A stretch of 64,000 bases of DNA from an uncultured Pseudomonadota bacterium. GTDB lineage: Bacteria > Babelota > Babeliae > Babelales > RVW-14. The number at the start of each line of letters is the position of its first letter. The first letter of the stretch is position 1. The notes under the pieces are model-generated. The model was given only the letters and a program-made list of their open reading frames with translations, searched no databases and had not been told where the DNA came from. The translations under genes were made by a program, and so were the position numbers. The stretch spans positions 757 to 64,756 of the forward strand of contig CAYUQI010000005.1 in the NCBI GenBank assembly GCA_964446935.1. Reading direction: 5' to 3'. This document shows positions 1 to 64,000 of this stretch, piece after piece.

Positions 1-98
1 ATTTTATTATCGTTTTCAATTATCTTTGTCATAGCGGTTGCTGAAAATACAGAGATGCATAGCGCAACAAGTGTGCCACATATAATTTTGCCGTTCAT
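1..98 (-). CDS. hypothetical protein, 5' end only (continues past window start)
   Basis: ATG at 98..96 overlaps the mreC stop (ATGA). Reads MNGKIICGTLVALCISVFSATAMTKIIENDNKI with a hydrophobic N-terminus. The position downstream of mreC would fit mreD or a PBP2-type gene, but too little sequence is visible. Confidence 0.35.
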   Translation of the reverse strand, partial: MNGKIICGTLVALCISVFSATAMTKIIENDNK

Positions 99-934
99 GC
101 TTCTTTCCTTTCCGCAGGTTCTTTCATGGCTGGATGTTTAAGTAATAGGCAGTAGGTGATTGCTTCCACATTAATAAGAGGTTTGATTTCAATGTAATGA
201 TACAATGTTTTTTCTTTAAGCGCGTGAAAGGCTATCTTACCAATACAAAACCCTTCTGGGAAGACAAGTCCTTGTCCACTGGAGAGTACGAGATCGTCAT
301 CCTTGACTGAACAGAGGTGGGAGACGTAACTGAGTGTGCAGTGATCAATGCAATTACAGCCTTGCACAATGCCAGTTGCTTGCGTTGAGCCTGTGTATGC
401 TGCAACTTTGCAGTGTTGGTCAGTGATGAGGGTGATTTTGCTGTACCATGGATAGACCTCGCAGACGCGACCAACTAAGTGATTTTGATAGAGGGCGATC
501 ATGTTTTTAACAACCCCATCACTTAGCCCACGATTGACAAGGAGATAGTGTTGATCTGATGCAATGTGCTTGATGAGTACTTTGGCAATAAGCGCCGTGT
601 TAAGGTTGTATCGTTGTTGGAACTCGGCCAGTTCTTTTAGGGCCGCATAATGCTGGCTGGTAGCACGAAGTTTTATGACTTCATCAAGCAGATCATCATT
701 TTGTTGCTGCATTTTAGTATATTTTTCATGTAATTGGTTGTATGACTCCTTGCCGTTTGCGATAGATGTAGCAAACGACGTGATGGTTTGTGCTGTCCAA
801 GTAAAGGGATAGAGAAGGCGAGATGCCAAACGATCCCAGAAATCGACGGTGGGATACAATGCACGATGCACAATGAAGAGCAGAAGATAAATAATTGCAA
901 TCAAGCTTAACAATTTTTTGAATAAGGGATGCAT
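95..934 (-). CDS. mreC: rod shape-determining protein MreC
   Basis: 279 aa with an N-terminal TM helix, then a coiled-coil (NQLHEKYTKMQQQNDDLLDEVIKLR). MreC-type beta domains follow, with HLVGRVCEV and a C-terminal LSSGQGLVFPEGFCIGKI motif. Confidence 0.75.
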   Translation of the reverse strand: MHPLFKKLLSLIAIIYLLLFIVHRALYPTVDFWDRLASRLLYPFTWTAQTITSFATSIANGKESYNQLHEKYTKMQQQNDDLLDEVIKLRATSQHYAALKELAEFQQRYNLNTALIAKVLIKHIASDQHYLLVNRGLSDGVVKNMIALYQNHLVGRVCEVYPWYSKITLITDQHCKVAAYTGSTQATGIVQGCNCIDHCTLSYVSHLCSVKDDDLVLSSGQGLVFPEGFCIGKIAFHALKEKTLYHYIEIKPLINVEAITYCLLLKHPAMKEPAERKEA

Positions 935-1914
935 GATTGTTTAGTCTCCTCAACTAGAGAGAGAAGTATATCACGCATTTCTTGTTCTGTCTTGCTCCTG
1001 AGTAAGGTACTGCGGAGTGCAGAAGCATGCGGTAGTGAACGAATGTATTGAGGTAATTGCTTTTTGAGTGCATTGAATCCATGTGGGCCATAATGCTGGA
1101 TATTCAGATCCAGATGTTTGATGGCGTAGGTAATTGCCGTCAGTGTATCAACGCTCCACGTTGAGCCCTGGGAGGCTTCAGTTATTTCTCGCAGTTTCCA
1201 TGGAGCGCCCCAGAGTGCTCGACCAATCATAAAGCCATCAACACCGGTAAGTTCATACGTTTTGTGTGCTGCTTGAAATGAATTGATATTGCCAGAAAAA
1301 ACAACCGGAATAGTGAGCGATTTCTTGATAGATGCTACAAGATCAAAATCAAGCCGTGACGCAAAACGTTCTGGTTGTGTACGCGGGTGAATGATAATGC
1401 CGTCAACACCGTTATCTTGCGCCATCTGAGCAACAGACAATGCATTTTTTTCCTTAAATCCGGCACGGATTTTAAGGGTAAAAGGAACTCTTCCATTAAT
1501 TGCTTTGATGAAGCATTTGATGAGTTGTTCTAAATGAGCAACATTACCCATAAGGGACGATCCTGAACCTGATTTAATAACAACTGGCGCGGGACAGCCG
1601 GCATTGAGATTAATCATGATAAAGTTTCGAATTAGGACCTTCTCTATGGCTTGCTCAATGAAATCGATCTTGTTTGCTGAAAATTGGAAGGCAAGTGGTT
1701 GTTCGATAGGGTTGTAACGAAGCGATGCTTGATCTTTTTCGTGCACAACCTGTGCAACATGTCGCATTTCCGTGATCATGAGTTCATGAGGGCTGAACTC
1801 TCTGATAAGTTGACGGAATGGGGATGTTGTAAGTCCATCCATTGGTGCCGTCATGAAGCGTGGCACGGTGAGATTGCCGAAACTGATTGTTTGTGTCCAA
1901 AATTCTTTATTCAT
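907..1914 (-). CDS. tRNA-dihydrouridine synthase (Dus family)
   Basis: 335 aa with APMDGLTTSPFR near the N-terminus, NLNAGCPAPVV (catalytic Cys region) and IHPRT, consistent with a TIM-barrel Dus. The subfamily cannot be decided by eye. Confidence 0.85.
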   Translation of the reverse strand: MNKEFWTQTISFGNLTVPRFMTAPMDGLTTSPFRQLIREFSPHELMITEMRHVAQVVHEKDQASLRYNPIEQPLAFQFSANKIDFIEQAIEKVLIRNFIMINLNAGCPAPVVIKSGSGSSLMGNVAHLEQLIKCFIKAINGRVPFTLKIRAGFKEKNALSVAQMAQDNGVDGIIIHPRTQPERFASRLDFDLVASIKKSLTIPVVFSGNINSFQAAHKTYELTGVDGFMIGRALWGAPWKLREITEASQGSTWSVDTLTAITYAIKHLDLNIQHYGPHGFNALKKQLPQYIRSLPHASALRSTLLRSKTEQEMRDILLSLVEETKQSCIPYSKNC

Positions 1915-1978
1915 ATGGTTTTTAGTGTCTTTTGTATTAATTTTTATTTTTCTGCTTTTGCTATTTCCATTTTGTTAC

Positions 1979-2090
1979 CCTGAATTTATTTCAGGGTCCA
2001 TTTTAATATGATTGTAACGTGGATCCTAAAACGAGTTCAGGATGGCAATACCGATCATAATTACTTTGATCATGAAATAAATTCAGAATG
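1979..2090. repeat. dispersed palindromic intergenic repeat, copy 1
   Basis: Hairpin unit CCTGAA-TTTAT-TTCAGG at 1979-1995. Second unit GATCCTAAAACGAGTTCAGGATGGC at 2022-2046. An inverted third copy of TGAAATAAATTCAG lies at 2073-2086. The core aligns with 41993-42062 and with 63609-63634. Confidence 0.8.
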
Positions 2091-2105
2091 CTGAGCCGAA
2101 CTCAC

Positions 2106-3545
2106 TTACTCTTGAAACCCGGCAGGCGTCTTCGTGTGATAATCGGTGCTAACCTGAAACGCGTGAGCAACTTTATAAATCAACTGCTCGCTTAGGCGTG
2201 GTCCCAAAAACTGAAACCCGATTGGTAAATTGTTTTTAGAAAAACCACATGGCAGTGAAAGTGCTGGCGTTCCTATGATGCAATTGGAGACTGTAAAATA
2301 GTCTGCCCAGTACATTGCCACCGGATCATTGGCGAATTCCCCCAATTTGAACGGTAATATCGAGAGTGTTGGGCTCATTAAAAGATTAACATCTTTAAAG
2401 GCATTTTCAAATTCTGCCCGAATCATTGCCCTAATTTGCTGCGCTTTATGATAATAAGCGTCTTTATGACCGGAAGAAAGGACGTAATTTCCTAATAAAA
2501 TTCGTCTTTTTACCTCAGTTCCAAAGTTATCGTGTCGAGTAGCCAGATACATATCAAAAAGGTTTTTTGCTGAAGTGTTTCTGACTCCATAGAGCGAGCC
2601 GTCATAACGATAGAGGTTGGAAGCGGCTTCGGCGCGATTGATGATGAAATAGAGCGGAATTCCATATTTGAGGTTCGGTAGATCAATGATAGAAATAGTA
2701 GCACCAAGTTTTTTAAGGTGTGCAATGGTGGCTTGAAAAGCGGTGCGAACTTCTTCGTTGATACCATCGGCTTCAAGTGAATCTTTGATAACGCCAATTT
2801 TCAGATTGGCGGGAAGTGTTCCATCAAGCTCTTTGGTATAATCAGGTGCTTGGCTTTGGAGTGATGTGGTATCGTGGGGATCGGCACCAGCCAAGACGGA
2901 CAATACTAGTGCATTATCATAAACGGTGCGGGTTATAGGCCCGACTTGATCAGTTGATGATGTGAGTGCAACGATGCCATAACGAGAAACACGGCCATAG
3001 GTTGGATACATACCAACAAGGTTGCAAAAGGATGCGGGATTTCTCACCGAGCCGCCTGTTTCAGTTCCAAGAGTGAATGGAACAAGTCCAGCGGCTACGG
3101 CAGCCCCAGAGCCTGAGCAAGACCCGCCTGGAACATAATCAGTATTCCATGGATTTTTGGTTGGGCCATAGGCCGAAAATTCTCCAGAACTTCCCATGGC
3201 AAATTCGTCACAGTTGGCACGGCCAAGCGAAACGCCGCCAGCTTCTTTGAGGCGTGAGGTAACGGTAGCATCATAGGGAGCTTTATAGGTTGCGAGAATC
3301 TTGGAGGCTGCTGATGTAATGTGGCCTTTTTGGCAGATATTGTCTTTTAAAAGAAATGGTATGCCACCAAGGATTCCTTGGTTTGTCCCTGATTCTATAG
3401 GAGTATCAAATGTTTCAACGATGGCATTAAGCTTTGTATTATGTTTTTTTATACGATTGAAAAAAAACGTAAGAACCTCTTTGGTTGAAAGTTTCTTACG
3501 TTCAAGTTTTTCTTTAAGTTCTTTAATGGTAATGAAGGGATTCAT
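2106..3545 (-). CDS. gatA: Asp/Glu-tRNA amidotransferase subunit A
   Basis: 479 aa with the amidase signature region GGSCSGSGAAVAAG and GTETGGSVRNPASFC. It lies directly downstream of gatC. Confidence 0.95.
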   Translation of the reverse strand: MNPFITIKELKEKLERKKLSTKEVLTFFFNRIKKHNTKLNAIVETFDTPIESGTNQGILGGIPFLLKDNICQKGHITSAASKILATYKAPYDATVTSRLKEAGGVSLGRANCDEFAMGSSGEFSAYGPTKNPWNTDYVPGGSCSGSGAAVAAGLVPFTLGTETGGSVRNPASFCNLVGMYPTYGRVSRYGIVALTSSTDQVGPITRTVYDNALVLSVLAGADPHDTTSLQSQAPDYTKELDGTLPANLKIGVIKDSLEADGINEEVRTAFQATIAHLKKLGATISIIDLPNLKYGIPLYFIINRAEAASNLYRYDGSLYGVRNTSAKNLFDMYLATRHDNFGTEVKRRILLGNYVLSSGHKDAYYHKAQQIRAMIRAEFENAFKDVNLLMSPTLSILPFKLGEFANDPVAMYWADYFTVSNCIIGTPALSLPCGFSKNNLPIGFQFLGPRLSEQLIYKVAHAFQVSTDYHTKTPAGFQE

Positions 3546-3550
3546 GGGTT

Positions 3551-3835
3551 TTATTTCTCATCCAAAATTTTAGGAACCGCAAAATATTGACCATCGCGTT
3601 GTGGTGCTTGTGCAAGAACAGCAGCTGCATCTGCCTTGTGAACAATGTCATCTCTCAGGAGATTGACATTGCCAACGTGTGTAGGAATATCTGAAACTTT
3701 GATTTTTTGAAGTTGATCGACATAGGTGAGTATGGTTTGAATTTGTTGTACAAAAAAATCAATCTCTTTGTCTTCAAGTTTCAGAGCAGAGAGATTGGCA
3801 ATGTGAATGAGTTCTTGTTTATTAATTGTTGCCAT
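3551..3835 (-). CDS. gatC: Asp/Glu-tRNA amidotransferase subunit C
   Basis: 94 aa. The N-terminus IHIANLSALKLEDKEIDFFVQQIQTILTYVDQL is typical of GatC, and the gene sits 5 nt upstream of gatA. Confidence 0.85.
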   Translation of the reverse strand: MATINKQELIHIANLSALKLEDKEIDFFVQQIQTILTYVDQLQKIKVSDIPTHVGNVNLLRDDIVHKADAAAVLAQAPQRDGQYFAVPKILDEK

Positions 3836-3844
3836 AATTGCATC

Positions 3845-5239
3845 CTATAAATTATGTTTGCACCACTTGCGCGAAATGATGCGGTGCATGTAAAAAAGGC
3901 CCATAATACCGGTGGTTACATAAAAAGAGCCGTAGACAAGGATAAATCGAGTTGTGTCGCTGACAAATGTTATTTGGCTCAAGGCATAGGAGACCGGAAC
4001 AAAAAAGCAACCACAGGCCAATACTCGTCCAATCATAACGGCCTTAACATCTCCAGCCCCTCGCATTGCGGCAGCCAAAAAGACTTGGGTAAAGTCAAAA
4101 ATGACTAAAAGACTGATAACAGGTAGTACGGCTGCTGCAAAGTAGGTAAATTTGTTCAGTGGATCAAAGAAACTAACAAGGTAACGAGCATTTAAGCACA
4201 GGACTAGGAGCGCAGGGATAACTGTTACACAGGTTAAAAAATACATTTTTTTTACATTTGCCATGGTGCCATTTTCGTCACGTGCGCCCAGGTAGTTACT
4301 TACCAGGAAGGTAATGACACCGGCAGAGGCCATGACAGGTAAAAAAGCAAACCGTTCAAGGTTTTTGACAACATCATATGAAACAATGGCGTGTTTGCCC
4401 ATGGTGGCAAGCATCTTTGAGAGCCAAACATATGACATGGCTATGGCCGTTTTGTCGACGATAATTGGCCAGCTTAGGTTAAGAAGATGTGCAATCTTTG
4501 AGCCGTTAAAGCTCGTAATAAAGAGTTTGCTGAAGTATTTTTTGTAATCGGGGTTGGTAAGGATGTAAAAGAGTGCAATCGAAAGCATAAGGCTGTATTG
4601 AATAATGGTTGCCCACGCAGACCCCATGAGATTGAGTTGTGGAAATCCAAAGTTACCAAGGACAAGTGCATAATCAAAGAAGATAAACGTACTAATACCT
4701 ATGAGGTTGATCATCATAGGTATTTTAGTATTTTTAACGGCGCGCATAAAACCCATGAGGCCAAGGGTTATAAAAATTAAAAGGACTCCAAATGATTTGA
4801 GTTGTAGAAATGGCGCACCGGCTTGTACCATTTCTTCGGGAACTCCAAGCCAATGATAGATAGCTGAAGCGCCTAAAAAGATGAGTGCAAATTGCGTAAA
4901 TCCAATAAGAAAAGTTGTCCAAAAAGTATTTCCAAGGTCTTCTCCGCATTTGTTGTATTCTTGTGCACCATTATGTCGTCCAATAACGGCGATAGCTGCA
5001 ACAGGGATTGCTTCAGAAACCTTAATTAAGGTATGAAGGAAGTTGATGCCCATTCCCATAGCGCCATACATAGTTGTGGAGCCCAAACGTGTAATAATCC
5101 AGGCATCAACGATAGGCGGGAGGGTGATAAGGATTGTATTTGATATGAGTTCTGGTAGCCAATAATAAAGAACATTGCTGAATGATTCGCCTTTGTGTTT
5201 CGCATGCGTGATTCGTGCAAAAATACCATTCATAATCAA
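3845..5239 (-). CDS. MATE family efflux transporter
   Basis: 464 aa polytopic membrane protein with roughly 12 hydrophobic segments. MATE-like N-terminal layout (LPPIVDAWIITRLGSTTMYGAMGMG ... IGRHNGAQEY). Confidence 0.7.
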   Translation of the reverse strand: MIMNGIFARITHAKHKGESFSNVLYYWLPELISNTILITLPPIVDAWIITRLGSTTMYGAMGMGINFLHTLIKVSEAIPVAAIAVIGRHNGAQEYNKCGEDLGNTFWTTFLIGFTQFALIFLGASAIYHWLGVPEEMVQAGAPFLQLKSFGVLLIFITLGLMGFMRAVKNTKIPMMINLIGISTFIFFDYALVLGNFGFPQLNLMGSAWATIIQYSLMLSIALFYILTNPDYKKYFSKLFITSFNGSKIAHLLNLSWPIIVDKTAIAMSYVWLSKMLATMGKHAIVSYDVVKNLERFAFLPVMASAGVITFLVSNYLGARDENGTMANVKKMYFLTCVTVIPALLVLCLNARYLVSFFDPLNKFTYFAAAVLPVISLLVIFDFTQVFLAAAMRGAGDVKAVMIGRVLACGCFFVPVSYALSQITFVSDTTRFILVYGSFYVTTGIMGLFYMHRIISRKWCKHNL

Positions 5240-5360
5240 TCCTTACTGGAATATGCCAATTTCTTATTAAATGCCTATGTAAGGCCTTTTTACGTTGAAA
5301 GTAAAACTAAGACTTACATATTAGAAAAAAATGTAAAGAGAAAATAATAATGATAAAATC

Positions 5361-6905
5361 TTATATTCCAGGGAGCTCTTGATAACGAGCACAACAGGGT
5401 AATCCAACAGCTAAAAGCTTTGAGAGTGTTGCTGCAAGTTGTGGAATCCATACAAGCTTGTTGATTGTATGTGGTTTGAGTACTCCTGGTTGATATAAAG
5501 CGAGTGGGACATGGGTATCGTAATCATAAGGGGAGCGATGTGCGGTCCCATCAATATGTTTAGTAATAAAACAGTAGGGTTCTGGCATACAAATGAGGTC
5601 ACCGGAACGTGGAATGTAGAGCTGATTTTTGAAAAATATCTCAATATCGTTTGATCGGTAATGTTTTTTTGATAGTTCTTCCTTTGTCCATACGTTTTTA
5701 ATGCCTGGCTGGCTTAAAAGCAGATTCTTCAGGTCGTGTAAAATGTTCTTCCTTTGATCTGCTGGTATTGCTGCTGTATTCAAAAAGAACTGATTTGTTT
5801 TGAACGCTCGAACGATTTTTTCAATACCATATTTCTCGTGAATACATTTATTCATAGCTTTAATGAGTGGTTTGGATAGAATTCTTCGAGCCAGGGTAAA
5901 TCCTTGTTTTTCAAGATCCTCTGGTATAGGGGCAACGCCATGATCGGCGGTAAAGGCAAAGAGAGTGTTGTGTTTACCAGCTTTGCGATGGCAGAACCGT
6001 ATAAAATCACCAATTTGCGTATCCAACTTTAAAATCATTTCTTTCATGCGAGGATCATGCGGGCCGTATTCATGTCCAATCATATCTAAACTTGAAAGCG
6101 AAACCCAGAGTAGAAACAATCCATTACGGTGGGGTTTAAAATTAGCATTGATACATTGTTTTGCTAGATCAAGAAGCATCTGATTGGCCTGTGGGGTGCG
6201 CAAGAACAATAAACAATTTTTATCTTCATCCAACTCGTCATCGTCATTTTTCTGATACCGCTGATATTGTTTGTCAAGATCCATTGTCTTAATACCTGCA
6301 TTAAACTTTTGAACCCATAATGGAAGTTGATCAAAGTATCGTTTGCTTGATGTGAATGAGATAAGATCATTATCAAACCACAGTGCATGGCCAAGTTTAC
6401 CAGCCATTGCCATAGCAGCGCGTGCTTTGTGGGAAAGTGAGTAAACATTATGTGGCTGCTGTGGATTCGATGTTCGCATGATAACATCAGAAATAGTATC
6501 AACGAGTAATAGTTTGGTTGATTTGCCATCCAATGAATCATCGCCGAGGACGGCAGCCGAAGGGCTTGGGTCAGTACCGAATTTAGTTTTGCTTCCTTGT
6601 CGATCAATCCATCCATTGAGGATAACTCCGTGATCTTTGGCTACTGTGCCGGTACTCATTGTGGCGTGTCCAACGGCGGTCGTTGGTGATCCATGAGGAT
6701 GTCTGGCATTTGTATAAAAAACGCCTTTATGACAGAGCGTTTTTATGCCGTCTTTAAAGTGTGATTCTAGCCGTACAATATGATGATATGCACATTGATC
6801 AATAACAATGACAACAGCAAGAGATGGTGGATGTTTTTTGGATGCTGCATTAAGTACGGGAGTAAATAAGAGCAGTAGTAGTAACCATCGAATGCGAGGG
6901 ATCAT
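5361..6905 (-). CDS. secreted nucleotide pyrophosphatase/phosphodiesterase-like enzyme (alkaline phosphatase superfamily), paralogue B
   Basis: Start moved to the internal ATG at 6905 (MIPRIRWLLLLLLFTPVLNA signal peptide), which overlaps the upstream stop as ATGA. Motifs: VVIVIDQ, GSPTTAVGHATMSTG (nucleophile Thr region), LDMIGHEYGP, TADHG. Confidence 0.8.
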   Translation of the reverse strand: MIPRIRWLLLLLLFTPVLNAASKKHPPSLAVVIVIDQCAYHHIVRLESHFKDGIKTLCHKGVFYTNARHPHGSPTTAVGHATMSTGTVAKDHGVILNGWIDRQGSKTKFGTDPSPSAAVLGDDSLDGKSTKLLLVDTISDVIMRTSNPQQPHNVYSLSHKARAAMAMAGKLGHALWFDNDLISFTSSKRYFDQLPLWVQKFNAGIKTMDLDKQYQRYQKNDDDELDEDKNCLLFLRTPQANQMLLDLAKQCINANFKPHRNGLFLLWVSLSSLDMIGHEYGPHDPRMKEMILKLDTQIGDFIRFCHRKAGKHNTLFAFTADHGVAPIPEDLEKQGFTLARRILSKPLIKAMNKCIHEKYGIEKIVRAFKTNQFFLNTAAIPADQRKNILHDLKNLLLSQPGIKNVWTKEELSKKHYRSNDIEIFFKNQLYIPRSGDLICMPEPYCFITKHIDGTAHRSPYDYDTHVPLALYQPGVLKPHTINKLVWIPQLAATLSKLLAVGLPCCARYQELPGI

Positions 6906-8581
6906 AAAGTACCCTTGAGGCCTGGAAGGTCTTTGTAAATAGATGCGGATGGACGATTGATATTCAAAATAGTTGCCAAGGTGATTGGTAATTGGGCCGC
7001 CCATACCTTGTGTGTGACAACCATTTTGCCGAATCGTCCTTTTTGATAAAGGGCAATAGGAACGTGTGTGTCATAGTCGTAAGGACTTAAATGTGATGTG
7101 CCAGTTGGATAATTGGTAAGTAAACAGTACGGTTCAGGCATACAGATAAGGTCTCCGCTGCGGTTGTTATAGAGCTGATTTTTGTAGAAATTTTCAAGTT
7201 GATCATTTGCAAATGTTAAGTTGTGCAGTTCTTGTGTTGTCCAGACGCGTTTGATTCCTTTTTGTTTGAGTAAATAATTTTTAATGTCGGTGATGATAGC
7301 TTTGTAAACACTGGTATCGAGTGTTGCTATTGCTTCTTTATTAAATATAAAAAAAGTTGGCTCAAAAGCTTTGATAAATTCATCAACAGCGTAGTTTTTT
7401 TTGATCATGGTATTGATGTGTTCGATCAGTGGTTTGGCCATAATACGTTGTGCCATGGTAAAACCACGCTTATGCATAAGTTCTGGTATTGGACAAATAC
7501 CGTGATCAGCCGCTAGAACAAAAAGACAATTTTTTGCCCCAACGCGACGTTTAGCAAAACCCATGAGATCACTCATTTGTTTATCGATATGATAGAGTGT
7601 GTCAATGGCCTCCATAGAATCAGGGCCGAAGAAGTGTGTTACGAGGTCTAAATTACTAAAACTTACCCATAGTAACAATTTGTCTGATGCTTTGGTAAAA
7701 CTGTTGTTGATGCATACTTTGGCTAATTCAACCAATGTTTTACTTGATTGTGGTGTTTTTACAAACATTTCAAAAGGGGCTTTTGCTGTTTTATCAATAG
7801 GTAACGATGGTGAGGATATAAAACTGTATGAGTATCCTGCGTAATCGTAATTTTTTATATCTTGAAAACGATAGGCAGCATCGTGAAGAGGATATGCTGT
7901 TTTCCATGCGAACTGAGAGCGCTTGGCCATTGCGAGATCTTTATTGAATTCGACAAGCCATGAGGGTAATTGTTCAAAGTATTTTTTACTTGAAGTAAAG
8001 TTGCCTGATACTGTATCAAACCAAATGGCTTTGCCAAGACGTTGGGCACAGGCTATTGCAGGGTGGGCTTTGAGTGAAATTGAGAATGCCTTGTTGTGGG
8101 ATTTGGGCGAGCTTGCTAGAACAAATTGGTCTGATAGTCCATCAACTCGAGTGTTTTCACACGACTTGCCCATGATTTGGGGTGGCTGTTGATAAAAGAC
8201 TTCTGCTTGTTGGGATGGATCATCAACATAGTGAATTTTATTATATTTTTTGTCGAACCATTCATTGAGAACAGCCCCATGATCCTTTGGGAGTGTTCCT
8301 GTACTCAAAGCATGATGCCCTGGCGTTGTTTCTGGAATAGCATGTTGATGAAAGGCATTAGTGTAAAAAATTCCTTTATCAAGGAACTTTTTCAGTCCAT
8401 ACTGAAAATAGGGGCGCAGCTTGGGAATGTAATGATAGGCGAATTGATCGATAATACAGACGACGACAAGTTTGGGCTGACGATGTTTTGAATCTTTTGA
8501 CTGAAGTGATGGTACGTATAGGATGCTGCTTATATATGCAATACCTATAGCAGTCAATAATGACATGCGTTTTTTGATCAT
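6902..8581 (-). CDS. secreted nucleotide pyrophosphatase/phosphodiesterase-like enzyme (alkaline phosphatase superfamily), paralogue A
   Basis: 559 aa with a signal peptide. Motifs: VVCIIDQ, IPETTPGHHALSTG, LDLVTHFFGP, AADHG. The C-terminal SGDLICMPEPYC...SPYDYDTHVP is shared almost verbatim with paralogue B. Confidence 0.8.
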   Translation of the reverse strand: MIKKRMSLLTAIGIAYISSILYVPSLQSKDSKHRQPKLVVVCIIDQFAYHYIPKLRPYFQYGLKKFLDKGIFYTNAFHQHAIPETTPGHHALSTGTLPKDHGAVLNEWFDKKYNKIHYVDDPSQQAEVFYQQPPQIMGKSCENTRVDGLSDQFVLASSPKSHNKAFSISLKAHPAIACAQRLGKAIWFDTVSGNFTSSKKYFEQLPSWLVEFNKDLAMAKRSQFAWKTAYPLHDAAYRFQDIKNYDYAGYSYSFISSPSLPIDKTAKAPFEMFVKTPQSSKTLVELAKVCINNSFTKASDKLLLWVSFSNLDLVTHFFGPDSMEAIDTLYHIDKQMSDLMGFAKRRVGAKNCLFVLAADHGICPIPELMHKRGFTMAQRIMAKPLIEHINTMIKKNYAVDEFIKAFEPTFFIFNKEAIATLDTSVYKAIITDIKNYLLKQKGIKRVWTTQELHNLTFANDQLENFYKNQLYNNRSGDLICMPEPYCLLTNYPTGTSHLSPYDYDTHVPIALYQKGRFGKMVVTHKVWAAQLPITLATILNINRPSASIYKDLPGLKGTL

Positions 8582-8678
8582 GGCCTCTCCTTACTTTGAT
8601 GACCCTTTCCATTTTTTGAATTATTGATCTAACATTAACGCTGATGATAAAGAATTACAAGAATATGGGAGTTTTGTC

Positions 8679-9656
8679 GTGAATAAGCGTAGCGTTTGGT
8701 TGGTTGCAGTATTGATGATGATTCCTTTGTATGTTGGGGGGTTAGAAATCACCGGAACCGATGATGTTAATGATCTTATAACCCATAAAAAAATTGTATT
8801 GAATTTTAATAAAAAAAACGATGAAATTGGTATTATCAAAAATTCGTTGCAATTTTCGGTTGATAATCCTTCGATTTCACTTGTATCGTGGCATTATGAT
8901 GCACAACCGGTGCAAACGTTTCTGAGTATTTTTAAAAAATATCAAAAATTATACACGAGTTCTTTTGCTGGGTGGATTGCCTGCGATTGTAGAAATACCA
9001 ACGCTATTACGGATTCCTCTTTGTACATTAGTTGTTTGATTGTTGCTCACGATGGTAGGATTGTTCCGTTTACGACCCGTCTTCGCATGGGGAAAAAACT
9101 ATTATGTGATCGTGATGTTACATGTACCGGCGGCTATGACCATGCATTGACCGTATCGGCAGTAAGTATTCCCACGGATGGACAAATTTCTGTTCCGGCA
9201 ACGCCAGATCTGACGCAGGATTTTTTACAATTTGAGCAATTGGGAGGTAAGTGGACATGGCTATGTGGCATGATAAAATCATGTGCCTATGCAAGTTTTT
9301 GGTGGGTGATCGGTGGGTTGCTGCTGAGTAGTTTGATATTGATAGTGGTACTTTGTCGTCGCCGCCGTTATAGTAAATCATCGATTATATGGTTGCTGTG
9401 GCGAGCAAAGTCATTGTACCTTGTGATATTTATTGCTGTTGCTTATATGCTTGTATGGTTGCATTATGTAGCCTCTTCAGCCAAAATATTATATGCACTT
9501 TCGACGTTGTGTTGCATTGGCATGCTGTATGCATATATTGCGCCTCCTCACGACGAGACCCTGATTGGGCGTATCAAGACAATAATAGGTTTTGCCCTGG
9601 GAATGCTGATCATTCCACTTGCGCTTAAAGCGTATTTAATGCAGTGTGGTTTGTAA
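8679..9656 (+). CDS. hypothetical membrane protein (signal peptide, soluble N-domain, 4 C-terminal TM helices)
   Basis: 325 aa ORF starting at GTG 8679, with an alternative ATG at 8715. Hydrophobic N-terminus, then about 190 aa of non-hydrophobic sequence, then four hydrophobic segments, the first followed by RRRR. No family recognised. Confidence 0.5.
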   Translation: MNKRSVWLVAVLMMIPLYVGGLEITGTDDVNDLITHKKIVLNFNKKNDEIGIIKNSLQFSVDNPSISLVSWHYDAQPVQTFLSIFKKYQKLYTSSFAGWIACDCRNTNAITDSSLYISCLIVAHDGRIVPFTTRLRMGKKLLCDRDVTCTGGYDHALTVSAVSIPTDGQISVPATPDLTQDFLQFEQLGGKWTWLCGMIKSCAYASFWWVIGGLLLSSLILIVVLCRRRRYSKSSIIWLLWRAKSLYLVIFIAVAYMLVWLHYVASSAKILYALSTLCCIGMLYAYIAPPHDETLIGRIKTIIGFALGMLIIPLALKAYLMQCGL

Positions 9657-9662
9657 GTAAGA

Positions 9663-10010
9663 TTATCGAGAAAAATTCTTTTTTTCGGTATCAGGTTTGT
9701 GATGTTTATCAATGAGCCGTTCTTTTTCTTTTTTTATAATCGTGATCATTTTATCAATAACGGAATCAACAACGATGTACATATCAGGTCCTTCATCATG
9801 AGCGTTAAGGTTAAAGATGGGGGTGCGGACATGTAATTCTGCTGCGTGATGAGGGTGCTGTTTGTTTGCCTTAAGCCACATTTCGATACTGAATGGGGTC
9901 GCCTTGGCTTGAGCTTGTAAGATTTCGTTAATTTTTTTTAGTTTCTCGCGTGCATGGAGTTCAAGTGGCTCCGAGTGTGGCATATTATGAAATGCTATTT
10001 TGATATTCAT
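9663..10010 (-). CDS. hpf: ribosome hibernation promoting factor / RaiA family
   Basis: 115 aa. MNIKIAFHNMPHSEPLELHAREKLKKI and a C-terminal DKMITIIKKEKERL match the short HPF/YfiA layout. It lies downstream of lptB, as in the proteobacterial lptB-rpoN-hpf locus. Confidence 0.7.
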   Translation of the reverse strand: MNIKIAFHNMPHSEPLELHAREKLKKINEILQAQAKATPFSIEMWLKANKQHPHHAAELHVRTPIFNLNAHDEGPDMYIVVDSVIDKMITIIKKEKERLIDKHHKPDTEKKNFSR

Positions 10011-10023
10011 GGTATATCCTTTC

Positions 10024-10791
10024 TCATGACAAATAACGTTGGGCTATTTCTTGATAAAATTGATCTCCTAAATAACTTTCCTTGGTATATGCATTTTCCA
10101 ATATATCTTTAATTGATCCTGATGTGACCACGTGACCTCCTACTATAACATAGACGGCATTGGCTATGGATAGAAGTTGATCAACATGGTGGTCTGAAAT
10201 GATGATTCCTATGCCTGACTGGGCAAGGTTGGTAAAAATTTGTTTGAGCTCATAGATTGATTTGGGATCGACCCCGGCAAATGGTTCGTCAAGCATAAGC
10301 ATTTTAGGTTTCATGAGGAGTGCCCGAACAACTTCCAATTTGCGCTTTTGCCCGCCAGATAAGGTTTCTACTTTTTGATGTTTGGTTGCTGAAAGATGAG
10401 TAAGCTCAAGCCAACGATCAACCTCTTCTTGGAAATGATCATAGGGTTTGTTGTTCCATCCACTGTGATATTGATATACGACTTTTAAATTGTGTATCAC
10501 GCTCATGTGCTGAAAGAGTGACGTGTGCTGCGGCATATAAAGCAGGCCGCATTCGACACGTTTATGAATAGACCAGCCTGTAATTGTTGCGTTGTTAAAG
10601 ATAATTCGATTGTTTGTTGTTGAAGTAATGGGATAAAGCCCGATAATACTTTTGAGTAATGTTGTTTTCCCCGCACCATTTGGGCCTAATAGAACAGTAA
10701 TCATGCGTTGATCTGCCTGAAAGGTGATTGATGAAAGGATGGCCTTTTTTCCTAAGACTTGATTAAGATTTTCAACGCTGAGCAGTGCCAT
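10024..10791 (-). CDS. lptB: ABC transporter ATP-binding protein, LptB-like (LPS export)
   Basis: 255 aa with Walker A GPNGAGKTT, ABC signature LSGGQKRKLEVVRAL and Walker B MLMLDEPFAGVD. There is no fused TM domain. The LptB call is supported by hpf adjacency, not proven. Confidence 0.7.
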   Translation of the reverse strand: MALLSVENLNQVLGKKAILSSITFQADQRMITVLLGPNGAGKTTLLKSIIGLYPITSTTNNRIIFNNATITGWSIHKRVECGLLYMPQHTSLFQHMSVIHNLKVVYQYHSGWNNKPYDHFQEEVDRWLELTHLSATKHQKVETLSGGQKRKLEVVRALLMKPKMLMLDEPFAGVDPKSIYELKQIFTNLAQSGIGIIISDHHVDQLLSIANAVYVIVGGHVVTSGSIKDILENAYTKESYLGDQFYQEIAQRYLS

Positions 10792-12116
10792 TATGGGGCC
10801 TTTTTAACAATGAGATGAACAGGACATCCTAGTAAGTCGTAGTGTTTGCGTAAAATGTTTTCAATACACCCTTGTTCTGCATCTTCAAACCATTCAGGAA
10901 AGTTTACAGAAAGAGCAAAGGTTGGGATAGACGCTTTGATTGGTTTGATATGATCAACCTTGAGTTGCTTTGTGGTGTGATACAGCGGTTTGGTGAGTAA
11001 TTCTTTGATAACCAATTCATTGACGGTGGCCTCATCAAATTCGTAGTGACATCGTTGCCATACTGCATGAATTTCGTCGAAAATTTTACTAATATTTTTT
11101 TGGGTTAAGCAAGAAATGCGTACCTGGGGAACTTTTTTGAGAATGAACTGGTATTCTTTGATGCTTTGATCAAGTGTCATTTGTTTGTATTCATCAAGCA
11201 AATCGGTTTTATTAAAGATGACGACAATCATTTTTTGTTGTTCATAGGCATAAAAAAGTAATTTGAGCTCTTGATCTGCAATCTTTCCCTCGGATGCATC
11301 GATCATTATTAAAACAATATCAGCCTCTCTCACTGCTTGCATGGAGCTTTTAATCATGAGCTGTTCAAGATCTTCTTCAATTTTGCGTGATCGTCGTACC
11401 CCGGCGGTGTCGGTGATTTGAATAAGATCGTTGCAGCAGTAGGTTAGTTCAGAAATAGCTTCACGAGTGGTTCCGGCAATGCTTGAAACAATAGAGCGTT
11501 CATGTTGAATCAGGAGGTTCATGAGGGATGATTTACCAACGTTTGGTCTCCCAATGATGGTGACATTATAACTCGGCTTTTCTGGTTCGGCTTCTGTTGG
11601 CATAGGAATAGTACTTGCAATGGTTTCCAGCAGGGTGCTGATACCTGTTCCATGAATGCCGGAAATAGGAATAATGCTGGAAAAACCAAGTTTATAAAAA
11701 TCAGGCATGTTGTCTTCGATCGCGTTAATATTATCTGCTTTATTGACCAGAAGAACAACCGGCTTTTGTGTTTTGTGTATTACTTTGGCAACGCGTATAT
11801 CTTCATCAGTTAATCCATTTTTTCCATCGACAACAAAGAGAAACATGGCGGCTTGCGTGAGGAGGTCAAGTACCTTTTCCTGAACGCGTTGGCCAATTTC
11901 ATCCTTTTGTTTGTGAAATGAAATACCGCCGGTATCTACTAGAAGAAAGGATTTGTCTTTCCAAACAATTAATTCCTGAAGATAATCGCGGGTAACGCCC
12001 TCATATTCAAAGACAATACTACGTTTTTGTTCGGCAAGACGGTTGAACAATGTTGACTTGCCAACATTCATGCGGCCAACAAGAAGGACTTTTGGATACG
12101 AATAATGCTTATTCAT
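10791..12116 (-). CDS. der: ribosome-associated GTPase Der/EngA
   Basis: 441 aa with two tandem GTPase domains (GRMNVGKSTLFN...DTGG...NKAD and GRPNVGKSSLMN...DTAG...NKTD) plus a KH-like C-terminus. Confidence 0.95.
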   Translation of the reverse strand: MNKHYSYPKVLLVGRMNVGKSTLFNRLAEQKRSIVFEYEGVTRDYLQELIVWKDKSFLLVDTGGISFHKQKDEIGQRVQEKVLDLLTQAAMFLFVVDGKNGLTDEDIRVAKVIHKTQKPVVLLVNKADNINAIEDNMPDFYKLGFSSIIPISGIHGTGISTLLETIASTIPMPTEAEPEKPSYNVTIIGRPNVGKSSLMNLLIQHERSIVSSIAGTTREAISELTYCCNDLIQITDTAGVRRSRKIEEDLEQLMIKSSMQAVREADIVLIMIDASEGKIADQELKLLFYAYEQQKMIVVIFNKTDLLDEYKQMTLDQSIKEYQFILKKVPQVRISCLTQKNISKIFDEIHAVWQRCHYEFDEATVNELVIKELLTKPLYHTTKQLKVDHIKPIKASIPTFALSVNFPEWFEDAEQGCIENILRKHYDLLGCPVHLIVKKAP

Positions 12117-13855
12117 GATACACCCCGCTTTATTTTACCCGGAAAATAGCGTAGGAGCAAGCTTGCTTTTGGCCATTGGACCGAGTTTTTGATAATAAGG
12201 TAGTCGTTTTCAGCCCTTTGGGCACTTCGTTGAGGTTGGTGTGGTTGTTGTGTGGGAGTTGCCGATGTTGTAGTTTGTGCTTGTAGTTTGGGTTGTGGGG
12301 TGATTAGGACTCGCGGTGAAGGTGCATAGGCAAATCCGGTATACCCTTGAAAGAATTGGCAAAATGATGGAAACCAGAGATTTTTGGTTTCTGTTATTTT
12401 ATTTTTAAAGAAGGTGCTTTCGGTGTTGAGTTGGATGATGACCTGTTTACTTTCGTCCTCTTTCTTGATCAATGTTGCTTGTTTAAAGATTGAGCAAAGA
12501 ACAGGGTCAGGTATTTGAGTAATAGCATTGACGAAACAATCCCAATCAGAGGGGGGCTGGATAGGCTGCTCAGGCGCTGATGGTTGAGGTGAAGGCGTGG
12601 GTGCTTCATGGGGTGGAAGGGTTGCGGTTGCTACAGGTACAACTGGGGTGCTTGGCAAATGCTGAGGCTCAGGGATTGTCGCACGTGATGGTGTCTGTGT
12701 GATATCTTTACATGATTTGATGAGCTCATGAACATCAGCAATATCAACTTGCTGGCACAATTGTACAAGTATCATTTCTAGAAAAAGATGTTTTCTGCTT
12801 GTTTTCAAGAAAAGCTCTTCCTGGGACCACAGGAGAGTGAAGATGGCGTTGATACGGTTGAGAGAGCATCCTTGGGCAATAATGGTTAGTTGATCACGAT
12901 GTGCTTGAAAACCACCGGGGATAGTTTGGACACCGTATTTAATCCATACCAAAGCTCGGCAGAGGTGGACAAGCATGTCCCATAGCAGCTGTGGAGACCG
13001 TTGTTCAAAATTAATTGTTTGCAAGAGGTCAAGTAGTTTTGGTGCATTTTGCTCGAGAATACGCTGGAAGATGGTGAATAATTGTTGTGTGCTTATTTTA
13101 CCTAAAACGTCATGAATGGTTTGTTCCGTAATATGATCACTTGAAAAACGTACACGTTCAAGGAGGTTGATGGCATCGCGTACCGAGCCTTCAGTTTCAT
13201 CCAGAAGTACATCAAGTGCGGCTGGATCAATAATAACGCCTTCATTGGTACAAATAGTGGTAAGGTGATTTTTGAGCGTTTCATTGTCGATGGGGTTGAA
13301 TGTTAGCTGAAAACAACGAGAAAGTACTGTTGTTGGGAACTTATTACTTTCTGTGGTTGCTAGGATAAACATGACGGAGGCGGGTGGTTCTTCAAGTACC
13401 TTTAAGAAGGCATTAAAGGCTGCTTTACTGAGCATGTGAGCTTCATCAATCAAATATATCTTTTTGCGTCCTACCAAGGGCATGTAGCTTGAGGCATCAA
13501 TAATTTGGCGAACATTATCAACCCCGGTATGGGATGCTGCGTCAATTTCAATAAAATCTGGATGGTCTCCTTTGCTCATGGCTATGCATGAAGAGCATGT
13601 AAGGCAAGGCAACGAGATATTTGGATCTTTTTGGAATGTGTCGACATGGTGACAATTAACGGCAGCCGCAAATACACGCGCTGTTGTTGTTTTACCGCAT
13701 CCGCGTTGTCCTGCAAAGAGATATACAGGAAACAACTTGTTAAGGAATAAGCTGTTTTTAAGCATGCGAAGGGTGATTGGTTGACCAACAATCGTATCAA
13801 ATGATTGTGGTCGCCATTTGCGAGCAAGATTGAGATTTTGTGTTTGTGTTGTCAT
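12113..13855 (-). CDS. dnaX: DNA polymerase III subunit gamma/tau
   Basis: 580 aa. N-terminal AAA+ clamp-loader module (GQRGCGKTTTARVFA, Zn module CLTCSSC, DEAHML, SRC motif VLSRCFQ). A proline-rich linker follows. Confidence 0.9.
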   Translation of the reverse strand: MTTQTQNLNLARKWRPQSFDTIVGQPITLRMLKNSLFLNKLFPVYLFAGQRGCGKTTTARVFAAAVNCHHVDTFQKDPNISLPCLTCSSCIAMSKGDHPDFIEIDAASHTGVDNVRQIIDASSYMPLVGRKKIYLIDEAHMLSKAAFNAFLKVLEEPPASVMFILATTESNKFPTTVLSRCFQLTFNPIDNETLKNHLTTICTNEGVIIDPAALDVLLDETEGSVRDAINLLERVRFSSDHITEQTIHDVLGKISTQQLFTIFQRILEQNAPKLLDLLQTINFEQRSPQLLWDMLVHLCRALVWIKYGVQTIPGGFQAHRDQLTIIAQGCSLNRINAIFTLLWSQEELFLKTSRKHLFLEMILVQLCQQVDIADVHELIKSCKDITQTPSRATIPEPQHLPSTPVVPVATATLPPHEAPTPSPQPSAPEQPIQPPSDWDCFVNAITQIPDPVLCSIFKQATLIKKEDESKQVIIQLNTESTFFKNKITETKNLWFPSFCQFFQGYTGFAYAPSPRVLITPQPKLQAQTTTSATPTQQPHQPQRSAQRAENDYLIIKNSVQWPKASLLLRYFPGKIKRGVS

Positions 13856-13943
13856 GATAATGATTTTTAGTAATGCTGGTGGGAATTCTTATAACAGTTC
13901 ACACCAGTATACCCAGTTTTTCGTAATTGTGAGTATTGATGAA

Positions 13944-14034
13944 AAAAAAGAGGGCACGGTACAGAGAAGTATTACCCCTGCTGCTTCCTTCCGGACCTGA
14001 CAGATTATGCAACACCTCAACTTACCATGCCCAA
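13944..14034 (-). ncRNA. ffs: signal recognition particle RNA (small 4.5S-type)
   Basis: The minus strand reads GGGCATGG...GTCAGGTCCGGAAGGAAGCAGC...CCGTGCCC followed by a T-run. The central block is the near-invariant SRP domain IV motif. The ends pair (GGGCATGG/CCGTGCCC) to close a single long hairpin. It lies directly upstream of dnaX. Boundaries are approximate. Confidence 0.8.
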
Positions 14035-14114
14035 TTTGTAAAGAACTTTGTTATGTCAAAATTTAAATTTACTGGCCTGCCATACGAAGCCACGAGCAAA
14101 GCGAGGGCGAAGTA

Positions 14115-14206
14115 TGGTGGAGAGAGAGGGATTCGAACCCTCGATGCCCCTTTCAGGACATACATGATTTCCAATCATGCGCTTTCGACCACTCAGCCAT
14201 CTCTCC
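14115..14206 (-). tRNA. tRNA-Ser (anticodon GGA), CCA encoded
   Basis: Minus strand: GGAGAGATGGCTGAGTGGTCGAAAGCGCATGATTGGAAATCATGTATGTCCTGAAAGGGGCATCGAGGGTTCGAATCCCTCTCTCTCCACCA. It has a 7-bp acceptor stem, an anticodon loop TTGGAAA, the long variable arm typical of class II tRNAs, and a GGTTCGAATCC T-loop. Confidence 0.92.
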
Positions 14207-14215
14207 TGACTGGCA

Positions 14216-15298
14216 TTATTCCTTTTTAGCTGTTGTTTTTTTCTCTGGCTGTTTAGCGGCGGCGGTAGGACGAGCAACTTTTTTTATTTCTTTATGCTCA
14301 GGTTCGGCTGCTTTTTTTGTTTCGACGTTAGCTGCCTTTTTGTGTTCTGGTTCAGCAACTTTTGGCGTTCTTGGTTTTACTTCAATTTTTTCAGTTTTTT
14401 CAACTTTAGTATGTTCAGTTTTTACGTGTTCAATTTTTGGTTTTTCAATCTTTTCATCATGATGTTTTGCTTCATGTGTTTCATGTTTTTCTGGCGCTTT
14501 AGTGGGCTGAACATGCGCTTTGCGTTCCATTTTTGCGTGTAGTTCTTTTGCTTCGGTGACTGCTTTTACCTGAGCCTTACGTGCTTCAAGTTCTGCGGCT
14601 CTTGTTTTTGCCAGAGTAGCTTCGTACGTGGAAACACCTTCTTTAATTTGTTCTGTTAAAAAATCAAAAATGAAGGTAATTGATTTTGGAGAATCGTCAT
14701 TTCCAGGAATAACGAATGTTACTCCTTCTGGATCAGCATTGGTGTCAACTAATGCAACAACGGGAATGCCTAGACGAGATGCTTCTTTAACAGCGGAACG
14801 TTCTTTGGTGACATCGACAATGATGATAGCGGCTGGTGGATAATCCAAGTCGATAATACCTCCAACATTTTTCTCCAAACGAGCAACCTCTTTTTGGATC
14901 ATACTAATTTCTTTTTTCTTATAATGAGTTGTTGATTTTTGAAGTACGTCACGCATATGCAGGAGACGTGTTACAGCTTTCTTTACTTGATCATAGTTAC
15001 TCAATGTTCCACCAACCCATCGGTGAACAACAAATGGCATATGAACAGTATTTGCTGTTTTCTGAATGATAGATTGTGCTGGCTTTTTTGTTCCCACTAG
15101 AAGAAACTTGCCACCAGTGCTGGCAACTTCTTTAAGGAATTTTCCAGCGCGTTCAAGTAAAAAAGCTGTTTTGGAAACATCAATAAGGTGGACGCGGTTT
15201 TTGGCGCCCCAAATGAAGGGTCTCATTTTAGGTGACCAACGTGATGTTTTGTGACCAAAATGAACACCTGCTTCAAGCATTTTCTTTAGATCGATCAT
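14216..15298 (-). CDS. rpsB: 30S ribosomal protein S2 with a long Lys/Glu-rich C-terminal extension
   Basis: 360 aa. The N-terminal part is canonical S2 (LLEAGVHFGHKTSRWSPKMRPFIWG ... IPVVALVDTNADPEGV). The last roughly 130 aa are low-complexity KE-rich with repeated AEPEHK units. Confidence 0.93.
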   Translation of the reverse strand: MIDLKKMLEAGVHFGHKTSRWSPKMRPFIWGAKNRVHLIDVSKTAFLLERAGKFLKEVASTGGKFLLVGTKKPAQSIIQKTANTVHMPFVVHRWVGGTLSNYDQVKKAVTRLLHMRDVLQKSTTHYKKKEISMIQKEVARLEKNVGGIIDLDYPPAAIIIVDVTKERSAVKEASRLGIPVVALVDTNADPEGVTFVIPGNDDSPKSITFIFDFLTEQIKEGVSTYEATLAKTRAAELEARKAQVKAVTEAKELHAKMERKAHVQPTKAPEKHETHEAKHHDEKIEKPKIEHVKTEHTKVEKTEKIEVKPRTPKVAEPEHKKAANVETKKAAEPEHKEIKKVARPTAAAKQPEKKTTAKKE

Positions 15299-15469
15299 GT
15301 GAAAATCTCCCGGGTTTTAGCTATTGTTTCTTTGGGTCTTTTCGACCACCCGCGACATAAGAAACAAGGTTATACTTATGATTATTCAAAAAGATAATTA
15401 AAGCCTAACAAAAGGGCATTTTTTAGCAAGTTTTATTCTACTTTGCCAAAAAACCATATTTAAGCAACC

Positions 15470-16858
15470 TTATTTTTGTCCAATAACTTTATTAGACTCA
15501 ATGGTTGTTGTGTATTTCCTGCCAGTTAACATGGCCAAAAACGCCCATGCACAAGCGACGACGATAGAAATACCTGACCCTGCAACTAAGCATATATAAG
15601 CCGAACTAAAGTATGTTGTAAGTGCATTGAAGGTTGAGCCAGTTGTTTTTGAAGCTGTTCTACCAAATGATTCAATCCATGCTTTTGATTTAAATCTGAT
15701 ATCTTTTGTTGTTGGGATAAAAAGAATCTCTCTCAATGGGTGATTGATGCCGTAATTAAGCGCTCGAAGCACAACCATAACGATGAAGATAATTATGAGT
15801 TTAGGATAAAATACGGGCAATAAAGCCATTGCAAGAGTAATAATAGGCATCAGTATAAGGCTTGCTTGAACTCCAAAATGTTTGAGGAGTGTTGATGTGC
15901 CAAAAAGTGCAAAGAAAAAACTCAAAAATTGAAATGCACACGTGTATAAAAGCATAAATGAACTCATTGCGGTAACTTGATTGTGTGCTTCTATGGACAT
16001 GAGAACATGCATTTGATAATCAAAAATAATATTAATTACCTCATAACTGAATACGAGCCCGAAGATACCGAGCACGTAGGGCTGAGCAAGCATTTGTTTA
16101 AGACCTTCAAAAAGAGATGTCCTTTCTTTGGATGCTTCTTGTTTGATATCGGCTGTGTATGCAGCTTCATAGCCTCGCAAATGATCAGCGGGTATCTTTT
16201 TGATGATAATGCTGATGCAGCACATCGCCAAGATTAAAAGAAGTGCTGTGCTGCCTGTCAATAGTGGAATAATGATGTGTCCAGGGTATGCTATTTTTTC
16301 AATTAGAATCCAGCTTATAAATGTTGTTGATATGCCGCCGATGCGAGATCCTGCAACAATAAAGCCATAGGATTTTTTGGCAATGCCTGGGGTTGTTATT
16401 GAATTAATAAAGCTCCAAAAAGTTCCAACAATGAGTGCTTGAAAGAGGTCCATACAAATTTCAAATGCCCATCCAGTAATGCGTGATGAACTTGTTTGAG
16501 TATTAGGAATGCCGTAGACAGGGTGAGCGAACAAAAATGCAAATATGAGTGTGGCGCATGCATAAAAACCAAGAAAGGAGAAAACTACATATTGCCGTTT
16601 AAATGTATCAGTGATTTTCGAATGAAGCATCATAGCTGGAATGGTAAAAAAGACACTTAAAATTTTAGAGATCGGTTCATATTCTCTGCCAACAAACCCA
16701 AGAAATATTGATGTTTTAAATGATCGAAGAATTGAGTATGAGCCTATAATGAAGAAAAAGGTTGCTGCTGATAAAATAAGCTTAAGTCTTTCGCTGCTGT
16801 CTATTTGCAAATGTTTTTCAAGAAAAGAAAAAAATTTCGTTGTTAATCGAGTACTCAT
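15470..16858 (-). CDS. ATP/ADP translocase-type nucleotide transporter (NTT/Tlc family), paralogue 1
   Basis: 462 aa polytopic membrane protein. FWSFINSITTPGIAKKSYGFIVAGSRIGG resembles the Tlc FWxFANxIT...AKRFY block. FIPTTKDIRFKSKAWIESFGRTASK resembles the YIPLDxDxRxKGKA block. Confidence 0.8.
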   Translation of the reverse strand: MSTRLTTKFFSFLEKHLQIDSSERLKLILSAATFFFIIGSYSILRSFKTSIFLGFVGREYEPISKILSVFFTIPAMMLHSKITDTFKRQYVVFSFLGFYACATLIFAFLFAHPVYGIPNTQTSSSRITGWAFEICMDLFQALIVGTFWSFINSITTPGIAKKSYGFIVAGSRIGGISTTFISWILIEKIAYPGHIIIPLLTGSTALLLILAMCCISIIIKKIPADHLRGYEAAYTADIKQEASKERTSLFEGLKQMLAQPYVLGIFGLVFSYEVINIIFDYQMHVLMSIEAHNQVTAMSSFMLLYTCAFQFLSFFFALFGTSTLLKHFGVQASLILMPIITLAMALLPVFYPKLIIIFIVMVVLRALNYGINHPLREILFIPTTKDIRFKSKAWIESFGRTASKTTGSTFNALTTYFSSAYICLVAGSGISIVVACAWAFLAMLTGRKYTTTIESNKVIGQK

Positions 16859-16891
16859 AGCTTCCTCATCTTAGTGATAATCTATGTAAGA

Positions 16892-18298
16892 TTAAAATTC
16901 TTCTTGTCCGTTAACTTGCCCAATTACCCGTTTGTTATCAATTGCATCTTGAAGTGTTTTGCCGAGAAAATACACAATAATGAGCCACAAAAAGTTAAGA
17001 GTTAGTCCTAACCCAAGGCTTGATATAAGGGCAAAGGCAGGTGTCGCGCCCTTAATGGATACATTGAAAAGTGATCCAAAACTTTTTGCGATACGCGATC
17101 CAAATGCATCGGTCCACGTTTTAGCTTTATATTTTATGTCTTTTGTTGTTGGGATATATAAAACTTCTCTGGTTGGATGATTAAAAGCATAATTAATTGA
17201 GCGCAAAGCAACAAGAACAGCAAAGAATATTCCTGCTGAAGGAATTATATAGGTTATTATAAGGAGGATCATGCAAAGAAGTGGAAAAATAAACAAGGAA
17301 AGTCGAATGCCAATAACACGCAAAAGAGGCGTTGTTCCAAATAAAGAAATACCAAGACCAATTAGGTTATAGAGAAAATAATAAAATGCGTAATATGCGG
17401 TCATAGCGCCGACGGATGGTGTTGTTGCATCTGCGTGAAGTGCTACCCACCAATCAAAAATAACAACCATGATTTCATAAAAGGCAACTAAGGAAAAGAT
17501 GCCAAGAACATAAGGGTTTCGAATCATGATAAAAAGCCCATCAAATGAGCTTTTGAATGAATTAATAAACCCCATTGAAGCTCTTTTTTTATGTTTTTCG
17601 AGTTGGTATGCTGCTTCGTAACCATGCATAAAATCATCAGAGACGTTTGTTATGAGCATATGGATAGAATATGCAGATGCAATTAACATACAGCTTCCTA
17701 TTGCTAAGGAACCTGGTAATAGCATTAATTGTGATTGCACATTTGTGTTTATTAGTATGAGATAAAGCGTTCCTGCTGAAAGGATTCCACCTATTTTTGA
17801 TCCTGCTGCAAAAAAACCATAGTAATTTTTTGCATCCTTAGGATTGTTGATGGAGTCTGCAAATGACCAGAAGACGGTGGCAAAAAAGGCATCAAAGCTT
17901 TCCATGAAAAAATAAAAGGCCCACCCAAGGAGTCGGCCTGAATTTACTTCTGTATTGGCAAGTCCATATACTGGATGCGTAAAGAGAAATGCAAAAATGA
18001 GACCCCCTATAGCATGAAAAAGCATAAAACAATATAAAAGGTGATGTCTTCGAAGCCAGTCAACAAGTTTTGAGTACAAAAGAATTAGCGGAATGATAAA
18101 AAATAAAGAATAAAGTTTTGCATTGGGAACTTGGTAAGCTCCAACCATTTTTGAAAAAATAGAAACTTTGAGTGGACGCCAAATAACAAGGCAACAGGAC
18201 ATGAGAAGAAAGGTTAATGAAAGAAAAAATACCTTGCGCTTAAACTCTGGTTTAATTCCCCACAAATCTTGAAACGTCAGTTTAAGCCGGTCTAGCAT
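16892..18298 (-). CDS. ATP/ADP translocase-type nucleotide transporter (NTT/Tlc family), paralogue 2
   Basis: 468 aa with the same blocks (FWSFADSINNPKDAKNYYGFFAAGSKIGG; LYIPTTKDIKYKAKTWTDAFGSRIAK). It aligns with paralogue 1 along its whole length. Confidence 0.8.
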   Translation of the reverse strand: MLDRLKLTFQDLWGIKPEFKRKVFFLSLTFLLMSCCLVIWRPLKVSIFSKMVGAYQVPNAKLYSLFFIIPLILLYSKLVDWLRRHHLLYCFMLFHAIGGLIFAFLFTHPVYGLANTEVNSGRLLGWAFYFFMESFDAFFATVFWSFADSINNPKDAKNYYGFFAAGSKIGGILSAGTLYLILINTNVQSQLMLLPGSLAIGSCMLIASAYSIHMLITNVSDDFMHGYEAAYQLEKHKKRASMGFINSFKSSFDGLFIMIRNPYVLGIFSLVAFYEIMVVIFDWWVALHADATTPSVGAMTAYYAFYYFLYNLIGLGISLFGTTPLLRVIGIRLSLFIFPLLCMILLIITYIIPSAGIFFAVLVALRSINYAFNHPTREVLYIPTTKDIKYKAKTWTDAFGSRIAKSFGSLFNVSIKGATPAFALISSLGLGLTLNFLWLIIVYFLGKTLQDAIDNKRVIGQVNGQEEF

Positions 18299-18600
18299 TG
18301 ATACCCCTTGTCCTACGTTTTGCTCAGTTTGTTACGAGAGACCCCCATATGTGTATTGACATGTTTGTTGTTGCGATCCCCTAACTTCAAAAATCATTTT
18401 GAAGCCTTTCAAAGTATAAAAGGAGCTACCAAAAAGTCAATTTTCAATCGATTAACGATGTGTTTGTTCGATCCCAAAGGGTTTTTTCGAGGTTCTTGCC
18501 TTGTTGAAAGTTTTCAAGTAGGACTATACTTTTTAAAAAAAAGTTGATATTATCATTATAAAGAAATCTAAGTATTTTCTATCATGAGTAAAAGAAGAAT

Positions 18601-21018
18601 ATGGAAGAACTTATAAAATTAGAAAAAACTCAAATGTTGCCTGTTTTGCCGCTTAAAAACATTATTGCTTTGCCCAAAAGCATCATTCCTGTTGTGGTTG
18701 GTCGAGCAATCTCAATTAATGCTGTTGATTTTGCAGTTCAGGCAAACAAAGAAATTTTTGTGACCGCTCAGAAATCAATTGATGTTGAAACCCCAACGCC
18801 TAATGATATTTATCATTATGGGACACGTGCATTAATTTTGCAAGTTGCTCGTATGCCCAATGGAACCCTTAAAATTCTTGTTGAGGGTATTTGCCGAGCG
18901 CATATCACCGAGGTGCGGCAAACGGAAGGCTTTATTGGCGTTGTTACCCAAGATCTGATTCCAGTTCCTCTTGAACATACGTCAGAAAATCAGGCGTTAT
19001 GGCGTAATCTTTTTGATTTATTCAAAGAATATGCGCAGTTAAGTGAAAAAATTTCTAGCGATGTAATGAGCCTTTTTAGAGGGATTGACGATATTGATTA
19101 TTTAGCTGATACAATCGCAGTGCAAATGCATTTAAACCTTGAGGAACGACAAAAGGTTTTGGAGACTATTGACCTGCGAGAACGAGCCTTAATGCTGTGT
19201 GTTTTGTTGCAAAAAGAGATTGAGATTTTAAAAGCCGAACGCAGTATTCGTAAGCGTGTTCAAAGTCAAGTCGAAAAGAACCAAAAAGATTATTATTTAA
19301 CAGAGCAAATGCGAGCCATTCAACGAGAGCTTGGACGTGATGATTTTCAGCAAGAGATTGCTGATTTGCGTAAAAAAGCTAAAAAATTAAAGCTGTCACC
19401 AGATGTTCTTGAAAAGGTTGAGGCTGAATTACGTCGTTTAGAGCAGATGCAGCCAACATCTCCTGAGGCTACGGTAAGTAGGAATTATGTTGATTGGATT
19501 TTGTCAGTTCCTTGGCATGCTCTTTCTCAAGATACCGTAAGCATGGAAGAGGCTGAAAAAATCCTCAATTCTTCGCATGCTGGGATGAAAAAAGCTAAAG
19601 AACGTATCATTGAATTTTTGGCGACGAAAAAATTTGCTAAAGATAATCTCAAACGATCTCCCATTATTTGTCTTGTTGGTCCTCCCGGTGTAGGCAAAAC
19701 GTCACTTGGCCAGTCGATTGCTCAAGCACTCGGTCGTCCATTGGTACGAATTTCATTGGGCGGTGTGCGTGATGAAGCAGAAATACGTGGACATCGTAGA
19801 ACATACATTGGAGCAATGCCTGGTAAAATCATTCAAGCCATGAAAAAAGTTAAGGTAACCAACCCTGTTATACTTTTGGATGAAGTTGATAAAATGTCGA
19901 CGGATTTCCGTGGTGATCCAGCTTCTGCACTTCTTGAAGTGCTTGACCCTGAACAGAACAAAGCATTCGTTGATCACTTTCTCGAGGTTGATTACGATTT
20001 ATCAAAAATTATGTTTATTACGACGGCCAATGTCATGGATAACATTCCGTATCCATTGCTTGACCGCATGGAATTAATCTTTTTATCTGGTTATACCGAG
20101 CAGGAAAAAGTTGAAATAGCACAAAGATTTTTAATGCCTAAATTACTCAAAGAACATGATTTGCAGGTTGACCAAATTGATATTCCTGAGTCGGTGTTGA
20201 GAAAAATTATTGATGAATTTACTAAGGAAGCTGGTGTACGACAACTTGAACGCGTATTAGCTAAGCTTTTGCGTAAGAGCATTCTAAAGCTTTTGAAAGA
20301 TAAAGATCGCAAAGAAAAAGTGTGTATAACATTTGAGCATCTGGATGAGTGGCTTGGGGTTCCTCCCTATCGAAGAGATGATCGCACCTTTGAACAAGCA
20401 AACGGGGTTGCTACTGGGTTAGCGTGGACTGAAGTAGGTGGTGACGTGCTCGATGTTGAAGTAACGGTGATGCGCGGCAAGGGAACGCTTACCATTACTG
20501 GTCAACTTGGCGATGTTATGCAAGAGTCGGCACAGGCAGCCATGAGCTACATTCGTTCTCGTGCCAAAGATTTTGGGCTAAAAGATAATTTTTATGCTGA
20601 CATAGACGTGCACATTCATCTTCCTGAAGGTGCTATTCCTAAGGATGGACCATCTGCTGGTATTACTATGGCTGTTGCTTTGACATCAGCATTAACCCAT
20701 GTGGCTATTCGACGTGATGTTGCTATGACGGGTGAAGTCACCTTGCGCGGACGAGTTCTTGCTATTGGTGGTTTGAAAGAGAAGTTATTAGCGGCAACAC
20801 GTTTTGGTATCAATAAGGTTATTGTTCCTAGGAGCAATGCTAAAGACATTAAAGAATTTGAATATGAGCTCGATTCATCGTTGAAGATTATCTATGTTGA
20901 TCATATGGATGAAGTGCTCAAAGAGGCTTTAGTCGCCGAACCAAAACTTATTGAACCAGCTAAAGGCAAGAAAAAGAAAGCAACTGGAAAGCGCGCTAAA
21001 AAACGCAAACCTGCTTAA
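18601..21018 (+). CDS. lon: ATP-dependent Lon protease
   Basis: 805 aa with an N-terminal LON substrate-binding domain, AAA+ Walker A GPPGVGKTS, Walker B ILLDEVDK, and protease domain PKDGPSAGITM (catalytic Ser). A lysine-rich C-terminal tail follows. Confidence 0.96.
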   Translation: MEELIKLEKTQMLPVLPLKNIIALPKSIIPVVVGRAISINAVDFAVQANKEIFVTAQKSIDVETPTPNDIYHYGTRALILQVARMPNGTLKILVEGICRAHITEVRQTEGFIGVVTQDLIPVPLEHTSENQALWRNLFDLFKEYAQLSEKISSDVMSLFRGIDDIDYLADTIAVQMHLNLEERQKVLETIDLRERALMLCVLLQKEIEILKAERSIRKRVQSQVEKNQKDYYLTEQMRAIQRELGRDDFQQEIADLRKKAKKLKLSPDVLEKVEAELRRLEQMQPTSPEATVSRNYVDWILSVPWHALSQDTVSMEEAEKILNSSHAGMKKAKERIIEFLATKKFAKDNLKRSPIICLVGPPGVGKTSLGQSIAQALGRPLVRISLGGVRDEAEIRGHRRTYIGAMPGKIIQAMKKVKVTNPVILLDEVDKMSTDFRGDPASALLEVLDPEQNKAFVDHFLEVDYDLSKIMFITTANVMDNIPYPLLDRMELIFLSGYTEQEKVEIAQRFLMPKLLKEHDLQVDQIDIPESVLRKIIDEFTKEAGVRQLERVLAKLLRKSILKLLKDKDRKEKVCITFEHLDEWLGVPPYRRDDRTFEQANGVATGLAWTEVGGDVLDVEVTVMRGKGTLTITGQLGDVMQESAQAAMSYIRSRAKDFGLKDNFYADIDVHIHLPEGAIPKDGPSAGITMAVALTSALTHVAIRRDVAMTGEVTLRGRVLAIGGLKEKLLAATRFGINKVIVPRSNAKDIKEFEYELDSSLKIIYVDHMDEVLKEALVAEPKLIEPAKGKKKKATGKRAKKRKPA

Positions 21019-21054
21019 TAAGAGCATGTATTCGTTGTAAGAAGATGATGCTTT

Positions 21055-22380
21055 TTAGGTGATACGAGATATTAAATTATCCAATGTTTTTTGAACAAGA
21101 CGAGCTTCTTTGTTGACCCATGTATAACTTGCATTACCAATATTAGTACGCAAGGTAGGGTTAGCGAGAAGCTCTTTTGTTTTGTCATAAAGATCGGTAT
21201 TCGATTGAACTTTGATAATCCCATTGCAGTGTTCAAGTTGTCTAACAATGTCGGTACTATTGTGATGGTATGGGCCAATAATCGTTGGTATTTGCCATGC
21301 GGCAGGTTCAAGTAAATTATGTCCGCCGTGTGGTATCATTGTGCCGCCAAGATAGTATATTGTTGCATAGCGATACAGTGGAAAAAGTTCACCAAGTTTG
21401 CAAACAAGCACGATGTCATGGTTTTTAAAAATAGACGTGAGTGCTTGTGTGTATGATTGAGTTGATTGGGAAAAGATTGATGATGTCTCATTCCATATAA
21501 AAAACGGGAAATTGGTTTTTTGTGCGTTGGTTTGTAATTGTTCTCCCCACGAAAAATGGCGAGGAGCTAAAATGAGCTTAAGGGTGGGAAATTGCGGTTT
21601 GAGTTTTTTAAAAAGTTCAAAATAAATACAATCTTCTTGAGGGTGGATTGACCCGGCAAATAGCGTTGGAATGCAATAAGATTCGTGATTATCTGTTAGT
21701 ACTGTTGCGAGATAATTATTCTTCTTGGCGATAACATTGAATGTTTTTAGGTTTCCTAAAACAGTTATTTTTTGGGGGGAAACACCTAGTTTTATAAAGC
21801 TATTTTTATCATCATTACTTTGAGCGAGAATGGTTTGAAAGCAATTAATAAGTATTTTAAAAATAAACTTGAAGGTGCTGATGCGTCGCGCAGAACGTGG
21901 GTTGATACGAGCATTGAGCCAAAACATTGGAATAGAAGTAAGCTTGCCGATTGATAAAAAATTGGGCCATAACTCTGCTTCAACAATGATGATTGATGAT
22001 GGTTTGATGCGAAGATAAGCAAGAAGCATAAACGGCCCAAAATCATACGGTAAAAAACTAATATAATCTGCTGCAATAGCGTTATGGGCCATTTTCATAC
22101 CACCCGTTGTTCCAACGGTTAAATAACACACCGTATCTGGTTGTTTTTCTTTAATACGCGTTATTAATTGTTCAACCGAAAAGACTTCCCCTACAGAGAC
22201 TGCATGGATCCAGACAACGTTATGTTTTCTGTTGGTTTTTGGTACAAAGCCCATGCGTTGGGCTATGTTTCCAAAAATGGCTCGTTTGGCGTTGAGGATA
22301 AACAAAATTGGAACAAGGAAGGGTAGTAATGCAAATTGTAAGGTTTGATACACCACCATTAACAGAACGGTCATAAACAT
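21055..22380 (-). CDS. waaA: 3-deoxy-D-manno-octulosonic acid (Kdo) transferase
   Basis: 441 aa with an N-terminal membrane anchor, the WIHAVSVGE motif characteristic of KdtA/WaaA, and a GT-B C-terminal half (GGTMIPHGGHNLLEPA). Confidence 0.85.
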   Translation of the reverse strand: MFMTVLLMVVYQTLQFALLPFLVPILFILNAKRAIFGNIAQRMGFVPKTNRKHNVVWIHAVSVGEVFSVEQLITRIKEKQPDTVCYLTVGTTGGMKMAHNAIAADYISFLPYDFGPFMLLAYLRIKPSSIIIVEAELWPNFLSIGKLTSIPMFWLNARINPRSARRISTFKFIFKILINCFQTILAQSNDDKNSFIKLGVSPQKITVLGNLKTFNVIAKKNNYLATVLTDNHESYCIPTLFAGSIHPQEDCIYFELFKKLKPQFPTLKLILAPRHFSWGEQLQTNAQKTNFPFFIWNETSSIFSQSTQSYTQALTSIFKNHDIVLVCKLGELFPLYRYATIYYLGGTMIPHGGHNLLEPAAWQIPTIIGPYHHNSTDIVRQLEHCNGIIKVQSNTDLYDKTKELLANPTLRTNIGNASYTWVNKEARLVQKTLDNLISRIT

Positions 22381-22473
22381 AGAGAGCCTTAATTTATTGA
22401 TATTTGTAGCGTAGAATGGCTCCTAAGTATAGGTATCAAACTAAATACAGGCAAGCAAAAAAGACGGTTCTTC

Positions 22474-23574
22474 TTATAAACACGACAGTGTGATACAAAT
22501 AACAAGTGTGGCTAAGGTTAATATAAAAACCCAATCATTGAGAAATGAAAGCCTTGCTTTAATGGGTTCTTGAAGCTCTTTGCTTAAATGTTTTGTTGTT
22601 TGAAGGGTTAAGACAACATAGGTTTGAAATAAAAGAATCAATAATGAAAGAAATACGAGCAGGTAGTAAGTAAAGTCAACGTGTGTGCTATAACCAACAT
22701 GTGGAGAGACCCCATCGATGACGAGGCGGAAGAGCGCAAGTGTAGGAATTGCCGCTGCAACGTAACTGAGGCGTGATATGTCAGATATATCAATGAAAAG
22801 GCAAAATAGTGCAATGAAAAATAAGACAAACATTGGAAAATAAAGAGATGCAAGATTGCGAACCCCAATATTTTCAAAATTTATTGAAAATGCTGCAACT
22901 GGATAGTGTATAGAGAGTTCTGGGTCGGAATGATGTAAGTTGGCTTGAATATAACCCGTTTTTACTGATGCTTCTCGTGGTTGCCAATATCCAAGAAGAT
23001 TGTCCTTGGCAATGGTGATGTTTTGGCTGTCTGATTGAAAATAGAGTTCTTCTGGCGTTGCGCTTTTATTTTGAATAATAATGAAAAGTCGGTGATTTTC
23101 CATCGGAAAATTATGATAATCAAGGTTGGCTTTAAATGAGGTTTGAATGTGGTAACAAACAAGAACATCATGGTCTATGAGTTTGATAATAGGAGATGAT
23201 TTGTAGAGTAAAATTCCATTTTCTTGCAAAAGACTATTTTGAATCGTGAAGTTTTCGATTTGTTTAATTGATTCAGCACCTTGAGGGAATTTAAACCATA
23301 AAATCCCATCGATGATAAATTCATTCTTCGTAAATGAAAATGTTGGAAAGCTATTAATGTGCAAGCCAATGGTAACCAGAGAGGCTTTGTTTTTTGTCTT
23401 GGTCTTTAACTGTAGGATGTTAGGGATAGGGTCATTTGCTTCTGTACAACTATTTTTTAAAACAAGTAATCCTGTTATATATAAAGAGGCAATTGCAATG
23501 GCGCTTATACGAAATTTATTACTTTTAATCATGTTTAAAAGTATGTGTTTATATGTTGAATGATGAATATTCAT
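22474..23574 (-). CDS. pentameric ligand-gated ion channel (pLGIC, prokaryotic Cys-loop-receptor homologue)-like protein
   Basis: 366 aa with an N-terminal anchor/signal, then a roughly 200 aa beta-rich domain. That domain shows pLGIC-like patterns (VTIGLHINSFPTFSFTKNEFIIDGILWFKF; FKANLDYHNFPMENHRLFIIIQN, compare the FPFDxQ block). Four TM helices follow in M1-M2-M3-loop-M4 spacing (YFPMFVLFFIALFCLFI; RLSYVAAAIPTLALFRLVI; VDFTYYLLVFLSLLILLF; WVFILTLATLVICITL). Confidence 0.6.
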   Translation of the reverse strand: MNIHHSTYKHILLNMIKSNKFRISAIAIASLYITGLLVLKNSCTEANDPIPNILQLKTKTKNKASLVTIGLHINSFPTFSFTKNEFIIDGILWFKFPQGAESIKQIENFTIQNSLLQENGILLYKSSPIIKLIDHDVLVCYHIQTSFKANLDYHNFPMENHRLFIIIQNKSATPEELYFQSDSQNITIAKDNLLGYWQPREASVKTGYIQANLHHSDPELSIHYPVAAFSINFENIGVRNLASLYFPMFVLFFIALFCLFIDISDISRLSYVAAAIPTLALFRLVIDGVSPHVGYSTHVDFTYYLLVFLSLLILLFQTYVVLTLQTTKHLSKELQEPIKARLSFLNDWVFILTLATLVICITLSCL

Positions 23575-23589
23575 GATTTTCTTTCAATC

Positions 23590-24735
23590 TTAAATGATCC
23601 ATATTTTTTTGCCAAAAAGGTGTCGATTGGTTGGGTCAAAATCAATCGATAGGCCTTTGAAATCTTTGTTTTTTATGTTCGAAAGTTCTTTTAAGAGAGC
23701 TTCTTGGCTGCAATCTGGTGCTGTTTTGTTGAGTGCATCAACAATTAATTGTGCTGCAATGTAATAAGTAAATGATAAAATTGAAAAATCTTCATCTGGG
23801 AAATAGTTGGTTATATCGCGATGGTATTCAGTTGCGAGTTGAAATGTGGAAGTAACAGGGTCTGGAACAGGTGAGGCTACATGAAAAGCTACGCCTTTGT
23901 GTTGCAATATGTCCTGGGCGAGAAACGTTGAATCAATACCAAAAAATTTCGTTGTAAAACTTCCTTGTTCAAAAAAATAATTGATGAGCTTGATTGTCGG
24001 GGTACTTGTTGCAACACAAATGACTACGCGAGGATCTTGAGCGAGTAGTTTTTGAGCTGGCGTATGTATATCGATTGTGTAGCGATTGTATTGTTCAATT
24101 GCTACTGGTTTCTGATTGAGACTTTCAAGCGCTTTTGCCAACACATGTGTTGCTGCGGTAGAAAAATCATCATCAGCATGAAAAATAGCAATTTTAGTAA
24201 GACTAAGGGTTTTGACGATATGGTCAGCCAATGTTTCTACTTGTGGCTCTAGTAGCCCTGGGCCATTGATAATATGTGAAAGTGATGGATTCTTGAGTTC
24301 AGGGTGGCCGCCCCAAGGGAAGAGCATGGCAATTTTTTGTTGTTGGATGAGTGGTAGTACCGAAAGGATGCCGCGTGTTCCCATTACGCCGAAGAACATG
24401 GATACAGCGTATTTATGATATAAAAGTTCAATATTGTTTTTGGTTTTATCTGCTTCACCTTCATCATCAAGGCTTATTAAGCGTAGTTTTTTCCCTGCAA
24501 TGCCGCCTTGTTGGTTAATGTGTTCAAAATAACTATTGATAGCATTTTTTATAGTATTGCCATAAAAAGCGAAGTGTCCTGAAAAAGAGCCAGATTGACC
24601 AAAGACTATTTCCTTTTTCATATCAATAATAAGGTTGTCTTTGGAGATAGTTTGGCTGTTGAGGTGGTAAAAAAAAGAAAAAAGTAGAAAAAAAATAAGA
24701 AAATTACGCATCTCCGACCCCTTTTTTTGAAACAT
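23590..24735 (-). CDS. periplasmic ligand-binding protein, type-I PBP (LivJ/LivK / ANF-receptor-like)
   Basis: 381 aa with a signal peptide. The Leu/Ile/Val-binding-protein pattern is present: IVFGQSGSFSGHFAFYGNTIKNAINSYFEHINQQGGIAGKKLRLISLDDEGEADK. It ends 15 nt upstream of the pLGIC-like gene on the same strand. No ABC permease or ATPase is nearby. Confidence 0.75.
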   Translation of the reverse strand: MFQKKGSEMRNFLIFFLLFSFFYHLNSQTISKDNLIIDMKKEIVFGQSGSFSGHFAFYGNTIKNAINSYFEHINQQGGIAGKKLRLISLDDEGEADKTKNNIELLYHKYAVSMFFGVMGTRGILSVLPLIQQQKIAMLFPWGGHPELKNPSLSHIINGPGLLEPQVETLADHIVKTLSLTKIAIFHADDDFSTAATHVLAKALESLNQKPVAIEQYNRYTIDIHTPAQKLLAQDPRVVICVATSTPTIKLINYFFEQGSFTTKFFGIDSTFLAQDILQHKGVAFHVASPVPDPVTSTFQLATEYHRDITNYFPDEDFSILSFTYYIAAQLIVDALNKTAPDCSQEALLKELSNIKNKDFKGLSIDFDPTNRHLFGKKIWII

Positions 24736-25068
24736 GTCTTAAAATTCTTAAACGTTAACAGTTATTTTTGTATCGAATTGCGAACTTATTAGTCAATAAA
24801 ATGAGCGAAGGGGTCTTCCAAAACTCAAAATTTTTAACAATTGTTGAAATAACATAAGACATAGATATAAGTTACTTCATTAAAAATTGTTACAAATGGT
24901 GATTTTTGATGAAAAATGAAGGTTTTGTGATAAAAATTGATAATTTGTCCATCATTGATTTTGGGTAATGAAAAATAGTAATATAAAGCATAGGGTGGAA
25001 AAGGAGGAGGTGCGGATTTTTAAGGTGTTCTTAAAACTTCCTACCGATGTCTAACGAAGGAGATATTT

Positions 25069-25227
25069 ATGAAAAAGCTTTTAACGCTTTTGTTCTTACT
25101 TGGCATTTTATCTGCCAATGTACGTATGTTTGCGATGGAAGATGAAGATAAGGCAAATGCTTGGGATGATGACGAGAATGCACAATACGATGACGATGAT
25201 AGTTGCTATTATCCTGAGGAAGATTAG
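25069..25227 (+). CDS. small secreted acidic protein (52 aa; not in the supplied ORF track)
   Basis: AAGGAG lies 6 nt upstream of ATG 25069. Translation: MKKLLTLLFLLGILSANVRMFAMEDEDKANAWDDDENAQYDDDDSCYYPEED, a signal peptide plus a very acidic tail. Confidence 0.55.
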   Translation: MKKLLTLLFLLGILSANVRMFAMEDEDKANAWDDDENAQYDDDDSCYYPEED

Positions 25228-25249
25228 GTTTATACGTTAAGGAGTAGTC

Positions 25250-25486
25250 ATGAAAAAGTATATTGTTTTTCTTTTTGTGCTTAGTTTTGGATTAGGTGGG
25301 TTGCTTGTGGCCAAATGTACCAAGACCATTGGACATGTTCATAGACCAACAGTTTCTTATCAATGCAGAGCAAAGACCAAAGCATATTATGAACAATACT
25401 ACCCTAAATCAGTTCCAATATATTACGAAGCAGATGATACGTGCAAAATCTGTGGTTGTCACACGAGCAAACATAACAATAACTAG
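25250..25486 (+). CDS. small secreted Cys/His-motif protein, paralogue 1 (78 aa)
   Basis: AAGGAG RBS and an MKKYIVFLFVLSFGLGGLLVA signal peptide. The mature part has 5 Cys and ends in CKICGCHTSKHNNN. Confidence 0.65.
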   Translation: MKKYIVFLFVLSFGLGGLLVAKCTKTIGHVHRPTVSYQCRAKTKAYYEQYYPKSVPIYYEADDTCKICGCHTSKHNNN

Positions 25487-25540
25487 CTGTTGCAGCTATT
25501 GTTATGCTGCTATGATTCTCGAAACAAAAAGGAATTGGTG

Positions 25541-25744
25541 ATGAAAAAGGGGCTGCTTACTCTTCTTGTACTGAGTTTAGGAATGGGGTTGCTGTGTGGT
25601 AAATGCATCAATCCCAAGCATCAAAGAATTCGAGGAGGCACAAAAAAATATACCTGCTCAGTAAAAAACTCAGAAGTAAATAATTTTGATAATGGTTATT
25701 GCAAAAATTGTGGCTGTCACAGTAGCGATCACGACAATTTGTAA
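25541..25744 (+). CDS. small secreted Cys/His-motif protein, paralogue 2 (67 aa)
   Basis: Start moved to the internal ATG 25541 (AAGGA upstream; MKKGLLTLLVLSLGMGLL signal peptide). The Cys spacing matches paralogue 1, and it ends in CKNCGCHSSDHDNL. Confidence 0.65.
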   Translation: MKKGLLTLLVLSLGMGLLCGKCINPKHQRIRGGTKKYTCSVKNSEVNNFDNGYCKNCGCHSSDHDNL

Positions 25745-25746
25745 CA

Positions 25747-28467
25747 TTAACCACGTTCTTCAATGGTAACAATTGACCCTGTTGCACCTTTTTCCACAAT
25801 AAAGTGGACTGGAAAATTGTGCTTAAATTCTGGTAAATGCGATACAATAATAATTTTTGAAAATTCTGATTGTATTGCGTAGATTGAGTCCATAATGTGA
25901 GCAAGCCCCTCTTCATCCTGTGATCCAAATCCTTCGTCGATTACAAGCGTTTGTAAGGCTGTTCCAGCCCTTCGTGCCAGCAATTTTGCAATGGCGATAC
26001 GGAGGGCAAAATCAATTCTAAAGGCCTCCCCGCCTGAATACATTTCATATGGTCTCATTCCAGCTGCATCTGCTATGTGAATATCCAGGGTTTCTTTAAC
26101 CCCGCCACTTTTGAGATCTTTGAGCGATTCAATAAAAATTTGTGCCTGATTATCAGAAAGTTTACTCAAAAGAGTGTTTGCTTCTTGTTCAATTTCCGGG
26201 ATTACATCTTCAATCAAGAGAGCCTGAATGCCGTTTTTGCTTAATGCAGCAGCAATAGTTTGATAATCATCGATTTCTGTTTGTAGTGTTACGAGGTGGC
26301 TTTTGTGTTGTTCTTGCAACTCTTTTATTTTTTTTAATCTGATAAGGTCATTTTCTATGCTGCCTATCTGTTGTAGATGAAGCTCTTTGGCGGTTGCTAG
26401 TTGTTGTCGTTGTTTGGTTTGTTGCTCAATAATGCTTACAAGGTTTTGCTCTTCCTGTTCCAGTGTAGGCATTGATGCGCATTGGTTTCTCATTTCTATA
26501 AGTATCTGTTTAAATCGTTTTAATTCTTGGTATTGCAGATGAATAGATTTGGCCTGCTCACTTTGGAGTATTTGTGATTGATTGAATGTTTCTAATTGAT
26601 GAATGGTGCCTTCCAGTGTTGTCCGTTGTTCTTGAATTTGTGCATAAGCGGTTGGATCATAGGCGATTGCGATTTTCTGGCGCTCAAGATCATTGATAGT
26701 TTCCAGAAGAGTTATCGCAGTAGCATTGTGAGCAATAGTATGAGCTTGCTCTTGTTCATGCTGTGTTATGTTATTCTGTGATTGGGTTGCAATTGCTTGT
26801 AAATCATGTGATTGTTTCCGTAAACCCTCAAGTTCGACTTTATCTTTTTCAAGATTTATTTCGAATTCTTGGATGGCCTTGCTATTTTCTTGTTCTTGAA
26901 ATGAATGCTGCATTAATTGCGCGAGCTGTTTTTGTTGATTATTAAGAATTTCGTGTTGTTCTAATAAAAGATTTTTAAGCGTTTTTATAAGATTGCCAAC
27001 GCGATCAAGTCGATGTTGCAAAAAAGTTTGATTATGAAGTATTTGATGCGTTAAAAATAGCTTTCGTTTGTTGGTGAGTAATTGTTCACACAAAGGGCAA
27101 GCTGGGTTGGCCGTATCATTGATAATTTTTTGCTTTGTTGTGATCTCTTCAAGTGCGTTCTTAACCCAATTGCCGCGTTGAATGAGCGTTTGGTAAAATG
27201 CCTTACGTTTTTCAAACTGTTTTTGCGTTGTATCAAGTGTATCTTGTTGTTTTTTTACGAGCTCTTGGCTTTGTTGAACATCATTCTGTTTACGCTTAAG
27301 CGCGTCAATCTTTTGTTGCAGGTCAAGGATTTGTTGTTGTTTTGAGGCTATTAATGTTTGATGATGTTGGTAGGTGAGGTCGTCTTGTTGAGCAAGCAAG
27401 TGTAGTGCTGCGCGTTTTTTTTCATGTTCACTTGTAATGTGATTGATGTGTTGTTGGAGCTGCTCTTTGAGGTGTAAAAGTTTTTCTTGTACGACAAAAT
27501 GTGATTGTTGTGAATCTATAAGCTTTTTTTCATGTTCTTTAATGAGCTTTAATTCTTGTTGAAGGTGTTGTATGGATTGTTGGTTTCGTGACTGAGCATG
27601 AAATGTGCGCCATTTCTGAACACGTGCTAGCCAAAGGGCGGTTGTTTCTTGATACTGGCGTTGCTTGTCTTCCAGATCGCGTTGTATTTGCGTTAAGGCA
27701 TGCTTTTGGTTGCGGCATGTGACAAGGGAGCTCTCGCTTCCTTGGATGCATTTAAAGAGATTTTCAAGCTCGCAAGAGAGTGAGGTTATGGTCTCCTTGG
27801 TTTTTGTGTACATCTCATTACATTCACCTTCACGTTCCAGATCTTTGATGTATTGTTCTTGTAGTGCGCTGATGGTGCGTTTTTCTTCAGATAAAATCTT
27901 TATTTTTTCAAGTGCTTGTTGGGCAAGGTCATCGTAGTGGGTCAGCCCTAGGATTGTTGCAAGGATCTGTTTGCGGTCTTTCGCTGATTTTTTTGAAAAT
28001 TCGTTTGCTTGTCCTTGTCGCAGGAAAGCAGAATTAATAAATGTTTCGTAATCAAGTCCAATAATATGTTCAATACGTGCTTGTGTAGCTCGAACAGTTT
28101 TCTCGGTGAGAGACATAAAAGCACTGGTTGTCTGATTTAATGTTTCAAAATCAAGGGCATGATATGGTTTTCCATATGTTTTGGCAAATTCTCTGCGAAC
28201 GCGATATCTTAGCCCATTGCATGAAAACTCAAGGCACACCATCATGCGTGTTTGCCCAAGGCGCAGCAGCCCTTCATCAGCGCGTGTGGTACCTGAAGCC
28301 TTTCGTGCTTGGCCCCATACAGCCCACGTCAATGCATCAAGCAAGGCTGTTTTGCCATGTCCATTCTTGCCTGATAGGCATATGAGTGTATGGTCTTTGA
28401 AGTCGATGCGTTGAATCGGCTCCCCATAACTTAAAAAATTTTTGAGTTCAAGGATGTGTGGAATCAT
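25747..28467 (-). CDS. sbcC: SbcC/Rad50-family DNA repair ATPase
   Basis: 906 aa with N-terminal Walker A GKNGHGKTALLDAL and a very long Q/E/L-rich coiled coil. A central CxxC hook lies within NPACPLCEQ. C-terminal signature YSGGEAFRIDFALRIA and Walker B LVIDEGFGSQD. Confidence 0.85.
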   Translation of the reverse strand: MIPHILELKNFLSYGEPIQRIDFKDHTLICLSGKNGHGKTALLDALTWAVWGQARKASGTTRADEGLLRLGQTRMMVCLEFSCNGLRYRVRREFAKTYGKPYHALDFETLNQTTSAFMSLTEKTVRATQARIEHIIGLDYETFINSAFLRQGQANEFSKKSAKDRKQILATILGLTHYDDLAQQALEKIKILSEEKRTISALQEQYIKDLEREGECNEMYTKTKETITSLSCELENLFKCIQGSESSLVTCRNQKHALTQIQRDLEDKQRQYQETTALWLARVQKWRTFHAQSRNQQSIQHLQQELKLIKEHEKKLIDSQQSHFVVQEKLLHLKEQLQQHINHITSEHEKKRAALHLLAQQDDLTYQHHQTLIASKQQQILDLQQKIDALKRKQNDVQQSQELVKKQQDTLDTTQKQFEKRKAFYQTLIQRGNWVKNALEEITTKQKIINDTANPACPLCEQLLTNKRKLFLTHQILHNQTFLQHRLDRVGNLIKTLKNLLLEQHEILNNQQKQLAQLMQHSFQEQENSKAIQEFEINLEKDKVELEGLRKQSHDLQAIATQSQNNITQHEQEQAHTIAHNATAITLLETINDLERQKIAIAYDPTAYAQIQEQRTTLEGTIHQLETFNQSQILQSEQAKSIHLQYQELKRFKQILIEMRNQCASMPTLEQEEQNLVSIIEQQTKQRQQLATAKELHLQQIGSIENDLIRLKKIKELQEQHKSHLVTLQTEIDDYQTIAAALSKNGIQALLIEDVIPEIEQEANTLLSKLSDNQAQIFIESLKDLKSGGVKETLDIHIADAAGMRPYEMYSGGEAFRIDFALRIAIAKLLARRAGTALQTLVIDEGFGSQDEEGLAHIMDSIYAIQSEFSKIIIVSHLPEFKHNFPVHFIVEKGATGSIVTIEERG

Positions 28468-28555
28468 AAAACTATTGGAATCTCATTTATTACATAGTAT
28501 GCTGATCAAACCATGCATATTGTAGCATAAAAATCTAAAAGCGCTTAGTTTTCCC

Positions 28556-29671
28556 ATGATACAAATTGATCGTCGTTATTTTCGATATTTTGACTGGATG
28601 AGCTTCGGGCTTATTATCCTTTTGGTAGGCATGGGGTTGTTATTTGTGTTTAGTGCTACCTACAAGCCGGAGCGACCGTGCTCTTTGTTTCTCAAAAAGC
28701 AGCTTATAGGTGCTGCTGTCGGGATGCTTATTTATTTTTTATTTTGTGCAATTGATATTCATCGATTGACCAGATGGGCATTAATTGGGTATTTATTAAC
28801 GCTTTGTTTATTGATGTATTCATTTGTGGGCGGGCTGGTTGCCCTTGGGGGAAAGCGGTGGATTTCGGTATATTTTTTTAAATTTCAACCATCTGAACTG
28901 ACTAAATTGTTTCTTCCTGCCTTTATAGCTTCATATTTTGCTGACATTGGGGTGCCGCGATTTTTTACTGAATTACCGGTGATTTTTAGAGATTTTTTAC
29001 CGGCATTAGCATTAGTGGGATTTAGCTTTTTGCTTATTCTTAAACAACCGGACCTTGGTACTGCTTTAATACTTTTATTTTCAGCGTTGATATTGTTTTG
29101 GTTTATTGGTATTCCGCGAAAGTTTTTTATTGTTTTGGGTATTGTTGGCATTATTGCTTTGCCTGTCTTGTGGCGATGCTTAAAACCATATCAACAATCA
29201 CGAATTTTGGTTCTTCTGGGACATGGTGATGCCAGGAAGGAGCGATATCAGATTGAGCAATCGAAGATTGCAATCGGGTCAGGGGGCTTGTGGGGTAAAG
29301 GGCTGCTAAAAGGAACCCAAAATAAACTTGAATTTTTGCCAGAAGATCACACCGATTTTATTTTTTCAGTTGTATGTGAGGAATGGGGGTTTGCAGGTGC
29401 ATCTCTTGTGATTATTCTTTATTTGTTATTGTTTTCGCGCCTGATTTTTGTGATTATGCAGGTAAGAAACTTCTTTGAACAAATTGTTGGGGTAGGGCTT
29501 ATTGTGCATATGTTGCTGTCGGTGTGTATTAATATTGGCATGGTTACTGGTCTTTTACCAATTGTTGGCATTCCTTTGCCGTTGTTTAGTTATGGAATTA
29601 CCAATCTCTGGATTACGTTTGCAAGTTTAGGCTGGTTGAATAACATTGCCATCCGACGTTTTTATTTTTGA
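28556..29671 (+). CDS. rodA: SEDS-family peptidoglycan polymerase (RodA/FtsW)
   Basis: 371 aa polytopic protein with FQPSELTKL, LKQPDLGTAL, EDHTDFIFSV and GIPLPLFSYG motifs typical of the FtsW/RodA/SpoVE family. RodA versus FtsW cannot be decided by eye. Confidence 0.88.
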   Translation: MIQIDRRYFRYFDWMSFGLIILLVGMGLLFVFSATYKPERPCSLFLKKQLIGAAVGMLIYFLFCAIDIHRLTRWALIGYLLTLCLLMYSFVGGLVALGGKRWISVYFFKFQPSELTKLFLPAFIASYFADIGVPRFFTELPVIFRDFLPALALVGFSFLLILKQPDLGTALILLFSALILFWFIGIPRKFFIVLGIVGIIALPVLWRCLKPYQQSRILVLLGHGDARKERYQIEQSKIAIGSGGLWGKGLLKGTQNKLEFLPEDHTDFIFSVVCEEWGFAGASLVIILYLLLFSRLIFVIMQVRNFFEQIVGVGLIVHMLLSVCINIGMVTGLLPIVGIPLPLFSYGITNLWITFASLGWLNNIAIRRFYF

Positions 29672-30868
29672 TTGTGCTGCTTTTTGTAAAATTTCTGCAA
29701 CAATTGTTCTGATATTTTTTTTAAATAGTTGTTCTTGGGGTATTTGCTCAGATGTCTTGAGTGCTATATAACGTTTAATCAGAGGACGAAGATCTTTTAA
29801 TCGTGTGAAGACGGCACCATTCCCTCGTTGTTTTATCCAGTCAATTGTTGCTCTTTCCCAAAAAAGAGATGGGCCTGTTCGATCAATAAGCAGAGGGATA
29901 CCATAGTGTAAAGCTTCATTGCATACATTAGGACTTGGTTGGGTGATCATAATGTTGGAAACAGCCATAAGATCAGATATTTTTGTGGTAAATGGAATGA
30001 TTGAGAGTGATATGTGTTGGGGTAATTTGTATGCATTAAGACGCGGAATTAATTTGGTATTTTTTCCAATACAGGCCAAAATATGCAATGGGATATCGAT
30101 AGATTGTAGTTCCTTTACATAAGAAAGTAGACTATTCGACCCCATTCCCCCTCGGATGAGCATAACAATTGGCTTGTCTGTTGGGAGATTCCATTCGGAG
30201 CAAATGGACTTTTTATTTTTAGGAACGAAAAAATCATTACGCAAAGGACTTCCGATTTCCTTGACCGCCGTTAAAGGAATTTTTTTCTTTTTAAGCTGAG
30301 AAGTAATGAGTGGCGTTTGGCAATTAATGGTAATGGTAGCATTATCGGCAAATTTACCTTTAAAACGTTCTAAATTTGTGAGCCAGAGGTATAAGTTTGC
30401 ATCCAAAGTGATTAGAAGAAATGGTATGTTGCAACGATATGCTGCTCGAGCCGCAGGATAATTAACTAAGGGAATAACAGAGATCAAAAGGTCAGGCTTT
30501 TCTTGCTGTAAAAACTGATAAAACGTTTGTTCAAAATGTTTCATGTGCATTTTTAAAAAGGCAACTCCTGGGCATTGAACGATAAAATTAGCAAATCGAA
30601 TCCACCCGCTTTGCACAAGAGAATCGTACCATTTTTCACCGGTAAAAGAGCCATTACTTTTTTTTGAAAAAAAATCACGAATGGGTGCAACAAGTTTTAT
30701 AGTGTGTTCGGGTAATGCATTTTTAAGTGTGTCACATGCAGATTGATGGCCACATCCACCCGTGCTGGTAAAAATAACGATTTTGGCTTTTTGTGGCATT
30801 GCTTGTCCTTGGGCAATGCTGAGTAATAACGCAAAGGTAGACACGCCCAATAAAAAAAGCTTTTTCAT
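29627..30868 (-). CDS. GT28-family glycosyltransferase (MGDG synthase/UgtP-like)
   Basis: Start moved to ATG 30868 (MKKLFLLGVSTFALLLS). The N-terminal KIVIFTSTGGCGHQSACDTL matches the G-x-GH motif of MGDG-synthase/UgtP-type enzymes, and the C-terminal half is GT-B-like. The 3' end overlaps rodA by 45 nt (convergent). Confidence 0.6.
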   Translation of the reverse strand: MKKLFLLGVSTFALLLSIAQGQAMPQKAKIVIFTSTGGCGHQSACDTLKNALPEHTIKLVAPIRDFFSKKSNGSFTGEKWYDSLVQSGWIRFANFIVQCPGVAFLKMHMKHFEQTFYQFLQQEKPDLLISVIPLVNYPAARAAYRCNIPFLLITLDANLYLWLTNLERFKGKFADNATITINCQTPLITSQLKKKKIPLTAVKEIGSPLRNDFFVPKNKKSICSEWNLPTDKPIVMLIRGGMGSNSLLSYVKELQSIDIPLHILACIGKNTKLIPRLNAYKLPQHISLSIIPFTTKISDLMAVSNIMITQPSPNVCNEALHYGIPLLIDRTGPSLFWERATIDWIKQRGNGAVFTRLKDLRPLIKRYIALKTSEQIPQEQLFKKNIRTIVAEILQKAAQSKIKTSDGNVIQPA

Positions 30869-30951
30869 GTCTAAATCCCCTTGGATAAAATAATTTTGCA
30901 GCTCCCCTCTTTTACTATGGGGAATTTGTGAAGGAACTTGCAATAAAATAA

Positions 30952-31818
30952 TTAATGTAAGGTTTTATGTCGCAATTGTTTTTGATATACAAGGATAAGT
31001 GTGATGATTGTTAGTAAAAATAAGAAGTGAACGAATAACGATTGCCGAAGATCGATATCAATCCACCAGGCAAGTGTTGGTACATAGGTTATGCAAGGGA
31101 TTCTTCGTAATACTACTTTGACAAAAACAAGGCCTGCATGAATTCCCATGCCGATATATAACTTGTTGGTAATTGCAAAGACGGTGTTTAATAACATACC
31201 AAGCAAAAACAGACCCAATCCAAGTCGCCAGTCTTGTGTTATGAGCATGAGAGGATTAGTCAAATTGTGGGCAAGGGCAAAAATAAGTGAAGTAATCAGA
31301 GCACTTGTTATGACGGGAAGTTTTTGTGCTAGAAAGGTGAATAAGGTTCCACGGAAAATAACCTCTTCGGTCCATGCAAGGAAAAATGTTGCAACAAAGC
31401 CCCATATAAGACTGCCTGATTTGGAAACAATCCTAGAAAGAGTTTCTTGAATGAATACCGCATTGTCTGTATAACATACAAATGCAAGAATGAGGCTATG
31501 AAGTACGAAAAATGCTGAAAAGAACATAAAAAATTGTTTGATCCAACCGACTGTTCCTAAGAACGAAATATTTGTTTGCCAGAATGTGGTACGGTAGGCT
31601 CGTGAGGCTGTTGTGACTAAAAGCATGATATGAAGAAGTATCATGATGGTAAAAACAACCTTCCCAACGCCACGGTTTGCCAACAATGAAAATGTTGGAT
31701 CGAACCAGCAAGCAATTGGTTGTAGTAAGCAGAAAGAGATCAAAAGAGAAAGGGCCGATAAAACTATCGGCCCAATTGCACGGAAAAACCGCGCTATTTT
31801 TACAAGAAGTTTTTGCAT
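30952..31818 (-). CDS. CPBP (CAAX/Abi) family intramembrane protease
   Basis: 288 aa polytopic protein with EEVIFRGTLF (motif 1) and ALAHNLTN (motif 3 His). Confidence 0.78.
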   Translation of the reverse strand: MQKLLVKIARFFRAIGPIVLSALSLLISFCLLQPIACWFDPTFSLLANRGVGKVVFTIMILLHIMLLVTTASRAYRTTFWQTNISFLGTVGWIKQFFMFFSAFFVLHSLILAFVCYTDNAVFIQETLSRIVSKSGSLIWGFVATFFLAWTEEVIFRGTLFTFLAQKLPVITSALITSLIFALAHNLTNPLMLITQDWRLGLGLFLLGMLLNTVFAITNKLYIGMGIHAGLVFVKVVLRRIPCITYVPTLAWWIDIDLRQSLFVHFLFLLTIITLILVYQKQLRHKTLH

Positions 31819-32096
31819 TAGGCTGAGCGAAGTTGCTCTTTGAGATGCTTGCCTGCCTTGAAGCGTGGGACGCTGATAGCAGGAAGGTGGATACGTTGCT
31901 TGGTTGATGGGTTAATACCAAGACGTGCAGGACGCTTGGAAAGCCAATATGAACCAAAGCCGGTCAAGGAAACCTTGCCACCTTTTTTGAGTGTTCTTTC
32001 AACAATACGTGTGAAGGAACTTAACACTTTAGCAATATCCTTTTTGCTAAAATTTGTTTCTTCACTGAGTGCGGCAATCAATTCACTCTTATTCAT
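31818..32096 (-). CDS. hup: DNA-binding protein HU
   Basis: 92 aa: MNKSELIAALSEETNFSKKDIAKVLSSFTRIVERTLKKGGKVSLTGFGSY...RPARLGINPSTKQRIHLPA..VPRFKAGKHLKE. This is the canonical HU/IHF fold signature. Confidence 0.9.
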   Translation of the reverse strand: MNKSELIAALSEETNFSKKDIAKVLSSFTRIVERTLKKGGKVSLTGFGSYWLSKRPARLGINPSTKQRIHLPAISVPRFKAGKHLKEQLRSA

Positions 32097-32383
32097 GTGA
32101 ATCTCCTAATATATAGTTACACCCTAATTTCCACTGTTTCAATTGTGAAATCTAAATGCTGTTTGTTCGTTTGTCAAGAGAATTAACACAAGAATGTTGT
32201 TGGTGCGCGCACATTTTGTATTGTTATTTTTGGCGAAGAAAAAATATTACGATTTCTTGTGGCAAAAGTCCATTTTCTTTTCTGGATGAAATGGCTTTGA
32301 TCGATGTAAAAAATTTTGTTGTAGAAAGGGAGTGTGATAGACTTAACATTTTATTTAGACCTTAGACCTTGGAGGATATTGGG

Positions 32384-33217
32384 ATGTTTGTCGATACGCA
32401 TTGTCATTTGGATTTGATCGCGCGACTTGATGATGAGAAAAAACCGCTGAGTGATGCAGATTATGTGATTATTGATCGTGCTTTGCATGAAGCTGTACAA
32501 GCTGATGTTGGTGCCTTTATTAATATTGGAACATCGATTGCAGGAAGCATTCAATCGGTTGAACTTGCACAACGATATGCTAATGTGTATGCATCCATTG
32601 GTATTCATCCTTGTGATTGCGGTACCGGTTCTACAAACGAGCTCAAGCAACGCATGCAATCATTACAGCTATTATTGAAGGACAAGGAATCAAATAAGAT
32701 TGTTGCAATCGGTGAGATTGGTCTTGATTTTTTTCATAAGCCATACGACAAACAAGCTCAAATTGATTTTTTTAAAGCGCAGATAGAATTAGCTTTGCGT
32801 TATGATCTTCCTATTGTAATCCATGTTCGTGATGCAGCCGATGAGCTATTGCGTGTGGTTGAAGAATACGTAAAAGATAAACTTCGTGGCGTTTTCCATT
32901 GTTTTCTACAAAAGAAAGATTTTGCCGATATTATTCTGGACTGGGGTTTTTATGTTGGCCTTGATGCGCCTATCACCTACCCTAAAAATGAATCCTTGAG
33001 AAATGTCTTTAAAGACATACCACTTGAACGGATTCTGTTGGAAACTGATGCTCCATTTTTACCACTGCAACAGTATCGTGGGCAACAAAATCGTCCGGTT
33101 TATATTCCGCTGATTGCAGAGGCACTTGCAAATATAAAGGGCATTGATGTTGCTACTGTTGAAACAGTTACAACGGCCAATGCCCAGAAATTATTTGTAT
33201 TTATGCAGCAAGTGTAA
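32384..33217 (+). CDS. tatD: TatD-family metal-dependent hydrolase/DNase
   Basis: GGAGG lies 8 nt upstream of ATG 32384. N-terminal MFVDTHCHLD, then AIGEIGLDF, IHVRDA, VFHCF and ETDAPFL motifs. Confidence 0.88.
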   Translation: MFVDTHCHLDLIARLDDEKKPLSDADYVIIDRALHEAVQADVGAFINIGTSIAGSIQSVELAQRYANVYASIGIHPCDCGTGSTNELKQRMQSLQLLLKDKESNKIVAIGEIGLDFFHKPYDKQAQIDFFKAQIELALRYDLPIVIHVRDAADELLRVVEEYVKDKLRGVFHCFLQKKDFADIILDWGFYVGLDAPITYPKNESLRNVFKDIPLERILLETDAPFLPLQQYRGQQNRPVYIPLIAEALANIKGIDVATVETVTTANAQKLFVFMQQV

Positions 33218-34568
33218 TGTTGCCAATATATTCTTTTTTGAAGTTCGATGTATAAATTGATCCTGTTTGCACTATCATTTTGGAAAGCTCTATGGCTGGC
33301 AATGCGATTGGTGTTTGTGTTGTTGTTACCCCAAGCGTGTGAGCCAGTATAAGATTGGTGATGAATTTAACAACATCTGTTTGTTGTTCTAACGAAGGAT
33401 TAATTTCTATTTTCTGTTGAGTGGTATCCAATTGGCTTGGGCAGGTTGTATTGTTTAACAAGTTCCACATAGTATCGAGTGCTTGTTTATATTCTTCCTG
33501 ATTTTTGTTTTGAACCAATGTTACTTGTGTGAGTCTATGTGCATCGATAGCGTTTGCTATTGATAACGCTGCATCAAACATACCAATAATACGAAGTGCG
33601 TGTCCTACTATTTTGAATGCCTCGAGTGTTGTTGGAAGTGCTGTTGGCAATGGTGGTAGGTTGAGCGTTTGGGGTAATAATTCAACGATGGTCTTTAGAT
33701 CTGTGTAGAACGAATTCATGGTGCCTTCTAGTGTTTGATATTGTTTGTATTGTGCCCAATTTTTCCCCATCATGTGATTGATAAGTGATGAAGAAAAGGT
33801 AAGTGCCGTACCTGCTAAAGCGAGTGAGGGTAGGATAGTAAGGCCGAGCCAACTAGCTCCCCACCCAAGCAGAGCTTGCGTTGGATAGTATCCCCAACTG
33901 TTGCCGAGGTGATGAGAGATGAATTGTGATACTGGATTCGAGATCAATGAGGATAAAAAGCTATTGGTTGCGTTATAGACGCATGTGTTAGCAAGCATCG
34001 ATGAGGTCAGAGTAAGTCCTGGCTCTATGAGACGTTTAATCATGGACGGTTGTTTTAACGTGGCATACATGATCCATTGATGGATAACGTTATTAAAAAA
34101 TACTTCTTGAGCACGGGTGTCAAATTGTTTCAGCATGGTTGTTACTTTTTCCCGTGATGGAGTATGTAATGCAGCGTCGATTGCTGTACGTTTTTCTTCT
34201 AAATCGCTGGGCTGTGACATCCATTCAGTTAAGGTAAGAAGTCCTACAATAGTTGATGGTTGAATCGTACTTAAAACCTGAAGAAGAGGTTGCGTGATAA
34301 CATCAAATGAAATGGCGGTGCTGTCGTTGCTTGGTGACAGGTGACTGTCTTTGATAAGTTGTTCCATATGCTCAGCTGCAATGCGTTCTTGGCGCTCTGA
34401 TGCTATCTTCTCTTGCATTTGGCTAAAGTCTTTATCATCGATATGAGCGAATTCATCATTTTTAAGCGCCGAAAGATAGGCGTCAAAAAGGGTGTTCGCA
34501 TTGCATACGGATGTAAGCGATATGCTTATAGTTACGCATATTGGTGCAATGTTTCGTAGGAACTTCAT
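33201..34568 (-). CDS. hypothetical secreted/membrane-associated protein (ORFan)
   Basis: 455 aa with an N-terminal signal-like segment MKFLRNIAPICVTISISLTSVCNA. A central hydrophobic stretch is present (ALLGWGASWLGLTILPSLALAGTALTF). No recognisable family. Confidence 0.5.
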   Translation of the reverse strand: MKFLRNIAPICVTISISLTSVCNANTLFDAYLSALKNDEFAHIDDKDFSQMQEKIASERQERIAAEHMEQLIKDSHLSPSNDSTAISFDVITQPLLQVLSTIQPSTIVGLLTLTEWMSQPSDLEEKRTAIDAALHTPSREKVTTMLKQFDTRAQEVFFNNVIHQWIMYATLKQPSMIKRLIEPGLTLTSSMLANTCVYNATNSFLSSLISNPVSQFISHHLGNSWGYYPTQALLGWGASWLGLTILPSLALAGTALTFSSSLINHMMGKNWAQYKQYQTLEGTMNSFYTDLKTIVELLPQTLNLPPLPTALPTTLEAFKIVGHALRIIGMFDAALSIANAIDAHRLTQVTLVQNKNQEEYKQALDTMWNLLNNTTCPSQLDTTQQKIEINPSLEQQTDVVKFITNLILAHTLGVTTTQTPIALPAIELSKMIVQTGSIYTSNFKKEYIGNITLAA

Positions 34569-34594
34569 TCTAGATAACCTCTATTTATATATAT

Positions 34595-35752
34595 TTACGA
34601 TACCTGTGCACCACTTGCACCTATTACGACAGGAACTGCAAGGGCAAGTCCTATGCCATACAAAATAGTTTTAAGCGTTTTAAATTGTGGGCTTCTTCCG
34701 CCTCGTTGTGATTTATTTAATTGATAAATTTTATACGTTGCGAAAATAGAAAACAGTCCGGCAAATGTTGTAGCAATAAGTGTGCCGTTAGGATAAGCCG
34801 CATGCCACGATTTCCATGTAAGTATTGGATGGAACATGTGATTGTATAATGATGACCATCCAGAACAAATGGTGTTTTTGATTGATTGCCACATTCCGTT
34901 TGGTTGTAATTGAGCGTGCATCTGGCTAATAAGACCCTTATCAAAGGATACTTGTGGGAACAGTGTGTTGAATTCTTCATGGGTTAATGTTTTACCACTT
35001 GCAAGATTGATAGCTTCTTTGAGTTCGGTTTCACTTTTCTGTACGAGGTCGATAAGGCTATTGGCTATGGTTGTTTCCATTGTATTTTGTGGGCCGCCAT
35101 GGTTGATGATAGTAGACAGTACGGTCCAATTGTTTTTTACAAAGTAATAGGTGCCAGTTACATTAGTCTTATATTGTTCTAGCGCTTTGCTAATAAGATC
35201 TTTGGATACAATTGTTCCTTGAATTGTTTCTATCTTTTTAACTAAAGCATCTATTGCAGAATTTCCTTGAACAATTGAAGGATTGAGCAGTGAACCTAAT
35301 CGAGAAAAAATCGGTTGTTTGTCTAATGTGTTAATTTTGGGATCTACATACCAGTAGTAAAAGGTACAAAAATGAAAGAATCTTTTGTACCAGACTGGAT
35401 TTCCTGTGCCGATAAGTTTATTACCATTTTCGATAATGGCACTGGAGACGTTATTAAGTAGCTCTTGCTCTGTGGATGCGCGCTCATAAAGCAAATTTTT
35501 GATGTCTTTTGCATGTGCTGATATTGCGTTACCTATTGTTCCATTCTTGATATATCCATCCATGCGGCGATATGCATCGTTATAAATTTTCTCGATAACA
35601 GTCCCTGTGGTACTATTACCCGATGTTGTAGAACCAGAGATTTTATTTGATAGTGATTCCAGCAAACATGGGCGAGCCATACTTGTTGCCCACGTTAATG
35701 ACAAGCTGCATGCAATCGCAATAACTATTTTTTTTAACAATGTAAACTTCAT
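34595..35752 (-). CDS. hypothetical secreted protein with C-terminal two-helix hydrophobic hairpin (ORFan)
   Basis: Start moved to ATG 35752 (MKFTLLKKIVIAIACSLSLTWA). The C-terminus has two hydrophobic helices (TLIATTFAGLFSIFATYKIY and ILYGIGLALAVPVVIGA) separated by a short basic loop. Confidence 0.5.
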   Translation of the reverse strand: MKFTLLKKIVIAIACSLSLTWATSMARPCLLESLSNKISGSTTSGNSTTGTVIEKIYNDAYRRMDGYIKNGTIGNAISAHAKDIKNLLYERASTEQELLNNVSSAIIENGNKLIGTGNPVWYKRFFHFCTFYYWYVDPKINTLDKQPIFSRLGSLLNPSIVQGNSAIDALVKKIETIQGTIVSKDLISKALEQYKTNVTGTYYFVKNNWTVLSTIINHGGPQNTMETTIANSLIDLVQKSETELKEAINLASGKTLTHEEFNTLFPQVSFDKGLISQMHAQLQPNGMWQSIKNTICSGWSSLYNHMFHPILTWKSWHAAYPNGTLIATTFAGLFSIFATYKIYQLNKSQRGGRSPQFKTLKTILYGIGLALAVPVVIGASGAQVS

Positions 35753-35951
35753 GATAACCTCCAATAAATATAAATAATAAAATGTCTCCACCTACCAAGA
35801 GCCAGGTAGGGATCTAAATAACCTCCACAATCCCCGAGAATGCTATAATTTTTTTAAGAAACGTTTTCTCGAAATGTTCTACGTTTAAGAATTTTTTTGA
35901 TTATGCCTTAGATTACGCGTATCTGAGCATTGCGTCAAAAGGGTGCGTTTA

Positions 35952-36425
35952 TTATCTCTTTGAAAAGAAACGTTTAAAACCGACGTCTAAAAGGCGATGA
36001 TTGAGTGCGCCACTAATGAATAAAATACAAATAGAAACGGGTATTGTGCGGATAAGGTGAGGATGCGTATGCATATAGGCTAGGGTTATAACTGTTGGCG
36101 TAAGGACAATAAACCACAGGGAATGAGTGAGGGTGCGATGGGGAATAACCACGAGAATAAGACACAAAAGACTTAATCCTAAAAAAATGCTTTTGTGATA
36201 AAAAAAAGAGAGGGGAACCATGAAGGCCATTGCCATATAGAGCAAGCGCTGCCCCTTGCTTTGGATATCAATATCAGGGAATAATGAACCAAGAAGTGTG
36301 GCTGTAAGTAATATGCAATGATGCATGATACTTACTGAATGAACAATGCCCATCCATGTCAAAAGCTTAATCATCAAAATATAGGTAACAACCCCACCAA
36401 CCAAATGTCCTTTATATGAAGGCAT
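35952..36425 (-). CDS. membrane-bound metal-dependent hydrolase, YdjM/DUF457-like
   Basis: 157 aa: MPSYKGHLVGG..., LGSLFPDIDIQS, PHRTLTHSL. The His/Asp pattern and 4-5 TM helices resemble the YdjM family. Confidence 0.65.
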   Translation of the reverse strand: MPSYKGHLVGGVVTYILMIKLLTWMGIVHSVSIMHHCILLTATLLGSLFPDIDIQSKGQRLLYMAMAFMVPLSFFYHKSIFLGLSLLCLILVVIPHRTLTHSLWFIVLTPTVITLAYMHTHPHLIRTIPVSICILFISGALNHRLLDVGFKRFFSKR

Positions 36426-36447
36426 AAACGCAGCCTTTTTGTGTGTC

Positions 36448-37707
36448 TTATAACAATTTACTTATTTTAGTACCAGGATAGTAAAAACTTAAAATATCAC
36501 GAATATTCCGTCCTTGGTGTACTTGCTCATTGCTACCCCATTGACACAGCCCTCGTTGATGTCCATACCCCTTTCCTGCTATTACTATGCGATCTCGAAT
36601 TTTTTTAACTGAAAAAGATAAGCTTTTAATACGGCTTGACATTGTCCATCGCATATCATTACCAGCGATGGTGATTGTTCGATTTGATTGATCAGTAATA
36701 GCTACCCGTAAAACAAGGCCAGCTTTATCAACCTTAACGACCTTGATATCTTTAATAGCTTTTACTGATTTTAGTTTGCGCGCAAGATGTTGGGATGCCT
36801 TGAGTTTGCCAAGTAATGCTTTTTCTGGAAGATCTATTTTCCATCGAAAACTAGGGCTTTTTTGACAATACAAACAACGTTCGTGACGACATAAATATGG
36901 TTTGCTTGTTTCTCTGTTATACATCAATGAAGGAACTGATCCTCCACAGCAAGAATCAAACATTGTCAAAGCAATGTGCCCTTTATAGGTAATGATCATT
37001 CCTGCGGTTTCATCAATTGCTTGGCGAATACGATTGTAATTGTGTGTGCCATTATACACCTGGTGCATAGTTGTGTTTTTTATATCATAAAAACACGGAT
37101 GCAGCTTGTTTTGGCGTGCTTGTTGCATTAAAAAAACTGCATATGTTCGTGAAACAATAGCTTGTATTTTCTGTGAGTTGAGTGGCCATGATGGAATGCT
37201 TTCATAGCGGACGACTGAATAAACATAGTCTTCAAGAGGCAATTTGTTAATGACAAGAACCTTTTTATTGGTTTTATCCAGTTGAATGATAAGGCTTCCT
37301 TGATACGAATAACTGCCTATTGTTATTTTGTTGTTTGTATCGCAGATCTCAATATTATTGTACTTTATACGACGATACTGATGATCATGACAACGTAGAT
37401 AAAGGTTGTCATTTTTACATAAAAGATGTAATTCGCCTTTTTGATAGAGGGCTGTATTTCCAGATTCTGCCGGACTTTCAAGAATAAATCCATTAGCAGC
37501 TTTTATAATGAATTTTTTTTCGGTTGCCATATCGTGCTCATTAAGCAGAACACGGATTTTTTTTACTTTGGGAATGCGAATAGATGATTCTGTCGATGTT
37601 ATTGTTGATTCCGAAGGAGTTGGTACTATGGCAGCTACCATTGATGGATGTTCTGTGCACCACAATGATATGCTTAAAAAGAAAAAAATATACTTACTTG
37701 TATTCAC
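36448..37707 (-). CDS. SpoIID/LytB-domain protein (peptidoglycan lytic transglycosylase / amidase enhancer)
   Basis: 419 aa with a signal peptide. Motifs: LEDYVYSVVRYESIPSWPLNSQKIQAIVSRTYAV, FDSCCGGSVPS and GYGHQRGLCQWGS, all typical of SpoIID. Confidence 0.8.
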   Translation of the reverse strand: MNTSKYIFFFLSISLWCTEHPSMVAAIVPTPSESTITSTESSIRIPKVKKIRVLLNEHDMATEKKFIIKAANGFILESPAESGNTALYQKGELHLLCKNDNLYLRCHDHQYRRIKYNNIEICDTNNKITIGSYSYQGSLIIQLDKTNKKVLVINKLPLEDYVYSVVRYESIPSWPLNSQKIQAIVSRTYAVFLMQQARQNKLHPCFYDIKNTTMHQVYNGTHNYNRIRQAIDETAGMIITYKGHIALTMFDSCCGGSVPSLMYNRETSKPYLCRHERCLYCQKSPSFRWKIDLPEKALLGKLKASQHLARKLKSVKAIKDIKVVKVDKAGLVLRVAITDQSNRTITIAGNDMRWTMSSRIKSLSFSVKKIRDRIVIAGKGYGHQRGLCQWGSNEQVHQGRNIRDILSFYYPGTKISKLL

Positions 37708-37780
37708 AAAATCATCCTACAAGGTTAATGCTGCTGGTTTTTATTGATTAAAAAAGCTGTATAGCGCAATTTTGAAACAC

Positions 37781-38332
37781 TTAACAGACGCCATAGTCTG
37801 CCAGAATTTTTGCAATGTTGGAAGGGATTGCTCGTTTTTTATCGATCCCTTCATTCGCGAGTTTATCGGCGATTTTGTTTTTATCTCGTGTAACATGGGT
37901 GAAGGAATACGATATTGTTTGTAGTAAAGAACTAATAATTTTTTTTAATTGAGCCAGGATTGGATTTTTGGTTTTATAAGCACCATTCATTTGTCTTACA
38001 AGCAGTTCTGAATCCGAAAAAATAGAAACATGGGGATGCGTCAGATCATGTTTTTTGCACATTTCCTGGGTGAGAAGGAGTGCTATGAGCAAGGCGAGGT
38101 ATTCTGCTTGATTGTTGGTTTTTTCTTCAAGGTAGAGACCTTTTTTTATGGTTGGTTTTTCATCAATAGTAATGTAAATTCCTGCTCCCGCAGGGCCGGG
38201 ATTGCCTCGCGCTGCGCCATCTATATAGATAATTATGCTTGGTTGGTTAATGATATGTTTGATGACAGATTGTGGTTGTTTGGCTTGAATACTGTCAGAT
38301 AACAATGAAAGTTGTTTTTCCATAATAATCAA
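37781..38332 (-). CDS. rnhA: ribonuclease HI
   Basis: 183 aa with IYIDGAARGNPGPAGAGIYI (DEDD Asp1), NNQAEYLALL (Glu), IFSDSELLV (Asp) and DKLANEG. Its start overlaps the upstream gene stop by 4 nt. Confidence 0.82.
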   Translation of the reverse strand: MIIMEKQLSLLSDSIQAKQPQSVIKHIINQPSIIIYIDGAARGNPGPAGAGIYITIDEKPTIKKGLYLEEKTNNQAEYLALLIALLLTQEMCKKHDLTHPHVSIFSDSELLVRQMNGAYKTKNPILAQLKKIISSLLQTISYSFTHVTRDKNKIADKLANEGIDKKRAIPSNIAKILADYGVC

Positions 38333-39069
38333 TATTGTGTCGTTGACGGTTCTTTGGTTTGATCTTCATCACAGTAAAGGAATCGAAAGCAATTACGGCA
38401 TAAAATGAGTTGTGACTTTTTTAGTTTTGCTATATCAGGTAAAGGAATATTGTAAAAACATGCGCTGCAGCTGGTATTATTAATAGGCACGATTGGATCT
38501 TGAACACTGTGTCGCATTCGTTCATATTGTGTTTTCCATTCATCAGGGATACGTTGCATGGCGTCTTCACGAGAGGTAAATATTTCTGCTCGTTTTTGCG
38601 CAAGATGATTAATGTTATCATTTTTGGCGCTTATATCACATTTGATTTTCTCTATCTGAGCTCCCTGACTACTTGCCAATGTTTCTATTTCTTTTTTGAG
38701 CGTATCAAGTGAATACATCTGTTTTAATATTTGTTCTTCGAGAACGCTTCGTTTTTGTGCAATTGTTGCAATTTCTTTCTCGAAAGCCTTGTATTCTTTT
38801 TGATCATTAACATGATCAAGCTGTACTCTTTTTTTATCTTCAGCTGCCTTGAGATCTTGAGCTTCAAGATCTTTTAACTGGTAGTCTTTTTGAAGAATAA
38901 ACAGGTTTTTTTGTTTTTCGGTAATAAGAGCATTACTCGATGCCAGTTGTTGTTGATCCTTTTCCATCCCCTCTTTAATAGTGGTCAGATTGCGATCGAT
39001 TGTGATAAGTTCCTTATCATAGTCAGCAACTTTTTTTATGAGTTGCCAGAGCGATTGGGTAATAATCAT
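38329..39069 (-). CDS. coiled-coil zinc-ribbon protein (COG1579/DUF164-like)
   Basis: 246 aa with a long coiled coil and a C-terminal C4 ribbon (CSACFYNIP...CRNCFRFL). I recall the same pairing with an RNase H gene in other phyla, but did not verify it. Confidence 0.65.
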   Translation of the reverse strand: MIITQSLWQLIKKVADYDKELITIDRNLTTIKEGMEKDQQQLASSNALITEKQKNLFILQKDYQLKDLEAQDLKAAEDKKRVQLDHVNDQKEYKAFEKEIATIAQKRSVLEEQILKQMYSLDTLKKEIETLASSQGAQIEKIKCDISAKNDNINHLAQKRAEIFTSREDAMQRIPDEWKTQYERMRHSVQDPIVPINNTSCSACFYNIPLPDIAKLKKSQLILCRNCFRFLYCDEDQTKEPSTTQY

Positions 39070-39110
39070 TGCTCGCTCCTTAGCTTGCGTGTCAGATTGG
39101 CTCGATGTTG

Positions 39111-39186
39111 TGGTGGGCCCACCAGGATTTGAACCTGGGACCTTTCGGTTATGAGCCGACTGCTCTCACCACTGAGCTATGGGCCC
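39111..39186 (-). tRNA. tRNA with anticodon CAT (Met, or Ile2 if lysidinylated), CCA encoded
   Basis: Minus strand: GGGCCCATAGCTCAGTGGTGAGAGCAGTCGGCTCATAACCGAAAGGTCCCAGGTTCAAATCCTGGTGGGCCCACCA. It is 76 nt with a cloverleaf and G1-C72, so it is not an initiator type. Confidence 0.9.
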
Positions 39187-39220
39187 TTTGGTTTATGATG
39201 AAACTAGTCTAAAGAATCTT

Positions 39221-40228
39221 TCATGAGTTGTGAAGCAAAAAGTCCTTGAGTCTACATGCGTAGCCATATTCGTTATCGTACCATGCAAAGACTTTGCCCA
39301 TGGAGCCGACGCATTGAGTCAGTAGGCTATCAATGGTGCATGATGCCTCGTTACCAATAAAATCTGATGAAACAAGGGGCAATTCTGTGTATTGTACAAT
39401 TCCCTTCAGAGATCCTTGCGCTGCATGCTTGAAAGATTCATTGATACTTTGTGCTGTTATTGGTTTCTGACTGATAAACGTAAAATCAAGCAGTGAAGCA
39501 TTGACGACGGGCACCCGAATAGATGATGCACGTAGCTTGCCTTCAAGGTCAGGAAATATTTTAACAATAACTTTATCAGCACCCGTTTTAGTTGGAACTA
39601 TATTGATAGCAGCTGCTCGTGCACGGCGAGGATCCTTGTGATCAACGTCAAGCAAGACCTGGTCATTTGTGTAAGCATGAATTGTGGTCATAAGACCGTT
39701 AGCAATGCCAAATGATTCCTGCAATACTTTGACAACTGGCGCAAAACAGTTAGTGGTGCAACTACCAAGCGATACAATGGCATGCTTTTGAGCATTGTAT
39801 TGAGCATCATTGACTCCGGGAATAACAATAACGTCTTCATTGGATGCCGGCGCTGTAATTAATACTTTTTTGCTTCCTGCTGTGCAGTGCTTACGTGCCT
39901 TGTCTCCATCGGTAAAGCGGCCAGAGGCCTCAATGACCCAATCGATGCCGAGGCTTTTCCAGGGGAGCTTTTCAGGATCTGCTTCAGAGAAAACAGCTAT
40001 TGCATGATCATTGATGACAAGACTCTTGCCGTTAAATGATACCGATCCTTGGAATTGGCCCATGATTGAATCATATTTAAATAATACGTCAAGATTTGCA
40101 GGCAGTGATGGTCCAGTGTTAATTGCAACGACATTGAGTTTTTTGAGTGTTTGTTGGTTGGCAAAAAGGCTTCGTAAAAAGCTGCGTCCAATTCGTCCAA
40201 AACCATTGATAGCTAATGCTAATGCCAT
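39221..40228 (-). CDS. gap: glyceraldehyde-3-phosphate dehydrogenase
   Basis: 335 aa with INGFGRIGR, the active site SLGSCTTNCFAP, and WYDNEYGY at the C-terminus. Confidence 0.95.
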   Translation of the reverse strand: MALALAINGFGRIGRSFLRSLFANQQTLKKLNVVAINTGPSLPANLDVLFKYDSIMGQFQGSVSFNGKSLVINDHAIAVFSEADPEKLPWKSLGIDWVIEASGRFTDGDKARKHCTAGSKKVLITAPASNEDVIVIPGVNDAQYNAQKHAIVSLGSCTTNCFAPVVKVLQESFGIANGLMTTIHAYTNDQVLLDVDHKDPRRARAAAINIVPTKTGADKVIVKIFPDLEGKLRASSIRVPVVNASLLDFTFISQKPITAQSINESFKHAAQGSLKGIVQYTELPLVSSDFIGNEASCTIDSLLTQCVGSMGKVFAWYDNEYGYACRLKDFLLHNS

Positions 40229-40240
40229 TGTAAACTCCTT

Positions 40241-41353
40241 CTACAGTTTGTATGTTTTGAGGAGCGAAATAAGTGGCGCTACCCCTTCTTTCGACGTGGT
40301 ATGAATAAATACTTGTGGTTGATAACTAATAACATGCGAGATAATCTGACTGTTTTGTTCTGGCTCCAAAAGATCGATTTTATTAAAAACATAAATCATA
40401 GGAGCTTTGACATGCAAATCTTTAAGTGTGTCTTGGACGACTTCAATTTGACTTTCCCATGCAGGATTGCTGATATCTACAACATGAAGCAATACTGATG
40501 CAAAGTGGAGTTCGTCTAATGTTGATTTGAAGGCTGCAATCAAATTATGAGGAATTTGGCTGATAAAACCAACGGTATCGGAAATGAGCGCCTTTTTTGT
40601 ACCATTCAAATACAGCTCTCGTGTGGTGGTGTCCAGCGTGGCAAACAGTTTGTTTTCTGCTAGAACATCGCCTTTTGCAATTCTGTTTAAAAGACTTGAT
40701 TTGCCTGCATTGGTATAACCAATAATACAAATGAGTGGTATATGACTGTCAAGACGTCGCTTACGCTGTACTTCTCGTGAACGTTCGAGTGTTTCGAGCC
40801 GTTTTTTAGCTTGGCGTATTTTTTCGGCAAAATGACGTCGTATTTCTTCAGACAATGTCTCACCAGGACCTCGTGCGCCGATCATACCGGCTTGTTGCGC
40901 AAGTTCGCGTCCTTTGCCGGTGAGTCGTGTTTTTAGATAGTCAATCTCCGCCATTTCCACCTGAATTTTACCTTCAGATGAGTGTGCTGATTGTTTAAAA
41001 ATATCCAAAATGATTTTTTCACGATCATAGATAGTGCATCCGAGTGCACGCTCGAGGTTGCGCTCTTGTAATGGTGATAAAAGTTCTGAAAATACAATGA
41101 GTTCAATGTTATTAGTTGTACAAAAGGTTTGTAATTCTTCCAACTTTCCCTTGGTCAAAAACATGTTGTTATCAGTTGCGCGAAGTTTTAAAAAAAGTGT
41201 TTGATCATACGGAAGTCCCAGCGTGTCGACAAGACTTAAAAATTCTTCAAAGTAATAGTCTTGATTACCAAGTGGATTAGTTGACGTCCATACGCCCACC
41301 AAAAGAGTTTTTGGGTGCGTTCGGGTACTAATGGTGTTGTGTTTGTTTGTCAT
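40241..41353 (-). CDS. hflX: GTPase HflX
   Basis: 370 aa with an HflX N-domain (ELLSPLQERNLERALGCTIYDREKIILDIF, GPGETLSE) followed by the G domain GYTNAGKSSLLN...DTVGF...NKID. Confidence 0.9.
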   Translation of the reverse strand: MTNKHNTISTRTHPKTLLVGVWTSTNPLGNQDYYFEEFLSLVDTLGLPYDQTLFLKLRATDNNMFLTKGKLEELQTFCTTNNIELIVFSELLSPLQERNLERALGCTIYDREKIILDIFKQSAHSSEGKIQVEMAEIDYLKTRLTGKGRELAQQAGMIGARGPGETLSEEIRRHFAEKIRQAKKRLETLERSREVQRKRRLDSHIPLICIIGYTNAGKSSLLNRIAKGDVLAENKLFATLDTTTRELYLNGTKKALISDTVGFISQIPHNLIAAFKSTLDELHFASVLLHVVDISNPAWESQIEVVQDTLKDLHVKAPMIYVFNKIDLLEPEQNSQIISHVISYQPQVFIHTTSKEGVAPLISLLKTYKL

Positions 41354-41359
41354 GAAGTG

Positions 41360-41896
41360 TTATTCCTTTAATAAACTGATAATTGCTTGGCTAAATTCTT
41401 TAACAAATTGAGGGCTTTGTGCGGTGATAATTTTATTTTCTTTAAGCGTTATACATCCTTGATCAACAAATTTAACTCCGTTTTTTTCGAAAAGAGCTTT
41501 TGCTGGAGCATCTGGATAAATAGTGGCTTTTTTGCCTTTCAAAAGTCCTGCCTCTGCTGGAACTGAACATGCATGACAGATGGTGGCAACAATTTTTTTC
41601 TTATCATTGAAGTACCACGCCGTATCGATAACTTTTTTATTACCCCACAAATAGGTCGATGACCCTGGGCCACCAGGAATAACGAGCGCGGCATATGTAT
41701 CGAAGTCTGCTTCTTTCATGGTGGTGAGTTGCAGATTAGGTGTTATCTTGAGTCCGAGTTTTCCGTGAGCATCTCCGGGCGTTAACCCTGCTATGTCAAC
41801 TACGAACCTAGCTTCATTGAGAGCTGTGTAGGGTACGTTAAATTCGTAATCTTGAAAATCCTTTGGCATTACGATAAATAAAACCTTCTTAATCAT
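41360..41896 (-). CDS. DJ-1/PfpI family protein
   Basis: Start probably at ATG 41896 (MIKKVLFIV). ALVIPGGPGS and the nucleophile elbow ATICHACSV are present. Confidence 0.8.
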   Translation of the reverse strand: MIKKVLFIVMPKDFQDYEFNVPYTALNEARFVVDIAGLTPGDAHGKLGLKITPNLQLTTMKEADFDTYAALVIPGGPGSSTYLWGNKKVIDTAWYFNDKKKIVATICHACSVPAEAGLLKGKKATIYPDAPAKALFEKNGVKFVDQGCITLKENKIITAQSPQFVKEFSQAIISLLKE

Positions 41897-41947
41897 GCAA
41901 ACTCCTTTCATACGCGTAATATTTGCAAAGGGTTGATTCTAGTTTTT

Positions 41948-42064
41948 GTCATGCTGCCTGCCAGCCGAAGCGGCTTGCCTTCGCCAAGGCTTGGAATTTA
42001 TTTCAGCGTCCATATTATATGATGATAAATGAGAATTGATCCTGAAACAAGTTCAGGATGACAA
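41948..42064. repeat. dispersed palindromic intergenic repeat, copy 2 (with extra GC-rich mini-hairpins)
   Basis: Core 41993-42062 (GGAATTTATTTCAGCGTCC...GATCCTGAAACAAGTTCAGGATGAC) aligns with 1979-2046. It is preceded by GTCATGCTGCC and two small GC hairpins (AGCCG-AAG-CGGCT; GCCTT-CGCC-AAGGC). Confidence 0.8.
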
Positions 42065-42082
42065 AACGTGATCTTTGATTAT

Positions 42083-42796
42083 TTAAGGTCGTTTCATCTC
42101 CAGAAGGTACCGTGTTGGTTTGCCAGCCTCATAGAAAAATCCGACATCTTGAAGCCCGGCTTTTTTGGCGGCATAGTAGCTGCGCTTATTCCAAAGTCGT
42201 ATGTGGACAATGTAGCTTTTTTCGTGTGGTTTCACTTTAAAGTAAACATCAGAAAGGAGTTTAATGGCTTCTTGGATACGACCTCCGCCTCGATAGGCTT
42301 CATGAAGACCATAGCCAAGTTGTCCTGGATCTTCAGGGTTTTTATCACGAAGATTTATAAAGCCGATCAGTTTGTTGTCTTTATTATCAAAAATGCAGTA
42401 ACTCATGAGCGTTCCTGCGGCTACTTGGCGTAACTCATTTTGTAAATATCGGATGGTATATCCAAGGGTGATGTGTTCGGGAAATTCTAATCCTTTTCGT
42501 ATATCAACTGAAAACATGTTGTGATAATCAAGGAAGTAAGCCTCTTTGAGCGCTCTGAGCGTAATGATTTTGCCCTTAATTTCATCTGGTGGGGTTGCGA
42601 ATGCTTCTGTTTGTTGATGTGTTGTAAATACACGATAGGTGCTATATCCAAGTGGCAGTAGAGCAGCAAGAAGAACAATAACGATAATACGACGTGTGCG
42701 TGACATAGCTGCAAATGATGAACGAAGATTGGATAATAAGTGAGCCATGGTAACCCATTCATTTTTGAATTTATACTCCAGTTCCCCCAAGGACAA
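42083..42796 (-). CDS. GNAT-family N-acetyltransferase with N-terminal membrane anchor
   Basis: 237 aa. A hydrophobic segment RRIIVIVLLAALLPLGYSTY is followed by a RimJ/RimL-like GNAT core (LGYGLHEAYRGGGRIQEA acetyl-CoA loop; NKRSYYAAKKAGL). The start codon is uncertain (M1, M17 or M31). Confidence 0.6.
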   Translation of the reverse strand: MSLGELEYKFKNEWVTMAHLLSNLRSSFAAMSRTRRIIVIVLLAALLPLGYSTYRVFTTHQQTEAFATPPDEIKGKIITLRALKEAYFLDYHNMFSVDIRKGLEFPEHITLGYTIRYLQNELRQVAAGTLMSYCIFDNKDNKLIGFINLRDKNPEDPGQLGYGLHEAYRGGGRIQEAIKLLSDVYFKVKPHEKSYIVHIRLWNKRSYYAAKKAGLQDVGFFYEAGKPTRYLLEMKRP

Positions 42797-42871
42797 GGTT
42801 TTTAACCTCTAAAGTATAGTATAGTGTAATTTATTTGTTTCAAGCAACAGATTGAAAAGATGGTGACCTTT

Positions 42872-44416
42872 TTATAAGGGCATATTACCGTGTTTTCGTT
42901 TAGGTAAGGTTTCAACCTTGTCCTTGGTGATATGCAACGCTTTGGTGATTGATTCTCGCGTTTGGTCTGGATCAATAATAGCGTCAATATAACCGTGTTC
43001 AGCTGCGGTAAAAGGGTTCAAGAACGTCTGCTGATATTCTTGTTCCAGGTGTTGTTGAATGGTATCCCGTTGATCAAGAGGCGTTTGTGCAATCGTTTTG
43101 CCGTGCAAAATAGTAACCCCGGCTCGTGCACTAAGAACTGCAATTTGTGCTTCTGGCCAAGCGAAATTGAAGTCCCCTCCAAGTTCTTTACTTCCCATAA
43201 CAATAAATGCACCGCCAAAGGCCTTACGCAAAATCAAGGTGATCTTTGGCACCGTTGCTGTTGCATAGGCGTACAGTAACTTGGCACCATGTCTGATGAT
43301 ACCGTTGTGTTCTTGTTCTACACCGGGTAAGTAGCCCGGGGTGTCGACCAAGGTAACCAAGGGAATGCCAAAACTATCACATAAACGAATAAATCGTGCT
43401 GCTTTACATGAAGCTTCAATGTCGATAGTGCCGGCTTTAACAAGCGGTTGATTGGCAACAATCCCAACAACCATGCCGTCAATGCGTGCAAAGCCAATGA
43501 CTATATTGGTGGCAAACAGAGCATGTAACTCAAAAAAACTTTCGCTGTCTACCACGGAGGCGATGACCTCTTTGATGTTGTAGGGTTGATTAGGATTGGA
43601 AGGAACAATAGAGGAGAGGTTTGAAGCCACCGGTTCGATAAGCCGAGAGACAAATGGCGGCTGGTCTAGGTATGATTGAGGCAAATATTCAAGCAATACT
43701 TTAAGATTGGCAAAGCATTCATCTTCGCTATCGCATATAACGTGAGCGACTCCGGAGAGTGAGGCATGTACCATGGCACCACCCAGGTCTTCTTTAGTAA
43801 TGGTTTGATGAGCTGCTACGGCAATGACCTGTGGGCCAGTGATAAACATTTGGCTAATTTCTTTGGTCATAAAGACGAAATCGGTGAGAGCTGGTGAATA
43901 AACAGCGCCGCCAGCGCAGGGGCCAAGGATAAGAGATATTTGAGGAATAATGCCGGAATAGTGGCTGTTACGTTTAAAAATTTCTCCATAGCCAGTCAGT
44001 GCATGAATACCTTCATCAATACGGGCGCCACCTGAGTCAATAATGCCAATAATAGGGCAACCGATTTTGGCAGCCATGTCCATTATTTTGACGATTTTGG
44101 CTGCGTGTTTTTTACCCAAAGATCCACCTTTGACGGTAAAATCTTGCGCATACACAGCTACTTGTCGGCCGTTAATGGTGCCAAAGCCGGTAATTACTCC
44201 ATCAGTATATGATTTGGTTGAAAGAAAAGGCGATGTGACGAGTCGGTCAGTTTCCGTGAAGCTTCCTGCGTCCAGCAGGAGCTCTAGCCGCTTGCGTGCG
44301 GTATATTTTCCAAGTTCTGCTTGGTGTTTTATTTTTTCTTCTCCACCACCCAATAACGCTTGCTGATCAATGCGTTGCCACTGTTGCGCGCAGTTTATAT
44401 CCATCTCTTTAAGCAC
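42872..44416 (-). CDS. acyl-CoA carboxylase carboxyltransferase subunit (propionyl-CoA carboxylase beta / methylmalonyl-CoA decarboxylase alpha family)
   Basis: 514 aa with a fused N+C carboxyltransferase. Blocks: GGGEEKIKHQAELGKYTARKRLELL, FTVKGGSLG, DSGGARIDEG, DTPGYLPG and LRKAFGGAF. Confidence 0.9.
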   Translation of the reverse strand: MLKEMDINCAQQWQRIDQQALLGGGEEKIKHQAELGKYTARKRLELLLDAGSFTETDRLVTSPFLSTKSYTDGVITGFGTINGRQVAVYAQDFTVKGGSLGKKHAAKIVKIMDMAAKIGCPIIGIIDSGGARIDEGIHALTGYGEIFKRNSHYSGIIPQISLILGPCAGGAVYSPALTDFVFMTKEISQMFITGPQVIAVAAHQTITKEDLGGAMVHASLSGVAHVICDSEDECFANLKVLLEYLPQSYLDQPPFVSRLIEPVASNLSSIVPSNPNQPYNIKEVIASVVDSESFFELHALFATNIVIGFARIDGMVVGIVANQPLVKAGTIDIEASCKAARFIRLCDSFGIPLVTLVDTPGYLPGVEQEHNGIIRHGAKLLYAYATATVPKITLILRKAFGGAFIVMGSKELGGDFNFAWPEAQIAVLSARAGVTILHGKTIAQTPLDQRDTIQQHLEQEYQQTFLNPFTAAEHGYIDAIIDPDQTRESITKALHITKDKVETLPKRKHGNMPL

Positions 44417-44578
44417 CCTTAGCTGTGAGCCGAAATTTTTTTAGATTACGACTTTACAACCCCCACCAATGCAGTATAACATTAGAGAAAGTTGTTTTCA
44501 AAAGGGGCACCTGTTAGTTCTCTCCATAAGCATGGGACATCATAACCAAGGTGCATACCGGCAAACAGGGAGAGAGTA

Positions 44579-45139
44579 ATGGAACCACAACGGCAGCAAA
44601 GCCAAAAAGAGACAAGTCTGGCATGGTTTAAGCTTGCTGATCTTATAGCGCGAGGAGAACGAGAAAAAGCGCTCAATGTCTTTCGACTATTATCGCATTC
44701 ATTGCCTGATCGAGCCTATGTTTTGCAGCTAGAAGGCGATATCTTATGGCATCTTGATGATGACAAAAATTCGTATGAGAAATATAAACAAGCGGCTTTT
44801 TTGTATCAGAAGGAAAAACGTTGGATTGATGCCATTGCTATTTATGAGCATTTGTTGACGCAGAATCCTGATTCACCAGATATTGTCGGATCTTTGCTTG
44901 TATTCTATGCCGTGATAGATTGGCAGGAAAAGTTCCAAGAACGTTTTGGTCGTCTGATGAAACTTTTTAAAAAGGGTGATGCTGGAGAGTTACAGGTAGA
45001 AAAGATCATCCAAGATGTTATCGATATTGTTGGTATTACTGGTAATAAGTGTGAAAAAAGGTGGCTTTTTGACTGGTTGTCAGAAGTTGTTGATGACCTT
45101 CCTGAAGCAATTGCAACGCGGTTGCGGGGGCTTTTGTAA
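44579..45139 (+). CDS. hypothetical protein, helical-repeat (TPR-like?)
   Basis: 186 aa, all-helical in appearance (KALNVFRLLSHSLPDRAYVLQLEGDILWHL...KYKQAAFLYQKEKRWIDAIAIYEHLL). No signal peptide and no family recognised. Confidence 0.45.
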   Translation: MEPQRQQSQKETSLAWFKLADLIARGEREKALNVFRLLSHSLPDRAYVLQLEGDILWHLDDDKNSYEKYKQAAFLYQKEKRWIDAIAIYEHLLTQNPDSPDIVGSLLVFYAVIDWQEKFQERFGRLMKLFKKGDAGELQVEKIIQDVIDIVGITGNKCEKRWLFDWLSEVVDDLPEAIATRLRGLL

Positions 45140-45474
45140 ACGTGATCAAAGTGTGATACAGTAAAACCATCTTTCATCTACCAAAAGTCTCTATAATATA
45201 TCTTTAGTATTCTCTGTGTATCCCCGCACCCAGTCCCCCGTCACAATATGTGTTCCATTTACAAAAATATGACTAGTTTGTGTTATTTTGTATAGCCAAT
45301 TAGAAATACTTTCAATGTGTAATAAAATATTAACAAATCGTATAAAAGATTAATGTTTTGCCATTTGATATTTTTTTATTCAGGTGCTAGGCTTTAAATC
45401 GTTGATCATTGTGTAATGGTCATTCAGAAAAAATGTAGGTTATATAACACGTTATAAAAACGGGGGTTATTATC

Positions 45475-46098
45475 ATGGTTACGAATAAAAAAACACTTGT
45501 TCTTTCTTTGGCAATTGCTTGTGCTGGTGTTATGTCATGTGCTCAAGCACAACAACCGCAACTACCGACGCCGCTTCAAACAGCACAGCAAAAAATAGCT
45601 GCTGCTAATGGACAACCTGTCCAGTTGTTAGCTACTGAAGCTGCTGCCTTAGCAGCCCATGCTGCCCAAGAAGCACAAAATCAACCAACGAAAATAGGTA
45701 AGGTTTTTATTGGGCTTGCCAATGGTGTTGATAAATACATTTTTAAAAATGCTGTGAAACTTGTTACTAAGACAGGAGAAGGCATTGTGTATGTTTGTCG
45801 TGATATTAAAGCAAATCCTGGCACGGTTGTTGCCGGTGTTTCAACAGCAATAGCATTAACTTTTTGGTTCCTTCCTTCAATTACCAATCTAGTTGGTGTG
45901 GCAACCCCTACCGTGGCAGGCTATCAGACTCAATGCATATCTAATGATCGCATGGTTGCTCTTGTTCAAAATGGAGCCGTGGTTGCACTTACGCCAGTGT
46001 GTTCGACGGCATGGTGGGTAATTAGAAAAATATGGCAAAAAATGACAGCCCCTGAGGCTCCGGTTGCTCAACAACCAGTCGCTCAAAACAATCAATAA
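45475..46098 (+). CDS. hypothetical lipoprotein/membrane protein (ORFan operon gene 1)
   Basis: 207 aa. The signal peptide has a lipobox-like VMSC. An Ala/Gln-rich segment follows, then two hydrophobic segments (VVAGVSTAIALTFWFLPSI; VVALTPVCSTAWWVI). Confidence 0.5.
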   Translation: MVTNKKTLVLSLAIACAGVMSCAQAQQPQLPTPLQTAQQKIAAANGQPVQLLATEAAALAAHAAQEAQNQPTKIGKVFIGLANGVDKYIFKNAVKLVTKTGEGIVYVCRDIKANPGTVVAGVSTAIALTFWFLPSITNLVGVATPTVAGYQTQCISNDRMVALVQNGAVVALTPVCSTAWWVIRKIWQKMTAPEAPVAQQPVAQNNQ

Positions 46099-46164
46099 AC
46101 AATCTCCATTATTATAGAGATATTGTTTTTTGTATGCCTATCGACAGGGAAATGTGAGGTTATC

Positions 46165-47367
46165 GTGAATGTGTTAAAAAGATACAGCGTATTGGTTTGT
46201 ATTGCTAGTTGTTTGCTGTTTGTTAATGGTGCCATCGCTATGGATGATGCACCAGATGCCCAAATGGATAATGCAACAGCTGGTAGACGCGTACGCAAAT
46301 ATGGTAAGCGTAAGCGTGATGAATCAAAAGCCGGTAAAATAACAAAGCAATTCAAACAAAACGACGGAAGTTCTCAAAGGCATACATTTGAACAACCCAT
46401 TCCGGCAACGCCTATTGTTCAACAACAGGAACAACTACCTAGTTGGCAAAGTACTCTTAATCCATTCAATTATGCTCCATTAAAATATATTAAGCGATTT
46501 ATTAAAGGTAAAAGAAAATTGGTACCAGAGCCTAATGCATCTACAACTACAACAAATGGAGCCAATGTATTATCGAGTACAACACATTCATCTTATGTAT
46601 CTGCTCCACTGCCACCGCCTCTTCACGTAGAAACGCCAACAGCTTCTTCAAGTTCATCATCTTCTGCACAAACGATTACAGTGAGTGGTAATGACTACAA
46701 TGTTGATACGTATTTTGAGAAGAAAGACGATGGATGGCATTACAAGCAATATCTAAATGGTGCCAAGGCAGGAAGCCTTGTTCGTAAAGATGCGATTTTG
46801 AGACAGCTGCAGACATTGGGACAATTGAAACAACAGCTGGTACAAACGCTACCCCCGGCTGCTATTTCTGTCGATGAAGTCAAAGCATTGTCTGGCAGGA
46901 TTGATCAAATGGGAGCAACTATTCAGCAATTGCAAATGCAACAAAATCAACAACAATATGAACAATTTAGATCACGCATAAGTTTCTTGGCTCTTAATCT
47001 TGCGAGTATCGGTATGAGTTTATTTTTGGGCGGATGGACAACTTCAGTTATATGTAACATTATTGCGTTTGCATGTGATTACGTGCTTGGTTGTCAATGG
47101 ATTATGTCGCATTTTGGCGAAAAAACTCAAAAATTATTTCTTCGTATCAGAACAATTGTTTCTACTATTTCTGCCGGATTTGCTGTGTATAACTTTGTAA
47201 ATATGCACATAGAACTTAAGCAAACGATAACAGAGCTTAAACAAGAGTTGGCAAGAATAATGCCCGCTAGCGTTAACCAGGATACGCTTTCCTGGTGGCA
47301 AAAACCGTTGTATTCTGCTGTACGATTATTTGAGACAATTGGTTGCTCAGTAGCAAATTGTCATTAA
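46165..47367 (+). CDS. hypothetical secreted/membrane protein with basic KRKR patch, poly-Ser and Q-rich coiled coil (ORFan operon gene 2)
   Basis: Start probably GTG 46165 (GAGG upstream; the ORF-track start is 46123). Signal peptide LKRYSVLVCIASCLLFVNGAIA. Other elements: GRRVRKYGKRKRDE, SSSSSS, QQLQMQQNQQQYEQF, and three C-terminal hydrophobic helices. Confidence 0.5.
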   Translation: MNVLKRYSVLVCIASCLLFVNGAIAMDDAPDAQMDNATAGRRVRKYGKRKRDESKAGKITKQFKQNDGSSQRHTFEQPIPATPIVQQQEQLPSWQSTLNPFNYAPLKYIKRFIKGKRKLVPEPNASTTTTNGANVLSSTTHSSYVSAPLPPPLHVETPTASSSSSSSAQTITVSGNDYNVDTYFEKKDDGWHYKQYLNGAKAGSLVRKDAILRQLQTLGQLKQQLVQTLPPAAISVDEVKALSGRIDQMGATIQQLQMQQNQQQYEQFRSRISFLALNLASIGMSLFLGGWTTSVICNIIAFACDYVLGCQWIMSHFGEKTQKLFLRIRTIVSTISAGFAVYNFVNMHIELKQTITELKQELARIMPASVNQDTLSWWQKPLYSAVRLFETIGCSVANCH

Positions 47368-47377
47368 TGGAGGCTCT

Positions 47378-48274
47378 ATGGTTATGAGTAATAAAATAAA
47401 AATAGTTTTGAGTACTATTGTTTTTTTCATGGTGAGTGGGATTCCTTTTTTGCGTGGGCAGCAAGATAAGAGAATATTTGATGAGGGCTCTCCTGAAAAA
47501 CAGTTACTCATAAAGACTGATGGCACTACATCTTTTTATAATCGTGTACATGCTTGTTTTAATAATACGTCGCAATTGCCTTCGAATGTGTTGGATACGT
47601 CTATTAAGGTGATTCTGAATGATGCTTTATGGCAAACACTTGCAGCTAATTGTACCAATAAACGTATCTCTGCTTTCAAAGTAAATTTACCCCCACTGCC
47701 AACCGGATTTGTTGATCAACCATCACAAAATAGCAAGATACCGGTAACAGGAGACTACAAAAAGATAGTGCTTTATTATATTACCGCTGCCTATATGTTG
47801 GTTGCCAAAAATCTTTCGCATACTCATCAAACATGGAAGACGTTTTTCTCCCAGACTCAAAATTGTACAGCCTATGTAAATGTATTACGTGGGGCGGTGC
47901 AGGCAGTTGCATATTGGCAGAATGTTTTTGACGATGGATACTGGGTGCAGGTTGCTCAGAGTCTTGCAAATGTTTGTAGCCAGGCTAAACCACTCCCTGC
48001 TGATGCAATTATTGATGGGGACTTTGATACTTTGTATGTTCACGAACTTAACAAAACGGTCAACCAATTGAAGTTTTGGGCTAAGGTTAGTGTGGCAACA
48101 TTATTTATAGTTCATGGACTGACTGCATTAGCTGAACATTGTGTTCCTCATTATCATAGTAATTTATCATCGAATCTTTCGGCGGCATTTGTTGCCGATG
48201 TTACAGTAGCGTTAATGATTGCTGGTACTGCAAAAACAGTAAGTTTTATTACAAGAAAATTGTTTGGTCGTTAA
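47378..48274 (+). CDS. hypothetical secreted protein with C-terminal two-helix hydrophobic hairpin (ORFan operon gene 3)
   Basis: 298 aa. GGAGG lies just upstream, followed by a signal peptide. The C-terminus has VSVATLFIVHGLTALA and AAFVADVTVALMIAGTA separated by about 20 aa. Confidence 0.5.
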   Translation: MVMSNKIKIVLSTIVFFMVSGIPFLRGQQDKRIFDEGSPEKQLLIKTDGTTSFYNRVHACFNNTSQLPSNVLDTSIKVILNDALWQTLAANCTNKRISAFKVNLPPLPTGFVDQPSQNSKIPVTGDYKKIVLYYITAAYMLVAKNLSHTHQTWKTFFSQTQNCTAYVNVLRGAVQAVAYWQNVFDDGYWVQVAQSLANVCSQAKPLPADAIIDGDFDTLYVHELNKTVNQLKFWAKVSVATLFIVHGLTALAEHCVPHYHSNLSSNLSAAFVADVTVALMIAGTAKTVSFITRKLFGR

Positions 48275-48313
48275 TTAGTTAAAACCCATATTTTTTTATT
48301 AGGGAGGTTTCTC

Positions 48314-49189
48314 ATGAAAAAACCAATATTTCGTAGGATTTTGTTTTCGTTATTTGTCGTTTGTTGTTCATTGGAATTAGGAGCAATGCAAGCGCCTGCT
48401 ATGCCTGAAGTTGATGATACAGCTATTCAAGCTCCAACTTCTTTAGATGGTGTTAAAAACACCGTTCTTGGGCACGTTGTAAATCTTTCGTTTGATAAGG
48501 TTTTTGATAGTACAGACGCCTCAAAATTGTCTACTGATACAACGAAGGTTTTGGACGCTGTTAATGCATCAAAAACAGATGTTAGTGAAGATGTTTACAA
48601 TGCTTATATTGAATTGTTTTGGTCAAAAGTAGGATTGGCACTTGTTGTACAATTTGTTAAAGCATTTACGTTTGATGATGTTGCTACGTGTTCAAAGCAG
48701 GCAATTGAAAACATTGTTACAACAAAGTTTACGCAGCTTAAGGGGCGCCTTGATAATCAATTAGTAACCAGTGCTGCTATTAATAATGATAAAATGAATA
48801 TTACTGTTCAAGGTATTACCTATCAGTTGGAGATTTGCGATACTATTGGGAAAATAGCTGCTGTATTGACGACTGCTACGACCTTTGTTAAAGCGGTTAA
48901 AACTGCTCTTACACAATGGGGCTCTGCCTTGATTGATGCTAAAGTTATTAAGTTTAATTCTCAGACATATACGCTCAAAGAATATACTCAAAGTATTCAA
49001 GAGCTTTGCAAAAAGCTTGTTCAGGAAGATTATATTAAATTGGTCAGAAGCGTTGCACAAAGATTTGCAGGCAAGGGACGAGATTTTGCTCGTGATCAAC
49101 ATACTCAGCAAGTAAATAGTCATATTTCAACACAGTTGCAAAATAATTTGTATCAAGCAATGGATGATGCTCGAGATACTGATCTGTAA
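48314..49189 (+). CDS. hypothetical secreted protein (ORFan operon gene 4)
   Basis: 291 aa with a GGGAGG RBS and an MKKPIFRRILFSLFVVCCSLELGA signal peptide. The rest looks helical. No family recognised. Confidence 0.5.
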   Translation: MKKPIFRRILFSLFVVCCSLELGAMQAPAMPEVDDTAIQAPTSLDGVKNTVLGHVVNLSFDKVFDSTDASKLSTDTTKVLDAVNASKTDVSEDVYNAYIELFWSKVGLALVVQFVKAFTFDDVATCSKQAIENIVTTKFTQLKGRLDNQLVTSAAINNDKMNITVQGITYQLEICDTIGKIAAVLTTATTFVKAVKTALTQWGSALIDAKVIKFNSQTYTLKEYTQSIQELCKKLVQEDYIKLVRSVAQRFAGKGRDFARDQHTQQVNSHISTQLQNNLYQAMDDARDTDL

Positions 49190-49257
49190 TTTTAAATAGT
49201 TATAAGGAATAGGGGGAAGCTTTTTTTAGCTTCCTCCTATCTACATAAAGAAGAACA

Positions 49258-49977
49258 ATGAAGTTACGTTGGATTTTAAATTTTTTTTCTCAGAAATATG
49301 GCCTTATAGCTGGAATTGTGCTTGTAATAGCGAGCCTCTTTGGTTTTGTCTATTACATAACATACGATAGTTCTAATCAACATTGTTTGCCTGCGTTCAC
49401 TTTGCAAAATACATCAGATACTATTCAAAAAAATATTCCTTCTTGTGCGTGTAGTGAGCATGTGAAGCAAGAAAAATTGGCTACCCCTAAGCCATCACGT
49501 ATCGACAAAAAATCTCAAAGCAATGATTCAGTAAATCAGGATGCTCAATCAAACGCCGAGAAGTCCGAGGTGCATGATAAAGAGCAGAATGATTCTGAAA
49601 TACCGGAACCGACTGTTGATGATGAATTGCTTGATCAACTGGCTGCTGAGCAATTAATGCGTGATTTAGCGCAGGACAATGAAAAGAACGATCATCAACA
49701 ATCAGAAAAATCCAATGATAAACCGGTTGTCAATTCCAAGCAATCGAAAGAATCACAACAATCATCAGATAAGCATAAAAACGCATCAGGCGATGATTCA
49801 TCTGTCGGATATGGTGGTAACCAATCAGATGCACAGTTACGTAATGAATTGGATCAAAGCACAGCATTTGCAAAACAACGCTTTATAAGCGAACAAGCAC
49901 GTCAAGCGCTTGAGGAAAGCAAGGCTGAAGTTACGAGAAAAATTAAAGAGCAGATTATCGGTTCGCTTGGAGGATAA
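49258..49977 (+). CDS. hypothetical single-pass membrane protein with long acidic/Ser/Gln-rich disordered region (ORFan operon gene 5)
   Basis: 239 aa with an N-terminal TM segment YGLIAGIVLVIASLFGFVYYI. About 150 aa of low-complexity D/E/S/Q/N/K sequence follows. Confidence 0.5.
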   Translation: MKLRWILNFFSQKYGLIAGIVLVIASLFGFVYYITYDSSNQHCLPAFTLQNTSDTIQKNIPSCACSEHVKQEKLATPKPSRIDKKSQSNDSVNQDAQSNAEKSEVHDKEQNDSEIPEPTVDDELLDQLAAEQLMRDLAQDNEKNDHQQSEKSNDKPVVNSKQSKESQQSSDKHKNASGDDSSVGYGGNQSDAQLRNELDQSTAFAKQRFISEQARQALEESKAEVTRKIKEQIIGSLGG

Positions 49978-49983
49978 TAAACA

Positions 49984-51069
49984 CTATTTCTCAATTGAAG
50001 GTTTTGTTTCTTTTTCCTCTTGCCCGATAAGTTCTTCATGAAAAATAATTACTTCATTACCAAATCGTATGTGCCAATCGTTAGGATATTGTTTCTTAAT
50101 TTCTTCTGCAAAATTCTTCATTATTTCGCGCCATAAGGGCGTTCCATGCTTTGATTGGGCATACGTTTCTGCTGTCGAAACAATGTCTTTAATACCCAAT
50201 GCTTTTGCTGTTGCTTTGTGTGTTGCTATATCCTGTTTGCTTAAAGCACTTTCAGGAGAAAGCAGGAGCGCCTGATATTCTCCCATAACAGATACTGGAA
50301 TGGTTTCTCTGCGGTATTTTTTTAAGGATATATCAGCACTGAGGCTATCTATGCATTCATCTAAACTTTCTTGCAGCTCGATACTCGTTGGCATAGCAAT
50401 GGTATGTTTAACCCGTATTTTTTCTGTTATTTCAGCTAATTTATTTTGAATTTTTTGCTTGATGAGGCTGATCATATGTAAAAAAGCATCTTTTCCGCGC
50501 AGCCCAAATTCTTCAAATTTAATAAACATAAGTGGTTTGCCATCGATAATACCAATTTTACCAAAAAGAATGTGGTGTTTATTTTCTACAGGAAGCGGTT
50601 GATCCTTTCTTGGATCAATCCCATAGTGCACAAATTCACAATCTGTTTTTTTAACAAGAAGGCCTTTTTTCTTTGCTCTGCCCATGTAGAGATAGTAATT
50701 ATTAAAATGTGTTGATCGACGAGGGTAGGCCTTTTTGAGAGTGATCCAAATTTCTTTACACATATCGCCATCAAATAGTTTTCTTACATATTCGACCATG
50801 AAGTTCCACAAAGTCCAGTCTTTATCTTCAAGAACAATGGTACCTGACGAAAAATCATATCCACCGTTTTTATCAGGAACATAGGAGTATAAGAAGTGTA
50901 AGGTGGCGATAATGGCCTCTAAGTCATCAATGGCTGTAGCCTGGGTTTTGGGATGTTTATTATACAGTGATTGGAGAAACGTTTTTCCTTTGTTTATGAA
51001 GGCTTCGTCGGCTGCGGCATAAACGGTGAAGTATGATGCGAGTAATACTAATGAGAGAATTTTTTTCAT
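49984..51069 (-). CDS. hypothetical secreted protein (ORFan)
   Basis: 361 aa with an MKKILSLVLLASYFTVYAAA signal peptide and globular-looking sequence. No motif recognised. It is convergent with the ORFan operon. Confidence 0.5.
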   Translation of the reverse strand: MKKILSLVLLASYFTVYAAADEAFINKGKTFLQSLYNKHPKTQATAIDDLEAIIATLHFLYSYVPDKNGGYDFSSGTIVLEDKDWTLWNFMVEYVRKLFDGDMCKEIWITLKKAYPRRSTHFNNYYLYMGRAKKKGLLVKKTDCEFVHYGIDPRKDQPLPVENKHHILFGKIGIIDGKPLMFIKFEEFGLRGKDAFLHMISLIKQKIQNKLAEITEKIRVKHTIAMPTSIELQESLDECIDSLSADISLKKYRRETIPVSVMGEYQALLLSPESALSKQDIATHKATAKALGIKDIVSTAETYAQSKHGTPLWREIMKNFAEEIKKQYPNDWHIRFGNEVIIFHEELIGQEEKETKPSIEK

Positions 51070-51148
51070 GGAAGGCTCCTTGCCACGAATGGATTTAAAA
51101 AATCTCTTGCAAATATCTCAAAAACTTAATAACTCAGTTTAGAGTTTA

Positions 51149-54100
51149 TTACAACACAATTTGTGTACTGATACCAGTATTGGCAAGATTTTTAAAAATT
51201 CCTTGTTCAAAACCAACTTTAGTTGAAGAATACAGTGTAAATGGTTGGTTCTGTTCTTTGAAAATAATTTGGAGAGGCAAAGCCCCTTTGGGAAGTGATT
51301 CTTTGACACTTTTGAGTTGTTCTTCGGTAAATTCTTCTGGCATTGTGATCATGACTGCTTTAAAGAGCGTTGGATCATTGAGTGCCGTTTCTGCTGGAAT
51401 TAAGTCATTGGCTTTAATTTTGCATGTTGTTTGAGCTGTGATATCAAGCGTACCCTTAATGATAAAAACGTTGTATTGACTCAAAAGCGTTTCTACTTTT
51501 GCAAACAACGTTGGAAAAACAATGACTTCTGCGCTTCCTGACAAATCTTCGCATTGTACAAAGGCCATACGGTCACCCTTTTTAGTGGTGATCGTTTTGT
51601 AGGTTTGCACTAGTCCGCAGCAGGTAATAAATGGTTCCTTAAGTGAGTTGACTTGTTTGACCATATCACGTGCTTGTGCAAGCGGTGTAAGGGCAACAAG
51701 AGAAAGCGCTGGGAATGTTTTGAGTGGGTGTGAACTCAGATAAAATCCTGCAACCTCGCGTTCTTTTTCTAATTTTTCTTTATCAGGCCACTCAGGGAGA
51801 GGCTGGAAAAGATAACCATCTTGATCATTCGACTGCTCATTCGATTCTTTCTTGGGTTCCTGCAGGACGGCAAACAGTCCCATTTGGCCTGTCTTTGCAG
51901 CCTCTTTTTCTTCGTGGGCACGTTCAATAATGGTATCGAGCTCTGCGGATTTTTGTGCTCGATTACCTGGTAGGCAGTCAAGCGCTCCTGCATAAATTAA
52001 GCTTTCAAGAACGCGTTTGTTGGCAACGCGCAAATCGACGCGTTTGCATAGTTCCAAAAGAGAGGTAAATGGTTTTTTGCCACGTTCCTCCAGCATGCTT
52101 TGCAATGCCGCAAGCCCAACATTTTTAATGCCTTTCAAGCCAAAAACAATTCCATCTTTTGTTGCCGTAAATTCAATGTTTGAAGCATTAATATTTGGTG
52201 GTATGGTGACTAACCCCATATCATGGATTTCTTGCAAATACTTGGTCATATTGTCGGGGCTATCAGTTTCAAATGTTACCACTGCTGCCATAAACTCGTG
52301 AGGATAATTCGCCTTGAGATAAGCGGTGTGATAGGCAATCAAAGCATAGGCTGCAGAGTGCGATTTGTTAAAGCCATAACCAGCAAAGTAGGCCATCAAT
52401 TCAAACAGTTCAGCTGCCTTGCTCTCATCAAAACCTTTTTCCTTGGCGCCTTTAACAAAAAGAGCTTTTTGCTCGGCCATGACGTCTGCTTTTTTCTTTC
52501 CCATGGCGCGGCGTAAAATATCGGCGCCGCCAAGCGTGTATCCACCAATAGCAGATGCAATTTTCATGACCTGCTCTTGGTACACAATAACGCCATATGT
52601 TTCGGCTAAGATAGGTTCAAGCTCCGGAAACATATACGTTGTTTGCTTGCGGCCATGGCGGCGGTCGATGTAATCATCAACCATGCCTGAACCAAGTGGT
52701 CCTGGACGATATAAAGCGTTGACGGCAATTAAATCTTCAAATTTATCTGGTTGCAGTTTGCGCAACACTTCGCCAATGCCTTCAGATTCAAATTGAAACA
52801 CTCCTTTGGTTTGTCCTTTACGAATGAGCTCAAATGTTTTGGTATCATCAAGCGAGAGTTTATCAAGATTGAGCGCAATACCATGGTTCCTGTGGATGGC
52901 TTTCAGTGCTCGATCAATAACGGTAAGGTTCTGAAGGCCCAAAAAGTCCATTTTGAGAAAGCCGACCGCCTCGAGTTCTGTCATTGCATATTGTGCAACA
53001 AGATCAGAGCTTTTGCTTGGGACAAACAGTGGTAGGCATTCAGAAAGTGTTTCTGGCGAAATAACAACACCTGCCGCATGTTTTGATGCATGTCGTGTGA
53101 GTCCTTCAAGCTTAAAACAGACATCAAATAGGTGTTTTACTTTGGGATTGCTATCAATGAGTTGCTTGAGTCGTGGTTCTTGCGTAATAGCGTCATCGAG
53201 GGTGATTTTGAGTTGTTCAGGAATTAAATCTGTGATTGCATTGGCGTCTTGGAAAGGAAAGCCAAGGACGCGGGCCACATCTTTGATGACTCCTTTTGCC
53301 ATCATGGTACCAAACGTAATGATTTGGCATACGCAATCATGGCCGTATTTATCTTTAACGTAATTAATAACTTCTTCGCGACGTTCAATACAAAAATCAA
53401 TATCGATATCGGGCATCGACACGCGTTCTGGGTTTAAGAAACGCTCAAACAGGAGATTATATTTAATGGGATCAATATTGGTAATTTGTAGTGACCAGGC
53501 AACAAGTGATCCTGCGGCCGATCCACGACCTGCGCCAACCGGAATATTTTGCAGCTTAGCCCATTGGATAAAATCGCTAACGACCAAAAAGTATCCAACA
53601 AACCCCATTTTGATAATGAGTTCAATCTCAATTCTTAGTCGTTCATCATACACAGCGTGTTGATCGTGAGGAATTAAGTCGTGATCTTTCAGTCGAGTCA
53701 GCCCATCATGACACAATTTTTCAAAATAAGTTGTTTGAGTAAAGGGTTCAGGGATTGGAAATGCAGGGAAATGAAGTTTGCCGAATTCAAAGGCGAAATC
53801 GCATTGTTCTGCGACAAGCTCTGTATTCCAGATAGCGTCGTGATTATCAGGGAAGGCATTGAGCATTTCTTGTGTAGTACGAACATATGGATAGCAATCG
53901 CCAAACGAAAAACGGTCTGGATTCGATAACTGATCTTTTGTTTGGATGGAAAGCATAATTTCATGTGCATCACGATCTTCTTTTTTTAAATAATGTGCAT
54001 CAGTTGTGGCTATGCATTTAACGCCCCATTCTTTGGCATAAGGAATGAGGACTTTGTTGGTTTCTATTTGTCGGTCGAATTCTGCTGGTTGTAATTCAAA

Positions 54101-54610
54101 AAAGAAACGATCCGGGCCAAAATGATGTAAAAAGAAGTCGGTGCGCTTTTTTGCTTCATCAATATTGCCTTCGCGCAAAAGGGTTGGAATGTGACCGCCA
54201 CAACAAGCTGTTGTGACGATAAGCCCCTCGTGATGTTTTTCCAACATTGCGTAGTCAATGCGTGGTTTGAAATAAAACCCTTGTTGGTATGACATGGCAA
54301 TGAGTCGGCATAGATTTTTATATCCTTCTTTGTTCTGAACAATAACAAGGAGGTGGTTGTATTTATCCTCAGAATCTTTAATGGCAATATCAGGAGTAAA
54401 ATACATTTCTATGCCCAAGATTGGCTTGATACCTGCTTTTTTAGCTTGTTGGAAAAATTTAACAGCACCAAAAATATTGCCGTGATCAGAGATTGCGGCC
54501 GCTGTCCATTGCTGTTCCTTGGCAAAAGCTAAATAGTCTGGAATGCGAATGGCGCCGTCCAGAAGTGAAAATTCGGTGTGTATATGAAGGGGGGTAAATT
54601 TTTGTTCCAT
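51149..54610 (-). CDS. dnaE: DNA polymerase III alpha subunit
   Basis: 1153 aa with the PHP domain start FTPLHIHTEFSLLDGA, a polymerase core (PDIDIDF, GRGSAAGSLVAW, LGLLKMDFLGL-like FLKMDFLGLQNL) and an OB-fold C-terminus. Confidence 0.97.
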   Translation of the reverse strand: MEQKFTPLHIHTEFSLLDGAIRIPDYLAFAKEQQWTAAAISDHGNIFGAVKFFQQAKKAGIKPILGIEMYFTPDIAIKDSEDKYNHLLVIVQNKEGYKNLCRLIAMSYQQGFYFKPRIDYAMLEKHHEGLIVTTACCGGHIPTLLREGNIDEAKKRTDFFLHHFGPDRFFFELQPAEFDRQIETNKVLIPYAKEWGVKCIATTDAHYLKKEDRDAHEIMLSIQTKDQLSNPDRFSFGDCYPYVRTTQEMLNAFPDNHDAIWNTELVAEQCDFAFEFGKLHFPAFPIPEPFTQTTYFEKLCHDGLTRLKDHDLIPHDQHAVYDERLRIEIELIIKMGFVGYFLVVSDFIQWAKLQNIPVGAGRGSAAGSLVAWSLQITNIDPIKYNLLFERFLNPERVSMPDIDIDFCIERREEVINYVKDKYGHDCVCQIITFGTMMAKGVIKDVARVLGFPFQDANAITDLIPEQLKITLDDAITQEPRLKQLIDSNPKVKHLFDVCFKLEGLTRHASKHAAGVVISPETLSECLPLFVPSKSSDLVAQYAMTELEAVGFLKMDFLGLQNLTVIDRALKAIHRNHGIALNLDKLSLDDTKTFELIRKGQTKGVFQFESEGIGEVLRKLQPDKFEDLIAVNALYRPGPLGSGMVDDYIDRRHGRKQTTYMFPELEPILAETYGVIVYQEQVMKIASAIGGYTLGGADILRRAMGKKKADVMAEQKALFVKGAKEKGFDESKAAELFELMAYFAGYGFNKSHSAAYALIAYHTAYLKANYPHEFMAAVVTFETDSPDNMTKYLQEIHDMGLVTIPPNINASNIEFTATKDGIVFGLKGIKNVGLAALQSMLEERGKKPFTSLLELCKRVDLRVANKRVLESLIYAGALDCLPGNRAQKSAELDTIIERAHEEKEAAKTGQMGLFAVLQEPKKESNEQSNDQDGYLFQPLPEWPDKEKLEKEREVAGFYLSSHPLKTFPALSLVALTPLAQARDMVKQVNSLKEPFITCCGLVQTYKTITTKKGDRMAFVQCEDLSGSAEVIVFPTLFAKVETLLSQYNVFIIKGTLDITAQTTCKIKANDLIPAETALNDPTLFKAVMITMPEEFTEEQLKSVKESLPKGALPLQIIFKEQNQPFTLYSSTKVGFEQGIFKNLANTGISTQIVL

Positions 54611-54657
54611 GTGATTACACCGTGGTTTTTGTTTTTATTTATCACAGTGTAATCACA
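54610..54657 (-). promoter_or_regulatory. perfect 10-11 bp inverted repeat abutting the dnaE start codon (5'-leader hairpin or operator)
   Basis: GTGATTACAC (54611-54620) and GTGTAATCAC (54647-54656) are exact reverse complements with a 26-nt spacer. The pairing extends to the A of the dnaE ATG (54610/54657). Confidence 0.4.
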
Positions 54658-54784
54658 AATATGAGAAAAGTTGAGGAATATGTTTTGTTAGCGTTTTTTT
54701 AGTTTATTGAATATCAGTAAAGACTTCTTGTAACTTTAAAATAATGGGTCACCTGATTCAATCGAAGATAGTAGGGGGAGCGTT

Positions 54785-55312
54785 ATGAATAAATCATTGG
54801 TTGTCGTATCGTTTGAGTTGTTTTTGTTGGTAGCGCCAGCATTCTTATTGGGAGCACTTAAACATCCTGAAAAAAAACGTGATGATGGGGCAGTAGGCTT
54901 TGATTATCAAGACAAAGATCACTCTAAGGACTTGACGGTGATCGGTGTAAAAGGGAAAGCACTTGCAAGCCTACGATATACCATTATCGTGGATCCAAAT
55001 CCATTAGCTCAGCCAGAGGTTGAGCTAAGCAATAACTATCCTTCTGATACGTATTTTTCCCACCTCAAAGATGAAAAGCTTGTACAAATACAACTTGGGG
55101 CTGGTAGAAAAAAAGCTACTTTTTTTCTGGATAAAAAATATCGGGAATATAAAGGTTTTAAATTTGATGCAGCATTAAAAAAAGATGAAAAGACCTTAAC
55201 GATTAAAGTATACACCAAAAGGAATGGGGGAGAGGAAAATAAGGGGTGGAAGCTTATAAAAAAAATAAAAGCAGATAAAGATCTTTTGATTGTTTTTGAA
55301 TTTGAAAAATAA
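54785..55312 (+). CDS. hypothetical secreted Lys-rich protein
   Basis: 175 aa with a GGGGGAG RBS and a hydrophobic N-terminus LVVVSFELFLLVAPAFLLGA. The mature part is beta-looking and lysine-rich. No family recognised. Confidence 0.5.
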   Translation: MNKSLVVVSFELFLLVAPAFLLGALKHPEKKRDDGAVGFDYQDKDHSKDLTVIGVKGKALASLRYTIIVDPNPLAQPEVELSNNYPSDTYFSHLKDEKLVQIQLGAGRKKATFFLDKKYREYKGFKFDAALKKDEKTLTIKVYTKRNGGEENKGWKLIKKIKADKDLLIVFEFEK

Positions 55313-55357
55313 AAAAGAGCGCGGTTGACTGCAATCGACCGCGCTCTTTTTTATTTT
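55311..55357. terminator. bidirectional rho-independent terminator
   Basis: The GC-rich stem AGAGCGCGGT / ACCGCGCTCT (55317-55346) has an A-run on the left and a T-run on the right. It sits between the convergent genes at 54785-55312 and frr. Confidence 0.8.
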
Positions 55358-55362
55358 ACGTC

Positions 55363-55947
55363 TTAAATATGGCTAATTTCTGCTTCTTTTTTCTTGTGTA
55401 ACTGATCAACTTTTTCAATGAATTGATCGGTTGTTTTTTGCAATACTTCTACCAAGCGTTTGGCGAAGTCTTCAGAAATAATCTTTTTCTTTTCAGCATC
55501 TCGTAATTCGTTATGAAAATCTTTGCGTACATTGCGCATAGATACTTTGCATTCTTCTGTTTTTTTGCCAAGGAGCTTGATGAGTTCATCGCGTCGCGAT
55601 GTACTCATTTGTGGAAGTTGAATGCGTATGAACGTGCCATCATTAATTGGGGAGGCTCCCAAATCAGATGACTGAACAGCCTTTTCAATTTCACCGATAA
55701 TTGTTTTATCCCATGGTTGTATAGTTAATAACCGTGGCTCTGGGGCTCCCAATGTTGCGAGTTCTTTGAGCGTCATCAGTTGGCCGTAAACATCAACTTT
55801 AATGTTTTCAAGCAGTGTTATAGAAGCTCGTCCCGTACGGATGGAAGCGAGTTCTTTTTCATAATGTTTTAATGGTTTGTCCATGTATTCTTTGAGCGGT
55901 GTTTCAAAACTTTTTGAATCACCTTCTCTAAATGCTATTTCAATCAT
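55363..55947 (-). CDS. frr: ribosome recycling factor
   Basis: 194 aa: LKHYEKELASIRTGRASITLLENIKVDVYG ... IRIQLPQMSTSRRDELIKL ... RNVRKD. Canonical RRF. Confidence 0.93.
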   Translation of the reverse strand: MIEIAFREGDSKSFETPLKEYMDKPLKHYEKELASIRTGRASITLLENIKVDVYGQLMTLKELATLGAPEPRLLTIQPWDKTIIGEIEKAVQSSDLGASPINDGTFIRIQLPQMSTSRRDELIKLLGKKTEECKVSMRNVRKDFHNELRDAEKKKIISEDFAKRLVEVLQKTTDQFIEKVDQLHKKKEAEISHI

Positions 55948-55962
55948 GCCTTATCCCTTTGG

Positions 55963-56646
55963 TTATTGAATTGTACTTCCAAAGTCAGCGTTTCCTGCTG
56001 CCTTACGAAGAGCTTCTGGGGTATTCATATTAAATACACGTATGGGTAAAGAATGTTGTTGTGCGAGTGCAAGTGCTGTTCCATCAAGAATCTTGAGCGA
56101 ACGTGACAACGCTTCGGCGTGGCTTATTTGTTTGATAAGTTTTGCTGCTTTGTTATGAGCAGGATCCTCATCATAGACCCCATCGACATTGGTTGCTTTC
56201 CATACCTCTTTTGCTTCTACTTGCAATCCTCGTATGATCGCAGCAGTATCCGTGCTAAAAAATGGATTGCCTGTACCGCCAACAAATATGATGAGCGCTC
56301 CTTGTTGTTTGGCTTGTGTTATGAGTGCTTGATCAATGCGTGCAACAATGCCAGGAATATCGTATGAACTGAGCATTATGAATGGTAATCCTTCTTGCTC
56401 TGCATAATCACGAAGGATGATGCCGTTCATGATGGTGGCTAGCATTCCTACTGTATCAGCTGACCCCTGTTGCAAACCAAGTTGCTTGCCCTCTTTGGCA
56501 CCACGAAAAAAGTTACCGCCGCCGATGACAATGTTAAATTGGTGCGTTGCTTTAAGTTGTTTGATTTGCTGCATAATACTACGAGCGAGCGTTGCATTGT
56601 TGTTTGCGAGTATTTCACCGCTCAACTTGAGTAAAACAGTCTTCAT
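55963..56646 (-). CDS. pyrH: UMP kinase
   Basis: 227 aa: LLKLSGEIL, VIGGGNFFRG, FVGGTGNPFFSTDTAA, VDGVYDEDP. Confidence 0.93.
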   Translation of the reverse strand: MKTVLLKLSGEILANNNATLARSIMQQIKQLKATHQFNIVIGGGNFFRGAKEGKQLGLQQGSADTVGMLATIMNGIILRDYAEQEGLPFIMLSSYDIPGIVARIDQALITQAKQQGALIIFVGGTGNPFFSTDTAAIIRGLQVEAKEVWKATNVDGVYDEDPAHNKAAKLIKQISHAEALSRSLKILDGTALALAQQHSLPIRVFNMNTPEALRKAAGNADFGSTIQ

Positions 56647-56669
56647 TATACCAGTCCTATCTGCATGTA

Positions 56670-57551
56670 TTAACGTCCAATGGCAAATCGTTTGAATTGT
56701 TTGATGGTAATACCAAGCCCAAGCTTTTTAGATGCTTCGGCTATATATTGTTGCACATTGATTTTGTCATTTTTAATAAATGGTTGGTTGAGCAAACATG
56801 CATCTTGGTAGAACTTGTTCAATTTGCCTTCAATGATTTTATCAATAACATTGGCAGGCTTATTGCTATCCTTTAGCTGTTCTTTAGCTAGGTCACGTTC
56901 TTTTTGAATGGCTGCAGGATCAATATCTTGTGGTCCAACACCCAGTGGATTGGTGACGGCAATTTGCATACAAATATCTTTAGCAATTGTCTTGAGTTCT
57001 TCACTGTGTGTTCCTGGTGCCTTGTCTGTTGCCAGTTCAATAACAATACCTAGTGTTGAGCCTGGATGAATGTAACTGTTAATTAAGCCATTGCCAGATA
57101 CCTGAAAACGAGCAATACGATTGATTTTGATGCTTTCACAAATTTTGGCAATCAAATCATCCAAATGTTGTTGCACGGTAATTTTTGGATTTTTATGGAG
57201 TGGTTGTTTGAGCAATGTTGCTACATCTGGTGGGTTGACTGAGGCAACATGTTCTGCAACGTCGGTAATGAAATGTTGCATGGCTTCTGTATTGGCGGCA
57301 AAATCGGTTTCACATGCTGTTTCAACCATTGCGCCAAGGATATTTTTGCTATCAATATAACTTTCAATGCGTCCATGGTTGGTGACATTTTCTGCGCGTT
57401 TTGCGGCAACAGCGGCACCTTTTTTACGAAGAATTTCAACGGCTTTTTCAAAATCACCGTTAGCTTCTTCAAGGGCCTTTTTACAATCCATCATACCAAC
57501 TTGTGTGCGATCGCGTAATTTTTTTACCATATCCATGCTGATAGTGCTCAT
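56670..57551 (-). CDS. tsf: translation elongation factor Ts
   Basis: 293 aa with an N-terminal UBA-like VKKLRDRTQVGMMDCKKALEEANGDFEKAVEILRKKG. It lies in a tsf-pyrH-frr array. Confidence 0.93.
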   Translation of the reverse strand: MSTISMDMVKKLRDRTQVGMMDCKKALEEANGDFEKAVEILRKKGAAVAAKRAENVTNHGRIESYIDSKNILGAMVETACETDFAANTEAMQHFITDVAEHVASVNPPDVATLLKQPLHKNPKITVQQHLDDLIAKICESIKINRIARFQVSGNGLINSYIHPGSTLGIVIELATDKAPGTHSEELKTIAKDICMQIAVTNPLGVGPQDIDPAAIQKERDLAKEQLKDSNKPANVIDKIIEGKLNKFYQDACLLNQPFIKNDKINVQQYIAEASKKLGLGITIKQFKRFAIGR

Positions 57552-57722
57552 GTATTACTCCTTCAGTGTTCGCACCTTCTGCGGCACTGCTTGGGATAGG
57601 CTTCGATATGATGCCTCCCTTTGTCAAGGCTTTGGTAGGGCGAACGGGTTTATATAAAGTTACAGGGATTAAGCCATAGTCTGCCAAAATTGCCCAATTT
57701 TACAACACTTAGCGACTAATCT

Positions 57723-57751
57723 TTGACAAAAAAGTAGTTAAAAAGTACGAT
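57723..57751 (+). promoter_or_regulatory. candidate sigma70-type promoter for rpmF-plsX
   Basis: TTGACA (57723-57728), a 17-nt spacer, then TACGAT (57746-57751), about 70 nt upstream of the rpmF ATG. This is sequence-pattern evidence only. Confidence 0.4.
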
Positions 57752-57822
57752 AATAAGCGTTTTTGAAAGAACTCTATAAGTTTTCAATTTGTAACATCGA
57801 ATTGGGTTTTCTAGGAGAAACT

Positions 57823-58110
57823 ATGCCAGTACCGAAGCGGAAATTATCGCGCAAACGACGAAATCAGCGATCTGCTAATAAAGGCATTAAGCCAAAAGCC
57901 ATTGCTGCATGTCAAACTTGCCAAGCTCCCGTAATGCCACATCAAGTATGTACCGAATGTGGATATTATAAAGGGACAAAGGTTATTCAAACCAAAACTG
58001 ATCGTATGTATAAACGTGGTCAAGCTCGTGAAGCTCGACAAGCTTCTCTTAAATCACAACAGCCCGCTCAAACTCCAGAGCAGGGCGGTTCTGAGCCACG
58101 TTCCGAGTAA
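57823..58110 (+). CDS. rpmF: 50S ribosomal protein L32 (zinc-ribbon type) with C-terminal extension
   Basis: Start moved to ATG 57823 (AGGAG upstream): MPVPKRKLSRKRRNQRSANKG. The ribbon is CQTC...CTECGYY. At 95 aa it carries an extra Q/A/R-rich tail. Confidence 0.9.
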   Translation: MPVPKRKLSRKRRNQRSANKGIKPKAIAACQTCQAPVMPHQVCTECGYYKGTKVIQTKTDRMYKRGQAREARQASLKSQQPAQTPEQGGSEPRSE

Positions 58111-58130
58111 GGATATTTATTTGAAATTAC

Positions 58131-58168
58131 AAAGCGCCGTTCCTCTTCAAATGAGTGGACGGCGCTTT
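58131..58168 (+). terminator. strong hairpin between rpmF and plsX (possible attenuator or weak terminator)
   Basis: AAAGCGCCGT (58131-58140) and ACGGCGCTTT (58159-58168) form a perfect 10-bp stem with an 18-nt loop. The downstream T-tract is poor (TTTAGCTTT). Confidence 0.35.
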
Positions 58169-58192
58169 AGCTTTGATGGGTAGCCAATAATC

Positions 58193-59104
58193 ATGATAGC
58201 TATTGATATTATGGGGGGCGATCATGCACCTGAGGCTGTTCTTGAGGGAGCGTTACGTGCGGCTCAACAATCGATTCCTCTCTTGTTGAGTGGGCCACAA
58301 CCTATGATCGAGCAATGGTTAACACAACATGATTCTGCTTGGCGATCATATGATATTGTCATTGCACATGCTCAGACATGTATAGCAATGGATGATGAGC
58401 CGGTTGCTGCTATTCGTAAAAATCCACAATCATCACTTGTTGTTGCTGTTACCAGTGTTGCACAGGGGCGTTGTAATGCTGTTATTTCTGCCGGTAATTC
58501 TGGTGCTTTAATGGCTGCTGCTTTGTTTTTAATTGGTCGCGAACAAGGAATTGACCGTCCTGCTATTGCCGGTTTGTTGCCATCAAAAAATGGACCGGTG
58601 GTTGGATTGGATCTTGGTGCTAATACCGAATGTCGTCCTCAACATTTACAACAATTTGCACACATGGGACATCGGTATGCACAGATTGCACTCAAATGCA
58701 CCAATCCTCGTATTGGATTGCTTTCAAATGGTCACGAGGAAGGTAAGGGATCTCAACTTGTTAAAGAAGCACATGTCTTGCTCAAACATGATTCATTAAA
58801 TTTTGTTGGCAATGTTGAACCTTATGGTATATTTGCTGGGAATGTTGACGTTGTTGTGTGTGATGGCTTTGCTGGTAACGTGCTGCTCAAAACGATGGAG
58901 GCCGTTAGTACTTTTATTATGCAAGCAGTTGGCCAACAGGCTGCGCACATGCTGCGTGATCGCTTGAGTTATGTGAAGTATGGTGGCGCATTGTTGCTTG
59001 GTGTTAAGCATCCGGTAATTGTGTGTCATGGGGCATCCAATGCAGATGCGATAGAACATGCAATTATATTTGCCAGGAAAATTACGAATAGAAAAGATAA
59101 TTAG
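58193..59104 (+). CDS. plsX: phosphate acyltransferase PlsX
   Basis: 303 aa: IAIDIMGGDHAP, ISAGNSGALMA, DGFAGNVLLK. It lies downstream of rpmF, a conserved pairing. Confidence 0.9.
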   Translation: MIAIDIMGGDHAPEAVLEGALRAAQQSIPLLLSGPQPMIEQWLTQHDSAWRSYDIVIAHAQTCIAMDDEPVAAIRKNPQSSLVVAVTSVAQGRCNAVISAGNSGALMAAALFLIGREQGIDRPAIAGLLPSKNGPVVGLDLGANTECRPQHLQQFAHMGHRYAQIALKCTNPRIGLLSNGHEEGKGSQLVKEAHVLLKHDSLNFVGNVEPYGIFAGNVDVVVCDGFAGNVLLKTMEAVSTFIMQAVGQQAAHMLRDRLSYVKYGGALLLGVKHPVIVCHGASNADAIEHAIIFARKITNRKDN

Positions 59105-59231
59105 GCGCGAATGCAAATAAAAGCTCTTTTTTGTTGTTTATGTACATTTTCTTTGTATCAAGTATAGTAGAAAAATAATGAATGTTAGTTTATTTTTTTT
59201 ATTGATAACGTTATAACTGAGGGAGAGAGTT

Positions 59232-59960
59232 ATGGATTTTTCCATCGCTAGAATTACTGAACGTTTTAATAAGTTCATTGAATATCTCGTGAATAACCGC
59301 AAGCAATTTTTTATAGGAATTGGCGGTATTATTGTTTTGACCTTGGGCATGATAGGGTATAGTTATTATCGTGAATGGTCAGAAGCATCTGCGCATAAAG
59401 CATTTATTGAAATGATGCGTTATTATGATGCGCCAGTAACGGGTAAAATGGTTGCAACTGAGAGTGTCATTGAATTTGCTTCTGAGGCAGAAAAATGGGC
59501 CAAGGTGGCGGAAGTCTGTAAGACAACCTACAACCAGCATCGTGGTTCTGATATGGCTAGTATGTTTCAAGCGTATCAAGCACAAGCGTTAGCGTCACAG
59601 GGCAACATTGATGAAGCTATTACTCTTTTGTCTTCAGCTGTTAACTCAATACCAAGCAAAGAAATGCGCGATTTTTATTCGTTAAAATTAACACTGATGA
59701 AGCTTGATAGCAGCAAGCCAGATGTGCAGCAAGCAGGCTTTGCTGAATTGAAAAAGATGGCAGAAAATACCGCAGCAATAACGCATGAAGCTGCATTGTA
59801 TTACCTTGGAAGTTATTTTTGGAATTTGAAAGATTTTAACCAAGCAAAAAATTATTGGCAGCAATTGATGGTCAAATATGGATTGAAAGAAGCAAAACAA
59901 CAATCCGGTTTTGGTGAACTCATCAAATCGCGGTTGAAATTAATTAGCCCAGAATGGTAG
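59232..59960 (+). CDS. membrane-anchored TPR-like protein (YfgM-like architecture)
   Basis: 242 aa with a short cytoplasmic N-terminus, one TM segment (FFIGIGGIIVLTLGMIGYSYY) and a helical-repeat domain. The architecture resembles E. coli YfgM. Sequence similarity was not verified. Confidence 0.4.
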   Translation: MDFSIARITERFNKFIEYLVNNRKQFFIGIGGIIVLTLGMIGYSYYREWSEASAHKAFIEMMRYYDAPVTGKMVATESVIEFASEAEKWAKVAEVCKTTYNQHRGSDMASMFQAYQAQALASQGNIDEAITLLSSAVNSIPSKEMRDFYSLKLTLMKLDSSKPDVQQAGFAELKKMAENTAAITHEAALYYLGSYFWNLKDFNQAKNYWQQLMVKYGLKEAKQQSGFGELIKSRLKLISPEW

Positions 59961-60044
59961 CTAAGTATCTTTTGGGGGGTGGCTTCGAGAGAGAATAATG
60001 GATGGTTGTTACAACAAAATGGATGGTTATAACTGAGGAGTTTC

Positions 60045-61145
60045 ATGAAAATTGGTATGATTTTTCCAGGACAAGGATCTCAATCTCTTGGGATGGGAAA
60101 AGATATTTATGATCGTGAACGTATTGTTCAAGAATATTTTGAAGAAGCATCCAACTGCTTAGATCAAAATTTTGTTCGCCTTTGTTTTGCTTCTTCAGAA
60201 CGCGAGCTCAAAGAGACGGTCAACGCCCAAACGTCAATTTTTTTATTAAGCGCTTCATTTTATACACTGCTTAAAGAAAAGTATGGCATTGTTCCTCATG
60301 TAGTTGCCGGTCATAGCTCTGGTGAATATGCAGCTATTTTTGCTGCTGGCGGAATGACATTCCCTGATGCAATTTATCTTCTCAAAAAACGTTCCTTGTT
60401 TATGGAAGAAGCAACTAAAACATATCCTGGCACCATGATGGCTGTTATGAGTATGTCTCACGATGCATTGACTGCCATTTGTCAGAAATATGATGAGCCT
60501 GAAGATATACAACGGGTTGCGGAAATTGTTAACTATAATGCGCCAGAGCAACTTGTTGTTTCTGGTACCGTTTCTGAACTTGAAGCTGTTGCGCGTGATG
60601 TAAAAGCTGCTGGGGGCAAGGTTATTATGCTTAATGTTGCCGGAGCCTTCCATTCACGATTAATGCAAGAAGCAGAAAAACAATTTGGCCTTTATATGGT
60701 CAAGGTTGATTTTAAAGATCTTGAAGTTTATTTAGTTAACAATACACAAGCTCGTATTGTTACCAAAAATCATGAAATTAAAGATTCTCTTATTAAACAA
60801 ATGAGTTCGCATGTTTTGTGGTGGCCATCGATGCAATACTTCAAAGAATGTGACGTTATCATTGAAGTTGGTCCTGGAAACAAATTGTCCAAGACACTCA
60901 AACGCGAATGGCCTGAAAAACAAATTTTTGCTCTTAACACACCGGCAGACCTTGAGCGAATTCTTGCCTTTTTTGGTAAGGAGGTTGAAAAGACCGAACT
61001 TGCTCATGATTTAGAAATAGCCAAGGAAGAGAAGGCTGCAGAGGCCCAAGAAGATAAGGTCGTTGCGGCTCAGGTAGTGTCAGAAGAGTCAGCGGTTGTA
61101 CCACAGGGTAACGACGAAAAACCTTTGGATCAGGAACCAACATAG
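60045..61145 (+). CDS. fabD: malonyl-CoA:ACP transacylase with acidic C-terminal extension
   Basis: 366 aa: FPGQGSQSLGMG, active site GHSSGEYAA, and VAGAFHS. The last roughly 55 aa are E/A/K-rich and lie outside the usual FabD fold. Confidence 0.9.
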   Translation: MKIGMIFPGQGSQSLGMGKDIYDRERIVQEYFEEASNCLDQNFVRLCFASSERELKETVNAQTSIFLLSASFYTLLKEKYGIVPHVVAGHSSGEYAAIFAAGGMTFPDAIYLLKKRSLFMEEATKTYPGTMMAVMSMSHDALTAICQKYDEPEDIQRVAEIVNYNAPEQLVVSGTVSELEAVARDVKAAGGKVIMLNVAGAFHSRLMQEAEKQFGLYMVKVDFKDLEVYLVNNTQARIVTKNHEIKDSLIKQMSSHVLWWPSMQYFKECDVIIEVGPGNKLSKTLKREWPEKQIFALNTPADLERILAFFGKEVEKTELAHDLEIAKEEKAAEAQEDKVVAAQVVSEESAVVPQGNDEKPLDQEPT

Positions 61146-61256
61146 ATCCTGACCGTTCGTGGGTGAGGAATTCATTGGGACGTCTCGAAACCATGAACGG
61201 CATATTAAACGAGAACTTTAAACCGAAAAATAAAACGCTCATAACAAAGGATTGAA

Positions 61257-61994
61257 ATGCAACACCGTAACGTTATTGTTACGGGGGGGCTTGGGGGCAT
61301 TGGTCAATCAATCGTTCAAACACTCGCTGCGCGGGGTGATCGGATTTTTATCATTGATTATGTTACAGCAGCTGATCCGCGCGTTGTGTCTGTTGTTAGT
61401 AATCAAAATATTTCTTATATTCAAGCTGATCTTGCGTCGAGTCAATCAGTTAAAACTGGCTTTGATCAGCTTTTTTCTTTGCTCGATCAGCAGCAATCAT
61501 CATCATTAGATATTTTAATCAATAATGCCGGCGTTACTGCCGATACCCTTGCGTTACGCATGACCGAGGAGGCATGGGATCGTGTTCTTGATATCAATCT
61601 CAAGGGGGCCTTTTTATGCTGTCAGCAAGCGCTTAAACGTATGGTTAAGGCTCCTGCCAGTTACATCATTAACATGAGTTCGATTGTTGGTATTCGTGGC
61701 AATGCAGGGCAGGCAAACTATGCAGCCAGTAAGGCTGGGCTTATTGCTTTGACTAAGTCATTGGCGCAGGAGTATGCAAGTCGCAATGTGTTGGTCAATG
61801 CCATTGCTCCTGGTTTTATCCAAACCCCAATGACCGATATGTTGCCTGAACTTGTTAAGCAGAAGGCTCTTGAATACATTCCCCTCAAGCGCTTTGGGAC
61901 CCCGGCCGACGTGGCACATCTGGTTGCCTTTTTGACCTCTGGGGCTGCCAATTATATAACTGGACAGGTTATTGAAGTTACTGGTGGTATGTAG
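61257..61994 (+). CDS. fabG: 3-oxoacyl-ACP reductase
   Basis: 245 aa SDR: [19 protein letters not shown]...YAASKAG, and FIQTPM. Confidence 0.93.
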
Positions 61995-62059
61995 CAAATT
62001 TTTTAAAATCGGCTATCATAAAAAGCCTTATATTTGTTTTTTTAATAGGAGATTTCCCT

Positions 62060-62308
62060 ATGGCATTTAACAAAGAAGAAACCAAACAAAAAGTTGTTGC
62101 AATTATTGCTGAAAAATTAAGTATGCCAGCAGAAAATATTACCATCGAATCAACCTTCAAAGATCTTGGGGCGGATTCACTTGATGTCGTTGAAATTATT
62201 ATGAGTTTTGAAGAAACCTTTGGCATCGAAATTAAAGATGAAGATGCTGAAAAAATCAAAACCATCGGACAGGCTATTGACCTCATTCATGCTTCACGAA
62301 CGAAGTAA
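62060..62308 (+). CDS. acpP: acyl carrier protein
   Basis: 82 aa with [14 protein letters not shown], the phosphopantetheine Ser motif. Confidence 0.95.
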
Positions 62309-63577
62309 ATGAAACATCGTGTTGTTATTACCGGGCTTGGTCTCATAACTCCTTTGGGTAACGATGTTTCGACAACGTGGAACGGCTTGCTCCAGGGGCG
62401 ATCAGGTATTTCTGTACTTCCTGAATCTTTTGGCCTTCAAGATTATATGGTCAAAGTTGGTGGTTATGTTCGTGGTGAACAGGAATTTCTTGCTGCTGTG
62501 TTGCCCGCAAAATTCCACACAAAAACAGATCGATTTATTCATTTTGCCCTTATTGCTGGTCATCAAGCTATGACTGATGCCGGCTTTTCCCAAACAAATC
62601 CTGAACAACGTGATCGCTTTGGCGTGTATATGGGGGTTGGGCTTGGTGGTTTGCATTCCATTAGCGAAGCGGTCGTTGATTGGCAAAAATCAGGGCTTAA
62701 GCGTATTTCTCCTTTTGCCATCCCCAAAACAATTAGTAATCTAGCCCCTGCATGGCTTTCAATGCAGTGGAATCTGCAAGGGCCTCATACCGCTTTTACC
62801 AATGCATGCGCTTCAAGCGCCGATGCTATTGGTATGGCGTTTCGTTTAATACGTGATGGATATGTTGATTATATGCTTGCAGGAGGAACTGAAGGGTGTC
62901 TAACGCCTTTGGGCATTGCTGGTTTTGGTAATATGCGGGCGTTGTCAGCATGGAACGGCGACCCTGCGCAAGCAAGTCGCCCTTTTGATAAAAACAGGAC
63001 AGGTTTTGTACTTGCTGAAGGAGCTGGGGTACTTGTGTTGGAACGCATGGAATCAGCCATAAAACGCGGGACTCACATCTATGCTGAAATCGTTGGCTAT
63101 GGAGCAACCTCTGATGCTTATCACGTGACTGCAATGCATCCTGATGCTCGTGGTGCTGCACTGGCGATGGAACATGCTATGACTGATGCCGGCATTGATC
63201 GAACTGATATTGGTTATATCAATGCACACGGTACTGGGACGCCTATGAATGATGCGCTCGAAACCGTAGCGCTTAAAAAGGTTTTTGGTTCACATAGTGA
63301 TCCATCAAAGCAGGATCATGTGCTGGTGAGTAGTACCAAATCAATGACCGGGCACTTGTTGGGTGCTGCTGGAGGATTAGAAGCCGCAATCACGGCTCTT
63401 ACATTGCATCATCAGTGTGTTCCTCCAACGATTAATCTCAGTGATCCTGACCCTGCCTGCGATCTTGACTACGTTCCACACAAAGCACGACATGCGTCAG
63501 TAAACTATGCCTTATCAAATTCATTTGGTTTTGGCGGGGGTAATTCGGTGTTGGCATTTAAGCGATGGATTAAGTAA
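62309..63577 (+). CDS. fabF: 3-oxoacyl-ACP synthase II
   Basis: 422 aa: RVVITGLGLITPLGN, active-site NACASSADAIG, INAHGTGTP, SMTGHLLGAAG and NSFGFGGGN. Confidence 0.95.
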   Translation: MKHRVVITGLGLITPLGNDVSTTWNGLLQGRSGISVLPESFGLQDYMVKVGGYVRGEQEFLAAVLPAKFHTKTDRFIHFALIAGHQAMTDAGFSQTNPEQRDRFGVYMGVGLGGLHSISEAVVDWQKSGLKRISPFAIPKTISNLAPAWLSMQWNLQGPHTAFTNACASSADAIGMAFRLIRDGYVDYMLAGGTEGCLTPLGIAGFGNMRALSAWNGDPAQASRPFDKNRTGFVLAEGAGVLVLERMESAIKRGTHIYAEIVGYGATSDAYHVTAMHPDARGAALAMEHAMTDAGIDRTDIGYINAHGTGTPMNDALETVALKKVFGSHSDPSKQDHVLVSSTKSMTGHLLGAAGGLEAAITALTLHHQCVPPTINLSDPDPACDLDYVPHKARHASVNYALSNSFGFGGGNSVLAFKRWIK

Positions 63578-63608
63578 TTCCAGAAAAAACAGGGTGATAA
63601 CGTTCTTT

Positions 63609-63634
63609 GTCATCCTGAATTTATTTCAGGATCC
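63609..63634. repeat. dispersed palindromic intergenic repeat, copy 3 (single unit)
   Basis: GTCATCCTGAA-TTTAT-TTCAGGATCC. The arms match the second unit and the loop matches the first unit of copies 1 and 2. It forms an 8-bp hairpin. Confidence 0.75.
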
Positions 63635-63673
63635 ATAAAAAAATTGAACCCACTTGCGTTAACAAGTGGGTTC
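63635..63673 (-). terminator. rho-independent terminator for the minus-strand gene at the window end (may also stop fabF)
   Basis: Stem GAACCCACTTG / CAAGTGGGTTC (63646-63673). An A7 run at 63637-63643 becomes a T-run on the minus-strand transcript. The plus-strand side has only TTCTTT. Confidence 0.7.
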
Positions 63674-63742
63674 TTTGGGTGCCCTTGGTGACCCCATAGA
63701 TTGGGGTTTGGATGGGTTGGGTGTTGAGAGAGAATTTATTGT

Positions 63743-64000
63743 TTATAAAATGCTGCAAGGCCACCATTTGTTTAAGTTGTTTATAGGTGCAGTTTTTTTG
63801 TTACCTGCATTAGGAGTTGATGCGTTTGCTGGCGCTGGAGTTGTTGATACCGTAGCACTGCTTGTTGTTGGGGTTGTGCTACTTGATGATGAAGCTGTTG
63901 GTGATGTTGTTGGAGCTGATAAAGTTGTGTATATTGCGTTCTTGTTATTAATTTTTGCCGTAAGTACTTCTAATTCTTGTTGTGATAATGTGCCTGCTTG
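63743..64000 (-). CDS. hypothetical protein, 3' end only (Ser/Thr/Pro-rich C-terminus)
   Basis: The open frame runs from the window edge to TAA at 63745..63743. Translation: QAGTLSQQELEVLTAKINNKNAIYTTLSAPTTSPTASSSSSTTPTTSSATVSTTPAPANASTPNAGNKKTAPINNLNKWWPCSIL. A terminator follows. It is absent from the ORF track because no start lies in the window. Confidence 0.45.
   Translation of the reverse strand, partial: QAGTLSQQELEVLTAKINNKNAIYTTLSAPTTSPTASSSSSTTPTTSSATVSTTPAPANASTPNAGNKKTAPINNLNKWWPCSIL

Follow-up and report, generated by a model that had tools for sequence, protein, structure and literature searches.

The locus

The window analysed here, a 64-kb stretch of DNA, carries two adjacent minus-strand genes for nucleotide transporters of the NTT type, NTT-A and NTT-B (A and B below), set between the genes for Lon protease and ribosomal protein S2. 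The features are as follows.

14216..15298, minus strand: rpsB (ribosomal protein S2), an ORF with a Ribosomal_S2 domain
15470..16858, minus strand: NTT-B, an ORF of 462 aa with an ATG start, adjoining rpsB
16859..16891, minus strand: spacer of 33 bp between A and B, in which GAGGAAG, resembling a Shine-Dalgarno site, immediately precedes the start codon of B
16892..18298, minus strand: NTT-A, an ORF of 468 aa with an ATG start, adjoining lon
18413..18440, minus strand: closest fit to a sigma-70-type promoter (TTGACT, 16 nt, TATACT; 10/12 of the consensus)
18601..21018, plus strand: lon protease gene, a divergent ORF (Lon domains found in the identical contig L001)

An earlier, sequence-only reading of this DNA had described two tandem reading frames of these lengths, and both lie where it placed them. 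The Tlc/NTT motif blocks that it quoted are likewise present in both proteins, as FWSFADSINNPKDAKNYYGF and YIPTTKDIKYKAK in A and as FWSFINSITTPGIAKKSYGF and FIPTTKDIRFKSK in B. The 468-residue start of A is backed by the conserved N-termini of its homologues; the NCBI model (P0001) begins 32 codons later. The B protein also occurs in four identical short contigs. With 36% identity across 450 aligned residues (BLASTP, E 6e-94), A and B are true but old paralogues, in keeping with the earlier description of a clearly diverged pair. Neither gene shows signs of recent horizontal transfer, as GC content and composition are those of the flanking DNA. Besides A and B, no further NTT gene was found within the 64-kb window, which also encodes GAPDH, UMP kinase and a type II fatty-acid synthesis cluster.

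A and B are probably co-transcribed as one operon; a scan of the intergenic stretch found no terminator-like site between them. The best promoter-like match lies in the 302-bp spacer between A and the divergent lon, about 115 nt upstream of the start codon of A. It is weak evidence, since 15 such sites would be expected from shuffled versions of the region and the region itself holds 11. The rpsB gene begins 171 bp downstream of B and encodes an S2 protein with a Lys/Glu-rich C-terminal tail. Both neighbors are of interest here as anchors of synteny, and lon stands outside transporter function.

Membership in the NTT family

A and B are both members of the NTT/TLC family, which is Pfam PF03219 and is also called the "AAA" ATP:ADP antiporter family; their resemblance to NTTs far exceeds what chance could produce. 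The profile search against PF03219 that the sequence-only reading had proposed gave a divided answer: A reaches 62.5 bits where the gathering score is 21, and 39 of 43 B-type orthologues match the model, whereas B alone has no Pfam match at E<=1 and, by phmmer, no match in the PDB. B is nevertheless placed in the family because of its homology to A, its TLC-matching orthologues, its own family profile and its predicted fold. A profile built from the A and B families together retrieves only solved NTT structures from the PDB (E 5e-22 and 3e-17), and a profile built from B-type sequences only retrieves just 9j3j and 9j3n (E 8e-17 and 1.4e-15).

Several other identities were considered and rejected. 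[quoted passage not shown] ADP/ATP carriers of the mitochondrial carrier family (PF00153) are built from three tandem repeats of about 100 residues with six helices; A and B have no PF00153 match, 12 long helices and an MFS fold. The remaining candidate is a generic MFS transporter, the outcome that the sequence-only reading had set against its own proposal. Among the 43 B-type orthologues, 21 are hit by the general MFS_1 model as well, but profiles and fold matches assign the pair to TLC/NTT.

Fold and conserved residues

AlphaFold models of A (pLDDT 89.6) and B (pLDDT 87.6) each contain 12 long helices, arranged 6+6 around a central loop, as read from secondary-structure strings, in which the first two helices of A run together as a single long helix (17-81). 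The top five Foldseek matches for both models are the NTT structures 9j3o, 9j3j, 9j3m, 9j3l and 9j3n, with E values from 2.5e-11 to 7e-10 (3e-11 to 7e-10 for A) and TM-scores of 0.63-0.77, the highest for B. Generic MFS proteins appear only from 1.7e-7 or weaker, roughly 1000-fold below the NTT structures.

These best structural matches, which are also the only PDB matches by sequence profile, are the ATP/ADP(+Pi) translocators of Chlamydia pneumoniae (CpNTT1; 9j3n/9j3o) and Arabidopsis (AtNTT1; 9j3j/9j3l/9j3m). They share with A and B the 12-helix MFS fold and the same five charged positions, and the motif blocks of A and B align to their FWGFAN..EAK.FY and YIPLD...K.KGK blocks. Identity to the solved translocators is only 16-21%, and the two proteins here have shorter loops and 30-40 fewer residues; the earlier remark that both fall below the length of classical Tlc proteins is thus borne out.

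The five charged positions come from older mutagenesis of classical NTTs. AtNTT1 K155, E245, E385 and K527 and Rickettsia Tlc1 R46 correspond to K61, E133, D282, K405 and R41 in A and to K65, D137, D280, K404 and R45 in B. Charge is retained at 5/5 positions in both proteins, with Glu replaced by Asp at two of them (E385 in A and B, E245 in B only), and all five residues hardly vary among the orthologues (111 of A type, 118 of B type). [quoted passage not shown] A further measure of kinship is the set of 25 positions identical across A, B and both solved translocators.

At another 12 positions A and B are each fixed for a different residue, and six of these cluster at residues 283-311, beside the conserved Asp. 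Such differences would accord with different specificities, and the earlier suggestion that the two carriers differ in substrate range is plausible.

Placement outside the canonical clade

Nearly all characterised NTTs fall in one canonical clade, comprising Rickettsia Tlc1-5, Chlamydia Npt1/2, plastid NTT1/2 and the microsporidian NTTs. A and B lie outside it, since on TIGR00769, the NCBIfam model for NTP/NDP exchange, they score 55 bits (E 6.6e-15) and 59 bits (E 3.9e-16) against a curated cutoff of 387.2 bits. The positive controls, Chlamydia NTT1 and Arabidopsis NTT1, reach 814 and 792 bits, and the best score among 100 diverse members of the A/B clade has an E value of 6.5e-31. The label "ATP/ADP-translocase-type" that the pair had been given is therefore right as to family but too specific.

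In a neighbor-joining (NJ) tree with two canonical sequences, taken from PDB alignments, as outgroup, A-type and B-type sequences are each monophyletic with 100% bootstrap. Judged from these sequence comparisons, A and B are to be classed as non-canonical NTTs. They belong to a large clade that has a diatom branch and in which all bacteria with a name are Dependentiae; look-ups of its clusters yielded few names. Many more Dependentiae paralogue groups, of 430-450 aa, belong to the same clade, and a literature search found no biochemically tested member of it.

The diatom branch provides the nearest relatives of A and B from outside the phylum, all of them uncharacterised isoforms. A 689-aa protein of Stephanopyxis turris (P0323) and its orthologues of 620-720 aa have about 30% identity to A (178 bits), far closer than canonical NTTs are, and they form a single cluster among Dependentiae sequences in the NJ tree. 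As with A and B, the score on TIGR00769 is low (63 bits). The diatom proteins differ in being eukaryotic and in carrying N-terminal extensions of about 150 residues. Their lengths fit the range of PtNTT3 and TpNTT3-4 better than the 547-aa PtNTT5, although lengths alone are not decisive; a search started from the diatom relative retrieved diatom orthologues only, none with an isoform name. Two characterised carriers also stand outside the canonical clade, the Protochlamydia NAD+/ADP exchanger PamNTT4 and the diatom purine (d)NTP exchanger PtNTT5 (PMC5381601).

Conservation across Dependentiae

The order lon, NTT, NTT, rpsB recurs, as far as the DNA extends, in 79/79 loci from other Dependentiae genomes. 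The lon gene flanks the NTT genes in 70 of these loci and rpsB follows them in 64, which in each case is every locus whose DNA reaches that neighbor. One apparent A-B fusion ORF (L037) was rejected as an artefact of an N run in the record. A orthologues across Dependentiae MAGs are 58-75% identical, which indicates strong purifying selection and excludes decay. No other NTT locus recovered in the phylum is conserved as widely as the A-B pair.

Named bacterial relatives of A and B all come from Dependentiae, TM6, Babeliales or Vermiphilus. In the genome collection, A has its closest relatives in L007 and L008 (71-72% identity), which bear the label "candidate division TM6 bacterium UASB124", the name of a lineage analysed by Yeoh et al. 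2016 (PMC4776705). That study of ATP/ADP translocases in TM6/Dependentiae concerns the same phylum and gene family as the present one. It reports several NTT paralogues per genome, repeated duplications and substitutions of key residues. The study did not test function and, in the text consulted, describes neither the lon-NTT-NTT-rpsB synteny nor the distance from the canonical NTT model.

Proposed function and alternatives

We favor, at a probability of about 75%, a reading in which A and B are probably co-transcribed NTT carriers that most likely import host nucleotides, at least one of them as an ATP/ADP+Pi exchanger and its partner with a different nucleotide set or mode. Each is a membrane protein of 12 helices with the MFS fold, in which a single central binding site would open in turn to either side of the membrane. 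The phosphate chain of the nucleotide would be bound by conserved basic residues, one of them the Lys that in classical NTTs touches free phosphate or the gamma-phosphate of ATP; two conserved acidic residues are also retained. At least one member of the pair would carry host ATP in and bacterial ADP plus phosphate out (energy parasitism), while the other may handle a different nucleotide set or operate in a different mode, such as net or hetero-exchange NTP import. The substrates, direction, mode and division of labor given here are what we infer, in a family where substrate and mode are not predictable from sequence: diatom NTT1, close to the plant antiporters, is a proton symporter (PMC6995639). 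Also to be set against this reading are the low scores on TIGR00769, the 16-21% identity to the solved translocators, and the record of other non-canonical NTTs, with NAD+ carried by PamNTT4 and no nucleotide transport seen for Simkania NTT4 (PMC5381601).

The strongest competitor, which we consider unlikely without being far-fetched, makes both carriers importers for the nucleotide pool only, whether as proton-coupled NTP symporters, as broad (d)NTP exchangers or as a PamNTT4-like NAD+/ADP exchanger, and leaves ATP/ADP+Pi exchange to further NTT paralogues encoded elsewhere. The position of the pair outside the canonical clade is compatible with such a role, characterised non-canonical NTTs carry NAD+ (PamNTT4) or purine (d)NTPs (PtNTT5) (PMC5381601; PMC6995639), and one of the additional 430-450 aa paralogue groups of Dependentiae could hold the ATP/ADP exchanger. 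Two observations argue instead for energy exchange by at least one of the pair: the Lys by which ATP/ADP antiporters select ATP and Pi is kept almost without exception in both orthologue groups, and a locus more widely conserved than any other NTT locus recovered in the phylum is what would be expected of a core energy function.

It is much less probable that A and B use the NTT scaffold to move a non-nucleotide solute, or that they are inactive. Low identity to proven NTTs and the MFS_1 matches among B-type orthologues lean that way, as does the precedent of Simkania NTT4, a non-canonical member that failed to transport nucleotides in assays (PMC5381601). They are outweighed by the retention of all five mutagenesis-tested residues and of the positions shared with both solved translocators, by profiles that match no other PDB family, and by the purifying selection seen in A orthologues.

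Organism and lifestyle

The source of the window is, as the pair confirms, a host-dependent bacterium of the Dependentiae (TM6/Babeliales). The sequence-only reading had taken the duplicated transporters as a clue to such a lifestyle, on the premise that the NTT family is essentially limited to obligate intracellular bacteria, plastids and microsporidia. For PF03219 as a whole that premise is outdated, as NTT genes are present in many free-living bacteria (Major et al. 2017; PMC5381601). The clue itself stands: the lifestyle inference is sound here because the named bacteria of the A/B clade all belong to Dependentiae/TM6, a phylum inferred to be host-dependent by Yeoh et al. 2016 (PMC4776705), where TM6 genomes are described as lacking nucleotide synthesis and carrying several NTTs. 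It is scarcely credible that A and B are NTTs of the kind found in free-living bacteria and so uninformative on host dependence, since PF03219 in those bacteria is often fused to HEAT or cNMP-binding domains (PMC5381601), whereas A and B are single-domain proteins and each named bacterial relative is from Dependentiae.

Significance

Because NTTs are already thought to supply these bacteria with host ATP and nucleotides, the pair is an expected feature of the phylum. Multiple NTTs in Dependentiae were published in 2016, and since nucleotide import by NTTs is already the published view of the phylum, the present locus adds nothing conceptually new. What it does provide is a marker for the genes most likely to feed this bacterium with host nucleotides, in a chromosomal slot that the pair also holds in other recovered Dependentiae genomes. 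The two carriers stand well outside the clade that underlies nearly all NTT biochemistry, and they may be modestly useful in choosing NTTs for biochemistry or for nucleotide-import tools such as PtNTT2.

A broader proposal can be put forward tentatively, as a possibility short of probable: that A and B represent a distinct and biochemically untouched NTT subfamily, comprising hundreds of 50%-identity clusters with named bacteria all from Dependentiae, that the lon-NTT-NTT-rpsB locus is ancient and phylum-wide, and that this subfamily is the bacterial source or sister of the diatom isoforms described above. If so, it could hold substrate ranges or transport modes new to the NTT family, and a transfer of nucleotide carriers from bacteria to diatoms would have involved a Dependentiae-like bacterium.

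Two adjacent genes of the NTT transporter family

The two neighboring ORFs claimed in the sequence-only reading match their positions in the window exactly and lie on the minus strand:

16892-18298, minus strand: NTT-A (A), ORF of 468 aa
15470-16858, minus strand: NTT-B (B), ORF of 462 aa, adjacent to A

The motif blocks quoted for them are likewise present, in A as FWSFADSINNPKDAKNYYGF and YIPTTKDIKYKAK and in B as FWSFINSITTPGIAKKSYGF and FIPTTKDIRFKSK. The proteins share 36% identity over an end-to-end alignment (E 6e-94), GC content is 0.37-0.39 in both genes and similar in the flanks, and an HMM of A/B homologues run against the six-frame translation found no third copy in the window. In NCBI, A is modelled as P0001 (436 aa), which begins at an internal Met 32 codons late and lacks the first 32 residues, part of helix 1; the segment LW.IK.E.K.KV upstream of that start is kept in homologues, which share the longer N-terminus.

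The spacer between A and B is 33 bp, with GAGGAAG immediately 5' of the start codon of B; the stretch between the genes holds no terminator-like site. The best minus-strand promoter-like match (TTGACT, 16 nt, TATACT) precedes A by ~115 nt and falls within the 302-bp spacer common to A and lon. We infer that A and B are co-transcribed.

Family membership and distance from canonical NTTs

The proposed Pfam TLC (PF03219) check held for A (62.5 bits; gathering score 21) and failed for B by itself, which had no match in the Pfam search. B is nonetheless a secure member of the family, because 39 of 43 B-type orthologues match TLC individually and profiles searched against the PDB find only the same two NTT sequences, at E 8e-17 and 1.4e-15 with a B-type-only profile and at 5e-22 and 3e-17 with a joint A+B profile. 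AlphaFold2 models are confident (pLDDT 89.6 for A, 87.6 for B), and on our reading of the secondary-structure strings each contains 12 long helices, arranged 6+6. The alternative named beforehand, that these are generic MFS proteins rather than TLC, is rejected: for both models Foldseek ranks 1-5 are five solved ATP/ADP translocator entries (CpNTT1 of Chlamydia pneumoniae and AtNTT1 of Arabidopsis; E 2.5e-11 to 7e-10, TM-score 0.63-0.77), with generic MFS proteins from about 2e-7.

Both proteins match TIGR00769, the NCBIfam NTP/NDP-exchange model covering canonical NTTs, at only 55 and 59 bits (cutoff 387.2), versus 814 bits for CpNTT1 and 792 bits for AtNTT1 as positive controls; the best match among 100 diverse relatives of A was E 6.5e-31. 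Judged by these sequence scores, A and B are not canonical NTTs. An exhaustive phmmer search over 1.84 billion cluster representatives recovered 3112 clusters at E<=1e-3, of which 944 reached <=1e-10 and 222 reached <=1e-30, and sampled bacterial members with names were Dependentiae or Babeliales throughout.

Long proteins (476-765 aa) group together in a neighbor-joining (NJ) tree. The one identified member of this group is from a diatom (P0323; about 30% identity to A, 178 bits), and among its 120 best relatives the only names are those of diatoms. Like A and B, it scores low on TIGR00769 (63 bits). A large diatom set (P0323, P0407-P0525), 620-720 aa long with N-terminal extensions, stands nearer Dependentiae NTTs (about 30% identity) than canonical plastid NTTs. 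This likeness hints at a common origin or transfer. Length offers a hint, no more: the diatom relatives suit the PtNTT3/TpNTT3-4 range better than the 547-aa PtNTT5 (Table 1 of a review). Major et al. 2017 (PMC5381601) distinguish several non-canonical NTT clades that contain diatoms as well as bacteria, and show PF03219 to be present in free-living bacteria too; the taxon table of that study includes no Dependentiae.

History of the lon-rpsB slot

Orthologues of the pair run to hundreds of MAG proteins, with the names Dependentiae, TM6 or Babeliales (A-type, 58-75% identity; B-type, 47-68%). When one genome per GTDB species was scanned, 206 related stretches came up and 79 loci were kept; their informative titles are Dependentiae, TM6, Babeliales or Vermiphilus without exception, and titles with "Pseudomonadota" or "Campylobacterota" probably stem from binning. 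None of the 79 contradicts placement of the NTT gene(s) downstream of a divergent lon and upstream of rpsB. The whole arrangement is visible in 57 loci, with exactly two NTT genes in 48; in the other loci it is cut short where the contig or locus stops. What looks like a 908-aa A-B fusion ORF in one locus (L037, 2263-4989) is an artefact of an N run, read as X, between the two genes.

Among the nearer half of the loci, a clear A-type gene is followed by a clear B-type gene; in the more distant half, including Vermiphilus pyriformis and strain Noda2021, the slot holds 2-4 NTT genes. Within L053-L084 (e.g., L070, L071, L074), the 2-4 genes are neither clearly A-type nor B-type. Repeated local duplication in distant Dependentiae is suggested. 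In a coarse NJ analysis, whose simple distances make it indicative only, A-type and B-type each have 100% bootstrap, and one clade (98%) joins A, B and the distant rpsB-proximal genes, with distant lon-proximal genes outside. Locus pattern and tree together indicate that the slot is ancient and that the A/B duplication predates the radiation of the window's lineage.

Other features of the window

5361-7004, minus strand: ORF of 547 aa, Pfam Phosphodiest, E 1e-33
6902-8581, minus strand: adjacent paralogous ORF of 559 aa, Phosphodiest, E 4e-28
12113-13855, minus strand: dnaX-like ORF of 580 aa, Walker A motif GQRGCGKTT
13945-14036, minus strand: bacterial small SRP RNA (Rfam RF00169, 50.9 bits)
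14115-14206, minus strand: tRNA-Ser(GGA)
14216-15298, minus strand: rpsB (ribosomal protein S2), 360 aa, C-terminal Lys/Glu/His-rich tail of ~110 residues
44579-51069: seven consecutive ORFs of 186-414 aa, beside dnaE (51149-54610)
55363-57551: tsf, pyrH (UMP kinase) and frr

Bacterial rpsB usually precedes tsf; here it lies 40 kb off, beside the NTT pair, and in related Dependentiae loci rpsB is likewise preceded by an NTT gene. The S2 tail varies in length among relatives (S2 is 296 aa in L005 and 313 aa in L037). By eye, the 580-aa ORF reads like the DnaX clamp-loader subunit; its C-terminal half carries a long low-complexity insert rich in Pro, Gln and Thr. Several ORFs listed between dnaX and rpsB are spurious, since that stretch encodes the SRP RNA and tRNA-Ser. 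None of the seven ORFs beside dnaE matches Pfam at E<=1e-5.

Phosphodiest is the type I phosphodiesterase/nucleotide pyrophosphatase (ENPP-like) family. Because the two listed ORFs overlap by ~100 bp, the downstream gene (5361-7004) probably starts later than listed. This pair could process host nucleotides, and so tie to nucleotide scavenging, if it is secreted or exposed on the surface.

Functional residues and meaning

Residues were mapped in a MAFFT alignment (n=358 sequences) including the two PDB sequences, reconstructed from HMMER alignments. With an offset of +84 on 9j3j chain numbering, the published AtNTT1 residues K155, E245, E385 and K527 fall on K, E, E and K, which serves to check the numbering internally. 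Their counterparts are K61, E133, D282 and K405 in A and K65, D137, D280 and K404 in B; Rickettsia Tlc1 R46 corresponds to R41 and R45. All five positions are near-invariant across 111 A-type and 118 B-type orthologues, and 25 positions are identical among both types and both solved translocators. Another 12 are fixed differently between A-type and B-type, six of them at residues 283-311 beside the conserved Asp; this fits distinct specificities, short of proof.

The best-supported reading is that A and B would act as a pair of alternating-access carriers taking up host nucleotides. At least one probably swaps ATP for ADP plus Pi, since the gamma-phosphate/Pi lysine is conserved. NTT substrate and mode are not readable from sequence (PMC6995639), nucleotide transport by one non-canonical NTT failed in assays (PMC5381601), and our literature search turned up no biochemical assay of a Dependentiae NTT.

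The closest recovered relatives bear the name of the UASB124 lineage. A 2016 paper had already presented the multiple and repeatedly duplicated NTTs of TM6 genomes, that lineage included, as evidence for a parasitic life (PMC4776705), so the pair is an expected feature of TM6, correctly identified. This analysis adds how far the pair lies from the canonical model, that its lon-NTT-NTT-rpsB synteny is conserved, and that it has relatives in diatoms.

Follow-up and report, generated by a model that had tools for sequence, protein, structure and literature searches.

In the 64 kb stretch of DNA analysed here (the window), the 1 kb between a periplasmic-binding-protein gene and sbcC contains three short open reading frames, ORF1–ORF3, which raises the questions of whether these are genuine genes and what their products might do. 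The original prediction described three small tandem genes, each with a strong ribosome binding site, and all three were found, on the + strand, where it had placed them (Table 1). A ribosome binding site precedes each frame, but the AAGGA sequence of ORF3 is weaker than the other two. In each of the three products an initial MKK leads into a run of hydrophobic residues that ends in a small one.

Only 2 nt separate the stop codons of ORF3 and sbcC, and at all 11 independent loci examined a gene of the ORF2/ORF3 family described below is convergent with sbcC and lies a few bases from its stop (5–12 nt in relatives). Stop codons this close mean that the transcripts of ORF3 and sbcC must overlap or terminate inside the opposite gene. 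sbcC is a positional marker and the one constant neighbour of the family, and no operon partner. A promoter scan detected no sigma-70-like site on the + strand upstream of ORF1, and the k-mers shared upstream of the cassette by eight loci did not exceed what shuffled sequences gave, with no conserved operator identified; alignment of the 5' regions revealed only a short similarity between loci L007 and L005. The hairpin at the ORF2 stop codon, a candidate from a consensus scan, could provide weak attenuation ahead of ORF3.

Table 1. Positions within the window of ORF1–ORF3, associated elements and flanking genes
Feature	Position	Strand	Remarks
Periplasmic-binding-protein gene	23590-24735	-	Divergent from ORF1–ORF3
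ORF1 Shine-Dalgarno, GAAGGAG	25056..25062	+	6 nt to ATG; read from sequence
ORF1, 52 aa, acidic peptide gene	25069..25227	+	Read from sequence
ORF2 Shine-Dalgarno, AAGGAG	25239..25244	+	5 nt to ATG; read from sequence
ORF2, 78 aa, type A member	25250..25486	+	Predicted signal peptide, residues 1-21 (25250-25312); mature basic domain, residues 22-78 (25313-25483), net charge +5
ORF2 knuckle motif, C65-K-I-C68-G69-C70-H-T-S-K-H75	25442..25474	+	
Short hairpin, TAGCTGTTGCAGCTA, 6-bp stem	25484..25498	+	Starts at ORF2 stop codon, followed by T-rich stretch; consensus scan
ORF3 Shine-Dalgarno, AAGGA (weaker)	25529..25533	+	7 nt to ATG; read from sequence
ORF3, 67 aa, type B (core) member	25541..25744	+	Predicted signal peptide, residues 1-20 (25541-25600); mature domain, residues 21-67 (25601-25741), net charge +4
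ORF3 knuckle motif, C54-K-N-C57-G58-C59-H-S-S-D-H64	25700..25732	+	
sbcC, 906 aa	25747..28467	-	Pfam AAA_23 and SbcC_Walker_B; convergent with ORF3

Conservation of the three-gene cassette

Six independently assembled public contigs matched the window with 100% identity over this region, in stretches ranging from 911–986 bp to 3.2 kb, indicating that the region is not an assembly artefact. No allelic variation was seen among these six contigs carrying the window's allele. Public gene calls on several of the identical contigs skip both ORF2 and ORF3, and the 67-residue ORF3 product was not found in the public protein collection; contigs from several samples do carry a record of the exact ORF1 product.

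The region was compared with related loci (L002/L003, L004, L005/L006, L007, L008, L009, L010/L011, L012 and L013). A counterpart of ORF3, designated type B, was present at every one of these, and a counterpart of ORF2, designated type A, lies just upstream of it in L002/3/8, L005/6, L007, L010/11, L012 and L013. In most loci the acidic peptide gene comes first, followed by type A and then type B. The presence of two paralogues in the same order at most loci indicates that their duplication predates these lineages. An ORF1-like gene, encoding a signal peptide and an acidic tail, precedes the pair in L002/3/8, L005/6 and L007 and possibly in L012; its absence from L004, L009 and L010 indicates that ORF1 is accessory. 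The usual upstream neighbours in relatives are waaA, a gene for an unknown membrane protein and the binding-protein gene. The original prediction had named presence in relatives as a test, and the cassette genes were found there at the same locus, with their order intact in most.

Amino acid identity between the window and its relatives was 46–54% for SbcC and 43–54% for the binding protein, compared with 45–58% for type B, 31–45% for type A and 30–37% for ORF1. Judged by these figures, the constraint on type B is about as strong as that on the neighbouring housekeeping genes. A broad alignment (A3) was too divergent for pattern scanning and a narrow type B subset was used instead, which located two genome loci and one metagenome locus; viral contigs scanned with the same subset contained no copy, and a scan of genome contigs with the neighbouring binding protein as query gave no match. 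Codon changes were counted for L002 and L008, the closest pair of genomes, and synonymous changes exceeded non-synonymous ones in ORF1 (3:1), type A (22:8) and type B (9:2), an excess indicating that all three genes are under purifying selection.

That the three frames are real genes is borne out by their retention at the same locus in relatives, by the 22 further family proteins described below and by the synonymous excess. The opposing reading, that ORF1–ORF3 are chance open frames, could draw on the uncalled ORF2 and ORF3 of identical public contigs and on the missing ORF3 product, but has next to no chance of being correct and is effectively refuted by the conservation data, with sequence, order and position conserved across lineages, invariant residues, ribosome binding sites and the excess of synonymous changes. 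The cassette is a lineage-specific three-gene unit (ORF1, type A and type B) of a Gram-negative uncultured bacterium, probably a host-dependent one.

The ORF1 product has a signal-peptide-like N-terminus of approximately residues 1–22 (ending in RMFA and followed by MEDED) and then about 30 extremely acidic residues, among which are 15 Asp or Glu, a single Lys and a single Cys, giving a net charge of about -14. This agrees with its earlier description as an extremely acidic mature peptide. Most simply, a peptide of this composition would pair with the basic products as a partner of opposite charge, or else bind hard cations.

A family of small Cys/His proteins and its predicted export

The ORF2 and ORF3 products are 38% identical (E = 7e-06 in a single comparison), and the proposal that they are paralogues is upheld. 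A word-indexed search with ORF2 alone returned only the self-match. An exhaustive HMMER search with a profile built from ORF2 and ORF3 against 1.84 billion representative proteins (E<=1e-3) returned 24 proteins, consisting of the window's own ORF2, one false positive (the repeat protein P0013) and 22 further members of 66–98 aa with the same layout as ORF2 and ORF3. Members from the search and those read from related loci were combined into a family set of 34 distinct sequences.

Across 24–28 aligned sequences C23, C39, C65, C68, G69, C70 and H75 (ORF2 numbering) are invariant and H29, Y37 and F58 nearly so. A His is found 4–8 residues after the first Cys in 34/34 members, including those that lack H29. 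The invariant residues and this His give the family signature X-C-x(4-8)-H ... Y-x-C ... C-x2-C-G-C-x4-H, which holds five invariant Cys and two His. The Cys/His pattern noted in the original prediction is therefore conserved in homologues, but the exact string proposed, CKxCGCHxSxH, is not its conserved form: it occurs in 9/34 members and a His directly follows CGC in 17/34, whereas CxxCGC is invariant in 34/34. In six-frame translation of the 64 kb window the copies of C-K-x-C-G-C-H-x-S-x-H at 25442 and 25700 are the only two, and the shorter C-x2-C-G-C-H is likewise confined to these two sites in any frame.

The mature chain contains exactly five Cys in 32/34 members, carries a net charge of 0 to +17 (median +4 over the 34) and is approximately 46–57 aa long in the basic paralogues. 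Type A proteins are distinguished by a Tyr-rich insert (AFY...FY) and often by a tail rich in Ala, Pro, Lys and Ser, and type B proteins follow the pattern KCIN..H.K..Y.C.VK.SE..NFDNGYCKNCGCH.SDHDN. The loops between the Cys residues differ in length among members, and the C-terminal tails vary too.

No family in Pfam, NCBIfam, PHROGs or PADLOC matched these proteins, and 19 members searched against Pfam at E<=10 gave no match. Matches to PDB sequences, which were to antibody CH1 domains and His tags (E>=0.17), were spurious. The motif had not been recognised from any described family in the original prediction, and no credible match was found in any of these five collections. A resemblance between C-E-N-P-K-H of ribosomal protein L36 and C-I-N-P-K-H of ORF3 was not accompanied by a Pfam match and is taken as coincidence. 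ORF2 and ORF3 belong to a previously undescribed protein family restricted to one uncultured lineage; the family is new, but it falls within a known general type, that of small, exported proteins bearing Cys and His and a metal knuckle.

The leaders of family members are 17–25 residues long and consist of an MKK n-region and a hydrophobic core. The residue at -1, two before the first invariant Cys, is small in 34/34 members (Ala in 23, Gly in 5, Ser in 5 and Cys in 1), and that at -3 is Leu in 21, Val in 7, Ala in 3, Ile in 2 and Cys in 1. By our own count the signal peptidase I pattern of basic n-region, h-region, small -1 residue and aliphatic or small -3 residue is thus present among the 34 members, in line with the signal peptides originally proposed, and export and cleavage of family members are predicted from this pattern. 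The leaders are atypical in places, with Leu at -3, Lys at +1 (16/34) and Pro at +1 (two members). The strongly basic early part of the mature region counts against export, since in E. coli such regions are known to interfere with the Sec pathway, and Pro at +1 counts against cleavage in the two members concerned, since it blocks signal peptidase I at that bond. A lipobox ([LVI][ASTVI][GAS]C) was not found in any of the 34 members. The residue before the invariant Cys is Lys (in 16/34), Arg, Ala, Thr, Pro, Glu, Asn, His or Ser, and this mostly Lys position is incompatible with a lipobox and with identification of these proteins as lipoproteins.

Proposed metal binding and alternative roles

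When the full-length ORF3 product was modelled with AlphaFold2 from a 19-sequence alignment the pLDDT was 71, rising to 85–91 over the C-terminal half, and for the mature 47-residue form the mean pLDDT was 89.3 with a pTM of 0.65. The mature ORF3 domain is thus predicted with confidence to be compact. Comparison of the model with the PDB by Foldseek produced nine weak, non-significant matches (E = 0.87–9.3; best probability 0.21), all of them to rubredoxins or to the Zn-bound rubredoxin mimic METP. A profile comparison by hhalign with a small hand-compiled rubredoxin alignment paired the family knuckle with the second rubredoxin knuckle over 15 columns at 19.5% probability, an extent too short for whole-domain similarity.

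As in rubredoxins and zinc ribbons, the C-x2-C-G knuckle of the family is preceded by an aromatic residue, and the central Y-x-C-x-V stretch, KKYTCSV, resembles the first rubredoxin knuckle, which is KKYTCTVCG in Clostridium pasteurianum. However, only one complete knuckle is present here, the second Cys of the first knuckle being replaced by Lys, and the family has in addition a Cys at mature position 2, a Cys after the Gly, two His and a signal peptide. With a single C-x2-C-G, an upstream Y-x-C-x-[VI]-K that lacks a second Cys, and no Pfam match, these proteins were not assigned to the rubredoxins (PF00301). The C-x2-C-G element resembles a metal knuckle of the rubredoxin or zinc-ribbon type, whilst the family itself is no rubredoxin. 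Identification as c-type cytochromes was also rejected, the haem motif CxxCH being present in 0/34 members.

A second likeness is to E. coli HypB, in which a CxxCGC motif forms a Ni(II) site of picomolar affinity with the N-terminal amine, Cys2, Cys5 and Cys7 as ligands, and a peptide of this motif also binds Zn(II) (PMC12284835, PMC7055735). The same six-residue string C-x-x-C-G-C is the one invariant in the family, a motif shared without homology. In HypB, a GTPase of the cytoplasm, it starts at residue 2 within a disordered extension and forms a square-planar Ni(II) site, whereas in the family it is internal, 10–13 or more residues from the C-terminus of a folded and predicted exported domain. 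There is no GTPase domain in the family, which has instead an invariant His four residues after the string, two more Cys and another His. It is suggestive by analogy that a different invariant Cys occupies predicted mature position 2, as compared with the placement in HypB.

The odd number of Cys (five in 32/34 members), the two conserved His and the weak rubredoxin-type structural matches favour metal over pure disulfides, and of the two options originally offered, a compact metal site or a disulfide knot, the metal site fits better. Counted against metal is the rarity of Cys-based sites in the oxidising periplasm, where DsbA favours disulfides. No metal transporter or metal regulator was found beside the cassette at any locus examined. 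Small Sec-exported periplasmic metal binders such as CusF, CopC and ZraP are known, as are metallothioneins (SmtA/BmtA) that use Cys/His clusters, but the periplasmic metallochaperones mostly employ Met, His or Asp ligands rather than Cys and the bacterial metallothioneins are cytoplasmic. No sequence or fold similarity of the family to either group was found.

The following explanation is proposed. All three products would carry Sec-type signal peptides, and signal peptidase I would cut the basic paralogues one residue before the invariant Cys. These paralogues would then fold into a compact domain held by a metal, most likely Zn(II) but possibly Ni(II) or Cu, with ligands drawn from the invariant Cys5His2 set, part of which is a rubredoxin-like C-x2-C-G knuckle lengthened to CxxCGC-x4-H. 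Seven ligands could be accommodated by a single tetrahedral site with spares, or by two sites that share a bridging thiolate. The grounds for a metal-held fold are the odd number of Cys, the conservation of the His, the geometry of the knuckle and a ligand string of the HypB type. The ORF2- and ORF3-type miniproteins would serve in metal binding or metal handling in the periplasm or envelope, and the very acidic ORF1 peptide would be a co-expressed counter-charged partner or hard-cation binder. For the metal-held fold and the metal-binding or metal-handling role of these miniproteins we estimate a probability of roughly 50%. The explanation is weakened by the absence of ORF1 from L004, L009 and L010, from which it follows that ORF1 is not obligatory.

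An unlikely alternative is that the basic proteins are secreted cationic peptides stabilised by disulfides, such as toxins, antimicrobials or effectors directed at the host, and are kept neutral by the anionic ORF1 peptide until release, for which the anionic pro-segments that neutralise cationic defensins provide a model. Their small size, Cys-richness, basic charge and predicted export would suit such a role, as would the co-encoded peptide of opposite charge and the variability of the inter-Cys loops and C-terminal tails. The probable lifestyle of the source bacterium would suit it too. Alongside housekeeping genes (lon, waaA, rodA, rpsB, dnaE, dnaX, der and the SRP RNA) the window contains two tandem genes with weak matches to the NTP/NDP-exchange (TLC) transporter family, and orthologues of both in relatives match Pfam TLC. 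This family is characteristic of obligate intracellular bacteria, so the presence of these nucleotide-translocase genes near the cassette makes a host-dependent lifestyle likely, and the bacterium is probably host-dependent. However, a disulfide knot leaves an odd Cys and gives the invariant His no role, and type B evolves no faster than its housekeeping neighbours, unlike typical fast-evolving effectors and toxins. Moreover, there is a single copy at each genome locus with no secretion-system or immunity genes nearby, and type B persists in L004, L009 and L010 without ORF1. For the signalling-peptide, toxin and effector roles entertained in the original prediction nothing was found in support, and the divergence of type B at the rate of the flanking housekeeping genes is unlike that of a rapidly evolving effector. 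The genes neighbouring the cassette across loci encode the periplasmic binding protein, the unknown membrane protein, WaaA, SbcC and RodA; no enzyme of the modifying type (a radical SAM protein, a cyclase or the like) and no dedicated exporter is adjacent at any locus, and identity as a RiPP precursor was rejected.

A structural role appears decidedly improbable. The basic proteins would here be parts of the envelope that bind polyanions (LPS, peptidoglycan or ORF1), perhaps cross-linked through the unpaired Cys, and OmcA of Chlamydia, a small, exported, Cys-rich envelope protein of an obligate intracellular Gram-negative bacterium, provides a loose parallel. Basic domains, disordered tails rich in Ala, Pro, Lys and Ser in several members (mostly type A), a thiol left by the odd Cys count for intermolecular bonds and conservation at a housekeeping-like rate are all consistent with this, and the LPS gene waaA is nearby, probably through mere synteny. 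OmcA, however, is a lipoprotein that contains many more Cys and lacks a conserved pattern of His, and no similarity between it and the family was detected; the family resembles no known envelope protein family. Nor does a structural role account for the invariant His and the CxxCG knuckle, and there is no lipobox or other anchor.

It is very unlikely that the N-terminal segment is instead an uncleaved inner-membrane anchor holding a zinc-ribbon-like Cys/His domain in the cytoplasm. The hydrophobic core is rather long, with leaders of 17–25 residues in total, and the flank that follows it carries more positive charge than the one at the N-terminal end, an arrangement for which the positive-inside rule favours a C-terminus in the cytoplasm. 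The cytoplasm is the typical location of Cys/His zinc sites, and Pro at +1 in two members points in the same direction. Against this, the uniformly small -1 residue (34/34), the -3 pattern and the polar or helix-breaking residues before the predicted cleavage site (GGLQS before K, SQLDA before A) are the hallmark of a cleaved signal, and the ORF1 product, encoded in the same putative operon, shows a classical signal peptide ahead of its acidic mature portion.

A bolder form of the metal-binding explanation, which we regard as unlikely, would make the family a new class of exported metal binder. In its Cys5His2 domain of 45 residues, a CxxCGC site like that of HypB would be joined by a second half-site made of Cys and His; the arrangement might be binuclear, or might use the N-terminal amine freed by signal-peptide cleavage beside the position-2 Cys. 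A host-dependent lineage would employ such a domain to capture Zn or Ni, or to deliver them, either in the periplasm or extracellularly, with the poly-acidic ORF1 peptide as a dedicated partner.

Significance for the family and its lineage

ORF2 and ORF3 illustrate how automatic gene calling overlooks genes of this kind, and the family merits a database entry under the signature X-C-x(4-8)-H...Y-x-C...C-x2-C-G-C-x4-H even on an ordinary reading of its function. Retention of the cassette at one locus, while housekeeping proteins have diverged to about 45–55% identity, suggests a function important to the lineage. If metal is bound as proposed, these exported Cys/His domains would rank among the smallest metal binders of their kind known, and would add a rare case of a thiolate-based metal site that operates beyond the cytoplasm. 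Their lineage is probably an intracellular one, and within host cells the restriction of metals is a principal means of defence.

Small-gene calling and the convergent sbcC junction

Automatic gene calls on public contigs identical to the window (L014-L018) include the acidic ORF1 and leave out both Cys-rich paralogues, ORF2 (type A) and ORF3 (type B), which together span 25250-25744. The 67-aa ORF3 product was absent from a collection of 15 billion proteins, and the family is under-represented in protein databases because such small-gene calls are missed. The stop codons of convergent ORF3 and sbcC lie 2 nt apart (25742-25749), with an equivalent gap of 5-12 nt in four related loci (L002, L005, L007 and L010). 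This leaves no space for an intergenic terminator at the ORF3/sbcC junction and the convergent transcripts must therefore overlap. In the ORF1 leader region, L007 and L005 have in common a short sequence, GTGCGCAATT-T-GCTTT, that precedes the start codon by about 40-60 nt; neither the window nor L002 shows a clear copy of it.

Features of the window and of related loci
Feature	Location	Strand	Details
Type I phosphodiesterase/nucleotide pyrophosphatase paralogues, tandem	Window 5361-7004; 6902-8581	-	
Bacterial small SRP RNA	Window 13945-14036	-	Rfam RF00169, 50.9 bits
tRNA-Ser	Window 14115-14206		
NTP/NDP-exchange (TLC, ATP/ADP translocase) family, tandem	Window 15470-16858; 16892-18298	-	
Conserved membrane protein	Window 22474-23574	-	362-366 aa; flanked by binding-protein gene and waaA
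Membrane protein orthologue	L008 4848-5936	-	
Split binding-protein gene	L010 4650-5775	-	Also in L011
Very large ORF	L004 8581-13506	+	About 1600 aa; between type B gene and sbcC
Shared leader sequence	L007 1990-2040; L005 9250-9300		ORF1 leader

Variation around the small genes

In loci L010 and L011 the periplasmic-binding-protein gene adjacent to the cassette is broken into two ORFs of 161 and 181 aa and is probably a pseudogene. Both small family genes are intact in these loci despite the split, which argues against their functional dependence on that binding protein. Neither ORF1 nor type A occurs in the L004 locus, which also lacks the binding-protein and membrane-protein genes; the large ORF inserted there has a helical-repeat-like sequence with no Pfam match.

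Searches of Pfam and PDB with the window membrane protein produced no match. Its topology, comprising an N-terminal TM, an external domain of ~200 aa, three TMs, a loop and one further TM, resembles that of a prokaryotic pentameric ligand-gated ion channel, and the L008 orthologue gave a faint, below-threshold match to Neur_chan_memb (E = 0.039). Two copies of this membrane protein are present in L010.

Other window genes and lifestyle

As listed, the phosphodiesterase paralogue ORFs overlap by about 100 nt, and the true start of the downstream paralogue is probably internal to its listed ORF. The SRP RNA adjoins tRNA-Ser and rpsB, the latter encoding an unusually long protein (360 aa) with a partial match to the 'sunset domain' S2 variant model that falls below the model's cutoff. 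The tandem translocase-like genes match the TLC family weakly (E about 1e-15), and their orthologues in L004 and L005 match Pfam TLC. The presence of these TLC-type genes suggests that the organism has a host-dependent, energy-parasitic lifestyle.

Follow-up and report, generated by a model that had tools for sequence, protein, structure and literature searches.

What are two adjacent large proteins that carry export-type leaders, and where do they come from? The question is raised by two genes, here called A and B, in a stretch of 64,000 nt (hereafter the window) from a Dependentiae (TM6, Babeliales-like) bacterium. The relatives of the SpoIID protein of the window carry Babeliales or Dependentiae names. 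The original prediction regarded A and B as signal-peptide ORFans, the second ending in a two-helix hydrophobic hairpin that resembles chlamydial Inc proteins. Both large open reading frames are present on the minus strand and encode 455 and 385 aa, as predicted. The locus is arranged as follows.

32369-33217, forward strand: tatD, convergent, with a 17-nt overlap with the 3' end of A; downstream edge of the variable slot
33201-34568, minus strand: gene A, 455 aa; read below as a degenerate MutS-family paralogue with a domain III core, a truncated, P-loop-less start of domain V and a signal-peptide-like leader
34595-35752, minus strand: gene B, 385 aa from ATG; signal peptide, predicted-helical ectodomain of ~300 aa and C-terminal two-helix hairpin
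35753-35951, minus strand: intergenic region upstream of B, 199 nt; probable own promoter of the B-A unit
35952-36425, minus strand: ydjM, conserved upstream neighbour of B (Pfam and synteny)
36448-37707, minus strand: spoIID, conserved upstream neighbour (Pfam and synteny); with ydjM it covers 35952-37707

A and B are a separate unit of two genes, lying in a variable slot with ydjM on one side and the convergent tatD on the other. The backbone around this slot is kept across Dependentiae loci: a CT398-like coiled coil, RNase H, SpoIID and YdjM on one side, and TatD, HU and an Rce1-like protein on the other. At least eight related genomes carry the B-then-A pair in this slot, adjoining spoIID; three loci (L009, L012, and L089) have an empty slot. 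In L016 a 659-aa protein with Pfam domains MutS_III and MutS_V lies in the identical slot, after YdjM and before TatD. Several genes near the pair in the window are DNA-related (RNase H, TatD, HU, and SbcC).

Ribosome-binding motifs precede both genes: GGAGG at 35758-35762, 5 nt upstream of the ATG of B (an alternative GTG start at 35791 would give 398 aa), and GAGG at 34578-34581, 9 nt upstream of the ATG of A. These motifs, together with the 26-nt spacer between B and A, argue for real genes in one operon. The B-A spacer is 26-93 nt across the related loci, and seven related loci contain ydjM, where the spacer equivalent to 35753-35951 measures 200-350 nt. Promoter-like matches upstream of B do not exceed the shuffle expectation. 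They are not chance reading frames, since they are 385-455 codons long at 39% G+C and have positional orthologues in eight other genomes.

Neither protein matches a Pfam or NCBIfam family above threshold, and B additionally has no similarity in PDB. No PADLOC model of anti-phage defence matches A or B; the same search gives generic P-loop matches only for a MutS-like protein of locus L090 (see below). A word-indexed search of 5.8e9 proteins retrieves nothing but A and B themselves, and exhaustive phmmer finds six A-related proteins among 1.84e9 representatives. The proposed lineage restriction of the pair is thus upheld. The pair is clade-restricted but not origin-less (for A, see the MutS comparisons below).

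The pair diverges about 10 times faster than its neighbours (~24% identity vs 55-97%). BLASTP identity is 22-32% for A and 24-26% for B, and the score is 0.08-0.18 bits per residue compared with 0.7-2.0 in all twelve flanking genes. Orthologue length ranges from 415 to 677 aa for A and from 297 to 714 aa for B. We linked B of the window by BLASTP to L004, L088, and L091, and the latter two to L092; the orthologues in L005, L086, and L087 were assigned via position and architecture. The A family includes 10 sequences.

Signal peptides and transmembrane helices were called from hydropathy and charge rules computed on the sequences. Both N-termini consist of K/R, a hydrophobic run and a small-residue cleavage-like site (VCNA before N in A, TWA before T in B), so the expected export signals are present as signal-peptide-like patterns. 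In B they are accompanied by the following features.

35687-35752, minus strand: signal peptide of B, aa 1-22, MKFTLLKKIVIAIACSLSLTWA followed by TS (hydropathy and charge pattern)
34724-34783, minus strand: hairpin helix 1, aa 324-343; KD peak 1.35-1.53
34679-34723, minus strand: hairpin loop, aa 344-358, QLNKSQRGGRSPQFK, net positive
34610-34678, minus strand: hairpin helix 2, aa 359-381, four residues from the C-terminus; KD19 peak 1.98

The two hydrophobic helices and the basic loop foreseen at the end of B are well supported. YQLNKSQRGGRSPQFKTLK separates the two hydrophobic segments of the window protein (aa 324-343 and 359-381), and all eight B orthologues have both the leader and a C-terminal hairpin whose loop has K/R-rich ends; the terminal hydrophobic helix is likewise found in 8/8. 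A conserved W-K-S-x4-Y-P motif precedes helix 1 in the ortholog alignment. The loop is basic in every orthologue (Q/P/N-rich in L004 and L005). A bilobed shape is seen in aa 324-381 of the window protein; orthologue loops range from 13 to about 85 aa, and therefore what B conserves is not a tight bilobed unit. In three orthologues (L088, L091, and L092) the leader ends with a lipobox (ALSSC or ALCSC). For the window proteins we took the PROSITE PS51257 rule to be a suitable yardstick. The pattern [LVI][ASTVI][GAS]C does not occur suitably in B, where K residues lie too close to IAIAC, and no Cys of A fits it.

B, then, is clade-restricted. Behind a signal peptide of Sec type, in some orthologues of lipoprotein type, come a helical domain of ~300 aa and the conserved C-terminal hairpin. 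As far as sequence can tell, a helix-basic loop-helix end of this kind marks B as anchored in the bacterial inner membrane. Since the loop is strongly basic and very variable in length, it would be expected to stay in the bacterial cytoplasm.

Alternatively, A and B could leave the bacterium altogether and act as Inc-like or TMD-bearing effectors inserted in a membrane of host origin, be it of the vacuole, a mitochondrion or the ER. Moderate hydrophobicity, a property of translocated TMD effectors, is all that the segments here reach (crude Hessa sums +3 to +4). The hairpin of B in the window is bilobed. The pair is clade-restricted and the fastest-evolving part of the block; host-directed secretion fits this fast evolution and the signal peptides equally well. 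The phylum consists of intracellular parasites, and in Chromulinavorax destructans 44% of CDS have signal peptides; unknowns are over-represented among these proteins, which count as candidate effectors, and outer-membrane vesicles have been observed (PMC6561590).

However, signal-peptide proteins of unassigned function are the norm in the phylum, and by a crude rule about 15 of the 51 large ORFs of the window are signal-peptide-like. The secretion genes reported for TM6/Dependentiae by comparative genomics are Sec, a type II system and type IV pilus parts (PMC4776705, PMC6561590), and no type III system has been reported for TM6 (PMC4776705). The leader of B is of Sec or lipoprotein type. A Sec substrate whose terminal helix has a KD of ~2.0 and whose loop is flanked by K/R should undergo stop-transfer into the inner membrane. 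The unconstrained loop length, the origin of A from a MutS paralogue and the lack of the hydrophobic patch of A in two orthologues also speak against insertion in host membranes. Neither protein is similar to Inc or known effector families (for B, in Pfam, NCBIfam, and PDB), and nothing specific supports delivery to a host membrane. We consider this alternative unlikely. The suggestion that the pair belongs to one repertoire with the gene cluster at 45475-49977 was not sustained either: the pair and the cluster have no homology.

The origin of A is revealed by regions that are recognizable only through profiles of its orthologues.

34497-34568, minus strand: leader of A, aa 1-24, MKFLRNIAPICVTISISLTSVCNA followed by N (hydropathy and charge pattern)
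34119-34304, minus strand: N-terminal motif of domain III, aa 89-150, T..G...L..W[LM]..P, then Q..I..hh...pEL; corresponds to about 285-346 of E. coli MutS
33780-33875, minus strand: hydrophobic stretch, aa 232-263, G/S/A/L-rich, where MutS has its lever/clamp region
33315-33614, minus strand: putative end of domain III and start of domain V, aa 319-418
33378-33401, minus strand: lost Walker A site, aa 390-397, NPSLEQQT; GPNxGGKS in intact relatives (from alignments)

All ten A-family members have a leader of K/R, hydrophobic and small residues followed by a conserved Y-x-S-x-L motif. G109 is invariant throughout the family, and D332, L117, P120, F157, and G413 are invariant or nearly so. HMMER alignments and hhalign place aa 89-150 on the MutS pattern T.T.mG.R.L..wl..Pl + R..I..l (hhalign score 35.2, probability 83%, P 8e-6; column-shuffle null 9.6 ± 1.6); against a profile of E. 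coli MutS and MutS-like proteins the same motif gives P 4e-4. The putative end of domain III, IGMFDAALSIANA, appears to correspond to ALAELDVLVNLAE of MutS (helix pattern a.ELD.l.slA), and the opening strand-helix of domain V, …FITNLILAHTLGV, to …RQTALIALMAYIGSYVPA; in the colinear alignment with MutS-like proteins the counterparts are LGELDAYMSIARL and LVLNIIFAQSFGI, respectively. Sub-regions of aa 319-418 score 22.3 (null 7.7 ± 1.6) and 18.8 (null 9.2 ± 1.7), with probabilities of only 4-51%. Against the E. coli-containing profile aa 319-418 gives P 0.016, colinear with the P 4e-4 match. None of 80 column shuffles (sd about 1.7) reaches any of the three region scores.

HMMs built from A-family members alone were used to rank ~3,100 ORFs. 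Three MutS-like proteins appear among the best non-members, and with the ten-member model they are three of the four best, L090 being the top one. The A family matches the L090 protein as a single colinear domain (E 7e-5) that spans the domain III motif, the LD..S.A helix and the P-loop strand-helix; a six-member model finds the L016 protein with E 6.8e-4. Taken together, these profile matches identify A as a descendant of a MutS-family paralogue. A MutS fold is suggested by the profiles, each of modest probability (hhalign 18-83%), since single-sequence AlphaFold2 gave no usable structure (pLDDT 35-36). Pfam MutS_III and MutS_V and NCBIfam MutS1 and MutS2 do not match any of the ten members at E<=10. 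Therefore, we treat A as a derivative of MutS and not as a member. The statement that the pair has no recognisable domain holds for direct Pfam and NCBIfam searches, but not for the remote and consistent relationship of A to MutS.

A cannot hydrolyse ATP, because the P-loop is lost and the protein ends before Walker B. GxxGK[ST] is found in none of the ten members, which have unrelated residues instead. The C-terminus lies 41 aa past 'TLGV', and in intact relatives Walker B is ~70 aa past the equivalent point. Since the protein stops ~40 aa after the post-P-loop helix, Walker B (hhhhDE), the ABC signature and the His-loop are all missing. Domains I and II are absent as well: only the leader and ~60 aa precede domain III. 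Instead of the DNA clamp, domain IV, a G/S/A-rich hydrophobic patch lies between the two parts of domain III; its placement at the lever/clamp comes from the colinear alignments. The central hydrophobic stretch of about 30 aa noticed earlier does exist (aa 232-263), but its hydropathy is weak and sub-threshold (KD19 peak 1.46-1.56) and it is not conserved: P0125 and L088_A have it weakly or not at all, and in L086_A it is multiplied. Most K/R residues are on its N-side.

Such losses could mean that the pair, A above all, is a functionless relic, i.e., an ATPase-less MutS paralogue that drifts to loss beside an equally dispensable B. Loss of both Walker motifs, truncation, very low identity, large length variation and the empty slot in three loci would agree with this. 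Yet intact long ORFs with ribosome-binding sites persist in at least nine genomes, whose SpoIID proteins are as little as 49% identical to that of the window, and near-invariant positions, conserved motifs, gene order and short B-A spacers are kept. Reduced genomes of such parasites usually delete dead genes. A relic is thus quite improbable.

Deeper-branching Dependentiae encode leader-bearing intact MutS_III+MutS_V proteins (L016:4569-6488, L019:4833-6572, and L090:1315-3474), and Shine-Dalgarno motifs back their leader-containing starts. The L019 and L090 genes are in the same neighbourhood as A, and the L016 gene is in the identical slot. These proteins share neighbourhood, leader and domain order with A. 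Unlike A, they retain GPNxGGKS, a DE Walker B and a TH[FY] loop, and thus are presumably active ATPases. Their scores do not reach the NCBIfam cut-offs for MutS1, MutS2, and KamC, and we found no B-like partner beside their genes. An exported ATPase would be unorthodox. A, then, is no ORFan in origin, contrary to the original prediction, but a degenerate MutS paralogue in the slot of an intact gene of deeper lineages.

The intact proteins also bear on the location of A. It could be a MutS-core protein tethered to the cytoplasmic face of the membrane by an uncleaved leader, with the patch as an in-plane or hairpin anchor in place of the clamp, for example to tether a partner or the nucleoid; only the ectodomain of B would then be periplasmic. 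In MutS the two parts of domain III form one packed unit with domain V, so these parts of A should share one compartment. The hydrophobic region of L090 resembles a hairpin of two helices that are joined by an acidic loop, with basic residues further on. K/R residues precede the patch in five A members, the neighbours include the DNA-related genes listed above, and the intact relatives require ATP. The canonical signal-peptide layout (K/R, short h-region, small-residue site), however, predicts N-in/C-out rather than N-out, the DNA clamp and mismatch domains are missing, and periplasmic ATP is conceivable in an energy parasite that imports host ATP. We regard a cytoplasmic-face A as improbable.

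With moderate confidence we favour another explanation: A is a MutS-derived pseudo-ATPase and B its putative hairpin-anchored partner, forming a fast-evolving Dependentiae pair at the bacterial envelope. Deeper Dependentiae have a leader-bearing intact MutS_III+MutS_V ATPase, L016 in the exact slot. A has kept the leader and the start of domain III, and apparently also the closing helix of that domain and the strand and helix that open domain V; it has lost the P-loop and everything from Walker B on. The N-terminal domain of B would be exported to the periplasm, with its hairpin anchored in the inner membrane and the basic loop in the cytoplasm. A may be exported or membrane-associated via its leader and weak central patch. 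The two probably form a non-enzymatic envelope pair, in which A, a pseudo-ATPase keeping only the helical MutS core, might act with B as a scaffold or adaptor. Their conserved adjacency is the basis for suggesting a functional link. The fast divergence could result from exposure at the host interface or from relaxed constraint after the loss of catalysis.

A bolder extension, which we find doubtful, is that an undescribed signal-peptide branch of MutS in Dependentiae acts outside the cytoplasm, in the periplasm of an ATP importer or in the host. The clamp would have become a membrane-active segment, and one Babeliales clade would have lost the ATPase and paired the protein with B in a rapidly diversifying envelope or host-interface complex.

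As the locus demonstrates, positional orthology together with profiles built from orthologues that ordinary searches miss can lead from an apparent ORFan of a candidate-phylum parasite back to a known superfamily. The 'dark' gene A becomes a testable case of pseudo-enzyme evolution, and a small group of leader-bearing MutS_III+V ATPases, conserved beside spoIID in Dependentiae, is flagged. If the export is true, an energy parasite would have recruited the fold of a DNA-repair ATPase for its envelope or host interface. As a practical result, an unsupported Inc-like effector annotation is removed.

The resemblance to chlamydial Inc proteins includes two hydrophobic helices of ~20 aa with a 15-aa loop (~58 aa in total in B of the window) and an intracellular bacterium. 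Inc proteins are exported by a type III system and, to our knowledge, have no Sec signal peptides. B, in contrast, has a Sec/lipoprotein signal peptide and no type III signal, its hairpin is at the extreme C-terminus behind a 300-aa domain, its loop is basic and length-variable, and it belongs to another phylum, one with no reported type III system. The Inc analogy fails on these points, and we rejected an Inc-like identity on secretion signal, hairpin position and lineage.

The closest comparison is with MutS2 and the KamC-type reactivase ATPase (MutS_III PF05192 + MutS_V PF00488), which, like A, have no domains I and II. A is colinear with MutS paralogues over the start of domain III and, less securely, over its closing helix and the first strand-helix of domain V. 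Unlike MutS2 and KamC, it has a signal-peptide-like leader, a hydrophobic G/S/A-rich patch for the lever/clamp, and no Walker A/B, signature or His-loop. As a motif-less descendant of an ATPase kept as an intact ORF over many genomes, A also resembles pseudo-enzymes and degenerate P-loop NTPase scaffolds; this is an analogy of function, not of family, by which A may serve as a scaffold.

The two adjacent ORFs of the original prediction are present on the minus strand, and both are real genes:

33201..34568, minus strand: gene A, ORF of 455 aa
34595..35752, minus strand: gene B, ORF of 385 aa from its ATG, with a longer GTG start at 35791

Shine-Dalgarno-type motifs precede both ATG codons (GGAGG 5 nt before that of B, GAGG 9 nt before that of A) and the gap between the genes is only 26 nt; thus A and B are genuine genes and are probably co-translated. 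The predicted export-type N-termini were found in both proteins: K/R, then a hydrophobic run, then a small-residue site. Promoter and terminator scans around the pair gave nothing above shuffle expectation, and the region had no hits in Rfam and tRNA scans.

Direct searches of Pfam, NCBIfam and PADLOC with A, B and all their orthologues gave no match above threshold, in agreement with the original prediction of no recognisable domain. A CTD6/ABC-3C match (E 0.012), weak and seen in one of ten A members, and a YLATT match (E 0.16) covering the B hairpin alone were both taken as chance. In a word-indexed search of 5.8e9 proteins, A and B retrieved only themselves. Paralogy between A and B, or of either with other ORFs of the window, was rejected, as no relationship was found. 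Single-sequence AlphaFold2 models of the two proteins have a pLDDT of 35-36 and are unusable.

Around the pair, the genes run in the order RNase H, SpoIID, YdjM, B, A, convergent TatD, HU, Rce1-like, FtsW/RodA and SbcC. The nearest SpoIID relatives are 59-61% identical, and these and the named ones belong to Candidatus Babeliales/Dependentiae (TM6). Dependentiae are a phylum of intracellular parasites, and in Chromulinavorax destructans 44% of CDS carry signal peptides, with enrichment among proteins of unknown function (PMC6561590). By a crude rule, about 15 of the 51 large ORFs of the window have signal-like N-termini. Therefore, a signal-peptide protein of unknown function is in itself ordinary in this phylum.

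Several other genes of the window deserve mention. ORFs 5361-7004 and 6902-8581 (minus strand), in tandem and 42% identical, are paralogues belonging to the type I phosphodiesterase/nucleotide pyrophosphatase family; since they overlap as listed by about 100 nt, the true start of the downstream ORF, 5361-7004, is probably later. ORFs 15470-16858 and 16892-18298 (minus strand) are also tandem paralogues (36% identity), with 8-9 predicted TM helices, and the first of them has no Pfam match at E<=0.01; they are possibly divergent transporters of an energy parasite. A ribosomal protein S2-like ORF (14216-15298, minus strand) has 360 aa, about 100 aa above the usual length. It lies apart from tsf-pyrH-frr (55363-57551), with an SRP RNA (13945-14036) and a tRNA-Ser directly downstream.

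Loci of relatives (designated L004, L090, etc.) were found by a contig scan with a SpoIID alignment; a single SpoIID query gave none. L004 is contig LDIV01000005 from a TM6 genome of Yeoh et al. (PMC4776705). About 25 Dependentiae loci share a backbone of a CT398-like coiled-coil protein, RNase H, SpoIID, YdjM, a slot, TatD, HU and an Rce1-like protein. In L009, L012 and L089 no gene lies in the slot between ydjM and tatD; other cargo occupies it in L008, L010, L014 and L015. In the clade nearest to the window (L004, L005, L086, L087 and L088; SpoIID 54-61% identical), and also in L091 and L092, it always contains two same-strand genes without Pfam matches: a B-like gene of 297-714 aa, a spacer of 26-93 nt and an A-like gene of 415-677 aa. 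For most of these proteins, BLASTP detects similarity to A or B, at only about 22-32% identity. When the window is compared with its relatives, A and B reach normalised scores of 0.08-0.18 bits per residue; the flanking genes all lie at 0.7-2.0, with HU at 93-97% identity. An exhaustive phmmer search with A against 1.84e9 representatives returned six proteins in total, all of the slot-pair A kind. The constancy of the slot, the low identities and bit scores and the six phmmer matches mark the pair, as judged from sequence, as a conserved, clade-restricted and extremely fast-evolving cassette. That such divergent genes are a drifting, functionless relic is very unlikely, given the intact ORFs, ribosome-binding sites, invariant residues and an order conserved in at least nine genomes.

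Across Dependentiae, the ydjM-tatD slot is a variable hotspot whose contents differ in L006, L008, L010, L014, L015 and L021-L025. It may contain no gene, a 5-TM protein, an ATPase_2/AAA + DUF234 protein (L008:11897-13417), or from one to three unrelated proteins with signal peptides. The HU-like protein nearby (31818-32096, minus strand) keeps its 93-97% identity where the other proteins of the genomes are 45-70% identical, which is unusually strong constraint.

The absence of a domain in A held only for direct searches: family profiles trace A to MutS. In L016, the exact slot of A, from YdjM to convergent TatD, is occupied by a protein of 659 aa that matches Pfam MutS_III and MutS_V, the latter above threshold, and L019 and the metagenomic L090 have a protein of this type in an equivalent neighbourhood. 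The L090 protein aligns to E. coli MutS at 516-771 (E 4e-17) and 267-331. We searched HMMER profiles built from A sequences only against about 3,100 ORFs from all fetched loci. These MutS-like proteins rank near the top of the non-members, taking three of the first four places with the ten-member model. L090 scores E 7e-5; with the six-member model, L016 scores 6.8e-4. The L090 match is colinear, a single alignment that extends from the domain III motif via LGELDAYMSIARL to IIITGPNAGGKSTIMKALVLNIIFAQSFGIAP. The A-family alignment contains three MutS-like motifs: T..G...L..W[LM]..P followed by Q..I..hh...pEL; iG.lDac.aLA; and a strand followed by FL.NLILaQTLG.I.

Profile-profile comparison agrees with this origin. 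With hhalign, the A family and the MutS-like proteins give a colinear, near-global alignment at full length (P 1.3e-3). Three sub-regions score 35.2, 22.3 and 18.8 versus 9.6, 7.7 and 9.2 (sd ~1.7) for column-shuffled nulls, and no shuffle out of 80 scored as high. When the comparison profile included E. coli MutS 261-800, A 89-150 matched MutS ~285-346 (P 4e-4) and A 319-418 matched MutS ~540-645 (P 0.016). In all ten A-family members the Walker A GxxGK[ST] is missing at the site where the intact relatives carry GPNxGGKS, and all ten stop about 40 aa past the post-P-loop helix, short of Walker B. Because curated MutS models detect none of them, A is, on this sequence evidence, a degenerate derivative of a MutS paralogue rather than a functional member of the family. 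The central hydrophobic stretch predicted for A exists (aa 232-263, G/S/A/L-rich) and is weak and unconserved: it is absent in the family members P0125 and L088_A and expanded in L086_A. Its position is that of the MutS levers and clamp region. The sole match of the A profile to PDB sequences, coronavirus spike HR1 (E 0.09-0.3), was judged to reflect helical-repeat composition, not homology.

The three intact relatives retain both Walker motifs (A and B) together with the TH[FY] loop, score under the NCBIfam cut-offs for MutS1, MutS2 and KamC, and start with a hydrophobic, signal-peptide-like leader of the A type, with Shine-Dalgarno motifs before the leader-containing start codons. These ATPases (L016:4569-6488, L019:4833-6572 and L090:1315-3474) adjoin spoIID/ydjM/ftsW. 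A metagenome scan with their alignment gave one locus only, and a literature search for leader-bearing, exported, membrane-anchored or membrane-associated MutS paralogues found nothing relevant. The main interest of the finding is that the locus exposes this leader-bearing MutS branch.

The architecture of B is common to all eight positional orthologues: a leader, a predicted-helical domain, a W-K-S-x4-Y-P-like motif and a hairpin. The predicted pair of C-terminal hydrophobic segments is indeed there in B (aa 324-343 and 359-381), flanking the basic loop YQLNKSQRGGRSPQFKTLK. In all eight, helix 1 ends in AYK[IV]Y, the K/R-flanked loop has 13 to ~85 aa and helix 2 lies at the extreme C-terminus. 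The loops of L004:12044-13309 and L005:11984-12889 are Q/N/A/P-rich, of low complexity and 45 to ~85 aa long, and L086:10082-11653 has a Cys/Pro-rich (CPxP-like) segment ahead of the hairpin. Three orthologues have a lipobox (ALSSC / ALCSC), which speaks for genuine passage of the N-terminal domain across the inner membrane. The positive-inside rule would keep the basic loop in the cytoplasm of the bacterium. Together, the lipobox and this rule point, most simply, to B as a protein of the inner membrane whose N-terminal domain is periplasmic. The B profile gave nothing meaningful against the PDB, and B shows no relationship to any solved structure. An origin of B by duplication and truncation of A or of the MutS-like protein was rejected (hhalign P 0.16 and 0.22).

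The B-A unit, extremely divergent and preceded by a spacer of its own (200-350 nt), joins a MutS descendant that has lost its ATPase to a protein with a leader and a C-terminal hairpin. B would be held in the inner membrane of the bacterium, its large domain lying in the periplasm, and A, exported or membrane-associated, would act with B as a non-catalytic scaffold at the envelope. We consider this envelope role somewhat better than an even bet. The compartment of A is uncertain: its leader predicts export, yet in MutS the core and the ATPase domain usually pack together within a single compartment, and ATP is required by the intact relatives. ATP might be present in the periplasm of an energy parasite that imports host ATP across the inner membrane; alternatively, the leader of A could be an uncleaved anchor. 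Delivery of A and B to the host, e.g., by vesicles, would fit their fast evolution, but we regard it as unlikely.

The original prediction also placed the pair in one repertoire with 45475-49977. No homology of A or B to that cluster was found. It comprises five consecutive plus-strand ORFs of 207-414 aa with signal-like N-termini and no Pfam match, for which BLASTP against all fetched loci gave no relative, and the adjoining gene 44579-45139 is 62-66% identical in relatives. The cluster looks like a second fast-evolving or variable island.

The proposed lineage-specific and probably exported nature of the pair stands, but the analogy with chlamydial Inc proteins, which rests on the shape of one hairpin, is wrong. 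Inc proteins have a type III signal, whereas B has a Sec or lipoprotein leader, and the phylum has no reported T3SS. Unlike in Inc proteins, the hairpin of B sits at the extreme C-terminus and its loop is basic and variable in length. B also has no sequence similarity to any Inc family. The pair is rather a variation on known kinds: A is a pseudo-ATPase descended from MutS, and B is a clade-specific membrane protein with the hairpin as its probable anchor.
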